Part shown: piece after piece, positions 1 through 64,000 of the stretch
Numbering within the stretch: the stretch's first letter is position 1
Layout of the letters: every line of letters begins with the position of its first letter
DNA from: Diadema antillarum
Taxonomy: Eukaryota
Assembly: GCF_040938485.1 (NCBI RefSeq)
Contig: NW_027270958.1
Span: 2,046,001-2,110,000, forward strand
DNA length: 64,000 bases
Reading direction: 5' to 3'
The notes under the pieces: model-generated
Told to the model about the DNA's origin: nothing
Seen by the model: the letters and a program-made list of their open reading frames with translations, nothing else
Database searches by the model: none
Translations under genes and position numbers: made by a program

Positions 1-722
1 AGATCAGTTTATTCCTTTGCTAAACAATAAAAGGAACACGCAGGCATACATTGTGATCATTTTGTTAGGGAAATTTGTGTTCGCAAAATGGAGCCTATAG
101 ATAGGGAATAACGAAACTTATTTATTTTTGGAGTAAAGAACCTTTGAAATAACGAAGATTACCCGATTCTTATGAAGCGCACTTCATAATCATGGAGAAC
201 AGGGAGGCTTTTTTTTTTTTTTTTTTTTCTCAGCCTCTGGCCGGGGTAGGGGGTGGAAGTAATACTGTCTCCCAACACATACAGTAACACAACTACATAC
301 TACTACTTGGCTAGGAGTTCAACCCCTTTCGCCACACAATACATAAAAAAACAACAACAGAGAGTTTCATTTTTCACGGGCTCTGGTAATTTTTGTGTTT
401 GTTTGTTTGTTTGTTGTTGTTGTTTTTTTTTGGGGGGGTGTTATATTTTGTTTTTGTTTGTGTGTATTGGACTTTGAACATTCCGTGCTTGTGATCAGCG
501 CTATACATGAACGCTAGAACAACAGACAATAGAAACATACCGAACCGATGCTGGCTACAGGCAAGAGTGCAGCATCCTCCCTCTGATACGATGGTATTTC
601 AATGCGATTCCACTGTTGTATAGCAGTTTTGGGTCCCTGACATAAACCGCGCATTTTTGATCAGGGCAGTTTACTTTCACAGCCACATCACGTCGCCTTC
701 ATCGCCTTAAAACAAATAGAAA

Positions 723-3700
723 ATGAAAACACGTTTGTTTCTACTACTGGGGCTGGGAGTCGTGGGCAGCTGTGGGTTGAACCAGCCGGACGCAGCGGGT
801 TCCCCAGAAGCCTGGAAGTCTCGTATCACTGCAGTGCTTTTCCAAGGCCTGTGCCTATTTCTGGGCTTTGGAATCATGTGCATCTATATACTCTACCAGC
901 CCGTCCCAGCCGGTTTTCCAGAACCCTGGAAATATCGTATGTGTACCGTGCTCTTCCGATGGTTTAGACGAAAGGTAGGTCTTAAGCCCCTTTTACACTT
1001 TCACGGATTGCTACACGGATGACCACGGATCGTCATCCGTGGTGTTCCGGCATGCAAAATATAAATTTTCCTCTCAGTGCCGGTGTGAATACGATCCCAA
1101 CTGGGTGTCTACACGGACAAGTACGGAGGCTACACGGACAAGTACGGTGCCTACACGGACAAACAAGGAATGAACGCGGACCACAGTGGAAACGATACGG
1201 AGCTAACACGGATATCAAGGAAGGACACGGATGCAACTGGGTCACTTCGCGGTCCTTACACGGATATTACTTTTGCTTTTGCTTTTGATACTTTATCATT
1301 CTCAGGCGACGTACCTCCAGAGCTAAGTACAGTATGCAAGCGCACCAGAAAATCTGCAGCAGCCTACACACTTCTCTGCTTGTCGACAAGATACAGTCAA
1401 ATCTCTTTGTTGCAAACTGTCATTTTCTAGAAAATCTTGACATAAACAAAGAAAAACTAAACAAAACAAATCAAAACACACAAAAAAGCATGGAGGTGTG
1501 TGTGGGTCACTTAAGTTTCTCAGACGGCCACTATACGAACAGTATGAGGGGTTGATGGCTGTACTGATGGGGGAAGATCTGAGCAAATTTCTCTATGGAC
1601 TATTTCTCTGGACTCTATGAGCTTGTATAGGCAAAATACCCTAATTTTTCATCCCGGATGGAGCCGATGCTAATACGGACGTCCCGATGTCTTCACGGAT
1701 TGTCCCGGAATGAGTAGGGAGGCAACACAGAGTAGCCGATGCCTACAAGGAAGGAATACGGAGGCAACACGGAGTAGACGGTGCCAACAAGGAAGAGTTC
1801 GTATTGATTTTCATCCGTGATGTCCGGGATGAAAAATTAAGAAAGCTTGATTTTTTCCGCGGACATGCCGAACGATCAAGAATAATGACAGAAGACTTCA
1901 CGGAGTCAATACAGTACGGATGATCCCGGATCGACGATCCGTGGTCATCCGTGATGCGATCCGTGAAAGTGTAAAAGGGGCTTTATGCCCCAGTCACGTA
2001 GACATCCCGGATCACCCCGGACCACCCCGGATCTGATCTGGGGGTGATGCCGTGTAGCTGCTGTGTTGGTCCGTGTATAATATGTCGTGTTTGTCCGTGT
2101 AGACGCCGCGCTCTTCCGGCCTTATCTGTGTAGCTGCCGTGTTGATACCGTGTGTACAGTCATATCAACGCTCGTCGACACTTCTTCGAGGTCGAAACAA
2201 TCCCGGATCTCCCAGAAATCCCCGGATCACCGTGTAGATCGTTGAGGATCCGTGTTTATATGTGACTGGGGCCTGAAGCCTGACGTCCCAGCCACATATA
2301 AACACGGATCCTCAAGGATCTACACGGTGATCCGAGGAGATCTAGGATAGTTTCGACCGCGATAATCAACACTGCAGCTACACGGCAGCCACATAGACCA
2401 TCCCGGATTGCTCTGCCAACACGGCAACCCCCGGATGACGCCGGACGGTTTTGACCTTCAAAAGTTGCCGTGTTGGCCTCACGGATGTCCCCGGATCTAC
2501 ACGGACATACACGGATGTCCAAGGATGTCCAAGGCGTCAACATGGATCTCTCCCCAGATCAGATCCGTGGTGGTCCGGGATGATCCGGGATGTCTATGTG
2601 ACCGGGGCTTACCATAATCAAGACGAATTGCATGTCTATCACCAGGGGCTGATCAAGGAACCACAGCGAGCCCAAGCTTCTGTGCCTCTAGTGCCCTGGT
2701 TATGACCCACCATTTCCTTCTCCTTCCCTCTTTCTTGTCCATTTCGGACTTACTACCTTCCTCACTAATCTTTCTACCTACTTATCTTTTCTTCCCTTAC
2801 AAGAGAGCTGCCTCGTCATTATTAATGTGCGTCCTTGTGTGTGCATGTACATATTATGTGTTTACTGTCTGTCTTTTTTTTTCTATCTGTTAGGCAAATT
2901 GTCTTTTTTTTCTTTGCAATTTGCTTTTTCCCTTTTTTATGAGGGGACTGCATACTACAAGCTCTGCTTTTTGCAGTCCCCTCAATTTCCAGCAATTTTG
3001 TTTCTGACTTTACCATAATGATATAACATTTATTTGTATCTCTGTTAATAATTAACCTGTGTCTTTATTACTTATTGTTATCTTCATCACATTGTACCGA
3101 TTTCGTGACATTATCTCTATTATGCAAATATTTCATTGTATTCCTAATTATTTTGTTTGAAATGAAATAAATCAACTTAAAACATAGTCTTGAACCGTTC
3201 AGAGGGGGCGCCTACGAAATTAGGGGGGGGGCGTACGCGCCCCTCCCCAATATTTGCTTTTTATTTATTTTGTTATGACCAAAAAAAATAAATAAATAAA
3301 GCGGAGGGGGAGAGGGGGGACCTGTCCGGCCAACCTAGATCTGTCACTGATTACGTAATGCTTCTTTACCTGTTTTTCTGACATCACTTTTGCCTGTCAT
3401 TATTGACGTACAGAAATAATGAAAGGTATATAAACATAATATAATTATATAATTCGGGGTTAAAGTGTGTATCATTACTTAATATCTTAATAGACAACAT
3501 GGCATTTAAGAGGAGATGTATCATATCAATCATCCACCTTAAGCTTCAATGTTAATTCTTCATGTCGTAGATCTTCATAAAACTGTTCCTGAGACATCGC
3601 CAGCGTCCTTCGGAGCTTCAAATCCTGAAAGAGACGATGAAATCGATGCTCAACGACACGCCGGAGCCACAGGAAGAGGTTCCTGGGTCAAACATCAGGT

Positions 3701-6700
3701 CTCGTCTGACGTCATTCGGAGGTGTGAAAGTCAGAGTGTATGAGCCGAAGAATAGGGACCCGGAAGCAACTCTGCCAGCTTTGCTTTATCTCCATGGGGG
3801 CGGCCTCACGATAGGACACATAGGTACGGGACCGTACAGTCCTTGATCAATAAACTCTCTACCAATGGTGAACGGTTATGTTACATTTGTTACGTTCTGC
3901 GTTTACGGAAAAAAAACATAGAAAGATACCCATTTCATAGCCAGCAGCAATCGTTAACTCACATGGTCATCATCTGCATCATTTTCTGGAAATTCCAATT
4001 ATTTATGCATATTTTTTTCGTTCACTCTGCAGATATGTGCGATGGAGACCTGCGCATGCTCAGTGAACGTCTTGGAGTAGCCGCAGTGGCTGTGTCGTGA
4101 GTTTCTTACGAGTTTCTTATTTTAGCCAAGTGTTTCAATTCATCAATGGCTTATAATACATATTTCATGCATAAAATAATGTGTGTGGGTTTCGCAATGA
4201 CACAAAGACAGTCACACACGCACACACATGCATTATACTCATAGGTTATATAAGACACGCAAGTGAATATAATATGCACTGTAACATCAAAATCAACGGT
4301 CTAGGTCACTGTGGAAGTCTTTCAGAGCTAAGATTTGTTTCTTGTACATTTACTATGGTTTTAACATTGTACACATGGGGCAGAAAAAAACAAACAGACC
4401 TGTGCTCTGCGTTGAAGGGACAGACACGATTTTATTGTTCTGTCTCCTGCCCCCTCTGTGACCACTGATGTTTGATTTTGAAAGAATAACTCGTAATGCA
4501 ACTTTCGAAGAGCAACCCGGTTAGACGAAACTTGTTACGCACGTGTCCTATGCCAAGTCCAGAGGAGTCCGTTGAGCGCCTGGTAGTCCGTTGAGGGCCA
4601 TTTGATCGCGCTGGGCTCGCTTCTCTCGCCCGTCATAGCCATCATAACAGTGAGAGGGCCTTGACAAAACGGGATAGGATCTAGAAAGGTAGAAAGCACA
4701 GTGAGAAAGGCACTTCGATCTGAACACAGCGAATGTAAAGCCCAGCAGTTTCCAGAAGCTATCTGTATACAAATGACGCACAGGTCTGAGTGCGTCAGTC
4801 GGAATTGTGTGCATTAGGTAACTACGGAATGCTTAACCCAGGAAGGCGAAGCCGAGTGGGTTTAGGCTAAATTCCATAGATACCGCATGCACACTTTAAA
4901 TTCCGACTGACGCAAGAAAAGACATGTGTGTAATCTGTTTTATAGAATGGGTGATTTTCTTGCCAGAAACCCATTTTTCTATCGTGTTACCCGTTGAAAA
5001 ATTCAATGGATGCATTTCCTTTTGGATTGCCAAAAACGAGAGCCCGAAAAAGATGCATCAGTTTTTACTGGACGCATCGTTTTTCTTCAGAAGCAAGCAT
5101 CCAGTAAAAATTATAGAATGGGTAGCGAGAACCCTGCGATCTCATTGGTCGAGAGAGCGATGTGTTGATTTTTACTGGCCGCACGCTGAGTCAGAATGGT
5201 AAACATGTTATCGCGCACTTATAGCAAGAGTACGCGTACTTGTAACAAAGGTTCGCGCACGAAGGAAGCGTTCGCGCACTCAGTACGAGACGCCTATTGG
5301 CTAAAACAACCATGCATCAGTATACAAAAATGACGCACAGGTCCGAGTGCGTCAGTCGGAATTGTGTGCATAAAGCCCCCGTCACACTAGAGCGTATCGA
5401 GCGAACGAATGTCCAGCGGATCCGAAAATTTGGAGATACGCTCACATCCGTTGCTCGTCGTTCGTGACCCGCTTGACGTTCGCTGTATCCGCTAGCTGTT
5501 CGCAGAGATTCGCAGAGATCCGCCGGAGCCAAATTTCGATTTTGGACATGTCTAAAATCTTGAGCGGATGACGAACGGAATGACAATCCGCTCTGTGTTC
5601 GCTTAGCATCCGCTGATCGAAAGTTTTGGTCGCTCTGCATTCGTTTCTTGTTCGTCCGCCGTTCGTCCAAATTCGCTCAGCAAATTTCAACAGCAACGCA
5701 CGTTAAATAAACGTAGCAGAAAAAAATAGATATTCATAGCACACATAATAATAATAATGATAATAATAACAAAAATAAAAAAGGTCTTATTTACCCAGCG
5801 TAGCCTCTTCAGTGTTACCACTGCTCTACCAGAGGGCCCTGCTATTGTTATTAAATTAAATTCAACTTTTGTTGTATCTTTCACTGATGGGGTGGAACAC
5901 CCTCGTCAGCCAAAGGCTGATTTTCAGAGGGGTCAACACATACAGGTTAAAAATACAAATATTATACATAAAGTGTGACAAGGATATACATCACATAATT
6001 CAAAGAGCACGAAACAAGGTATAAGCACCATGATAGCTTGTGTCAGACAGAAAAGAAGAAAAAGGAAAGAAAAAAAATTATCGACAAGGCCTTAGATTAC
6101 AACATTAAAAAAATACGGGCATTTGACACTGAATTTCAAATATAGACAAGGGACTGAAGAAATTATTACCCTAGCGTTGCCAGGTATCCATTTACACCTG
6201 GGTCGATATCGTAGGTAAAAAAATCTTGCCCAAGGATGTAAGGAGTGGGCGGTAATCGAACCCGGGTCCTCTAATCGGAAGTCGGGACTCGGGAGTCTTA
6301 TCCACTATGGCACACCCCCTACACCCCCTACATGACATTATTATACGTATGTAAATGGTAGGTAATAATTGCGTTGGCAGTGCTTATATCGACTACATTA
6401 TTCTAAGCAGCTGCTATAAAAGTCAACCTGTGGTAAATTGGAATCTCTGCATGGAAATTTGGAATTGTGAAAGTTCGACTCCAGTTGGAGGCACCAGACG
6501 CAATGAAGGATGTTGGACTACCAATATCATGCGTCAACGTGATCATCAGAAAGGAAGTGCAGTTTTATCGGAAAATCTTGAGGACTGTCGAGGGTAGTGA
6601 CATCAGGGGGTGTTTAATCAACGTTTGTCGGCGCTGACAACTTGAATCACCATAGTAACAGTCAGTGACCAGAGCATCTCAGCCAATAAAACCAAGGATT

Positions 6701-9700
6701 TTGCTGAGATTGGTCAGCACCGACACTTTGTCTTGTCGGCCCTGACAAGCGTTTATGAAACACCCCCCAGGAGTACTAGTACTTGGTGATGACTCCTGCT
6801 TCCTTCTTTTGGGGGCCATTTTCAGAGTAACAACATTATTTGACACTGTCACTGATCAAAATGATTTGGTGATGTGTGTGTCAGCCGAGATCCGTCACGT
6901 GATCGCTGCAGTGTCGCTCTGCATATGTTGGGCATTCGCTGCTTATTCGCTTTGTCCGCTCAGATTTCGTTGGATGGACTGTACGCATTCGCTTTCATTC
7001 GTTACTTTATCCGCTCGTAACACGGTGAGCGTATGCTCATCATTCGTTAGGCGACCGTTCAAAAATAACATTTTGCTTGCGAATTCGAGCGGATTTGTGC
7101 GTATCTGGACTTAGCCAAATTTTGCCCATCCGCTAGGCATTTGCTGATTTATACGCTGTAGTGTGACGGGGCCTTAAGGTAACTATTGAATGCTTAAACC
7201 ACGAGGCGAAGCCCAGAGGGTTTAGGCTAACTTCCATAGTTACCGCATGCACACTATATTCCGGCTGACGCACGAAAAGACATGTGCGTTATCTGATTTA
7301 TAGAATGGGTAATTTTCTTGCCAAAAACCCATTTTTCTATCGTGTTACCCGATGACAAAATTACTGGATATGTCTGTGAATGTTCTCAGTCATCCAGGTA
7401 AAGTATCACATGAACAATATCGGTAAATCTAGTCAACTGGACTTACTTGTAGTTTGGAGTAGCGACGTTTCGCGTCCGCTCCGGGACGCTTCATCAGGCC
7501 GACTGATCTTTGGCGGCAATTGGTTGTTGACCCGTAACAGGGTCGGGGAATTTCGGAAAGCGCCGAGGAAGAGAGAGCAAAGGAGGAAAAACTCGCTTTT
7601 CTGGATTGCCTGGTCAATATTCAGAGTGACGGTACGCTACACACATCAGTCTATAGGAAAGAAACACACACGGATCAGTACCTTTCCTTTGATTCGCATC
7701 ACCCCCTGGTCCACAAGCTAGGGGTAATCAAAACCCTACTCCACCGGGCAGATATCATCTGTTCTGATGAGGACACGAAAATCAAGGAAAACAGGCACGT
7801 TAAAGAGGCACTCAGCGCATGTGGATACAGCGGTTGGACATTCGAGAAGGCAGTTCATAAATCCAAACCAAGACACAAGGACAAACCGAACCAAAGCAAG
7901 ACAACGACAGAGGTACAACGTGACGGTTCCCTATGTTTCCGGACTTTCAGAGAAAATCCGTAGAATCTTCAGCAAACATCATATTCCTGTCTCTTTCAAA
8001 CCTACCAACACACTGAGACAGAAGTTAGTCCATCCTAAGGACAAGACCCTGAAGGACCAACAAAACAACGTGGTCTATGCTATCCAATGCAAGGATGATA
8101 AATGTGATGAGCTATACATAGGAGAGACAAAGCAGACCTTGGCCAAACATATGTACCAGCACAGACGAGCTAGCTCGTCTGGATGTGGAGACTCTGCCGT
8201 ATACTCCCATCTGAACAGCAGTAACCACACCTTTGACAACAAGGACGTAGTCATCTTAGATCGCGAGACACGGTGGTTCGAGAGGGGAGTAAAAGAGTCC
8301 ATCTACGTTAAAAGGGAGGAGCCATCCCTAAACCGAGGAGGGGGCCTGAGACACAACCTAGCCGGAGCCTACAACCCGGCGGTTCGGAAGATTCCTCGGC
8401 GCTTTCCGAAATTCCCCGACCCTGTTACGGGTCAACAACCAATTGCCGCCAAAGATCAGTCGGCCTGATGAAGCGTCCCGGAGCGGACGCGAAACGTCGC
8501 TACTCCAAACTACAAGTAAGTCCAGTTGACTAGATTTACCGATATTGTTCATGAAAAATTACTGGATGCATTTCCTTTTGGCTTGCCGTAAACGAGCATG
8601 CATCAGTTTTTACTGGACGCATGGCCAGCCGTGCATTAGTTTTTACTGGACGCATGGCCAACCGTGCATCAGTAAAAACTGATGCATGGTTGTTTTAGCC
8701 AATAGGCGTCTCGTAGTGAGTACGCGAACGCTTGTTTAGTGCGCGAACCTTTGTTACAAGTGCGCGTACTCTTGCTACAAGTGCGCGATAACATGTTTAC
8801 CACTGTGACTCAGCGTGCAGCCAGTACAAAATCAACACATAGCTCTCGACCAATAAGATCGCAGGATTCTCGCTACCCATTCTATAAAAGTCATTATCAC
8901 ATAGGCCCTATATACTTCTGTCCTCACAATGCTATCCATGCTTAACAATACACAAAATCACATTATGTCACATGTAGCTTCCTCGCATCAGAAAGTGTGT
9001 TCCATTCATTTTGTTTTATAGAATGGGTAGCGAGAATCCTGCGATCTGATTGGTCGAGAGCTGTCTGTTGATTTTTACTGGCCGCACTCGTATACGTACG
9101 CTGAGTCAAGTGGTAAACATGTTATCGCGCACTTGTAGCAAGAGTACGCGTACTTGTAACAAAGGTTTGCGCACTAAGCAAGCGTTCGCACACTCAGGTT
9201 GGCCATGCGTCCAGTAAATACTAGCCGGGTTCACACGTACACCAATTAGTGGGATACAAATCTCGAGATTTGCATCGCGATCGTCATCCCGAGTTTTTTG
9301 CACGTGTGGACAGAAAAAAACCCGAAAATTAGCGGGATAAGCATCGCGATGCTAATCCCAAGAAATCTTGCGCTGGTTCGCCAATTAGCGGGATAATTGG
9401 CCCCACGCTGGCTGGTACGTGTGAACGGTCGGGATTACAATCTCGAGTTTTTACATCCCATCATGCAATGCGCACATCGCAACAGCGAGGCCTCTGCGAA
9501 GAGGTCCTTCACCTCTTTGGAGCACAACAACAACAGCGCGCGAACCACACCACTGACGCGTAAAAGACAATGGACAAAGGTAAGTGCGCGCAGGCAGTGA
9601 TAGAGAAGGGCGCTGTGTGACCCAGTTTGCAGGCTTTGCTGTTATCTCTATCGGCAATTAGCGGGATAATTCGGTACGTGTGGACGCTCGCCAAATTAGC

Positions 9701-10950
9701 GGGATACCGATCGCGATCCCGCTAATTTGGTACGTGTGGACGCTCGCAAAAAAACTCGGGATGAGCATCGCGATCGTCATCCCGCTAATTTGTACGTGTG
9801 AACCCGGCTACTGATGCATGGCTGGCCGTGCGTCCAGTAAAAACTGATGCATGCTCGTTTACGGCAAGCCAAAAGGAAATGCATCCAGTAATTTTGTCAT
9901 CGGGTAACACGATAGAAAAATGGGTTTTTGACAAGAAAATTACCCATTCTATAGATCAGATGACGCACATGTCTTTTCGTGCGTCAGTCGGAATATAGTG
10001 TGCATGCGGTAATTATGGAATTTAGCCTAAACCCACTCGGCTTCGCCTCGTGGGTTAAGCATTCCATAGTTACCTTATGCACACAATTCCGACTGACGCA
10101 CTCAGACCTGTGCGTCATTTGTATACTAATCAATCGTCTTTCTGATCCCCACTGCAGATATCGGCTAGCACCAGAGCACCCCTACCCAGCAGCCTTTGAC
10201 GACGCGTTTGCAGCTACTAGATGGCTGCTCACACACCCTGAAGAGATAGGAATCGATCCACAAAGAGTAGTGGTGTCGGGAGACAGCGCTGGTGGACTTC
10301 TCACGGCGGTAGTCTCTGGAGCGATTGCAGACGACCCGTCTGTTCCAGACATCAAGCTCCAGGTCCTGTTCTATCCATGGCTGCAGAGCCTGGACCTGAA
10401 CACGCCATCATACCAGAAAATGAGTTCCGAGAGCTATGGAAGACTCTTTCGTTTGGTAGAGTTGATGCCAGTTTTCATCAGCGCTGCTGTGCTTGGAAGT
10501 GCAAATCAGTCTGTCGTACATCAGATCTCAAGCAACAACCACACGTCTGCAGACTTCAAGCGCTCAGCACCTTATCGAGACTACATCAGCCATTCCCCTA
10601 TCCCAAAAGACATGATACCGGAGAGCTACAAGCCTCCCAAATCTGACGACTACGGTAACGAGGAGCTTTGGGATAGTATGAAGACCGCGTTGACGTCTTG
10701 GAAACTTGTGCCCCTAATGCGCGATGACTTGTCCAAATTGCCCAGGGCTTTTGTCGCAACATGTGGCTATGATGTATTACGAGATGATGGGATAATGTAT
10801 GTAAAAAGACTAGAAAAAGCTGGGGTTCCCGTAGAGTGGGTAAATTATGAGACTGCTTTTCACGGTATCCCACGGTTTGGACCACTATCGTTCGAAATAG
10901 GGCGAAAGATGTACGATGATTCCATTGCATTTATCAAGAAATATCTGTGA
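723..10950 (+). CDS. AADAC/NCEH1-like alpha/beta-hydrolase, paralog 1; join(723..974,3571..3823,4033..4096,10158..10950), 453 aa
   Basis: All introns are GT-AG with matching phases 0/1/2. Motifs: hydrophobic N-terminus, LHGGG oxyanion motif, VAVS|YRLAPEHPYPAAFDD across the exon 3/4 junction, GDSAGG nucleophile, GYDVLRDDG (Asp) and AFHG (His). Exon lengths 252+253+64+793 = 1362 nt, open. Confidence 0.93.
985..1982. mobile_element. PIF/Harbinger-type non-autonomous element A in intron 1 of paralog 1
   Basis: TIR AGCCCCTTTTACACTTTCACGGAT at both ends; TTA TSD at 982-984 and 1983-1985; repeated CACGGA/TCCGTG subterminal motifs; absent at the orthologous site of paralog 2. Confidence 0.85.
1491..1590 (+). 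pseudogene. Frameshifted remnant of a Harbinger transposase N-terminus
   Basis: Reads WRCVWV, then a frameshift, then FLRRPLYEQYEGLMAVLMGED. This resembles the WVRxWLxRRxxYGQYExLMxEL..ED start of Harbinger/HARBI1-like transposases (recalled, not searched). It lies inside TIR element A. Confidence 0.6.
1986..2609. mobile_element. PIF/Harbinger-type MITE B, abutting element A
   Basis: TIR (A/T)GCCCC(A/G)GTCAC(G/A)TAGACATCCCGGATCA of about 55 bp; TTA-like flanks; internal CCGGAT repeats. Confidence 0.8.
5726..6318 (-). mobile_element. tRNA-derived SINE, interrupted by a ~300-bp insertion (probably a LINE 3' tail)
   Basis: On the - strand: A-box-like TGCCATAGTGGATAAG, B-box GGGTTCGATT, CORE-like CCTTGGGCAAG and an (ATT)n tail. 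Homologous to 38453-38700 and 63410-63580. Confidence 0.65.
6604..6770. mobile_element. Small MITE
   Basis: Imperfect ~38-bp TIR: CAGGGGGTGTTTAATCAACGTTTGTC versus the reverse complement CTGGGGGGTGTTTCATAAACGCTTGTC. No clear TSD. Confidence 0.6.
7458..7504 (-). ncRNA. Second hammerhead ribozyme motif in the inverted pLTR
   Basis: Reverse complement of 8458-8504. Confidence 0.72.
7571..8468 (+). pseudogene. Penelope polyprotein remnant: RT thumb/linker plus GIY-YIG endonuclease, one frameshift at about 7860-7910
   Basis: The frame from 7571 reads KLAFLDCLV..TSVYRKETHTDQYLSFDSHHPLVHKLGVIKTLLHRA. The frame of ORF 7767-8468 reads VTVPYVSGLSEKIRRIF..NVVYAIQCKDDKCDELYIGETKQTLAKHMYQH..WFERGVKESIYV..LNRGGG. 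Confidence 0.9.
8458..8504 (+). ncRNA. Minimal type I hammerhead ribozyme motif in the Penelope pLTR
   Basis: AGUCGGC-CUGAUGA-A-GCGUC(ccggagcg)GACGC-GAAA-CGUC|GCUACU. Core boxes are intact, stem III is the palindromic ACGU, and stem I is AGU(C)GGC/GCUACU. Confidence 0.75.
9017..10125 (-). mobile_element. Independent reverse-oriented copy of family X
   Basis: Ends TATAGAATGGG... and ...GCGTCATTTGTATA; contains CTCGGCTTCGCCTCG; absent in paralog 2 (ttttgtt|ctaatcaatc). Confidence 0.75.
9223..9809. mobile_element. PIF/Harbinger-type MITE D
   Basis: TIR AGCCGGGTTCACACGTAC; 3-bp TSD ACT; internal TTAGCGGGAT repeats. Confidence 0.82.
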
Positions 10951-11035
10951 GGAATAGCCACGTACGTTGACCAATGTTCTATGACCCAAATGGTAGAGTA
11001 TATACTGCATAATGATAAATGTTCGGGATTCGTTG

Positions 11036-22908: not shown

Positions 22909-25900
22909 ATGGCGGTCTTTATGTATATAGTGATAGGACTCGTAATGCTCTGCTGCTACTTCCTCTACAAGCCAGTCCCATCTGGCTTTCCAGACCCATG
23001 GAAGTATCGACTGACCGTAACAGCAGCTGAAGTCTTCATGAGTCTAGTAAGTATACATAGAACTTTATTTTATACCTACTGCACACTGAACTATCGTATC
23101 CGGGAAGACTCGTTTAGTCCTGCGCATGGGGGTTCATTATACCTTCAGCACTGTACACCGTCTAACAAATCCTGTATCCGTATACACACGTTTGTACGTG
23201 TATTATCACGCATTCACATGGCTTGTGTAAAAGAGCGTAGACCACAACACAGAGCTTCTTCATCCGGGGGCTTCATACACAATTATACATGGGTAATATC
23301 TAACGCACGTGCGTAAAATGGTTCGAGATATAACGCGCACAAAGCCACTGTTATTAATGTCAGCACATCGACATCTATGTACATCGTATACAATTCAACT
23401 GGTTGTTAGATTCCCGTATACTGTACTAAGTACATCAGTGCACATAGTGACGTATAGCCGAAAGCTCTATGAAATTCAAGTGCATGCTTTGAATCGTGGG
23501 CAAACAGTAACACCAAGTACGTGTTCTTGATATGTAAATAATATTCAATTATTATACAGATATACATGTATGTATCCACACATACTATGATTATTGTAGT
23601 AGTATAAAATCGTCTGTCTTTGATAGGATTCGCTTATAGCCATCAAGGTATGATTTTTTTTGTATATTATATACATTTATATTATACAATGTATGCTGTA
23701 TGTAAATCATTTATTTACATACCTGCAATATATAATATATATATGTATATATATATACATACTAGTATATTTATAAAACGATATAAACACAAGGAAAAGT
23801 AGAAATTACGCGGTGCGTAATATATGTCCCCGCCGGAAGTAGCATTTAGTAGCAAAATGTACAATGTAGGTAAAAAGATGAAGGTCAAAGGTCAAAGGTC
23901 AAAATTCTATGTAGAAGTTTTGAAGCCCTCACCTAGTGCCATCACATAGAGCAAACGGAATCGAAATCGGGATAGAAATGGCGAAGGAGTAGCATTTTGT
24001 AGCCAATGTACAATATAGGTAAAAAACTCAAGGTCAAAGAAGTCAAAGGTCAAAATTCTGTGTAGAAGTTTTGAAGCCCTCACCTAGTGCCATCACTTAA
24101 AGCAAACGGAATTGAAATCGGGTTACAAATGGCGAAGGAGTAGCATTTTGTAGCAAAATGTACAATATAGGTCAAAAATCAAGGTCAAAGGTCAAAGAAG
24201 TCAAAGGTCAAAATTCTGTGTAGAAGTTTTGAAGCCCTCACCTAGTGCCATCACGTAAAGCAAACAGAATCAAAATCGGGATAGAAATGGCGAAGGAGTA
24301 GCATTTTGTAGCCAATGTACAATATAGGTAAAAAAATCAAGGTCAAAGAAGTCAAAGGTCAAAATTCTGTGTAGAAGTTTTGAAGCCCTCACCTAGTGCC
24401 ATCACTTAAAGCAAACGGAATTGAAATCGGGTTACAAATGGCGAAGGAGTAGCATTTTGTAGCAAAATGTACAATATAGGTCAAAAATCAAGGTCAAAGG
24501 TCAAAGAAGTCAAAGGTCAAAATTCTGTGTAGAAGTTTTGAAGCCCTCACCTAGTGCCATCACGTAAAGCAAACAGAATCAAAATCGGGTTAGAAATGGC
24601 GAAGGAGTAGCATTTTGTAGGCAATGTACAATATAGGTCAAAAATCAAGGTCAAAGGTCAAAGAAGTCAAAGGTCAAAATTCTGTGTAGAAGTTTTGAAG
24701 CCCTCACCTAGTGCCATCATATAAAGCAAACGGAATCAAAAACGGGTTAGAAATGGCGAAGGAGTAGCATTTTGAAGCAAAATGTACAATATAGGTCAAA
24801 GGTCAAGGTCAAAGGTCACAACTGAAATTCTGTATAGAAGTTTCAAAGCTCCCATGTAGTGCTACCATATAAAGCAAACAGAATCAAAATCGGGTTAGAA
24901 ATGGCGAAGGAGTAGCATTTTGAACATTTTGATCACACACGGACGCACACACGGACGGACACACGGACGGACACACGGACACACACACACGTACGGAACC
25001 CGTTTCATAGTCCCCTGCTCGAACTCGTTCGGCGGGGACAATAAGAATATTATATTATATGTATATACAGCTATAATGTTTATTGTATATGTATATTTGT
25101 CTAAATCTGCAGCTGAAATACATATTCGTGCGTGATTTCTTCTCGGTTGGATTTTTCGAATTCATTGTCGTGTAATCTTCAAAAAAAAAAAAAAAAAGAT
25201 GTCACAAAACTTGAACGGTTGCAAAATTCTGCTGCCCGATTGTTAACTTTTGCTAATAAGTTTGATTCCATGTCACCAGTTCTCCGTTCCTTACATTGGT
25301 TATATGCTGTAGAAAAAAGGATTGTTTTCAAGATTCTGTTATTAGTACATCATTCAGTTCATTCTTTTTCCCCCGCACTGCAAAAAGTCCGGTGTTAAAT
25401 AATGAACACCGAGCTGGTGTTAAATTTTCGGTGCTCATTTATGGTGTCAAATTAACACCTCCGGGTGTCATTTCCAAATATAAAACTGTTTTTAAAGAGT
25501 TTGTTAGTAACTGCACTTCTTGTTGATTTTTAATTTAAACAAGACGATCAAGAATTTTACATTAAAATACTAGATTTTTGAAAAAAAATGTGAAAATAAA
25601 TTTACACCACAGTAACACCAACTGGTATGGTCTCTTATTGAAGCTGGACGGGTGTTAAACCATTGATATTAACACCAACAAATATCAAATCAACACCACG
25701 TGGTGTCATTTTTTAATTAACACGCAGTACAGTGTCAAAATAACACCAGGTACAGTGTCAAATTAACACCACGAAGTGTCAGGTGAACACTTTTCAACAC
25801 CATCATAGTGCATTTTCTACACCTGTAGGTGTGGTCCTCTACTGAAGTTTGATCGGTGTTAGATTTAACACCCATGGCGCTAAATCTAACACCGATGTTT

Positions 25901-28900
25901 TTACAGTGCGTATCATAAGTAATTCTGTTTAAAAATACAATCCGACACGAAGGCTACGTTCATCATCAGATACATTCTTACTCCAAACACCAAGAGTAAA
26001 ACATGGGTATGGTGATCGTGCTTTTTCCGTTATGGGACCAAAATTGTGGAATCATTTACCTCTAGAGTTAAGGGAACTGTCATCTACAGAGCCATTCAAA
26101 TCCAAACTTAAAACTTATCTGTTCCTTTCATACTGAGGACTGTAATTGCTGTATGTCATTGATATTGGATCAATATTGTATTTTAATTGGTATATGTTGT
26201 ATTCTTTAATTGGTATATATTTGTTTTTGTTTACCGTTTTCTTCTTTGTTGAAATGTTTGAATACATGTATGTATATGCATGTGAATGATATCTTTTCAT
26301 TTTTGAAGCGCCATGAGCACTGAAAAGTGGACCTGTGCGCTATACAAGTAGCCACTATTGTTATTATTATTATTATTATAGATAAATGCATAATGGCACT
26401 TGAGTGTATAGGATATATGAACTTACGTGTATATTTGCTTTGTTCATTCTTGAAATCCAGAAGCAGCAATGTTTTTGTGGGTTTTTTTTTTTTGTTTAGT
26501 TTGTGTACCACAGTGCGTTCCCAAACGTTATTTTTTTCTTGCCACTCATAATGGTCAGCTTTATTTGAAAAGTATATTTAGGCAACATCCCACAATCTGT
26601 TCTCGTTTCCTTTAATCTTTGTGATCGTGATGTGTCGTTATAGTATGGTCTCAAGATGCTCATACGTGACTTCCGGCGCCCTTCATCTTCATACGAAGTG
26701 ATGATGGAGGCATGGAGCAAGAACATGACATCGACGCCGATTCCGCCAGCAGAAGTCCCCGGGTCGAACATCAAGTCCCGCCTGGATTCTTTCGGTGGGA
26801 TAAAGGTCAGGGTTTACGAACCAAAAGACAGGGTGCCTGGCGTACCCCTTCCCGCTTTCCTGTACCTACATGGAGGAGGGTTAGTCATCGGAACCATAGG
26901 TACATTGTAGGCCTAACTCTAACTGTTTTTAGAGATTAACACAACACTATGCTCCGGTTTATGCTTTGCAGAGGCTATCAGTTGAACTAGATTAAACAAA
27001 ACTGGTATGGAATCCGCCTTGCAAATGAAAACGAAATGCATGCACCACGGCTCTGTGTGTTAAGCTTCCTTACAAGTGAAAACAAGAGTATTATATTTAG
27101 TGTTTGCAGTCACTCGGGAAAATGTACAGGGCTTTCAACAGTGTGACACGCTCCGCTGAATCTGTACAGATATCCGTCATAGCCTTATTTCAGCCTAAAT
27201 TTAAAGCAGTCTCATAGCTTTTTTTGTGTGTGTCGGAAAATCGCTTCTCAATGAACCCATTGAAGACGAGTCACGAGTATACTCATGTAAAGATGTTAAT
27301 GGGAAATGCTTGTTGTATGGCAAAATCAGCCCGTCCTTAACGATTAAGCTAAAGAGAGAGAACGTACGTAACCACTATTCCTATTTAAATTTTGAGCATT
27401 TTATCTTTTTGAACTCCTTCCCGAGGTAAACCTTAATAGGCCTAAAGCACATTCGAGCACTTAGTGAACTGTATGGTATAAGAGTAAATACGTATAAATG
27501 CATATATGTGACTGAATTCAAGACTAAGCACAATAAATTCGTCATAACATTCAATGCGTGGATTCTTTTGACGTGCGTAGAATGCGATTGTGTCTCACTA
27601 CCATATGACTACGACATTCTTGTGCTCCTTATTTTTTATAGGGAGAGTTCACTTAGGCCCCAAATAATCAAACATTTAGCGTTTTATAGCACTCCTCTTT
27701 CTTCCTGTGCAATGTCTTCCAAATATTCTTCCAAATAATGAAACATTTCGTTTTATAGCACTCCTCTTTCTTCCTGTGCAATGTCTTCCAAATATTCTTC
27801 CAAATAATGAAACATTTCGTTTTATAGCACTCCTCTTTCTTCCTGTGCAATTTGAGATTACTCTGTCTAGCAAACGTTATTAACTATGTAATATGAGAGG
27901 TTTAATAGAATTGTTATGGGAACCTTTCATATAACTAAAGTAAATCCACCGTAATATCTTGACTACCTCTTATCTCTTCTTTTTCCCCCTCCAAATATAG
28001 ACTTTTATGACAGAGGTGTGCGCATGATCACCGAACGTCTCAACATCATTGGAATTGCTGTGTCGTAAGTGATCTCATTAGGAGTACGAAAGTATCAGAA
28101 TGCTCTCTCCACAATAAGTGAAACAAAAGACTTCCTTTTCAGCCTCAGGTTTAGGAGATGCTAACTTCTATACCCCAAGTATACAAGAATTGCTGCTCTA
28201 CCACACAAATTCCCTCACGTGATATGACTTCCAGTCTTGTAGAAGAAATATTACGGCAGAGAGAGTTTGAAGGCTGATGTGCAATTTGAATGTTAACTAC
28301 ATTGGATGATAATACTGTCTTACCGAAGTAGCTGGCATGTGCGATGCCATAATCACACAACTCTTACGATGAATTCATAAAAGATCAAATTAATGTTCAC
28401 ATCGTGCTTCGAGGAAAAATCTCCAAACTGTGTTCGAGATTTTGTATCGATGTGTTTTGCTCAACCACAGTCAGAGAAATTCAGAGGCAGTTGCCAGTAT
28501 GCATTACTCTACTCTTGCAAGAATTCAGCAACATGTGTAAAGCTCTTCAGTCGCTTTGGAGAAGTTCCACGCTTTATCATCAAGTGAATAATGGAAACAG
28601 ATCTAATGACATAAGTCAATTCAATTCAATTCAAAGTTTATTTCATTTTCCGACAAAACATAAGTTACACTTCTTTTGACAACAGAGAATAAGGTAAACA
28701 GAACATTATGTATTGAAAAGAATGTACAACATTGAGGACCTTATAGTAATTATACATTGTTGTGAAAAAAGAAACAGAAGTGATCGAAATGAGGTACATG
28801 TATAACTTTGCTTAAAGTGCGAAAAATGGAGAGACCCACTAAAAAGACAGAGCTTGTAGAATGTGGGCCCCTCTGGAAAAATAACATCAGTGGGAAGATA

Positions 28901-31900
28901 ATTGAAGCATCATAAATACAAAAGGAAAAAGAAAAGAAAAGAAGAAGAAGAAGTCTGGAAGCCCACTGAGAATTAGATTCACAGATAAATACATTTACTT
29001 TTATAGACGCGAACGAACATAGAAAACGACTAGACAACGAAACAACTACTGAAGAAAAGGTTGTACGGGACAAAACGGAATGGACAAGACTAACAAACAG
29101 AAGACAAAATAGCAAACGAAAATGCACAACAGAGACAGCGATCTCCGACAGAAGCATGTCAAGAGAAACAGATGATAGTTGTGGAGAAAAAAAGTGATAT
29201 TGTAACGCCAGAAAGGAGAAAAGCAAGGAAATGAGGGGACGTATGAACTGGAGTAAGACAGAAATTCAAGTCTTGACGCTTTGGGCGATAGCGTAGATGG
29301 CAGCAGACATCCACTAAAAAGAATACAATTTTTTCTTCAAAGAGGAAAAAAGGTAATTAAGTCAGTAAGTGAGAAAGAAGGCCAAACGGCTAGTTCAGTA
29401 CTGTAGAGTCATACGATTGCAATAGAAAGGACCTCAGTCTCCTCTTGAAAGAATATATAGATGGGGCGTTTTTTATATCATGATTCAAAGAATTCCAATA
29501 ATTTGGGCCTATATAAATAAGTGTATTTTTAGCAAGGATCGTGCGTAAAAGGGGTAAATGAAATTCATTGGAACGCCTAGTGGGATATTCATGAAATGAT
29601 TGGTTTTTGAGGAACATAGAATCAAAAATAGATGGAAGCAAATTGTTGCAATAATTGTACATAAATTGGCCTAAATTATACAAAAACAGATCTTTAATTT
29701 TCAAGAGCTTGCTAGAGGCAAACAACGTGTTTGTATGAGAACGTACAGGGGAATGGCAGATAACGCGGAGGGCTTTCTTTTGCAAGAGGGACACTCTTTC
29801 AAGTAAATTCTGATGCGTGTTGCCCCAAACTAAAACTCCATAATTCAAATGAGGCAATATTAACGACGAATATAACATAAGTAATACTTTTTGTGGAATA
29901 TAAAATTTCAATCTATTTATAACACCTGTATTACGCGATATTATGTTACAAATATTATCAACATGTGATTTCCAGGAAAGTTTATCATCCACAATGACCC
30001 CCAAGAATTTAATATTTGATACTCTTTGTAGATGAGAATCATCTAAAACTATATTTGTGTTTAAATTATCAACAGTATTACTAAAAATCATATATTTTGT
30101 TTTTTGAGCATTGAGTGATAACTTGTTAGCTCTGACCCAGTTGGTCACTTTTTGCAATTCAATATTGATTTTGTGAACGAGAAAATCAATATCGTTATGG
30201 GCGAAAAATACATTTGTATCATCTGCGAAATGAATAAAAGAGAGATCATCAGATACGCGACAAAAATCATTTATATAGATAATGAACAATAACGGCCCTA
30301 AAATACTTCCCTGTGGGACGCCACATTTAACTTCTCTGATAACTGAATCATTATTATTAATTGTAACAAATTGTTTTCTATCGACTAAATAACTCTTGAA
30401 CCACTCCAAGGCCTTCCCACGTACTCCATAATGCGATAACTTATAAAGTAAAATGTCATGATTGATGGTGTCGAAGGCCTTGGAGAAGTCCAAGAAAATA
30501 CTAACTAAATGAGAATGATTATCAATGGCATGAACTACTCTATCAACGAAATATAAAAGAGCATGCGAAGTACTATGTTTTTCACGAAAACCAAACTGAG
30601 AGTTCGTAAAAACTTCATGTACCTTCAAAAAATTGATCATTCTCTTATAAATAAGTTTTTCTAAAACCTTAGACAGTGAGGACAATAATGAAATTGGGCG
30701 ATAATTGCTGACTACAAATTTATCGCCTTTCTTAAATATTGGTATTACTTTAGCCAATTTCATTTTATCGGGAAACACACCGTTAAAAATTGACAAATTA
30801 AATATATGAACAAGTGGATCAGCAATCGAGGAAATAACACCCTTAAGTATAAAATTATCTATCTCATCATAACCAGAACTTCGTTTGTTCTCAAAAGAGG
30901 AAACTATATCAATAATTTCAAATCTATTAGTCGGTGTAAAAAATATGGAATCAGAGTTGCGCTGGCCTAAAAATTCAGTAAAATGAGTTTCTGTTGCAGG
31001 AATAGTTTGAGCATAGTTTTCACCTATTTCTGAAAAATAGGAATTAAAAATATTTGCAATATGAAGAGAATCATTAATCAATTCATCATTCATTTTAATT
31101 TTGTCAATGTCAGAGTTTTTACTCGGAACATTCATGGCCTGTTTTAGAACTTTCCAAGTATTTTTCATATCAAACCTATATCTCGAGAATTGCTTAAAGT
31201 AATATCTTTTCTTTTCAGAACGTAAAATCATTGTCAAAGTATTTTTGTATGATGTATATCTATTCTTCGATCGCTCAGTTTTTTCCAACTTATATTTATA
31301 ATACAAACGATTTTTCCTATTAATTGAACGAAGGATTGATTTTGAGATCCAAGGTAACCTGGGTGTTTTTTTGTAATCTGTTCTATTTTTTTGTTTTGGA
31401 ATTACATCATCTAAATGATGATTGAATATTTCCATAAAATTATGAAAAGATATATTGATATCATCGCTGCCAAACACTCCTGACCAGTCAGCATTCTCGA
31501 GAGCCACATCAAAACTAGCTAACTTTTCGGGTGAAACTCTACGACTAAACAAAGGAAATGAGGGAGGTTTAATATTAGATGAAGTTTTAAGAGTAAAATA
31601 AGTCATTATTGGAAAATGATCAGTCATATCTGAAATAATTAGGAAAGAGTCGGGGAGGGGTAGAATATTACAAAAAATGTTATCAATGAGGGTGGCAGAA
31701 CGATCTGTAATACGTGTGGGTTTGGAAATGAGCGGAAGAAAGGATGAGGATAAAAGTGTGTGAAGAAAATCACTAGAGATATTATCATGCTCAGATTTCA
31801 GCAAATCAATATTGAAATCGCCGAGTAAAAGGCAATCCTTATTTCGGAAAACGTGTGAATTTGCCAAATCTGAATAATAGGTTAAAAAATCATTAGCGTT

Positions 31901-33459
31901 TGAATTAGGAGGTCTGTATACAATGCCTAACATAAGATTTTTACATCCTGGGATGAGGATTTCTATAAACAAAGATTCAACCGTTTCGTCCATTCTAGAA
32001 ATATCTTGATGGACAATAGTTTCAAAGGAACCTGATATGTACAATGCAACACCCCCACCATTCTTATCAGGCCTATTATTAACAAATAAATCGTAACCAT
32101 CAATTGCAAAGGAATTTTCTGCATTAGAAGTTAACCATGTTTCACTTAATCCAATAACCGATAACGATTGACTTTCATCAGATTCTAATAAGTACTTTAA
32201 ATCATCAAAATGTTTATTTAAACTCCTAATATTTAAGTGTAACAAACAAAACGTATCCTCAGAGAAGTTATGAATCATATCTTTGTATTGATTTACTGTA
32301 ATATAATTGCATAACATATTTGAGTGAAATCATTACTAAAATCATGAGGCAATTCATTTGTTCCTGTATTCAGGGTATCGGTAACAAAATCATCATAAGG
32401 GGTGGTTCCTGTACTGGTTAGCCCACTAACTGGGTCAGAGTCTAACCTAGTGTTCCTAAACAATTCAAAAAGTCATCATTCGATACGGAATAAAATGGAG
32501 CATTAAAAAAATTAGCCATGATTAAAGGTACGAGACGAGATTATAAAAGTCTGCGATGTCAACAAAACTAGGATGTCGTAAATAAGTGGATGATACAAGA
32601 AAATAACCAGTCGCCAGAAAGAGGCAAAACACTGGAGTAATCTACAAGTATAAATGGCGTCAAAATCACGATAAGCAGGAGATCGCTGAGGAGAAGAACG
32701 TGAAACGAGAAAGAGCAGAATAAGGTAAGTGAGAACGTTCAGAAGCATCGTCAGAGAAAGACATAGAACACACACAACACAACACAATAACAAGAATAAA
32801 TCAAGTGTCTCTGTGGGCTTCCGAAAGAGGAGGACAGGGATGAGAAGGGAAGTAAAAGAACGAGCTCGACGGCTGTAGTCGAAAGAGGAGAAGTACAAAG
32901 ACGTGAGTTGCGCTAGCGTAAGAATTCAAAGTGCTGCACAGTGCGCAAACTTGTGAATTGCAGCATAGACACACCAACTGAAACTTTGACGGAAAAAAAA
33001 GAATCAGTAAGAGTTCAGTGGAAGCAGTATATATCGACAGCATGAATGGCTGTCCGTGCCAATCATACATTTTTGGCAAAGCCAAACATCCAAAGTTACA
33101 TAAAAGGAAGAAGAAGAAGAAGAAGAAAAAAAAAAAAAAAGAACTCGCCACCTGCAACGTTACCTTTAAATTCTTGATCACAAGGTTCATTGGAACAACA
33201 TTCCATTGGTACTGTCATATGGTACATTATACACGATGTCACGTGGATGTTGCTTAATAGTAATAATGCAAATCAAGAGAAGACATACATACACAGAAGA
33301 TATTACCTAAGATTCATGAGATTCAATATAGAACATGAGGCCTTAAACCATGTCATAGAATTGAAAATATAAAGTGAAAATAGAGGTACTTGGAATTCAA
33401 TAGTAGGACCACTTCAGCAATGTAACCAGGTACATGCATGTTCTGTTCATAATAGTTAA

Positions 33460-33502
<43 letters not shown>

Positions 33503-36500
33503 TTTAATAAAAAAGGAGAAACGCCTTGCGGCAGGTATGGCCTGTCTTTCGTCAAACAAATGAATTCCCGATTAAAAGAACAGTAAGAAATAAAAAGGCT
33601 GAGATTTCATGGTGGGTTATTAGGCTGGGAGGAAAAAAAAATGACCCGTGAACTATTATACCACCCTAAAGGGAGAGGGGAATGACTGCTTGAAATGAAA
33701 GAGTGGCAAGTGTTTTGAAGACACCCGCATACTTTGGATGGAATCATTGATAATAAAATGACAGTTTGAAAATGTTTACAAAGAATACCCCTGACAAAAA
33801 ACGACAACAACAAACAAACATGGGGGTGACCCCAAGGGCTTGACCTATCCAAGGAAAAAAAAAAAAAAAAAAAAAAAGAAACGAAACAGTTTGAATTACA
33901 TGGTGACGCATGGTTATATAATGACACCTTCCAAAAGAGCACCGGGATAAACTTATAGATACATGTGAACAGAAGCCTTTGAGCCGCTCTTCAACCGCTT
34001 GGAAAGCGGGATTGGGGTAGCGTCCTGGAGGACATTAAACACATTTGCAAATAATCGAACTTTGTTGTAGAAATGACACGCTGTACGAGGTCAATGCTTA
34101 ACAATGCAAATCGAGAGTAGACATTACATATACAGAGAAGAGAACATAGGATTCATGTGGTTCAGTGAAACATCGGGTTTTAAAATGCATGTCACGGTCA
34201 TCGATCGTATCTTAGAATTGAAAATAAAGAGAAAATAAGGGTAAGTGTAATTAAATAAACGATTTTGGCGATGTAACAACAGAAAAATAAGAAAAAAAAA
34301 AAGAAATCAGCAACAAGGACTCCCGATTTAAGAACCGAGAGAATCAAAATGGCTAGAAGAATCAGAATGGCTGGTGACACATGACACCTTCAAAAGGGAC
34401 ATCAAGATAAACTGATAAATTCATGTGAACAGGTGCCTTGTCTGCACTTCAAAAGCTTTGAAAGGAGGTAGGAGTAGCGTCCGGAAGGACGTTTAAAACA
34501 CATCACACACATTGCATAGGCAAATAATCAGACAATGTTTAGAAGCGACATGCCATACACAGTCAGTGCTTAACAATTCAAATCAAGTGTAGGCATTTCA
34601 TAAACAAAGAGAAAAGAACCTAGAATTCATTGTGGTCCAATAAAACATCTGGTCATTTAAATGAAGATCGCGGTCGGCCACCGTGTCTAGAATTGGAAAT
34701 AAAAGAGAATAGTGGTATGTGTAAATACAACAGACCCCTTAGCAATGTAACGAGATTCATGCATGTTCTGTTCACAGAGGTTCACAGGAGTTGCCCGTAG
34801 CAACAAAAGGAGAAAAAAAAAGACATGGGGGGGGGGGGGCTTGGCCTATCAGATGTCAAGATAACCAAATGAATTTCCGACTTAAGAACCGAAAGAAACG
34901 AAACAGCTGAATTTCGTGGCGGCACATAGTTACATTATAACACCTTGAAAGAGAACATCTAGATACACTGACAGTGATGAACAAGTGCCTCTGACCGCCC
35001 TTTAACCGCCTTGAAAGGGTGTAGGGGTAACGTCCGGAAGGAGGTTGAACACATTACGTAAGCAAATAATCAGACAATGTTTTAGAAGTGACATACCGTA
35101 CGTAGTCAAAGCTTAAATATACAGAAAAAAAGACATTACAGAAAGCCTTAGCTAGGATTGTTGTGGTTCAATAGAACATAAGGTGTTAAAATGCAGATCA
35201 CGGGCATCAGCCTTGTTATGGAATTGAAAATAAAAAGAAAGTTGGGGTACTTGAAATTCAATAGACCACTACGGCAATGTAACCATATTCATATGTCCTG
35301 TTCACCAGAGCTCACAAAAGTTGCCCATAGCAACCAAAAAACATTGTGAGGCGTGGCCCGACTATAACATCAAACAAGTGAATTCCAAGCAGAAGAGGCA
35401 AAAGATACGAAACAGCTGGATTACTAGGCTGTTGGAAAAAAAAAAAAAAACATGAACTAAATACCACCCTAAAAAAGTGGTCTAATGGTGGTAAGCTCTG
35501 AAAATATAGACAATTGCAAAAATACCATACAAAGAGTGGCGGGTTTTTGCGGTGGGCTCTGCACACTTCGGGTAAAAGTGCTGATAATGTTCTAAAATTT
35601 TCAAAGAACACCCCTAAAATGCCTAACATGGTGTTTTAAAATGTGAAGAAAATAGGGGTACATGTGGATGTAATTCAATAGACCATTTTGAACAGTGTAA
35701 CGAAACTCTTGCATGTCCTGTTCACGAAAATTCACTAGAGTTGCCCATTTACGTGGGAACGTAGTGAAAAACGGATTGAGTAAAGTATAATAGGGACCAA
35801 AAAATAAATTGTAAGAGGCCTGGCTTGGCCTGTCTATAACGTCATAGATGTGAACGTCAAAGAAGTGAATACCAAGCTTATGGGCCCAAAGAAACGAAAC
35901 AGCTGAACTACTTAATGCCCGGGGGCATATTGCTGTTAGGAACAGAGACGCCGGTGAACTAAATATCACCTTAAAAAAAAAGAGCGGTCAAATGATGGTA
36001 AGCACTGAATGCGGCAGATACCATGCAGATAGTAGCATTTGTTTTGTTTTGTTTCTCTCTTTTCGGTGAGCTCCCCACCCTTTGGATGAAAGTGCTAACA
36101 ATGTGACTATTCTAAAATTCAAATTGTCTTGAGGGACGTTAGACAACTATTAACATAATCCTCAGAGGAGGAGATGTAGCACAGGTACAAGAATAGTAGG
36201 ACAAAAGAAAAAAAAATGTCGGTTTTATAATCAATATTTAAAGTTGTGATTCAAATTGCGCCGCATCTTAAGTATCGGGGTAAAAGGAATAGTACGTGGC
36301 ATGGCGAGTACGTCAAAAACAATTATTATAATTGAAAAATTACTTGTACTATATGATACCCTGTTGGGCGTTAGAAAATAATTGATTGTTATTTATATAC
36401 GAATAAAAAAAAATATACATATATATATAATGCCTGGGGTAGATTAGGTGAAGGGTGGACAAAATTTAAACAGTAAAATTATTTATTTATCTATTTATTT

Positions 36501-39500
36501 TTCACAATGCATGGACTAAAATCCTAAGAAATCACACCAAGGTGTACTTATAATTCAACATCTCTGAACATAAGAAAAATGGCAAAACCGTGGGTAAACC
36601 ATAATATATCATAAATACTGGGTATATCGTTGATTGAGGGGTGAATAAGGAGGGAAATTATGATTATTACCGTTAAAAATATATATGTTTGGTTTTTTTT
36701 TTTTGATAAAACGTTTGTCTTTACGTGTGTAAATAATAACTCATGATAATTTCAATATTGGAAAAAACTCAGTAAAAGGCATTCAAAGGAGAAAAGGGTT
36801 GCTTAGCTTGGTGTCGTAACATTTGATAAAAATGAAATAAGAATGTGGCCATCCTTTGTGATACTATTACACTGTGTTGCTCACAAGTAGTGGCGTGCAG
36901 AAACGCGTAGTCGATAGAAGTGTACAGTGTTTCTCTTTGTGTACCTATCAAATGGACAGCAACGTTTATCAGAGTTATTCAATAAACTTATCATTACTAA
37001 CTTCACACATAGTTTTATATAGAGGAAAAGAACAAAGGACTCATCTGCATATTGCATGTGATGCGTATCATAGGAATACACATATATGCAAAATGAACGA
37101 CAATAGACGAAAACGTATATAAAGACAAATGAAAAGTACTGATTCAACTTGATTGAATTACAATGACATTTTTTTTTTTAATGTGGAAAGGGTATTACAT
37201 TTAGGCCTACGAAAACCACAGAAGAAATTTGTGACTTTACCTCTTCATATTACAATCATAGGTATTCGAATAATTGGAGCAACGGTCAATCCGACCAGGT
37301 AGACCAGGCGGAAGATGGCTCGTTTGGATGTTTGGTCATGAGAACTACTTTGGCACCACGAACTGCTATTTTTGTTTTCAGATTCTTGGTCTTGCGGAGA
37401 TTGTATGCGATGGATGCTAAACGGCCGCGTTCGCGTTTCATCCTCGGGGGGAGGTCGGTGCGGACCGTGATGCGGACCCGTGCTGGGGACTTCTCGGTGG
37501 CGTTCCTTGGGCGTCGCGGTTGCTCGAAAGCACGAAGCAAGTTGTCACGATCACTCATCCTCGCAAAGCGGACTATGATGGGGTCCGGAGGTTCAGGGGC
37601 GTTGGTAGCGCCAATGGGGGTACTCTTGGTGGGGAGACGATGGATGTTAACCACCGGGATCTTCATCGCTTCCTCTGTTGAAATTTCCAGAAGGTGGGCG
37701 AACGCCTTCGCTGCTTCTTGATAAACATTCTCGTTTGGGTGGGATACAATGCCGTAGAAAAGCAAATTTTGTTTGCGGTGGTGAAGCTCTTGTTGAATAA
37801 GCTTGTCTTCAAATTCGGCCTTCATTTGATTTAGTTGCCGCTGAAGTTCCGGGATTTTCTCGGCCTCAACGGATTGGATCCTCGCAGACGTGTCGGCGAC
37901 CGAACCTTCAAGGTCCTGCATAGTGGATTTCACTGTGGCAATATCGGTTTTTACGGCATTCAGATCAGAAATAACGTGGTCCAGTTTGTTATTAATTTCC
38001 GTCTTGAAATCCGCAAACATGTTTCGTAGTTCAGAAATGATAGCGTGACCAGTATCTGATGGAACGTTGGGGGCCTGCTCAGAATCGCCTCGGCGGCTGG
38101 TGGGGTGTGGTTGGTGGGGCATGCCGGGTCTACTCGCCGAAGGCCTGCCAATTGACGAGGAAGCACTCACCGGTCTAGGTTGAGGGGGTGTGCTGACAGA
38201 AGTTCCGCGGGGATTTTTGTCCTTTTGCACGGTAGATTTACGGAAATTATAGGCAGAGCTTCCTTTAATTGGTCCAGTGTTCATATTTCTGTAGCTGCAA
38301 TAAAGATTTAGGTAGCATTAAGGTATGCAGTTCATAGTAGCTGGGTGTTGAAGGAGCTAGCTGCGCCCCACGTCCGTCTCGTTAGCCGGCCATGCGTACA
38401 TCAAGTAATTGAATATTACATAAGTAATTGAATCTAAGTTGTGTCACATATAGGGGGCGCTGTACATAAAAGACTCCCGACTCCCAATTGGAGGACAGAG
38501 GACAAGAGTTCTATCGCGTCCTTGGACAAGATGTTTTTACCCATGAAATGGGTACCTGGCAAAGCTAGGGTAATAATAATGGTAGGGCCCCCTGGGAGAG
38601 CAGTAGCAAAAATTATTGTTATTGTTATCATTATTATTATCATCATCATCATCATCATCCCCATTATTATCACTATCATTATCATTATCATTATCTTTAT
38701 CTTTAGAGACTCGTGGTTTACTTGCCTTATGAAAGTGTTAAACACAGCGGTAGACCGTTCATTACGAAAATTATATATGATCATAATGATCTCGGTATAA
38801 TTTCTTCTTCTGTATCCTGTCTTTCTTTCCTGTCTTTTTTTTAACCAGATATCGGTTGGCTCCACAACATACTTTCCCTGCCGCCTTCGACGACACCTTT
38901 GCAGCAACGAAGTGGCTGCTTTCACACGCAGAAGAAGTCGGCGTTGATCCCGGCAGGGTAGCGCTCATGGGAGACAGTGCTGGAGGGCTCCTCACAGCGG
39001 CTGTGTCGGCAGCGATTGCAGACGATCCTTCGGTGCCCGACATCAAGCTTCAAGTCATGCTCTACCCGTGGTTGCAGAGTCTGGACCTGAACACACCGTC
39101 GTACCAGAAGATGAGGCAAGCCAAGTTTGGCACGTTGATGGATGTCGTCAACCTCATGCCGAACTTCATGAGCGCGGCAGTGCTGGGCAGCACGGACAAG
39201 TCCATTGTGGGACAAATATCCACCAATCAGCACACGTCAGGAGATTTCAAACGTTCGTTGCCGTATCGAACATTTCTTGACCACTCCATCATACCATCGC
39301 ATATGAAGCCAGCCTGTTATCGACCACCGTCGCCGGACGACGACGACGAGGGGAATGAGAAGACCTGGGAGAGCATGAAAGACGTGCTGACATCGTTGGA
39401 GTTTTCGCCGCTCTTACGTGAGGACATGACAAAGCTGCCGCGCACCTTCATAGCCACATGTGGTTACGATGTTCTTCGGGATGATGGTATTTTCTACGCA

Positions 39501-39647
39501 CACAGACTGAAGAAGGCAGGGGTGCCTGTCGAGTGGGTGAACTATGAAAATGGATATCACGGCATACAGTGGGTCGGCGACAGCGCTTTTGTGATTGGAC
39601 GACAGATGGCAAACGACTTCATAAAGTACACTAAAGAACATCTCTGA
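22909..39647 (+). CDS. AADAC/NCEH1-like hydrolase, paralog 3; join(22909..23046,26644..26899,28001..28064,38849..39647), 418 aa
   Basis: Single signal anchor MAVFMYIVIGLVMLCCYFLY followed by KPVPSGFPDPWKYR; LHGGG; IAVS|YRLAPQH; GDSAGG; GYDVLRDDG; GYHG; phases 0/1/2; GT-AG introns. Confidence 0.92.
23797..25044. mobile_element. Helentron-associated non-autonomous element (HINE/DINE-1-like)
   Basis: Terminal inverted repeat ATTACGC-GGT-GCGTAAT; perfect 11-bp subTIR TGTCCCCGCCG (23825) / CGGCGGGGACA (25030); (GGAC/ACAC)n microsatellite; terminal hairpin; internal satellite. Confidence 0.78.
23845..24920 (+). repeat. ~7-unit 148-158-bp tandem array (GGTCAAAGGTCAA-rich)
   Basis: GGCGAAGGAGTAGC recurs at 23980, 24131, 24289, 24440, 24598, 24755 and 24903. 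Confidence 0.92.
25132..26380 (+). pseudogene. Degraded L2-clade LINE 3' end (RT C-terminus plus tail)
   Basis: SRLDFSNSL..KLERLQNSAARLL..PVLRSLHWL..RIVFKILLL, then after the nested MITE FSVMGPKLWNHLP..PFKSKLKTYLF; (ATT)n tail at about 26360. Confidence 0.8.
25376..25908. mobile_element. CACTA/EnSpm-type MITE
   Basis: CACTGCAAAAA...TTTTTACAGTG termini, 2-bp TSD CG, AACACC/GGTGTT repeats; second copy at 58529-59058. Confidence 0.85.
27660..27851 (+). repeat. 69-bp tandem repeat, about 2.7 copies
   Basis: CAAATAAT at 27661, 27732 and 27801; near-identical units. Confidence 0.9.
28617..32519 (-). mobile_element. CR1/L2-group (Crack/Daphne-like) LINE: ORF2 plus long 3' UTR, antisense in intron 3 of paralog 3
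   Basis: AATAAA followed by a (TTGAA)n tail ending at 28617; ~770-bp pyrimidine-rich 3' UTR; ORF2; a frameshifted probable N-terminal extension MANFFNAPFYSVSNDDFLN up to 32519. Confidence 0.88.
29390..32317 (-). CDS. LINE ORF2: AP endonuclease plus reverse transcriptase, 975 aa uninterrupted
   Basis: APE motifs HLNIRSL, LSETWL, GGGVALY, IVYRPP, GDFNIDL, LIDNIF and TDHFPI. RT motifs NYRPISLL, QFGFR, FLDFSKAFDTINH, GVPQGSILGPLLF and FADDT. Confidence 0.95.
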   Translation of the reverse strand: MLCNYITVNQYKDMIHNFSEDTFCLLHLNIRSLNKHFDDLKYLLESDESQSLSVIGLSETWLTSNAENSFAIDGYDLFVNNRPDKNGGGVALYISGSFETIVHQDISRMDETVESLFIEILIPGCKNLMLGIVYRPPNSNANDFLTYYSDLANSHVFRNKDCLLLGDFNIDLLKSEHDNISSDFLHTLLSSSFLPLISKPTRITDRSATLIDNIFCNILPLPDSFLIISDMTDHFPIMTYFTLKTSSNIKPPSFPLFSRRVSPEKLASFDVALENADWSGVFGSDDINISFHNFMEIFNHHLDDVIPKQKNRTDYKKTPRLPWISKSILRSINRKNRLYYKYKLEKTERSKNRYTSYKNTLTMILRSEKKRYYFKQFSRYRFDMKNTWKVLKQAMNVPSKNSDIDKIKMNDELINDSLHIANIFNSYFSEIGENYAQTIPATETHFTEFLGQRNSDSIFFTPTNRFEIIDIVSSFENKRSSGYDEIDNFILKGVISSIADPLVHIFNLSIFNGVFPDKMKLAKVIPIFKKGDKFVVSNYRPISLLSSLSKVLEKLIYKRMINFLKVHEVFTNSQFGFREKHSTSHALLYFVDRVVHAIDNHSHLVSIFLDFSKAFDTINHDILLYKLSHYGVRGKALEWFKSYLVDRKQFVTINNNDSVIREVKCGVPQGSILGPLLFIIYINDFCRVSDDLSFIHFADDTNVFFAHNDIDFLVHKINIELQKVTNWVRANKLSLNAQKTKYMIFSNTVDNLNTNIVLDDSHLQRVSNIKFLGVIVDDKLSWKSHVDNICNIISRNTGVINRLKFYIPQKVLLMLYSSLILPHLNYGVLVWGNTHQNLLERVSLLQKKALRVICHSPVRSHTNTLFASSKLLKIKDLFLYNLGQFMYNYCNNLLPSIFDSMFLKNQSFHEYPTRRSNEFHLPLLRTILAKNTLIYIGPNYWNSLNHDIKNAPSIYSFKRRLRSFLLQSYDSTVLN
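33250..36000. repeat. Highly degenerate ~470-550-bp tandem array (at least 6 units)
   Basis: Recurring landmarks GAATTG(A/G)AAATA (about 33358, 34215, 34690, 35221), GA(A/T)ACGAAACAG (about 33876, 34891, 35404, 35890) and CAT(G/A)T(T/C)CTGTTCA-like words. Confidence 0.75.
37286..38284 (-). CDS. LINE ORF1p-like protein (coiled coil plus RRM plus CTD; L1/Transposase_22-type), 332 aa
   Basis: Pro/Ser-rich N-terminus, heptad coiled coil (ELRNMFADFKTEINNKL...), RKQNLLFYGI, IHRLP, PIIVRFARMSDRDNLL and RTDLPPRMKRERGRL; GC-richer than the flanks; no stops. Confidence 0.85.
   Translation of the reverse strand: MNTGPIKGSSAYNFRKSTVQKDKNPRGTSVSTPPQPRPVSASSSIGRPSASRPGMPHQPHPTSRRGDSEQAPNVPSDTGHAIISELRNMFADFKTEINNKLDHVISDLNAVKTDIATVKSTMQDLEGSVADTSARIQSVEAEKIPELQRQLNQMKAEFEDKLIQQELHHRKQNLLFYGIVSHPNENVYQEAAKAFAHLLEISTEEAMKIPVVNIHRLPTKSTPIGATNAPEPPDPIIVRFARMSDRDNLLRAFEQPRRPRNATEKSPARVRITVRTDLPPRMKRERGRLASIAYNLRKTKNLKTKIAVRGAKVVLMTKHPNEPSSAWSTWSD
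38453..38700 (+). mobile_element. Degenerate tRNA-derived SINE
   Basis: AAGACTCCCGAC...CCTTGGACAAG...AAATGGGTACCTGGCAAAGCTAGGGTAAT...GGGCCC; (ATT/ATC)n tail; matches the reverse complement of 5726-6318. Confidence 0.7.
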
Positions 39648-40300
39648 CTCAAAAACGAAAAGAAAATGTCCGTGTTTACTGAAAAAAAATGTTGTAAGAT
39701 ATCTTACGTCCTTTTGAGTAGCCTTATGTCTTCCCATGCAGCCTTAACACAGGAATGATAAACAAGATGCACAATCTTCATCTTTTGAACAAGGCAAATG
39801 TAGAAATAATGATGTAACAAATCTGAAATAATGTTTAGACGGTTATGCACGAGACTGTCGAAGCTATTGAACATGAAGGCGACTTGACAAGACTCGGAGA
39901 TAGATTGAATTAATTGCCGTAGCTAGGAGATCACATTAATGAGATTTAGTGTCCCTAATGATAACGGAAATTAGGGTCCTGTGAGTCTATCATTTGACAT
40001 GAGTTTTATTTCAACATCATATTATCTAAGAACTTGAGCATTTTGATCAACAGTTAAAAATTTTTATGCGAAAGCTTGAATATACAATATTCATGATATT
40101 ATACAAAGTACATGTCCATCTTTATCTGATTCGTCAATAAGTTGCGCTATTGTAGAGACCATATATGAATTCATGTAGTCGCAAACAAGCCTGCAAACAA
40201 GAAAGGTTGAGTTACCATAGGGTTAAATTGATAGATGAGCAATTAATGAGTGTTTCGATAAGCTGAAAAGAACTCATAAAGTCAGACAGCACGACAGGGT

Positions 40301-40577
40301 GGCCCGAATTCACGAAGGTGGTACAAATGAAACCATGGTTTAAACCATGGACAAAAACAATGGAGCACTAAGTGTCGCACGGAATATTTCGTCACGAAAT
40401 TGGTCATTTCGTCGACAAAATGACCGTTTTCTTAACGAAATTATCATTTCGTGGACGAAATGTTCATTTAGTTACAAAATGTCCTTTCGTTACAAAACAA
40501 TCATTTCATCATGGTTTAACTTTTTGTCCATGGTTTAAACCACGGTTTCATTTGTACCACCTTCGTGAATTCGGGCC
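40301..40577. mobile_element. MITE with ~57-bp near-perfect TIR
   Basis: GGCCCGAATTCACGAAGGTGGTACAAATGAAACC(A/G)TGGTTTAAACCATGGACAAAAA at both ends, inverted; core of TTCGT..ACGAAA repeats. Confidence 0.8.
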
Positions 40578-41153
40578 CAAGGGTCACGTATTAATGAGCC
40601 ATAGTACTACATTTTAGTATTAGTGAATAGGGGGATATGGAGGAAAGGAGGGAAGGAAAACGATGAAACAAGAGAAGGAAAGAGGGATGGGTCTAATATT
40701 AACACAAGTGATAATGATAAGGTAGTGTATGCAGTAACAACACGGACAGATAATGACGTACTGCAGGGGGAGATTAACTTTAAATATTATTTTTAAATAC
40801 ACCCACATACACAGTACATTAAACATGTACGTTACTGTACAATAAAGTCAGACGTGATAGTTCCGTATTTAGCTTCTTGCAGAAAAGCGCTGTAGAGTTG
40901 TCCCTATATGTTGTCCCTATGTCCATTTTCGTGTGAATCAGTGCGTGAAACTAACAAATATCCAATTTCAGCCAATGGTGTATGAATTTACGAGTTATAC
41001 CCGGTCGTGTGGGTTAATTTGCATATCAACACGATCCGCTCTGTTCTAAAAATTTGGTGAGGACAAACCATAATATCAAGAAGCCTATCGTCAAAGGTAT
41101 AATGCTAAGCCGCACGGATTCATTGCGATAACACGCAGGCCACTGCGACACCG

Positions 41154-41490
41154 TGTGGAGCCGGGAAATGTGCAAACACCGGGAAATGTGCAAACGCCGG
41201 GAATTGTGCAAACGTCTCGCCGGGAAATGTGCAAACGCCGGGAAATGTGCAAACGTCTTGCCAGGAAATGTGCAAACGCCGGGAAATGTGCAAACTTCTC
41301 GCCGGGAAATGTGCAAATTTCATCAACGGGAAATGTGCAAACATGACGCCGGTAAATGTGCAAAAGTTCAATTTTGCCGGGAAATGTGCAAAACGTCGCC
41401 GGGAAATGTGCAAATCATTTACTTTAGTGATATTGTGTACAAAGATAGTAGATAAACTCCATATCAAAACTGCCCATGAACTTCCACCAT
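41154..41490 (+). repeat. Left outer TIR: about 12 copies of GGGAAATGTGCAAA
   Basis: Read directly from the sequence. Confidence 0.92.
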
Positions 41491-41705
41491 TTAGATTTTC
41501 TTAATGAAATCCTTGACAGATTTTCAACAAAATTGGCAGGTAGCACGATTATGGCGATGGGATCTCAATTTGTTTATATAGTAGCCCCCCCCCCCCCCCC
41601 CCGAAAAAGGGGAGGGGGGCTCAATTAAGTCCCAGAACTACGGTATTATCGAAATTCTTCTTGTATTATATAACCAAATAAGAATGAGCTAGGATGGTTC
41701 TTTAA

Positions 41706-42466
41706 CCCTAAAGGGGCCGGGATTTTTTGGCTATGCTGAGACCGGGAGGGGGGGGGGAATGGATTCCGCCCCCCCCCCCCCCACCATGAGATCTCGGCCA
41801 TTGGTGGTGCGATCGCGATGAAATTTGCATGCGTGAGACCCACGTCATAATCTACAAGATTGTGTCATAAGATTTTTTGAAACAATCAATTTCTAATTTT
41901 AATTAATTGATTATGCAAATTAAGCTCAAGATGATATTTTAGCCTAATTAAAAGCATTGAGAGTCTAATTTTTGATCTGTAAGTCTGTTTTTGCATATTC
42001 AACAATTGTACATCACAAAAACTTCCAAAACTCATTTCAATTCTTATGTATTTCATTGTTTTCAGAATTTCTTATGTATTTCCTTGTTTTTAAACTTTTG
42101 TTTTTTCTTTGTTTTTTCATTGGAAATTGTCACTGACCACTCTTCTACCATAACTAGCACAAAATTAATAAATGAAAGTGATTAATTGTAAAAATAATCA
42201 GGTTTTTATGACTTTCATAACAGAACATTGTTTTCCATAGGAAATGTACACAAAATCACAAAATTGTGCCCGTTTTGGGGCGACATTCCGTTACAAAAAT
42301 GGGCGTGGCTTCGCAAAAGTATGCGCGGACGTTGCAAATTTGGTCTCAAAAGTTGCGCGAGACTTGAACAAAGAAAGTCAAGAAGCCTCGCGACGAAGTC
42401 TTTTCGCGTTACAGATTTACAGCGCGAAACGTCGAGGGGGGGGGGGCGCCCCCGGCCCTTTTAGGG
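41706..42466. mobile_element. piggyBac-type MITE
   Basis: TTAA|CCCTAAAGGGGCCGGG...CCCGGCCCTTTTAGGG|TTAA. Confidence 0.85.
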
Positions 42467-43630
42467 TTAAAGATATTGATGACAGGAGTTCACGTTTAAT
42501 GGCAGATCCAGGGATGCAGGGCACGGGGCCATAAGTGGGGAGGAGTCTTCAAATTGAAGCCTCAGAGTCCCTAAACTAGTGCTATGAAGACATTAATGTT
42601 TGATTATGACGGATCCAGGGGTGTCCGGATCGCGGGGGAGGGGGTGAGGGGAGGAGAGGGATTTTCTACATTGTCAGTATCTTCTTGAAAAGTCTAGGAC
42701 AGATTTTCACGAAACTTGTCAGATAGCCTCATTACGGTGATATGATCTTAATGAATTGAAATTAGCCCCCAATCCTCCCCCCACCCCCGGCCGAAAAGGG
42801 GGGGGGGGGGGGGAGTTGAAGCCTCAGAGTCCCTAAACTCTGGATTTTTACAAATCTTTTTCTGTCGAACAACAAAAAAAAAAAAAGATAGAGCTAAGTT
42901 AGTGCCTCGTATGACTGAAATTTCATGCTTGATTATGGCAGATCCAGGGGTGCCCTGATTTGGGGTGGGGGAGGGGAAGTGATGGAGAGGAGGGGGATTG
43001 TCCACATTTACTGCATTTTCTTGATAAATCCCAAGAAGGATTTTCACCAAACTTGGCAGATGGCAGATACCATCTTTACGGTCATATGGTCTTATAATAT
43101 GGTAAAATGAGCTCCACCCCCTCCCACCGCCAAGGGGGGGGGGGGGGGGGGAAGCAGGAGTTGAAGTTTTAGGTCCCTAAATTCTGGAATCTGGAATCTT
43201 CTTCTGTTGAACCGAAGAATATGGAACTACGTTATATGAAGACACTACAGTTACTAAAATTTCAGGTTTGATTATGACGGGTCCAGGAGTGCGCTGATAA
43301 GGGGTGTGTGGGGGATTTTCCACATTTTCTGCATAGTCTTGTAAAATATATGACGGATTTTTACCAAACTTGGCAGATAGTATATTTATGGTGATTCGAT
43401 CTTAATTTTTTAAATTTAATTCCCCTCCCCCCGCCCCCCCCCCCCCCCGCCGACGAGGGGGGGGGGGGGGGGGGTTGAACCCTCAGAGTCCATATTCTCT
43501 TGATTTTTTTTTTACTTCTGTCGAACCGAAAAAGTTAGTGCTGTAAAGACATTAATGACCGAAATCTCATGTTTGATTATGGCGGGTCTAGGCGTGCTCT
43601 GATCGGGGGTAGGTGAGGGTGAGGGTGAGG

Positions 43631-43896
43631 GGGTGCTGTTCGTTATTCCGAAGGTTCGCTGTTCCGAAGGTACGTTATTCCAAAGGGTCGTTAATCCGAA
43701 ATACGCAAAGTCCCTATACCTAGAGGTTCGTTAATCCGAAAATGAAAAAGGGTGCGTTAATCCGAAAATTAGTGGCGTTATTCCGAAGACTGGTTGATCC
43801 GTAAATGAAATTCGGAAAAATGAACCTTCGGAATAACGAATCTTAGGAATAAAGAGCCTTCGGAATAACGAACCTTCGGAATAACGAGCTGTAACC
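43631..43896. mobile_element. MITE made of TTCGTTATTCCGAAGG repeats
   Basis: Inverted arrays of TTCGTTATTCCGAAGG / CCTTCGGAATAACGAA; related copy at 59121-59396. Confidence 0.7.
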
Positions 43897-44157
43897 AGGG
43901 GGAGGAGGGGGATTTTCAAAATTTTCTCCATCTTCTTGAAAAATCTATGACGAATTTTCACCAAACTTGCTCGTAGCATCTTTATGGTGATAGTACTGTA
44001 AATACAGTTAATGCATGATGTAAGCTCAAGTTTACAATGACAGATGAAGGGATGCCCAAAAAGGTGAGTGGGTAGGAAGGAGGCTTAATTTTTACATTTT
44101 TTGTCTTTTGCCTGAAAACTCAAGACGCATCCCTCGGATAATGAGATTATATATCAG

Positions 44158-44210
<53 letters not shown>

Positions 44211-44759
44211 CTATAAAAAATGATGGAGCTAATAGAGTGCCGGTGCCTGTTATGGGAAGTTAATTCATGAATATTAATGTTAAGTGCGGCGGAGGCGGAT
44301 TTGTCACATTCAGCTTCTTCTTGAAACCCTTATATAATAGATATTTGCCAAGCTTGAAACGTAGCGTAGCGTATTTATCTGGTGATATGACCTCAATTTG
44401 TCTAAATGAGCACTGCCCCAACCCCTAAATGGGAGGAGATGGAGACCCCCCCCCCACCACCTCATCTGCACCCCTTGAACTTGAAAGGGACCAACACGAG
44501 GGGGTGGGGTCGTTCGGGTGGAATTCAGAATTTTATTGAAAACCCTATACATATGAAAAAAAAACCGGAATACATACTTTTTAAAGAAATTTTCTATACA
44601 ACCAAGAGTAATAGAACACAATCTTATCACATTTTTAGAAGGTAGATCTATACTTTGATGAAATTTCACTTCTGCTTACTAAATGACGTGGGGGCTACCC
44701 TGGTCTTATCCCTAGCTTTGGGGAAGGGGAGCAACTTGGACTTGTTGCCCCTTCGAACA

Positions 44760-45041
44760 AAGTGGGATTCTATTACCCTAGAGATGCTACCTCCCACGTT
44801 CGGTGGAAATCCGTCAAAGATTTCTCAAGAGGATGCAGAATATGTGAAAATCTCCCTCCTCCCCCTCAACCCCCCCCCCCCCCGATAAAGACACCCCTCG
44901 ATCCGCCACAATCAAACGTGAAATAAAATTTCAGCCATTAATGTCTTCATAGCACTAACTAAGCTCTCTTTTCCGGTTTGACAGAAGAAGATAAAAATTG
45001 AGTTTAGCGACGCCGAGGCTTCAATCCCCCCCCCCCCTTAA

Positions 45042-45079
<38 letters not shown>

Positions 45080-46033
45080 GGAGGGGGGCTCATTGTAACA
45101 AATTAAGTGCATATCACCGTAAAGAGGCAATCTGCCAATTTTGGTGAAAATCTGTCTTATATAGATTTTTCAAGAAGATGCTGAAAATGTGGAAAATTCC
45201 TCTCTTTGCCCTCACCCCCGCGATCTGGAGACCCCTTGATCCGCGCCATAACCAAACATGAATTTTCATTCATTAATGCTGTGTCTTCATAGCACTAACT
45301 TAGCTCTATCTTTATCGGTTTGACAGAAGAAGATTAAATTCCAGAGTTTAGGGACGTTGAAGCTTCAACCCGCCGCAGTTCCCCCCCCCCCCCTTCGGCG
45401 GTTGGGGAAGGCTCATTTGAACAAATTAAGATCATAATTATTACCATAATCTTGCTATCTGTCAAGTTTGTGGAAAATCCCTCATAGATATTTCAAGAAG
45501 ATGCTATGTGGAATATCCCCCGCCACCCATCACCCTCCCCCCCCCCCTCCCCCCCGATCTGGGCACCCCTCGATCCGCCATAATCAAACATGAAATTTCA
45601 TTCATTAATCACGTTAATGTCTTCATAGCACTAACTTTAGCTCTATCTTTTCCGGTTTGACAGAAGAAGATTAAAATAAAAAAATCCAGATTTTTGGGAT
45701 GTTAAAAGTGAAGCTTTAATCCCCCCCCCCCTTCGGCGATGGGGGGGGGTCGCATTTTAACAAATCAAGATTATATTACGTTAAATATGACTGTATTTCA
45801 CAAGTTGGGTGAAAATCCGTCCTAGATTTTTCGAGAATGTGCTGAAAATGTGGAAAATCCCCCTCACCCCCCTCCCCCCCATCAGGGCACCCCTGGGTCC
45901 GCCAAAATCAAACATGAAATTTTAGTCATTAATGTCTTCATAGCACTCACTTAGCCCTTTCTTTTTCGGTTCGACAGATGAAGAAAGAAAATCAAGCGTT
46001 TATACATGGTATAGGGACTCTGAGGCTTCAACT
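44760..46033 (-). repeat. Right-arm array (reverse complement of the left-arm unit), resuming at 49351-49500 after the LINE
   Basis: Recurring GATCCGCCATAATCAAACATGAAATTT, CATTAATGTCTTCATAGCACTAACT and TTTAGGGAC..TGA(G/A)GCTTCAA. Confidence 0.82.
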
Positions 46034-49000
46034 ACAATACAAATGTATTGTTCACAACGACATTTGTAGAATGGACAACACTGTTGAATCTCTTTTTGTA
46101 GAAATTTCTATCCCAGGATGTAGGAATGTGTTATTGGGTATAATATACAGACCTGGTAAAAAACCCAGTTTTTAGAAATAAGGATTGCTTTCTACTTGGT
46201 GATTATAATATTGATTTGCTGAAATCTGGAAATGATTGTATCTCAAGCGAGTTTCTTGAGACATTTTTGTCTTCATCCTTTTTGCCACTCATTACTAAAC
46301 CGACTCGCGTCACGGATCACTCTGCTACTTTAATTGACAATCTGTTTTGCAATATCTTACCTCTTCCCGATTCTTTTATAATTCTCTCAGATGTGACCGA
46401 CCATTTCCCAATCATGACTCATTTTACTTTGAAAACTTTGGCTAATGATGCTAAACCTTCGGCTCCTTTATGCAAACGTAGAGTCTCATGTGAAAAGTTA
46501 GCCAGTTTTGATGCCGCTCTTGATAATGCTGATTGGTCACGAGTTTATGAAAATGATGAAGTTAATCTGTCTTTTGATAATTTTATGGAAATATTTAATT
46601 CTCTTTTGGATGATATTATTCCAAAGCAAAAAAGTAAAAAGGATTATAAAAAGACGCCTAGGTTACCGTGGATTTCAAAATCAATTCTTCGTTCAATTAA
46701 TAGAAAAAAATCGATTGTATTATAAATATAAAATGGAAAAAACTGAACGATCAAAGAACAAATATACATTATATAAAAACACATTAACTAGGATTTTACG
46801 TTTGGAAAAGAAAAGGTATTATTCTCAGCAGTTGTTGAAATTTAAGTTTGATATTAAAAATACTTGGAAAGTTTTAAAGCAGGCAATGAATATTCCGAAC
46901 AAAAAAGCAGAAATAGATGAAATAAAGTGGGATGATGAAATAATTGATGACCCTGTTGATATTGCAAATGTTTTTAATTTTTATTTTTCAAAAATAGGTG
47001 AAACGCTTGCTCATGGTATTCCGGCTACAGAACAGAATTTTACTGAATTCTTAGGCCAGTGTAACCCCAACTCTATTTTTTTAACTCCAACAAACAGATA
47101 TGAGATTATCGATATTGTATCCTCTTTAAAAAAAACAAACGTAGCTCCGGTTATGATGATATAGATAATTGTATCCTTAAGGGTGTTATATCATCAGTCG
47201 CACATCCCTTGGCTCACATTTTTAATCTGTCAATTTCTAATGGTATGTTTCCTGATAAACTGAAATTGGCTAAAGTAATTCCAATATTTAAAAAAGGTAA
47301 TAATCTGGATGTCAGTAATTATCGTCCAATCTCTTTATTATCTTCATTATCGAAAGTTTTAGAAAAAATAATATACACCAGAATTATCAAATTTTTAATG
47401 TGCACAAAATATTCACAAAATTCCCAGTTTGGTTTCCGAGAAAAACATAGTACCATCCATGCAGTTCTTCATTTTATTGATAAAGTCGTTAACGCAACTG
47501 ACAATCATTCCCATTTAATTAGTATATTCTTGGACTTCTCCAAGGCCTTCGATACAATTAATCACGACATTTTACTCCACAAGTTATCGCACTACTGAAT
47601 ACGTGGGAAGGCCTTGGAGTGGTTCAAGACTTATTTAGCTGACAGAAAACAGTTTGTTTCAATTAAAGATAATAATTCAGTTATAAGAGATGTAAAGTGT
47701 GGTGTTCCACAGGGAAGTCTTTTAGGGCCGCTGCTATTCATAATATATATCAATGATTTTTCCTCTGTTTCAGAGGTACTTTCCTTTATACACTATGCTG
47801 ATGACACCAGTGTTTTTCTTGCCCATAACGATATCGATGTTCTTGTTCAACAAGCTAATACAGAATTGAAAAAAGTGACCAACTGGGTCAGAGCTAACAA
47901 GTTGTCATTGAATGTTAAAAAAACAAAATATATGCTTTTCAGCAATACTGTTGATTCTTTGAATTCAGAAATAGTTCTGGATGATTGTAATTTAGAAAGT
48001 GTGTCATATTTCAAATTTCTTGGTATTTTTGTAGATAATAAACTTTCTAGGAAAATACATATTGATCATATTTGCAAAATCATCTCTCGAAATATAGGTG
48101 TTATGAACAGACTAAAATTTTATAATTATTCCTGAAAAGACATTACTTGTGTTATACTCCTCTTTGATACTCCCTTACCTTCATTATGGAATTTTAGCTT
48201 GGGGCAATACACATCAGACGCTGCTGAATAGAGTCTTATTATTGCAAAAGAAAGCCCTCCGTATCATTTCCAATTCTCCCACTCGTTCACATACAAATGT
48301 ATTGTTTAACTGTAATAAGCTACTAAAAATTAACGAATTATTTTTATACAACTTAGGCCAATTTATGTATATGTATGATAACAGTTTTACTGCCACCTAT
48401 CTTTGGTTCTATGTTCCAAAAAAAATCAATCATTCCATAATCACCCCGCCCGACGCTCTAACGAGTTTCATTTACCACTTCTTCGAACGATTTTAGCAAA
48501 GAATACACTTATTTACACTGGACCTAATTATTGGAATTCCCTGAACCACGATATAAAATCTGCTCCCTCTATATACTCCTTTAAAAGGAGATTGAAGTTT
48601 TTTCTTTTGCAATCCTATAATGACGACCCCCTGAATCAGATTAGTTCATAGGCTTATTTGGTTTCCCGTCCGCAAAATCTTTATCGCCGTTTTTTTCATT
48701 ATTGTTACCTTTGCCTTAGCTTTGATTATGATAAGATCCTCTTTAACTTATACCTCGCAGTTGAAGGGTTTGTTGTATATTCTTCTTTTCTTCTTCTTCT
48801 CTTTCTTCCTCTAACCTCCGATGATCGTTGTCTCTGTTGCTTACTCCTGTCTATTTTGTTACCTCTTCGTCGCGCTGTAGTCTTGTTTCCTGTCGTGTCG
48901 TCGAGTCAGTTTTCTTCCCTATAAGTAGTCTTGTTGCTGTCCCAGTCTTGTCTCATGCTCATTATTTCGTTTGTTATTGTTTTGTGTGTAACTGTTTGTC

Positions 49001-49350
49001 CGTCTGTCTCTTAGTGGGCTGCTAAACTTTTTATGCCAAACTTTTCGTGCTGCTTTGTTGCTATATTTAGTCAAATTTTGCATCGAGTTTTTAATACAAG
49101 AGGGGCCCACACTCTACAAGCATTGTCTTTTTAGTGGGTCCCTCCGTTTTTTCACACAGTGCATATTGACAATTCTTTCATTTTCGTTACTTCTGCAACA
49201 ATTGCAATGTATTGATACTATTAGTTTTTCTCATTATTGTTGGTTTCTTTGTACGAATTTACATACATTTTATCTGTCACTCAAGAAAGTGAGATTTATG
49301 TGTGTATGATTTTATTGTGGAAAAAACGAATAAATTCGAACTTGAACTTG
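46034..49350 (+). pseudogene. 5'-truncated, disrupted CR1/L2-group LINE related to 28617-32519
   Basis: Fragments VESLFVEISIPGC, ATLIDNLF, SNYRPISLL, GVPQGSLLGPLLF, YADDT and SFKRRLKFFLL are broken by frameshifts and an in-frame TGA at about 47596. AATAAA plus (CTTGAA)n tail; AACT at both junctions. Confidence 0.92.
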
Positions 49351-49506
49351 AACTCTCCCCCCCCCCCCCCTCCTTAGGGCTGGTGTCGGGGGGGGGGGGG
49401 CTCATTTTGACAAATTACGATCATATCACCATTAAGATGCTATCTGCCAGATCTGGTGAAAAATCGTTGTAGGGTTTGCAAGAAAATGCTGAAAATGTAA
49501 TAAAAA

Positions 49507-50822
49507 ACTAGAAATGTCGCTATGGCGACTGATGCCTCCGCCATAATGCATGATTCTCCCAATAGGTGTATAGTACAATGTCTTCACAATGTGTGTTGAC
49601 AGTTTCACATAACTGGCAAAATACTGAAATGACAGGTTTGTCAGAAATATCTTGAATGTTCACTTTTCCTTGAACTGGGTTTGCTATAATTGTCTAAAGA
49701 GTGCAGGTACACATATTTAGGGAATTGAGAATTTTTACTTGACTTCTGACGGCCCCTTATGCATTGAGTAATTTCCAAGGTATGAAAAAAAGAATGTAAT
49801 TACAGTACAAAATAGTCGTTGTTTTTTTTTTTTTGGGGGGGGGGCATTGAAACCTGGCCCTTGATCCTTAACCTTTGACCTTTGACGTTCTGGCTGGAAA
49901 TTTCCCGGAGAATCTCCATCAGGTAATGCACGTATATATTAAGTTTTAAAACTAATAATGCAAGCATTGCATATACTAGTATATGAGGGAAATAGTATAA
50001 TTTTGAGGAGTTGACCTTGACCTTTGACCCCCTGACTATTGACCCACGACCCCTGAATTCCCTAGATAATCCCTGCCAGTCAGTACATGCGTATGCACCA
50101 AGTTCCATGAAGATACATTGAACCATTTGCGAGAAAAGTGATATTGCAACATTTTCACCTAATCTTTGACCTTTTGACCTTTGACCTTATGACAAGAAAC
50201 TCTCTTTGGAGAATCTTTACGCAGTAGCGCATGTTTACACTAAGTTTCAAGAAAATACCTTTGGGCATTGATATGGGGGAAATAGCAACATTTATACCAT
50301 TCGACCTTGACCTTTTGACCTTTGACCTCTTGCCAATGTCACTAAAATCTACTCAACTAATTGTCCCATCATACATCATCCTTGCACCAAGTTTGGTGAA
50401 AGCTGCTGCATCCAGTTTTGAGTTATCACGTAAACAGATAAATTTTAGGATTTGACCTTGATCTTTGACCTTTGACCTCTGTCCGATTTCACTAGAAAAC
50501 CTATCAAGTAATTGCCCCATCATACATCATCCTCCGACAAAGTTTGGTGAGATTTGCTCGATCCAGTCTTGAGTTATCGCGTAAACGGACACAATTTCAT
50601 GATTTGACCTTGACCTTTGACCTCTGACCTTAGGCAGATTTCACCCAAAATCTTATCAAATAATTGCCCTATCATACTTTATACTTGGACCAGGTTTGTT
50701 AAATTTCCAGTCAATATTACTCAAGTTATCGCGTAAACGAAAGCGGACGGACGTACGTTCGGACGGACGGACAACCCGAAAACATAATGCCTCCGGCACC
50801 ACTTCGTGGCCGAGGCATAAAA
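49507..50822. mobile_element. Second Helentron-associated element (HINE-like)
   Basis: Terminal GTCGC-TATG-GCGAC inverted repeat and ATGCCTC subTIR; TGACCTTTGACC-rich core; (GGAC)n; hairpin ATGCCTCCGGC...GCCGAGGCAT; A-run flanks. Confidence 0.78.
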
Positions 50823-50852
50823 AGACAGATGGTCGCTAAGACAGGTGGTAAA

Positions 50853-51155
50853 GATGGTAATGGTTCGTGCGCAGCTTTGATTGAGAGTTTCTCTTCCATC
50901 TCTACATAATATAGGTGAAATGAATGGTTTGCACATTCCCGGCGACGTTTTGCACATTTCCCGGCAAAATTGATCATTTGCACATTTCCCGGCGTCACGT
51001 TTGCACATTTCCCCGTTGATGAAATTTAGAGATTTGCACATTTCCCGGCAAGACGTTTGCACATTTCCCGGCGTTTGCACATTTCCCGGCGAGACGTTTG
51101 CACATTTCCAGGCGTTTGCACATTTCCCGGCGTTTGCACATTTCCCGGCTCCACA
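50853..51155 (-). repeat. Right outer TIR: TTTGCACATTTCCC array
   Basis: Reverse complement of 41154-41490, near-identical at the terminus and decaying inward. Confidence 0.92.
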
Positions 51156-54100
51156 CACCGTCCCTTTCATTTGGATGCTAAACATAAAAATGAATACATT
51201 TATCCTTATTCATCAAATGATTTGTGTTTAATGACCACTTATGACCAGTGCTACTAGACAAGCCCGATTCTTCTAATATGGGCAAAGTCGTGACATAATA
51301 AGCATCCCATTGATATTTTCTCGTGTGTGAACACGGACAGTCACATTCTGAATGGTGAGGTGTACGTGTCTGACTATTGACATTGATACTAGCTTCCCAC
51401 TTTCGTGCGATTCGTTACAAAGGCCACCAATAGCCATTCGTATACATGTAGTTGATTGTGGAAGTTTGTTTACTTTATTGTGATAAGTTGATCCTCTTTC
51501 TGGATGATATTTTTGAGCTTTTTCTCTAGAGGGGTTTATTTCTCATGAGTAACTGTACGATTCTGCCATTTCGATTTCTGGTAAAGACGATTAATTCACT
51601 TCTTTTGTTCTCTCGGCCTTTTAGCTAAAGTAAGTTCACAGTGAGGATATGCTCTCTTTAATCGTGGAATGAGGCGCACACATGGTTTGTCCGGTATACT
51701 GCGCGCGAGAACTCGAAACAGATCGTAAGACTCCGTGAAAAACAAAACAAAGCAAAACAAAAGCAAAAGCTAAAGCAAAAAAAAACCCAAACATTTCACT
51801 ACTCCCTATCTACTCGTATCTACTCTTACCAACTCATGTCATCACGTGAGTCATTCTTGTCAGGTTGTGAGCAATGGTACACCCACCAGAGGGTCACTGA
51901 TCGTGACAAATCGTAGATGATCGCGGCGCATCTCAACAGAGCACTGTCACAACGATTTTGAAGCACGATTTGATGCGATCTGTTGAGATCTAAAGTGATG
52001 ATCACGATTCACGTTTAACAGGTTTAATCGTGTTGCTCGTGGAAAATTTCTGAACTGTCCAAAACTATCCTACGCTCAAAACAATAGACATGAAAGAAAG
52101 ACATCAAGTTCTTACAAGATCTGACTGTCTGATAGGATCAACACGATTAATCCAAGATAAAGACCACGATTTCAGTCGTGGCGCGAAACATAATAGTGGG
52201 AAAATAGCATTAACCTTCACCTTTGACAGAAATCCACCCAATGTAGACCGTAAAAGCAGGTAGATATAGAGTTGGAAGAACGTGATTGTAAATGAGAACT
52301 AACTAGACTGCTGGAGGAGAGAAGAAAGAAGTGAGAGAGCGTAGAGATGAATTGGGGACAGTTGAACGTCCACGACAGAATTTAGGAAATAACACATCAG
52401 GTACCGGTTAGCAGTTACAGAGTAAAACGGTCTATTTATATAAATTTTGTAATAACTCTGGATTAAAATAAGCATTTGAGATGAAATTTTCTAAAACATT
52501 TCTTTTATGTATATATTTTCATAATACATAACAAGCACAAGCCATTCGCTTTACAAACACAAAAGGCAGAGATATAAATACACCAAACTTTCAGCCCGTT
52601 TTTCTACAAAGTAACATTTCTCAAGATAGACCCTTTTACCATGTGACGGCCGCGGTACCGCTGTACTGATACTCATTCTACGGGTTATATTTCGAGACAC
52701 ACAAATATCATCAGAATCACAAACATAATTTTCTACACATCTGACATTATTATACCGAGATGATAAGCTGAGCCCAGCGGCAAAATTCACAGAAAAAAAA
52801 GTACAATCGTCAACAGACGTTTATATACCATAGACAAGGGACGTAGAGGAATATCATAACCAATGTAACATGCCTTAGAGAACAACAGCAATAACAACAG
52901 TAACAACAAAATAAGCAGAGTCAATTCTAAATTCATTTGAAGAGAAAAAAATCTTGTGAAAAATGCAATATCATCCTGACTGGAATAACGCTTATTAATA
53001 TCAAATAAAATCATATAGAGAAAAAAAAACAGTATGACTTCCTAATAGGGCCTATATATACACGCCTACTTTTTTCCAGGAAAATTGTACCCCGGCACAA
53101 TCCTAAAACAAAGGCTATTTGATCCCTGATGCCATTTTTATTCCACATTCACTATGACACTTTCATTTCAATAAAGCGAGCATAATGATACATGTAATAC
53201 GAAACTGAACAATAGCGATCCAAGCTAACCAGTGTGATATAACCTTGAGGATTTGACATTGTGAGTTATCATAAATCTAGGCCTTGTTTGCATTTTTCTT
53301 TTTTGACATGTGTCAAGTACCGTCTGACGTCACAGGAACAACAATAACCAAGCAAAGTTCCTCGACTCGTCTGCATGCTCTGTTCATGACCACTTTCAAA
53401 GTTCAGTGTACACAAGATACGTTGATAAAAATTTGCTTGGTCTTTCTATTTGCGAGAGCACCTTTTGAGTCTTGCTTCATGAACTTCAGACTAAACTATT
53501 CTAACACACACACACATGCACATACACACACACACACACACACCCTGAATAATGCAAAAGTCTAAATCAAGAGTATCAAATCTGCAATTGAATAGCTTGC
53601 TGCCAAAAGGCGCTCAGTCCATTGAAAATTATGGATTTAGGACCTTTAGGAAACAAGCTCTTCAATTATTATTGTTTGCAATGTCATTCAGGTAGCACCA
53701 AAACGATATTTGACTTCACAGCAAGATAACACATTTTACGTTACTATTTTGACATAAAGATAGGTACATGAATCTTAAATACATTTCACATAGAGGTTTT
53801 TTGGCATGTTATTGGAAGAGACACGAATCTAAATAAAGTTTCTTTGATGTACACACAGTTGTGTACACACAGTTGTACCTAATTTTTCATTCATAACTGC
53901 GCATTATCATTTATTATTCATATACATTTTACGCATTCATATTATATACAAACATTCACACAAGTTCACACACACACACACATACTCTTGTACACACACT
54001 CACATACACACACATACACTCATACAAACACACATACACATATAAATCCGTGTCAAGCAACTGTTTCCAATCTTCCACATATACATACTGAGGTGAAATG

Positions 54101-54317
54101 TGAGTGATAAGACGGGAAGTGAACTTAGGCGTGTCATTATAAAGGTGGTCCTTCTCGTACACATTGATTTGCAGGAATTGATTTCTGCGCTGTTGTGAGT
54201 CCGCTCATTGGTACGGGTACATTGTCACGCTGCCACGTGTGACGATTTGGGTGGACGAATCTGCAGCCTTTCGGACATTCTTCTCGGTATATTACACTCT
54301 CAGTAACAACCTTTGAA

Positions 54318-57043
54318 ATGAGAATATCTAATTCAAAAGCGTTTGGGATTATCGTAATCATCACCCTCGTGGGTTGCCTCTGCCATGTCCGCGTCCCTAA
54401 CGACCTCGTGGATCCGTGGCACTACCGTGCCTCGATTGTGGGGTTTCGGTTGGCAAAAATAATGGTGCGTATAGATTTAAGTGTTTACCTTCCTCACACT
54501 CATTTCTTATTTTCATCTCCCCCCCCCCCCCTTGTTTTCCTCTCTTTCATTGCATTCTGGGCGCATTTTTCGTCATTGAAACATTAACGCTTATTTCATT
54601 ATTATGGAGCCTACATCGTACAGCTTTTGCTTTTTAGTGTAGGCTCCGCATTACACATTATCCATACATTGTAGATATTCATTTTTCTTATAGGGCCTAC
54701 ATTTAACTGCCTTTTGTTAAACCTATTTCTCTATAGATCAAATGGAATGTAGAATGTACGAAAATGTGGAATATGGAACAATGAATGAAACAAGAAAATC
54801 CTCCACTACGTCCCGTATAACTACCAAATATCATGCAATCATTTGTAGATAGTGGTAACATACTTGCATAATTTCCATTTGATTAAAAAAAAAATAACTC
54901 GCTATATTTGGAGCACTATAATGACCACTATCCTTGACCACAACCACGACGACATTTGACTATGAGACCATCACGATTGACCGATATTGCTCACCAGATA
55001 CACGGGTATTTTGTCTTTGACATGCATTCAGATGGGGACTTGCCGCTTATTCTATCCTCTGGATAACAACTACGTCTTCACGGCCCGTTTTCTCACGGAG
55101 GTGGCTATACCCGCTGCCGACTCGCAGGTTCGCGGTTCACACATCACCGCCCGCTACACCGAGTTTGACGGGGTGAAAGTTCTTCTCTACGAACCAGTGA
55201 GGCGCGGTTCCGAAGCACTGCCTGGGTTCGTCTTCTTTCATGGAGGCGGGTACATTGTCGGGAGCGCAAGTGAGTGTTGGGAGTAACTGTTTGCGTATTA
55301 GCATTAGACATCCTGAACACAACTTATTTGTCTTAAAGTACGAGAAATATAAGAAATGTCATTTCATGCGTTGTTGTATAAATTCCATAAAGTACTGTCA
55401 AGTAAGACAAATTCAAGGGAAATTAGAAAAGATTGCAAAGACTGTATTGATCGCACCCATCTACTCAGAAAAGAGAAATATTGAAAACCCCTTTGTCTCT
55501 TTTGGTAATATCCGTGGTTTTGAGTTTAATGATGCCGCACTGCAACGACTGCGGGTTGACAGGGAGCTTCGCATCACTATAGGGCATTAACTAGGATTTG
55601 TCTCGTTTTTCCCCGAAGAATTCCATGGTCACGTGACTCGAAAGCTAGCGGAAGAGCTAGGAGCTGTGGTGGTTGCGATAGAGTGAGTATTTTCTTCTTT
55701 GTCAGTTGGATAAAGAGCAACAACCTGAACACTTCTTTCTTGCATCTTGTACCTGTAACCCCCAGCTGTAACCATGATGATTTGAATCTCTTCTAACAAG
55801 TTTTTGGCATGTGTATTTCATGAGAGCAAATAAAGCTGCCCTTTGATCCCAAGGTTTTTAACCGGAAAGAAGGAGGCTATTTTAAGCATGGTTTGAAAAT
55901 AATAATATTAGGGAATATGTTGCATGCGTTTGTAAAGTCTCTGGGCTGAGAAAAGAGAAGGTATGTACAATATAAAATTCAGCAGGTGTTTACATTGTAG
56001 TTACTGTTTTCTTGCTAATTGTGAAGTCCACGTCTTTGAAGCGTTTGTCAGGAATTGATAAAGCCCTACGCCCTACTGTAAGTATAAAGTTGGTGCAAAA
56101 TTTACCATTGTCAGAATCTTCTTCTGGTTTTTTTTTTTATACCTTCACTGCGCTGCAAATCTTTGAAAATATATCTTGCAGCTATCGCCTGGCTCCCGAA
56201 CACGTCTTCCCGGCTGCCTTCGAGGACTCCCTGACTGTTACAAAATTCTTTTTAAATCATGCCCATGATTACGGCGTCGATCCAAGCCGAATAGTCGTCG
56301 GTGGTGACAGCGCAGGTGGCCAAGTCGCTGCAAGCATTGTGCAAGCCGTCTATGACGACCCCAGTTTGCCAAATATTAAGCTGCAGGTCCTTTTCTATCC
56401 CTGGCTCCAGTTTATCGACTTCAACACGCCGTCGTACCAGTACCACGATTATACGTTCAGTGACTCGCCGCGAAGGCTAATCACACTTTTTGTGTCCGCA
56501 TATTGCCTAGGAAGAATAGATGAGTCCTTCTTAGACCAGCTCATGGCAAATATGCACACCAGCAGTGAATTGAAACAATCGAACACATACCAGGAACTTC
56601 TCAACCACGACACCATCTTCAAAATGCTCGAAAAGATCCCCAAATATCCTAAATACAGCAATGTGCCTGTGCAGCCGACATCCGCCGCATTTTCTTTAGC
56701 GAAGTATCAGGCGTTTTATAAACCACAGAGTCACTTTGACGCCAGCAATGACACACTGTGGGAAGAGGTCCGTGGGTGTCTCCTCGACCCCCGCAACGCC
56801 CCTCTTTTAAGGGACAACTTTCGGGGCCTTCCAAAGGCCTTCGTTGTCACTGGCGACTACGACAGCATACGGGATGACGGGATTTTCTACGTGCACGCTT
56901 TGGAGAAAAGCGGTGTCGAAGTGACCTGGAGAAACTATCTGGGGACTTGGCACGGTTTGATGGCATTGGGTCCACTGAAAATTTCTCCCACGGGTGTGGA
57001 AATGATAAAGGCTGCTGTTCAGTTTATCAAAGACAATATCTGA
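54318..57043 (+). CDS. AADAC/NCEH1-like hydrolase, paralog 4 (most divergent); join(54318..54464,55032..55269,55619..55682,56182..57043), 436 aa
   Basis: Signal anchor AFGIIVIITLVGCLC followed by VPNDLVDPWHYR; FHGGGY; VAID|YRLAPEHVFPAAFED; GDSAGG; GDYDSIRDDG; TWHG. The exon 2 acceptor was chosen as the in-frame cattcag at 55031. Confidence 0.9.
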
Positions 57044-57876
57044 TATGCATAATGCCTTTAGTTGTCTGTACATTGTACTTGGTTACGAAAACAATCACAA
57101 TCTACTTTGTTAAATGGAGAACTTTGTAAATCAAACGAATTGAATACGATGAAAGTAGACTGGACAACGATATTGAATTCCATAAGCACGAAGCTTTGTA
57201 GTGATGGATACTTTGCATTTTCAATATACTTTGTATTACATTTGGAGGTTGAAATACTATCAGAAGACAAGTAATGACTGTATTATCATTTCGAAAAGTC
57301 ATTATTGTTTTGAAATCTCGATTTTTTATTGCTCTTATTAATACTGCGCAAGACTCCGAGATTCCCGCTTTTGTTAGGGAATAAATGTATGCGGAAATGG
57401 ATGATAAAATAAATTAAAATGTATTATACGAGATTTTAAATCATTTAAGTAGCGATAAACTCGTGTGTAGACAATCACGAACATAAACGAACGAACAAAC
57501 AAACAAACAATTTTACAGAATGTGAAAAGTTAACGACAGGGAAACACGGTAACCATCATGGTCATCCTGATCTTCTGCAAACTTCAGAGATTAATGAATT
57601 TCATTTACCATCAACCCTGATTTATTTACTGATCATTGTGATCAATGTTAATGCCTTGCTTTCGAAAACATGAACAGCAGAAAAAAAAAACAGATTCAAA
57701 AACAAATCCCCTTCCCTATCCTACCTTCCTGCCCCACGCACACACATTTCACTCATAGGGTACAGAACGGATTTTTGTTTGTCCTGGTTGACCAAACTAG
57801 CATTTAAAACACATTCTAGCAACACAGTCCAATCGTATTTCCTGCATTCGGCTACCTTGCTATTTGTTAACTCTGC

Positions 57877-60800
57877 TTAATTTCCACGGTGACGGGCTAT
57901 TAATACCGCCAAAACGGTGAGCAGTCCGGATAAAATATCAGCCACAGCGCATAGCGTGAAGGGGAGGTTGTATGAGCCACTGGCGTCGAAAACTGCACCT
58001 AGATTTTCGAAGAAGATGAAACAATGGAATTAAACGAAATAAGGGTTAATATACATGTCCTCCTCTAATGTCATAATGTCATTCCTCATCTCCATGTTAT
58101 CCATGCTTCTCCTTTTAATGACAACATAATGATGATATCATTAGGATTAATTCATTACACATATAGCTGTCATGAATGGGGCAATTGCGATGATTCAATC
58201 ATGTTAACCCACTACGAAAAGTTTTATATTATACTGATACGTCATAGATTTCAGCCTTATAGATTACAGCTTGGTATTTCAGAAGTATAATTCTATGAAA
58301 TTCGGAATTCCATGTCATAACATGTAATTCTGCATGCATTATCCGATTTATAAGATGAAAGCAAAACTCTACAAGGGAATGTCCCCCCCCCCCGAAAAAA
58401 AAAACACGACAGCAACAACAAACCAACAACAAATGGTAAATGATACGAGGCGGTTTTTGTTTGTTTGTTTGTTGTTATGTTTTCTTTACTCACTTGGTTT
58501 TTTAAGGGAGTTATGTGAATTATACGTTCACTGCAAAAAGTCCGGTGTTAAATATGACACACCGAGCTGGTGTTAAATTTCCGGTGCTCATTCATGGTGT
58601 TAGATTAACACCTCCGGTGTCATTTCAAAATTTAAAATTGTTTTTTTAATAGTTTCTTACTTACTGCACTTCTTGTTAATTTTGAACTTCAACAAGACGA
58701 TAAAGAATTTTCCGATAAAGTACTTGATTTTTGAAAAAAATGTGTAAACACATTTACACCACAGTAACACCAGTTGGGGTGGTCCCCTATTGAAGCTGGA
58801 CGGGTGTTATACCATTGAAATTAACACCATCAATATCAAATCAACACCATGCGGTGTCATTATTGAATTAATTCTAGCGCAGTGTCCAAAATATCACCAG
58901 CCACAGTGTCAAATTAACACCACGAAGTGCCAGCGAACACTTTTTAACACCGTCACAATACATTTTCAACACCTGTGGGTGTGGTCCTCTATTGAAGTTT
59001 GATCGGTGTTAGATTTATCACCCATGGTGTTAAATCTAACACCGATGTTTTTACAGTGTTGTAACGTGATTGCTATTCATACTGCATTATCATATCATGT
59101 TTCATATCACCCCTTTGATGGGTGATGTTCGTTACTTCAAAGGTAATTCTTCATTCGGAAACCCACACATTCTCTATACATGCACGTTCGTAAATCCGAA
59201 AATGATAAAGGGTTCGTTATTACGAACAGTATTTTGTTGCGTTATTTTGAAGGTTCGTTAGTCCGAAAATGAAATGAGGTTTGTTATTTCGAAGGTTCGG
59301 GAAAAAAAAAAAACCTTTTTAGGTTGTTGTTTTTTTTTCATTCTTGGAATAACAAACCTTTGAAATAATGTACCTTCGAAATGACGAAGTGTAACCTTAG
59401 CTAGAATCATGAAAGGTGAATGTAACCTGGATTCCTGTTACCATCTAATCCTTAACAGGGAATACATGTATGTCATATTCACCTGTCATAAATCCGCCGA
59501 GAATTTCCCCTGATCCGGCAGCCAAGTAAAATATGGCTAAAGCCTTTATCTCGTATTCTTCAGACACGAAGCTCTTCGCTAGCACACTGTTCAAGACGGT
59601 GGATGCCCCGATCGTCAAGCCACTTGCTACCGACAGCATGGCTAGTCCTGCGAAAGATTCTACCACAATGTTCAACAAAAAGGCCGAGGCCGAGCACAGG
59701 TGAAGCACACAAAATGTCAAATAATCTGGAAATAATTGTGCGCGGGAAAACGGGCCGATGAACAATCTTCCCAAGATATTTGCACTCCCGCCAAAAGTCG
59801 CAAGCAGCACAGCATGCTGTAGAACAATGCCTTTCGACAGCGCATTGGGGATGACAAAAATAATCCATGAGCTGTACGGAACGAAGCCGAAAATGAAGGT
59901 GATTCCCAACACTATAAACGCTGGAAACTGACGAAATAGATCTAGGTGAATGAATGACTGTATCCATTCCACCAATGTTGCCATGCATCTCGTCTCACTA
60001 GGCCGGTTGTCCTCGAGGATATTTGCGGGATGAGTGAAACTGTCATCGGCACTTCCATTTTGATCCGAATCCTAGTTTGAAATCGAAAAGAAGATACACG
60101 TGTATGAGTTGAAAGTTTAGTGTGCTTTACGACATTCACGAAAAGTTTGGGCTTATATTTTTGATAAGCTGTTTTGCTTACATTATGAAAATTATTGATA
60201 TGTTGTTCTTTGAGAGAACACAGTAGTCACATGCTGTTGTTGTTGACGTCACGCCTCTCTGCCGAACTTCCGGATGTATATCAAATAACCAATTTTGTTT
60301 TTAAATGTATATCAGGAATCGACAGTAGCATTTTTTTCTTCAGCTGGTCCGTTTTGACCTATAAAATCTTTGAATTTGAAATTTTGGTGGACAGAAAAGA
60401 AATGTATTGGCCCGAAATAAGAGGAAACATAACTTTAAAAAAAAAATCTAGATGTTTGATCAGGCCATCAAAAGATAACCTCCCAGAAAATTCGGTGGCT
60501 CGACATCAATTTTGGTAGCCCACCAGGGCTATCGCTTCACCGCTAAATGTTGAACCCATTGATATTCATGTAATGAGTGTAGATACGGTTATAGGTTAGC
60601 AAAACTGCAGCAGATGATTAGGCTAGTAATGTATTAAAGGCTCTCACCTGTGGATTCTCCTCCACAAGTGGCCTAAATAGGGCGCAACAAGGAAGGAGGT
60701 GTAGTTGAAAACCGCCCAGGATGAGCATAGCTCCCCTCCATCCGTAGGTTGAACGGAGCTCCTCGGCTGCTACGGGGAGAGTCATCATGCCAAGACCTCC

Positions 60801-61764
60801 AGCAGTCAACATCACGCTTGTTGCCACATTAAACATGTCGGGGAAATAGAGCAACAGGCTGGCATGTGCCGGAAAAATAACGACCGACATGCCAATTCCT
60901 GAATTGGCATTTTAAGGGATGAGAAATGAACAAAGAAACAATAATCGCCTGCTTGATAATCGAGTTGAAGTTTGTGTCGTGTAGATATAATATACAGTGT
61001 ATCCCAACTATTTTCATCGTAAAAATTCCTACTGACAGCACAAAAGGACACCATTTGCGCAATCTTTTGAGGTTGACACTCTGTGAAAGGGGCAAAATCA
61101 TTTTTTTTTTTTAGATAGTGTATTCGCTTTCATTTTGCATGCTTTCACCTTATAGATAAAGATTAAAGTTAAACGACAATCTTTTTTGCATTTAGACGCT
61201 CTTGCCTGATTGATTTTGAGTTTGATTTTTCTTCATTTCTTTTAGATACCAAAGTATATAACACAAAGTCAATCAAACAAATTGCATTAATACATATCTA
61301 GTGACAAATGTTTCGAAATATGCAAAAATGATTGACTTAAATGAACAGCACCGATTTTCTTGATACATAGTAAATGAAAACTAGCAGGTGTCTGCAGGTG
61401 CTTGTGACGAACACCACGTAGGGCCTTTCGTTGCCTTTATTGGATAAGAGCAAGTCAGACGTATCGGATTCTTAGAAAATCCAGGGGGATTCCATTGATT
61501 TTTTTTTTCTGCTCATGTTCCATTCATGTAATACGTCTTTCAGTTCATTTTTCATTTATGTCATATATTTTTCTGGTCAATTTGCTTTTGTTAGTCATTC
61601 TTTAAGATACATGATTTACTCGCCTGTAAATAGCATGCTCGATAAAAAGTGGACACTATTTGTCGACATCGAGGCTGTCATGTAACCAGCCGTTGAAAGG
61701 GAACTCCCAATCAGGGTCAGCTTCCTTAGCGACATAACGCGAAGAAACATTGGACACAAATAAT
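57877..61764 (-). CDS. MFS transporter, SLC16/monocarboxylate-transporter-like, 5'-partial; exons 61764..61624, 60898..60648, 60071..59483, 57998..57877
   Basis: Motifs LLLYFPDMFNVATSVMLTAGGLG, STYGWRGAMLILGGFQLHLLPCCALFRPL, ANILGRLF and GGFMTG|AVFDASGSYNLPF. Splice phases are consistent if 61623-60899 is a GC-AG intron. The first exon(s) were not identified. Confidence 0.85.
58529..59058. mobile_element. CACTA/EnSpm-type MITE, second copy
   Basis: CACTGCAAAAA...TTTTTACAGTG; TSD TT; colinear with 25376-25908. Confidence 0.85.
59121..59396. mobile_element. Degenerate copy of the TTCGTTATTCCGAAGG MITE
   Basis: Same repeat words and GTAACC right end as 43631-43896. Confidence 0.6.
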
Positions 61765-62815
61765 CTGTAATTATTCAGAAGAGAGAAAGAGTGGATTGCG
61801 CAATTAAATAAACACTGTATTTGATGTCATCTACGAAAAGAGTATAACTCTCTCTCTTTATATCTACTAATATACAAATATTGAATGTTATGAGTGCAAT
61901 GGACAGAATATTTCATGAGGTGAAAAAGATGAAATGATCCATTCAACGAGGTGCAGCCGGGTTGAATGGATCAAAGATTTAATCATTCACCGAATGAAAT
62001 ATTGTGTTCATAGCATGAATGAAAAACATTTATTATTTGTTTTATATAGCGCCTAGAATAGCTCCTTGTCATTTGATGTTTTAATAATTTAGAAGCAAGA
62101 GAGCATGTGATGTCGCTGGGCTCTCGGCGTGCGTGCAATGGAGCAAATCGTATGGATCCGAAATTGCGAGGTAAATGGAGCCACAAATACACGAATGATA
62201 ACGTCGGAGTGAAATGGGACAAATGATCAATATCAAACAACCAATCAAATGACAAGAACCTATTTAGGTGTTCTATAATCACCTTTTTTTTCAGGCTTGA
62301 AAAAATCTGAGCTACATGGTTCTATATACTAACAGATTTCCTGTAATATCTTGTTAATTTGAAACTATTAAACATGTTTTTCTTATGGATTGTTGATTAC
62401 TCAAAGAGGTGAAATATCTGAGCATCTAGTATCTATAAATCTTTTCTAAAACAGTTGGCTAATATGTTGATATCATTACAGATATCTTGGCAATAACTGC
62501 AAAATTTTAAAGAACATTTTATGATCTAGTGCTTCTGCCGTCTACTGGGGAATCCTTTCCCGTCAGGAAATTCACGCTGTGAATCAGTTTATGCATGTTC
62601 TTGTGGATCTGCGTTCATCAATGTTCATCCTTTTTTTCCGAGAAACATGAACAAGAAATCACGTGATGGGATAATTCTGCCCCAAGAAGTCAAGATAAAA
62701 TTTACCTGGCTGTGTATAACTCAAGACTGTCTTCAAAGTGAACTCAAATTGTCCCCCTCCCCATAAACATATTTTGCATCTATTCAACAAAGACACACAT
62801 ACATCCACCATGTGT

Positions 62816-62879
62816 TACTTGTACTTGTACTTGTACTTGTACTTGTACTTGTACTTGTACTTGTACTTGTACTTGTACT
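62816..62879 (+). repeat. (GTACTT)n hexanucleotide microsatellite
   Basis: About 10 perfect copies. Confidence 0.95.
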
Positions 62880-63409
62880 CATTGTAACGAAGTCTTCGGT
62901 CCAGGCAGGTTTTTGTTTGTTTTTTTATATCGAAATTTCGTTATAGCCAAACGAATTAAGTGCATAAAAATGTATGGATGATAATATCTGGGCCTGGATT
63001 TTACTTATTACCGTGTTTGTTTTATCTGGAGTGCACTACATTAGACAGACTGTTTCATGCAGACTCAGCACGTTATCATTTTTCACTTACACTTACATTT
63101 GACGTTGACCGTTAGTTGTTTTATAATAAAGCTCCAATTGACTATGGATAATCCTCATTTAGTGACCTACCCATTATAGTATTAAAATAAACGTGAGATC
63201 ACTGGGCTCAAATACACTATCATATGCTCATAAAGGATTAGAATGTACTAGATGTTAAAAAAACAGACATTTCCCACTTTTGATCCTCAATAGTTCGAAA
63301 ACTATATATCAGATAAAACTGCCATTGATATGAGTAATAGCTGAATAGTGTACAATTTAGTTGGAAGTGATTTGAATACGAAATCATAAATCAGTTTAAT
63401 GACAATGAT

Positions 63410-63580
63410 GATAATGAAAATGATTATGATAAAGATAATGATAAAAATAAAAATAATAGTAGTAATAATAATAATAATAATAATGATAATAATAATAATA
63501 ATCAGGTCTTATTATCCAGGGTAGCCTCTTTAGTCTTGCCACTTCTCTACCAGATGGCCCTGCCATATTATTATTGCCCA
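63410..63580 (-). mobile_element. SINE 3' fragment with (ATT)n tail
   Basis: GGTCTTATT..CCAGGGTAGCCTCTT.AGT...TCTACCAGA.GGCCCTGC matches 5780-5850. Confidence 0.65.
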
Positions 63581-64000
63581 TGCGTATACCAAAATATTGG
63601 TGAGGTATTGTGGTCAAATTTTAACGTTCTTTGCAAAACTTGAACTTTACTCAGGAACCAACATTGGTGTTTATGTGAGTGTGTGCTTACAATGACCCTG
63701 AACAAAGCCACTTGTTCAGAGCTACGCTGACTAGGCTTCTGGTCTCTTGCTCCAATGTTTATTAATAATTCATGATGGATTGCCCTGGACACTGCTGGTT
63801 TGAATTCATAATAATGGGTGAAATGCATGGACATAAAAATAAGTACAAGTTTCCACGTGCTTGCATACACTGCATTTCAGGATGAATAGAGACTATAGCT
63901 AGTGAAAGCGGAAATCCTTTAAAAAAAACTAATAGAGCATTCAAACCCTCGCCATTGTCTAGGACTATTGTGTGGGTGTTAACCACACACTCCCATACAC

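Follow-up and report, generated by a model that had tools for sequence, protein, structure and literature searches.

Introduction

How ORF2 is translated from a bicistronic LINE RNA is a long-standing open question, and prior work on it has used elements with overlapping ORFs or with gaps of no more than ~1 kb. Mouse L1 5′UTR monomers, a proven promoter, precede ORF1, and the 3′ ends of fish L2 elements are short tandem repeats. Inter-ORF regions of vertebrate L1 elements (fish, frog, lizard clade 2, opossum, and afrotherians) are 26–1,032 bp in length (PMC5381506). CR1/L2 LINEs with a Transposase_22-type (type II) ORF1 show reticulate ORF1 evolution, with whole ORF1 modules swapped between lineages and tree-like ORF2 evolution (Metcalfe and Casane 2014, PMC4120745). 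In the route proposed there, a 5′-truncated ORF2 copy inserts 3′ of a foreign ORF1; a term search of the paper finds no mention of an inter-ORF spacer. The ORF2p of the stringent-type fish L2 elements UnaL2, ZfL2-1, and ZfL2-2 is believed to recognise a particular 3′ tail and not poly(A) (PMC4176376).

Here we describe a Diadema antillarum LINE whose two ORFs lie ~4.8 kb apart. One copy was found in a 64,000-nt stretch of genomic DNA (the window), where positions 28617–38417 on the minus strand are a single retrotransposition unit.

Results

An earlier note on this DNA had proposed one full-length young LINE with ORFs ~4.8 kb apart, which is borne out by co-occurrence of the parts, the truncation pattern, and empty sites. 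Its features, in element order and window coordinates, are as follows.

38418–38425, minus strand: candidate target-site duplication (TSD), 5′ copy, 8 bp
38398–38417, minus strand: 20 extra 5′-junction bases, a near-copy of the adjoining flank
38285–38397, minus strand: 5′UTR, 113 nt, beginning with the family's conserved terminus ACGCATGGCCGGCTAACGAG
37286–38284, minus strand: ORF1, 332 aa, with a disordered N-terminus, long coiled coil (aa 78–170), RRM, and CTD
32825–37285, minus strand: lineage-specific noncoding T-rich spacer, 4,461 nt
33348–35338, minus strand: 3–4 degenerate tandem units of ~0.47–0.53 kb within the spacer, 70–77% identical by self-comparison
33461–33499, minus strand: T39 run on the element strand
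32520–32824, minus strand: 305-nt leader, conserved, at the head of the ORF2 module; its 5′ limit (element position 5594, TCGGAAGCCCACAGAG) is the fixed point beyond which lineages A, B, and C no longer align
32318–32519, minus strand: opening 68 codons of the 1,043-aa family ORF2, out of frame in the window copy alone
29390–32317, minus strand: ORF2 as open in the window copy, 975 aa, with endonuclease (aa 29–217) and reverse transcriptase (RT, aa 529–776)
28617–29389, minus strand: 3′UTR, 773 nt, 44% T
28617–28634, minus strand: microsatellite tail TTGAATTGAATTGAATTG, (GAATT)n, a repeat of variable length that terminates every copy of all three lineages
28609–28616, minus strand: candidate TSD, 3′ copy, 8 bp, ACTTATGT on the element strand, the same 8-mer as at 38418–38425

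The element runs from a 113-nt 5′UTR through ORF1, a 4.77-kb noncoding inter-ORF region (4.46 kb of lineage-specific sequence and the 305-nt leader), and ORF2 to a 773-nt 3′UTR.

ORF1, spacer, and ORF2 recur colinearly as a 9.8-kb unit, at ≥99% identity over the whole length at two further independent loci (C1894 and C46), and again at C142. The full-length copy at C142 has flanks identical to those of the window locus and is therefore that locus duplicated; since the C70 and C142 flanks are 100% identical, lineage A, to which the window copy belongs, is represented by three independent full-length insertions and not four. At least nine copies are 5′-truncated, with starts at element positions 1454, 3667, 3670, 4337, 4703, 5256, 5275, 5947, and 7171, and all nine extend to the common (GAATT)n 3′ tail. 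Terminal repeats are absent, and self-comparison shows just the internal 0.5-kb repeats. Lineage-A copies differ by 5–13 substitutions per 8.4–8.5 kb, ORF1 is intact in every full-length copy, and ORF2 is open in 11/11 other copies checked. Copy numbers are lower bounds, because most whole-genome searches scored a fraction of the candidate matches.

The C46 copy has an empty site at C1483:12487/12490, where both flanks are joined without the whole unit and the duplicated target is 4 bp, TAAT. Flanks of C1483 and C46 are only 92% identical, and C1483 may be a paralogue and not the other allele; it is an empty site regardless. The C1894 copy sits inside another repeat, uninterrupted paralogues of which are present. 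The element has the hallmarks of a LINE: an endonuclease followed by RT in ORF2, a shared 3′ end with variable 5′ truncation, and TSDs with empty sites (C46/C1483, C1894 and the paralogues, and the 8-bp duplication in the window). It is an endonuclease-type non-LTR retrotransposon that was very recently active and was mobilised as a single 9.8-kb RNA.

The proposed TSD, ACATAAGT on the plus strand, is found at 28609–28616 and 38418–38425 and is plausible; the odds that a given 8-mer recurs by chance within ~60 nt of the 5′ terminus are roughly one in a thousand. The 5′ end that it implied did not stand, as the conserved 5′ terminus is at 38397. The C46 copy has a 4-bp TSD and 29 extra bases at the equivalent 5′ junction, and most truncated copies have no TSD. 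Diadema setosum and a related family found in another sample have termini resembling ACGCATGGCCGGCTAACGAG. On the element strand, AATAAA (28637–28642) lies just upstream of the tail. Insertion follows the pattern of target-primed reverse transcription starting from the tail: TSDs are 4–8 bp, copies are often truncated at the 5′ end, and the 5′ junction carries extra or microhomologous bases. Folding of the 3′-terminal 120 nt (−15.4 kcal/mol) does not differ from that of shuffles (z = 0.0) and gives no sign of the 3′ stem-loop typical of "stringent" L2-type elements. The last ~70 nt of the 3′UTR nevertheless have 94% identity between lineages A and C.

ORF1 is present and intact as first read, with 332 aa at 37286–38284 on the minus strand. 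Its AlphaFold model (pLDDT 80) has a helix at aa 78–170 followed by two alpha/beta domains. The ten best Foldseek matches to this model are human L1 ORF1p trimer structures (2yko, 2ykp, 2ykq, and 2ldy; E 7e-8 to 6e-6), and a profile of 43 homologues matches human L1 ORF1p 2ykp at E 6e-5. The modelled fold is L1 ORF1p-like and of type II (coiled coil, RRM, and CTD). A Pfam search gave no PF02994 match at E ≤0.01, just weak coiled-coil families; ORF1 is a structural relative of Transposase_22 and not a Pfam PF02994 member. The NCBI entry for the ORF1 product reads uncharacterized protein.

ORF2 was likewise found open at 29390–32317 (minus strand, 975 aa), but the family's ORF2 is longer, at 1,043 codons. 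Every other examined copy that covers the site has its ORF2 start 68 codons upstream, equivalent to window position 32519, and ten lineage-A copies besides the window copy, the C142 duplicate among them, have the 1,043-aa frame. Only in the window copy do the homopolymer runs at 32467–32471 and 32319–32321 differ in length by one base each; these differences shift the frame and are possibly assembly errors. Pfam matches are Exo_endo_phos (E 1.8e-9; the endonuclease is apurinic-type) and RVT_1 (E 2.8e-40). Identities at the three codon positions between lineages A and C are 93.8/95.8/80.8% and therefore indicate purifying selection. In the PDB, the RT matches L1 and R2 proteins, the best being human ORF2p (E 2.7e-18) in the RT region only. 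L1-clade members share ORF2 similarity across the EN, RT, and C-terminal domains and end in poly(A); here similarity is confined to the RT region and the tail is a microsatellite, so the element does not belong with that clade. An ESM Atlas look-up of ORF2 returned generic endonuclease–RT clusters only. The element has the short-tandem-repeat 3′ end of CR1/L2 elements and, like them, TSDs of 4–8 bp or none. Judged by its microsatellite tail, short TSDs, ~1,000-aa EN–RT ORF2, and weak match to L1 ORF2p, the element fits the CR1/L2 group (Jockey superfamily), a provisional label.

Because the family ORF2 starts 68 codons upstream, the inter-ORF distance is 4,766 nt and not 4,968 nt. The ORFs of a conventional bicistronic LINE overlap or lie tens to ~1,000 nt apart; here they are separated by 4,766 nt in lineage A and 4,850 nt in lineage C. 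The whole interval had been described as T-rich on the element strand, which is true of the spacer (T 38.6%, GC 37%), ORF2 (T 36%), and the 3′UTR (T 44%) and not of the 5′UTR and ORF1 (GC ~50%, T 20%). The spacer contains 111 ATGs versus 79 expected, and stop codons are not depleted. Its ORFs gave no Pfam match, and neither RT or ORF1 traces nor an Rfam family or tRNA was detected in it. Tandem Repeats Finder misses its ~0.5-kb tandem units. Searched alone, the spacer halves matched only copies and older relatives of this LINE (10/10 and 40/40 candidates scored). These older relatives are 70–88% identical, so the spacer evolved together with the family.

The ORF2 module is 87–92% identical in one sister lineage, and probably in another, and begins at a fixed point 305 nt upstream of ORF2. 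Upstream of it, each has a different, unalignable ORF1-plus-spacer module of similar length. Lineage C elements are 9,897 bp in length, have many full-length copies, and encode an ORF1 at the same offset as in lineage A with 33% aa identity; their 4,850-nt spacer carries a 436-bp tandem repeat of variable copy number. Lineage B has a third upstream sequence, joined at the point shared with A and C. Copies of B on C289 and C541 have ORF1 homologues 4–5 kb upstream on the same strand, and B is probably a second sister lineage that shares the layout. The long spacer is a lasting family trait and not an accident of the window copy: the layout persists, at nearly equal length but with an unrelated spacer sequence, in one sister lineage and probably in another. 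A Diadema setosum locus has ORF1 followed by a degraded ORF2 3.9 kb downstream. Leader identity between A and C is 85.9–92%, compared with 80.8% at third codon positions, a modest excess of conservation. The predicted leader structure has almost no covariation (3/55 pairs, four distinct lineages). Recombination has joined the ORF2 module, together with its leader, to different ORF1-plus-spacer modules, each time at the same fixed position.

Discussion

Taken as a whole, the locus is very probably explained by a young 9.8-kb LINE with a family-wide long spacer and recombination of its ORF2 module. The earlier note suggested that ORF2 would need splicing, an internal promoter, or an IRES, which is reasonable given the 111 ATGs counted in the spacer. 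With >100 AUGs between the ORFs, we infer that neither scanning nor reinitiation past ORF1 could bring ribosomes to ORF2. The leading candidate, with a substantial though less than even chance, is that the conserved leader directs internal initiation on the full-length RNA. A second promoter or a subgenomic ORF2 RNA, starting close to the module boundary or within the tandem repeats, is somewhat less likely; removal of the spacer as an intron is unlikely, and some other mechanism takes up the remaining probability.

The element might instead be a composite of two transcription units, in which the 4.2 kb from position 5594 would be a single-ORF LINE with its own 305-nt 5′UTR/promoter and the 5.6-kb ORF1-plus-spacer module would lie upstream. 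We regard this as possible but doubtful. Three lineages switch partner at the identical nucleotide, as expected if 5594 is the RNA 5′ end where RT changes template. The CpG observed/expected ratio is 0.84–0.99 at element positions 5200–5800 versus 0.5–0.75 mid-spacer, and the spacers of both A and C contain tandem repeats reminiscent of mouse L1 promoter monomers. Single-ORF L2 elements such as ZfL2-2 have also been studied by retrotransposition assays (PMC4176376). However, no lineage-A copy starting at 5594 was seen among the copies scored, whose starts are scattered (5256, 5275, 5947, and others), and the offset and overall length of the ORF1 modules do not change from lineage to lineage, more in keeping with a unit under selection than with a passenger. 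That ORF1 and ORF2 occupy separate RNAs, with 5594 the 5′ end of the ORF2 RNA, a promoter in the repeat-bearing spacer, and RT jumping onto ORF1-plus-spacer RNAs of other lineages, seems rather unlikely. If true, it would explain the identical partner-swap nucleotide in three lineages and the retention of a multi-kilobase spacer, and the element would be a LINE with a dedicated internal ORF2 promoter and a built-in route for module shuffling.

Were the spacer an intron, a donor just after ORF1 and an acceptor in the leader would give a bicistronic mRNA with a ~200-nt gap, and unspliced RNA would be the copied template. Lineages A, B, and C all retain a pyrimidine tract with CAG directly after it, 166 nt ahead of the ORF2 start (about element position 5733), and lineage A has a donor-like GAG|GTAAAG ~40 nt past the ORF1 stop. 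Lineage C, however, has no comparable donor at the equivalent place, and at 39% T, chance alone should produce pyrimidine-rich sites that resemble acceptors. The spacer is also present in all of the at least 17 ORF1-bearing copies of A and C, although LINE proteins tend to copy their own encoding RNA. On balance, an intron is improbable.

It is very unlikely that an ordinary short-gap LINE was inflated by nested transposon insertions. Whole-element searches did return thousands of first-look candidates, but the two spacer halves, searched alone with all candidates scored, matched only this LINE or an older relative, no RT, ORF1, tRNA, or Rfam signal lies in the spacer, and the unrelated lineage C spacer is nearly equal in length. 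Least probable of all, and refuted for the present-day element though it may still describe the origin of the composite, is the chance adjoining of an ORF1 fragment and an independent 5′-truncated ORF2 LINE: ORF1 (GC ~52%) and ORF2 (GC ~32%) differ strongly in composition and the ORF2 module is joined to other upstream sequences in B and C, but the colinear unit has one common 5′ terminus and one tail at independent loci, truncation points are scattered through the spacer, an empty site lacks the whole unit, and the internal boundary has no tail or TSD.

As a single LINE with a family-wide spacer, the family is a natural test case for expression of the second LINE gene, because ~4.8 kb of noncoding DNA separates the two genes; its copies are near-identical, and one has an empty site. 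ORF2 and its 305-nt leader act as a swappable cassette whose boundary is fixed, which clearly exemplifies LINE module shuffling in nature and supplies defined fragments for testing. Annotation tools that assume LINEs of ~4–7 kb may report the element as two separate features, an "orphan ORF1 gene" and a "truncated LINE."

The inter-ORF gap is about five times the longest in the vertebrate L1 survey (PMC5381506). Like the long-gap elements of that survey, the Diadema LINE is bicistronic, has a coiled-coil/RRM/CTD ORF1, and has a higher GC content in ORF1 than in ORF2. In both, the inter-ORF region is AT-rich (with T-rich repeats in fish L1), its sequence varies by family while its presence is conserved, and the mode of ORF2 translation poses the same puzzle. 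Unlike vertebrate L1, the Diadema LINE has a gap of 4,766–4,850 nt, an ORF2 that is distant from L1 ORF2p and ~230 aa shorter, and a 5-nt microsatellite end instead of poly(A). Its spacer repeats resemble mouse L1 monomers as tandem, fast-evolving, lineage-specific noncoding units of variable copy number in an active LINE; unlike the monomers, they lie between the ORFs, where any role would be putative. Compared with fish L2 elements (3–5 kb), the Diadema LINE is 9.8 kb in length and has no significant predicted 3′ stem-loop; a point of likeness to their 3′-tail recognition is that its last ~70 nt are its best-conserved noncoding part (94%). As in the CR1/L2 elements of Metcalfe and Casane, a type II ORF1 is combined with a Jockey-superfamily-style ORF2, and the route proposed for those elements fits the fixed module boundary seen here (PMC4120745).

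Element structure and genomic copies

The LINE lies on the minus strand of the window, with ORF1 and ORF2 in the same orientation. Both frames were found open at the positions in the earlier note. The features are as follows.

28617, minus strand: tail TTGAATTGAATTGAATTG, the end of the element, with AATAAA just before it
29390–32317, minus strand: ORF2 of the window copy, 975 aa
32520–32824, minus strand: leader, the conserved 305 nt directly upstream of ORF2
37286–38284, minus strand: ORF1, 332 aa
38397, minus strand: conserved 5′ end, with terminus ACGCATGGCCGGCTAACGAG
38398–38417: 20 extra bases
38425–38418: second occurrence of ACTTATGT, which also adjoins the tail

The Diadema antillarum genome was searched with all 9,801 bases of the element. 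The complete unit of ORF1, spacer, and ORF2 was found at ≥99% identity on contigs C142, C1894, and C46, in keeping with the proposal of a single LINE. Flanks of the C142 copy are 100% identical to those of the window over 2.1 kb, and C142 therefore represents the window locus, either assembled a second time or duplicated very recently. Flanks of the C1894 and C46 copies are unrelated to the window's. The proposed check for an empty site was run on the C46 copy, whose two flanks abut on C1483 (12487/12490). Alignment to this empty site revealed a 4-bp duplication, TAAT, at the C46 copy, with the 9.8 kb entirely absent from C1483. The C46 copy also has 29 extra bases at its 5′ junction, some of which copy the 5′ end of the element itself. 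At C1894, the insertion splits another repeat; copies of that repeat on C541 and C1376 are unbroken at the same point.

The terminus ACGCATGGCCGGCTAACGAG is common to the window, C1894, and C46 loci, so the conserved 5′ end is at window 38397. The element first drawn at 28617–38417 stands as one unit, but its outermost 20 bases lie beyond that end. An 8-bp target-site duplication with these extra 5′ bases, as proposed for the window copy, is credible by analogy with the C46 copy, which has both a duplication and extra 5′ bases.

At least nine 5′-truncated copies are present, with starts at element positions 1454, 3667, 3670, 4337, 4703, 5256, 5275, 5947, and 7171, and every one extends to the tail. 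All but one of these starts fall between ORF1 and ORF2 as first placed. Scattered starts with a common tail are classic 5′ truncation and point to a single RNA template. Chance juxtaposition of two elements is ruled out because the unit recurs, its copies are truncated in this pattern, and empty sites exist. The paired starts at 3667/3670 and 5256/5275 were considered as a sign of internal starts and rejected. Each pair arose from separate insertions, with a 10-nt microhomology at the 3670 junction and a T run at the start of the 5275 copy. Most truncated copies have no clear target-site duplication. One truncated copy (L007, on C493) differs from all the rest at its 3′ junction, where the GAATT repeat is shortened and A14 follows.

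Insertion-site surroundings

On the plus strand, window 38856–39647 holds an open frame of 263 aa that matches Abhydrolase_3 strongly (E 1e-40). It starts ~440 bp past the 5′ end of the LINE and is probably an exon of an esterase gene. Relative to that gene the LINE is antisense and lies either within an intron or a short way upstream. Between the LINE and the hydrolase exon is a block of imperfect (GAT/AAT)n trinucleotide repeats (window 38600–38720). Near the C46 insertion, a ~250-bp repeat 350 bp downstream (L036:650–900; C46:1857292–1857542) has >1,000 candidate copies at 93–95% identity and resembles a SINE in length and copy number. Another abundant repeat, of ~380 bp (L004:264–648; C46:1845907–1846291) and with thousands of first-look candidates at ~80% identity, lies in the insertion's 5′ flank.

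Reading frames and assembly accuracy

Between the window copy and other copies there are 5–13 substitutions per 8.4–8.5 kb. ORF1 is unbroken in every full-length copy. ORF2 is 1,043 aa, starting at the equivalent of window 32519, in ten other copies that span its start, including C142, all in lineage A (the window LINE's own family). The inter-ORF distance of the family is 4,766 nt, close to the ~4.8 kb first estimated. Only in the window copy are a T run (32467–32471) and an A run (32319–32321) on the element strand each shorter by one base; these differences put the first 68 ORF2 codons out of frame, and its longest ORF begins at an internal ATG. ORF2 at 29390–32317, earlier called intact, is thus open but lacks the first 68 of the family's 1,043 codons in frame. 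The two homopolymer differences may be consensus errors, since all six differences between the window contig (C70) and C142 over 8.5 kb are one-base indels rather than substitutions. Such indels suggest that homopolymers were miscalled in the assembly consensus, an error able to produce apparent frameshifts in genes that are otherwise intact. At 1.75 Gb, the assembly is roughly double the size reported for D. setosum (885.8 Mb; PMC11066563) and so probably holds both haplotypes.

Encoded proteins and classification

ORF2 encodes Exo_endo_phos and RVT_1 domains (Pfam). ORF1 matched no Pfam family. It has at least 59 homologues, the named ones from D. antillarum, D. setosum, and Lytechinus variegatus, and >1,100 candidate loci in the D. 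antillarum genome, most with open frames. A profile from 43 homologues matches human L1 ORF1p (2ykp, E 6e-5). In the AlphaFold model (pLDDT 80), a disordered N-terminus precedes a 93-residue helix and two alpha/beta domains. Foldseek ranks human L1 ORF1p trimer and RRM-CTD structures as the ten best matches to this model. By the profile match and the model, the ORF1 product is a type II ORF1p, a type known in several CR1 and L2 subgroups (PMC4120745). ORF2 matches human L1 ORF2p weakly and in the RT region only (E 2.7e-18), which places the element outside the L1 clade. The CR1/L2 group is a candidate placement, consistent with both the microsatellite tail and the shortness of the duplications. 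Predicted folding of a 3′ stem-loop was not significant.

Spacer

The spacer is 38.6% T and 37% GC. It contains three to four degenerate tandem units of ~0.5 kb (element positions 3080–5070; window 33348–35338) and a T39 run. A pair of AATAAA motifs stands at element positions 1919 and 1931, ~0.8 kb past ORF1. No Rfam families or tRNA were found in it. Searched alone, with all candidates scored, the spacer matched only copies of the studied LINE and older relatives at 70–88% identity. Assembly from other repeats is thereby ruled out, and the spacer is an old, fast-evolving part of the LINE family, not nested foreign DNA. In an older copy on C544, ORF1 is 93–97% identical and the spacer 78–88%. 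An origin as decayed ORF2 or ORF1 is not supported (best E ~0.5 by tblastn with three ORF2 proteins and ORF1). Hidden ORFs were also rejected: the five longest sense ORFs (105–129 aa) have no Pfam match, tblastx shows no conservation of them between lineage A and lineage C, and stop codons are not depleted.

Sister lineages and module exchange

At least eight copies at 87% identity match the element from position 5594 onward, at the edge of the ORF2 module, and share upstream sequence of their own. Extension of these copies revealed lineage C, 9,897 bp in length, with a 5′ end reached by at least ten copies. Its ORF1 (334 aa) is offset as in lineage A at just 33% identity. The lineage C spacer measures 4,850 nt, cannot be aligned with the lineage A spacer, and holds two or three copies of a 436-bp tandem repeat. 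In lineage B, ORF2 is 92% identical and a third upstream sequence is joined at the same nucleotide; on C289 and C541, ORF1 homologues lie 4–5 kb upstream of lineage B copies, on the same strand.

Identity between lineages A and C is 93.8%, 95.8%, and 80.8% at ORF2 codon positions 1, 2, and 3, which indicates purifying selection on ORF2. It is 85.9% in the leader, 92.1% in the first 68 ORF2 codons, and 94% in the last ~70 nt of the 3′UTR. The fixed joining point and lineage-specific upstream modules mark ORF2, leader, and 3′UTR as a cassette recombined onto different ORF1-plus-spacer modules. Such exchange exemplifies the reticulate evolution of ORF1 known for CR1/L2 elements (PMC4120745).

A D. 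setosum locus has ORF1, a 3.9-kb gap with internal repeats, and a degraded ORF2. Within that ORF2, two 100% identical 925-bp direct repeats (L042:16863–17787 and 19070–19994; OZ188195.1) bracket ~1.3 kb and resemble an LTR-type element inserted there very recently. In ENA contigs with ORF1 homologues, gene tables alone hint ambiguously at ~3 kb gaps. An intact 974-aa endonuclease-RT ORF in L. variegatus (L043:11336–14257, minus strand; CM031029.1), 37% identical to the studied ORF2, lies between two ORF1 homologues on the opposite strand, so the locus is uninformative on layout. RT fragments of another LINE, ~66% identical in nucleotides to the studied ORF2, lie just upstream of a lineage C element (L039:2227–3748; C723:10683–12204).

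Expression of ORF2

Internal initiation, a second promoter, and splicing remain as candidate routes to ORF2. Internal initiation on the full-length RNA would give ORF2, and it best explains the continued production of full-length copies because LINE proteins tend to copy the RNA that encoded them. Against it, the leader has no convincing conserved structure, with almost no covariation.

Three features favor a second promoter for ORF2: the module boundary is fixed, both spacers carry tandem repeats, and CpG rises locally near the boundary. Among the copies scored, 5′ ends do not pile up at 5594. Splicing would remove the spacer as an intron. A pyrimidine tract followed by CAG (~element position 5733, in the leader) is acceptor-like, conserved in all lineages, and a lead for this route, and a donor-like site lies just 3′ of ORF1 in lineage A. 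Lineage C has no donor-like site at the equivalent place, and the spacer is present in every one of at least 17 ORF1-bearing copies. No strict donor/acceptor patterns are common to lineages A and C. Scanning or reinitiation across 4.8 kb and >100 AUGs is not credible, as ATGs are not depleted in the spacer of lineage A (111 vs 79 expected) or C (133), and was already doubted for L1 gaps of a few hundred bases (PMC3894237, PMC5381506).

Comparison with known LINEs

A search of the literature, with Repbase outside its scope, turned up no report of a LINE whose ORFs lie several kilobases apart. A review puts the gap at "hundreds of bases" (PMC3894237). Fish L1 inter-genic regions are AT-rich with T-rich repeats (PMC5381506). 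Across vertebrate L1 elements, surveyed inter-genic regions measure 26–1,032 bp (PMC5381506), whereas that of the D. antillarum LINE is 4,766 nt.

What the first reader, a model, noticed from the sequence alone, without database searches (positions are those of the whole stretch)
41154..51155. 10-kb foldback transposon with TG...CA ends, 5-bp TSD and modular inverted arms
Seen: an exact CACCG TSD and TGTGGAG...CTCCACA termini. The outer arms carry about 12 GGGAAATGTGCAAA words. The inner arms are ~300-bp units running forward (41.5-44.1 kb) and reverse (44.8-46.0 and 49.35-49.5 kb) around a short A-rich centre. Removing the nested piggyBac MITE, small MITE, LINE and HINE leaves a ~4.3-kb non-coding palindrome. 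Known: Foldback-type elements have long modular TIRs and promote rearrangements; TGT...ACA ends with 4-5-bp TSDs are typical of integrase-like Ginger transposons. Inference: possibly an undescribed Ginger-mobilised foldback family, sitting between paralogs 3 and 4.
Basis: partly seen in the sequence, partly recalled or inferred. Interest (0 to 1): 0.7.

Follow-up and report, generated by a model that had tools for sequence, protein, structure and literature searches.

The report
Gene-less long-armed jumping DNA family
This 10-kb block is one copy of a jumping-DNA family with several hundred copies in a sea-urchin genome; it has no enzyme gene of its own and carries three or four other mobile elements as passengers, and although it is well bounded and was mobile fairly recently, it is an ordinary kind of element whose mobilising enzyme I could not find.

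Summary
Window 41154-51155 starts TGTGGAG and ends CTCCACA, and is flanked by an exact 5-bp duplication, CACCG. Its outer arms are 328 and 293 bp, with 12 and 10 GGGAAATGTGCAAA words. The inner arms are ~330-bp units in opposite orientation.

It is one copy of a real family. The terminal 24-mer occurs 559 times in the 1.75-Gb two-haplotype assembly and 0 times in the control. Termini come mostly in convergent pairs 2.5-7 kb apart. Twelve of 15 full copies have perfect, GC-rich 5-bp duplications. One copy has an exact empty site on the other haplotig.

The family has no conserved reading frame, so it is non-autonomous. The nested piggyBac-type MITE, a 1.3-kb abundant repeat and a truncated LINE are real passengers, but they travel with the element. 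A second 10-kb copy with the same LINE lies at another locus with its own duplication, AGGAC.

The arms are ~98% conserved between subfamilies, against 86-88% for the interior.

The Ginger (integrase-type) idea fits the TGT...ACA ends and the 5-bp duplication, but no transposase was found, so it remains an inference. Transib and classical foldback membership each fail one defining feature.

Another note of this scan (s1-208713) reports a gene-less transposon with a 5-bp duplication elsewhere in this genome. I did not check whether it is the same family.

The parts
41149..41153 (.). Left copy of the 5-bp target-site duplication, CACCG
   Evidence: The 5-bp length is confirmed by 12 of 15 other copies and by an empty site.
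41154..41481 (+). Left outer arm (terminal inverted repeat). It starts TGTGGAG and carries 12 GGGAAATGTGCAAA words, 18-28 bp apart
   Evidence: It is 97-100% identical in the 40 best genome hits and ~98% conserved between subfamilies.
41482..41703 (+). Sub-arm segment with a partial inner unit (about 41499-41619) that pairs with 49360-49462
41704..42465 (.). Nested 762-bp piggyBac-type MITE (CCC..GGG ends, flanked by TTAA). It is inherited by the whole 6.7-kb subfamily and absent from the 5.8-kb subfamily
42466..43633 (+). Left inner arm: about 3.2 tandem units of ~330 bp, each with a C-run/G-run hairpin motif
43634..43993 (.). Small hairpin piece made of 16-bp repeats (43631-43700 against 43827-43896), then a partial inner unit (43900-43992).
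   Evidence: A 72% match elsewhere in the window at 59127-59275.
43994..44770 (.). Non-coding middle segment with an A45 run at 44162-44206. It is missing from the two short deletion copies examined (L035, L036), so it is not needed for movement
44771..46033 (-). Right inner arm, first part: ~330-bp units in the opposite orientation
46034..49346 (+). Nested 5'-truncated LINE (reverse-transcriptase frames broken, (GAACTT)n tail). It is 77.5% like the LINE at 29411-31852 of the window, and is shared with the copy at C2371
49347..49504 (-). Right inner arm, remainder of the unit split by the LINE
49505..50825 (.). Nested ~1.32-kb repeat that is abundant on its own in the genome. It has 151-bp internal tandem repeats (50299-50739) and a hairpin plus A-rich end. 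Present in every family copy. The left edge is approximate
   Evidence: 5,133 first-look candidates, many on contigs with no family termini. Also.
50863..51155 (-). Right outer arm, ending CTCCACA, with 10 inverted copies of the 14-bp word
51156..51160 (.). Right copy of the 5-bp target-site duplication, CACCG

Best explanation
The block is one copy of a non-autonomous, foldback-like DNA transposon family of the sea urchin genome. The organism is Diadema antillarum according to earlier notes of this scan. Shown: the family has several hundred termini, mostly in convergent pairs. It inserts with a 5-bp staggered cut into short GC-rich pentamers. It was mobile recently enough for one insertion to be missing from the other haplotig. 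It keeps moving while carrying other transposons as passengers, as the 6.7-kb and 10-kb composite forms show. It has no gene of its own. Inferred mechanism: a DDE-type transposase supplied in trans binds the 10-12 copies of the 14-bp word GGGAAATGTGCAAA in each arm, brings the two arms together, cuts at the invariant TG/CA ends and integrates the excised DNA. Copies with damaged arms are no longer amplified, which would explain why the arms stay ~98% alike while the interior has drifted to 86-88%. The TGTGG...CCACA ends plus a 5-bp duplication are the signature of integrase-like enzymes (Ginger2/TDD type). I consider that the single most likely class, at about 0.35-0.4, but it is unproven. The overall confidence given refers to 'mobile non-autonomous transposon moved in trans', not to the Ginger assignment.
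For: The terminal 24-mer occurs 263 times forward and 296 times reverse, and 0 times in the control. Among the first 100 termini there are 30 convergent pairs, with length modes at 5.8 and 6.7 kb; the chance of such pairing is about 0.3% per site. All 15 full copies have identical TGTGGAG...CTCCACA ends, and 12 of 15 have perfect 5-bp duplications, all at different sites. Empty site: for the copy at C494:528261-532169, both flanks lie next to each other on C418 with a 5-bp overlap (388150-388154) at 96% flank identity. Uninterrupted copies of the host repeat in public runs read straight through a single GACCT. Target of 28 independent sites: 73% GC in the 5 bp against 43% in the flanks; position 2 is a purine in 26 of 28, position 3 is G or C in 25 of 28. 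There is no conserved ORF and no Pfam hit in the core. Composite mobility: C2371:24919-35001 matches the window copy at 97.6% including the LINE, has different flanks, and has AGGAC on both sides. Arms are 96-98% conserved against 86-88% for the interior in the old subfamily. Related arms with TGTRGAGC ends and arrays of the AAATGTGCAAA core occur in two other public assemblies. Ginger and TDD termini and duplication lengths are from PMC2836005 and PMC10045372.
Against: No transposase was linked to these ends. None of the 150 best rve hits or the 104 hAT-dimerisation hits lies inside a TIR pair on contigs C2-C193. Known metazoan Ginger2 families make 4-bp duplications at AT-rich sites, and Ginger1 makes 4-bp CCGG/CCGT duplications (PMC2836005). 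The GC-rich 5-bp target looks more like Transib. The 14-bp words are no better conserved than the spacers between them (0.926 against 0.919), so their role as binding sites is inferred from their arrangement only. The copies examined were chosen by similarity to the left arm, which inflates the left-arm conservation; the right arm was not used for selection. Three of 15 copies lack matching duplications.
Confidence: 0.85

Rival explanations
1. The family belongs to a DNA-transposon lineage that has not yet been described. Its enzyme would be neither Ginger-like, Transib, hAT nor MULE, and the TG..CA ends plus 5-bp duplication would be convergent.
For: No known superfamily passes all the features tested: Ginger fails on duplication length or target composition, Transib on the termini, and foldback/MULE on duplication length (PMC2836005, PMC1131882, PMC4079207). 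Related arms occur in other assemblies with no Pfam-annotated neighbour genes on contigs of 4-30 kb.
Against: The absence of a transposase is weak evidence here, because only the best-scoring fraction of genome hits could be seen and no more DNA could be fetched. TG..CA ends with 4-6-bp duplications are a strong hallmark of the integrase class.
Confidence: 0.3
2. A Transib-type transposase moves the family. Transib is the classic eukaryotic superfamily with 5-bp duplications at GC-rich targets, and it is common in sea urchins.
For: The duplication is 5 bp and 73% GC in a ~40% GC genome. Transib elements show the same preference and occur in sea urchin, for example with the duplication CGGCG (PMC1131882). 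Earlier notes of this scan report Transib elements in this genome.
Against: [quoted passage not shown] Here all 15 copies begin TGT. The arms are ~300 bp with 10-12 subterminal repeats, unlike the 38-bp Transib ends.
Confidence: 0.1
3. It is a hAT-group element of the kind with 5-bp duplications ('hAT5'; this group is recalled from my own knowledge of Repbase and RepeatMasker classes and was not checked), moved by a BED-finger hAT transposase that binds the subterminal repeats.
For: Many short subterminal repeats are typical of hAT elements such as Ac/Ds (my own knowledge). The duplication is 5 bp.
Against: The third base of hAT ends is always G (PMC1131882); here it is T. None of the 104 hAT-dimerisation-domain hits lies within a TIR pair on C2-C193.
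Confidence: 0.1
4. It is a classical Foldback/TU-type element (Mutator- or P-related), as described in sea urchins and flies.
For: The build is the same: an outer domain of short tandem repeats, an inner domain of longer tandem repeats and a non-coding middle. [quoted passage not shown]
Against: The duplication is 5 bp in 12 of 15 copies and at the empty site. Tetris and FB elements make 8-10 bp (PMC4079207), sea-urchin TU elements about 8 bp and Galileo 7 bp (both from memory, not checked).
Confidence: 0.05

Closest known systems
[quoted passage not shown]
   Same: TGTNR...YNACA termini. A 5-bp duplication, as in TDD-4/5. Terminal inverted repeats of tens to a few hundred bp (PMC2836005, PMC10045372).
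   Different: No integrase-type gene was found for this family. Metazoan Ginger2 makes 4-bp duplications at AT-rich RTATAY sites, whereas here the duplication is 5 bp and GC-rich. Here there are 10-12 subterminal repeats per arm and a foldback-like interior.
Ginger1 DNA transposons
   Same: TGTNR ends, GC-rich target and TIRs of 40-270 bp (PMC2836005).
   Different: Ginger1 makes a strict 4-bp CCGG or CCGT duplication. Here the duplication is 5 bp, with only a loose G-R-S-Y-C preference.
Transib transposons
   Same: A 5-bp duplication, a strong preference for GC-rich targets, and presence in sea urchins (PMC1131882).
   Different: Transib ends are CAC...GTG with an RSS-like heptamer and nonamer. 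Here the ends are TGT...ACA, with ~300-bp arms full of 14-bp repeats.
Foldback elements (Drosophila FB and Tetris, sea-urchin TU, Galileo)
   Same: Long modular inverted arms built of tandem sub-repeats, a non-coding middle, many deletion derivatives and a tendency to collect insertions (PMC4079207; TU and Galileo details from memory).
   Different: Those make 7-10-bp duplications and are tied to Mutator or P transposases. Here the duplication is 5 bp with TG..CA ends, and the inner arms are only 66-71% complementary.

Membership tests
Non-autonomous TIR (cut-and-paste class) DNA transposon | Terminal inverted repeats, a target-site duplication of fixed length, many copies at unrelated sites, and an empty site | tested here: met
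   empty site.
Non-autonomous TIR (cut-and-paste class) DNA transposon | No transposase gene in the element | tested here: met
   No ORF is conserved between copies outside the repeat-derived frames of the arms. No Pfam hit in the core ORFs.
Ginger (Ginger1, Ginger2/TDD) | Termini TGTNR...YNACA | tested here: met
   TGTGG...CCACA in 15 of 15 full copies and in 559 genome termini.
Ginger (Ginger1, Ginger2/TDD) | Duplication of 4 bp (Ginger1 CCGG/CCGT; metazoan Ginger2 at AT-rich sites) or 5 bp (TDD-4/5) | tested here: inconclusive
   It is 5 bp, which fits only the TDD type. The target is 73% GC, unlike metazoan Ginger2 (PMC2836005).
Ginger (Ginger1, Ginger2/TDD) | Moved by an integrase-like DDE transposase (H2C2 zinc finger plus rve core) | tested here: inconclusive
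   None of the 150 best rve hits (of 2,416 candidates) falls inside a TIR pair on C2-C193. The long copies could not be fetched.
Transib | 5-bp duplication at GC-rich sites | tested here: met
   PMC1131882.
Transib | CAC...GTG termini with an RSS-like heptamer and nonamer | tested here: not met
   All copies begin TGTGGAG. CAC is invariant in Transib (PMC1131882).
Foldback / TU / FB-type elements | Long inverted arms made of tandem sub-repeats around a non-coding middle | tested here: met
   69% of the left half of the 4.6-kb core has an inverted counterpart.
Foldback / TU / FB-type elements | Duplication of 7-10 bp (Mutator- or P-type) | tested here: not met
   It is 5 bp. 8-10 bp is reported for Tetris and FB (PMC4079207).
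piggyBac-type MITE (the nested piece 41704-42465) | CCC...GGG ends and a TTAA target | tested here: met

The most novel reading that the evidence does not exclude
The family, together with the related arms found in two other public assemblies (same TGTRGAGC end, same AAATGTGCAAA core at 18-bp spacing), marks an undescribed lineage of animal DNA transposons. That lineage would be either a Ginger/TDD-like integrase clade that makes 5-bp duplications at GC-rich sites, or a new superfamily. In either case foldback-like architecture would have arisen outside the Mutator and P superfamilies.
Probability: 0.3. Interest if true: 0.55.

Novelty: new member of a known kind. Interest (0 to 1): 0.3.

Why it matters
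It adds a well-documented family to the sea-urchin repeat catalogue. The family has several hundred termini and at least one insertion that is present on one haplotig only. Its signature is unusual: TG..CA ends and a 5-bp GC-rich duplication combined with a foldback-like build, which in the papers I could read is tied to Mutator- or P-type elements. It shows that such an element can keep moving while growing from about 4.6 kb to 10 kb by picking up other transposons. The strong conservation of the arms against a drifting interior marks out what its enzyme probably needs. If the enzyme proves to be integrase-like, this would be a useful natural substrate for studying Ginger-type transposition in an animal. 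For annotating the locus, it means the 10 kb between the two esterase paralogs is repeat DNA, not regulatory or coding sequence.

Tried and rejected
1. Finding the autonomous partner.
- ORF scans of 20 ten-kb copies gave only nested LINE reverse transcriptases.
- Genome scans with Pfam rve and the hAT dimerisation domain gave no hit inside the TIR pairs listed on C2-C193.
I did not try to read them by other means.

2. Using the reading frame that runs through the arm as a protein probe.
- This found 16 arm-derived ORFs in ENA assemblies.
- One 1-kb contig (L051) gave a related arm but no gene.

3. Other searches that gave nothing.
- Exact look-up of six element ORFs in the protein collection.
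- A metagenome scan for the terminal 24-mer.
- Rfam and tRNA scans; only sub-threshold chance hits.

4. A test of whether the 14-bp words are better conserved than their spacers showed no difference.

5. Laying public contigs on a 3.9-kb copy was uninformative about that allele, because its flanks are themselves a high-copy repeat. It only confirmed the uninterrupted target sequence.

6. The 1980s papers on sea-urchin TU elements could not be reached, so their details are quoted from memory.

7. Rejected readings.
- Segmental duplication or a chance palindrome: ruled out by the copy number, the site-specific duplications and the empty site.
- The inner ~330-bp unit as an independent genome-wide repeat: the 40 best hits listed lie at coordinates consistent with family copies.
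Full report
**Observation**

CACCG sits at 41149-41153 and again at 51156-51160. The element starts TGTGGAG at 41154 and ends CTCCACA at 51155.

The outer arms are 41154-41481 and 50863-51155. They are 97% complementary over the first 124 nt and 85% over about 295 nt. The word GGGAAATGTGCAAA occurs 12 times in the left arm (9 exact, 3 with one mismatch). It occurs 10 times, inverted, in the right arm (8 exact, one with one mismatch, one with two). Spacing is 18-33 bp, mostly 18 or 23. The word occurs nowhere else in the 64-kb window.

Inside the arms, units of about 330 bp run in one orientation at 42592-43619. They run in the other orientation at 44771-46033 and 49347-49504, around a middle segment with an A45 run. 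Each unit has a C-run/G-run motif. The units are 70-78% alike, whether compared within an arm or between arms.

**It is a family, not a single oddity**

The left arm and the right arm each give about 1,000 first-look candidates in the window's own genome. The 40 scored hits are 97-100% identical.

The terminal 24-mer, allowing one mismatch, occurs 263 times forward and 296 times in reverse. The control pattern occurs 0 times. Among the first 100 termini listed, 60 form 30 convergent pairs. The chance of a convergent partner within 20 kb is about 0.3% per site. Pair lengths cluster at about 5.8 kb and 6.7 kb. There are also shorter deletion forms of 2.5-4.7 kb and a few longer pairs.

The assembly is 1.75 Gb. 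A congener's genome is 886 Mb (PMC11066563), and several loci appear twice at 96-100% identity. So both haplotypes seem to be present, and copy numbers per haploid genome are roughly half these figures.

**The 5-bp duplication is real**

Fifteen complete copies were cut out. All have the same TGTGGAG...CTCCACA ends. Twelve are flanked by a perfect 5-bp repeat that differs from copy to copy.

The copy at C494:528261-532169 has the duplication GACCT. Its left flank matches contig C418 down to position 388150, and its right flank matches from 388154, on the same strand, at 96% identity. The two flanks therefore abut with one copy of the 5 bp. That is an exact empty site on the other haplotig. It shows both the duplication length and fairly recent movement.

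That copy had landed in a high-copy ~355-bp repeat. Other copies of that repeat, in the genome and in public runs, read straight through a single GACCT.

Twenty-eight independent insertion sites give a 73% GC pentamer within flanks of 43% GC. Position 2 is a purine in 26 of 28. Position 3 is G or C in 25 of 28. Position 5 is never A. This is a loose G-R-S-Y-C preference.

**Anatomy and history**

Comparison with other copies splits the 10 kb as follows.
- The family backbone is 41154-46033 plus 49347-51155, 6,689 bp in all.
- An older subfamily of ~5.8 kb lacks 41704-42465. That piece is a 762-bp piggyBac-type MITE with CCC..GGG ends and a TTAA target. The whole 6.7-kb subfamily inherited it.
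- The stretch from about 49505 to 50825 is a separate repeat of ~1.32 kb. It gives 5,133 first-look candidates. Many near-full-length copies lie on contigs with no family termini. It also has a much higher word depth in public runs than the arms do. Every family copy carries it, so it entered the ancestor of the family.
- 46034-49346 is a 5'-truncated LINE with broken reverse-transcriptase frames. It is 77.5% like the large LINE at 28.6-38.4 kb of the window.
- 43631-43896 is a small hairpin piece of 16-bp repeats.

The LINE is not private to this locus. C2371:24919-35001 matches the window copy at 97.6% across the LINE. It has unrelated flanks and carries AGGAC on both sides. The 10-kb composite has therefore itself transposed.

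The copy on C142 has a 100% identical 1.5-kb flank. It is the other haplotig or an assembly duplicate of the window locus.

Without the three large passengers the core is 4,606 bp. In the core, 69% of the left half has an inverted counterpart. Identity is 85% in the outer arms but only 66-71% in the inner arms.

**Coding capacity**

No reading frame is conserved between copies, except the frames that run through the stop-free repeats of the arms. The longest core ORFs have no Pfam match. The only large ORFs in long copies are nested LINE reverse transcriptases. Rfam and tRNA scans gave nothing above threshold. The family is non-autonomous.

**Signs of function**

Non-allelic copies are 89-98% alike overall. 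Between the window copy and the old subfamily, identity by segment is:
- left arm, 97.9%
- right arm, 96.2%
- inner units, 86-88%
- middle segment, 88%
- the 1.32-kb passenger, 88%

The copies were chosen by similarity to the left arm, so only the right-arm figure is unbiased. Even so, it points to selection for intact arms, as expected if the arms are what the transposase recognises. Within the arms, the 14-bp words are no better conserved than the spacers. Their role as binding sites therefore rests on their number, spacing and inverted arrangement only.

**Relatives elsewhere**

I used the reading frame through the arm as a protein probe.
- It found 16 arm-derived ORFs in public assemblies. 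Several read ...CGAVKCAKTHKCAN..., preceded by different residues in each. This back-translates to the same TGTGGAGC end followed by AAATGTGCAAA words 18 bp apart.
None has a neighbour with a Pfam hit.
- One 1-kb contig from another ENA sample (L051) carries an arm 85% like this one. It starts TGTAGAGCC, has GGGATATGTGCAAA words, and is followed by different inner tandem repeats.
- The end sequence and the word are thus shared by a wider group of elements with interchangeable interiors.

**Which enzyme?**

This could not be settled. By signature:
- Ginger-class elements share the TGTNR ends. A 5-bp duplication is reported only for TDD-4/5. Metazoan Ginger2 makes 4-bp duplications at AT-rich sites. 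Ginger1 makes 4-bp CCGG/CCGT duplications (PMC2836005, PMC10045372).
- GingerRoot/IS3EU makes 6-bp duplications (PMC6839031).
- Transib shares the GC-rich 5-bp duplication, but its ends are invariably CAC (PMC1131882).
- Foldback elements share the architecture but make 8-10-bp duplications (PMC4079207).
- hAT ends always have G at the third position (PMC1131882). Here it is T.

None of the 150 best rve hits or the 104 hAT-dimerisation hits lies inside a listed TIR pair on contigs C2-C193. This is weak negative evidence, because only part of each list is visible.

The 16-kb and 32-kb pairs that might hold a gene could therefore not be read, and I did not try to read them another way.

My estimates are:
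- integrase-like (Ginger/TDD-type), about 0.35-0.4
- an undescribed type, about 0.3
- Transib, about 0.1
- hAT with 5-bp duplications, about 0.1
- Mutator or P type, about 0.05

**Context**

**Verdict**

It is a gene-less, foldback-like DNA transposon family that has carried passengers while moving. The Ginger attribution is a reasonable but untested inference. It is a new, apparently unnamed family of a known kind. The unusual end-and-duplication signature is worth settling once the long copies can be read.

Noticed in passing
window 49505-50825: A ~1.32-kb repeat with 151-bp internal tandem repeats and a hairpin plus A-rich end. It is far more abundant in the genome than the host family: 5,133 first-look candidates, and many near-full-length copies at 88-92% on contigs without family termini. 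Its type (SINE- or LINE-tail-like?) was not determined, and its left edge is approximate.
   Followed up: partly
window 42592-43619, 44771-46033 and 49347-49504: Each ~330-bp inner unit has a run of 10-20 C, a few bases, then a run of 10-20 G, which could form a hairpin, G-quadruplex or i-motif. Near one end, five of the seven units carry a degenerate AAATGTGGA string resembling the core of the 14-bp arm word, but in the opposite orientation to the outer arm on the same side.
   Followed up: no
L051:52-330 (ENA ERZ17174867) and proteins P0001-P0016 (those looked up mostly from ENA ERZ26222911): Related arms in other public assemblies share the TGTRGAGC end and AAATGTGCAAA-type words at 18-bp spacing but have different interiors. 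The organisms are unknown.
   Followed up: partly
L032 and L033 (C823 and C2, an allelic pair); L040 (C729): Three of 15 full copies lack matching 5-bp duplications: TACCC against TATGT, and GACCC against CGGTC. This could reflect recombination between copies, an adjacent insertion or a deletion.
   Followed up: no
L007:1308-1500 and L036:4110-4275 (C494): The 3.9-kb copy sits inside a ~355-bp repeat with well over 2,000 first-look candidates in the genome, at 91-98% identity. This is a young high-copy SINE- or MITE-like family.
   Followed up: no
L045:7217-7744; window 25376-25908 and 58529-59059: A ~530-bp repeat is nested in another family copy and is also present twice in the window, at 87-94% identity. 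It is another mobile short element.
   Followed up: no
L042:8244-9566: A 441-aa open frame with no Pfam match lies 2.2 kb beyond the right end of a family copy. It was not investigated.
   Followed up: no
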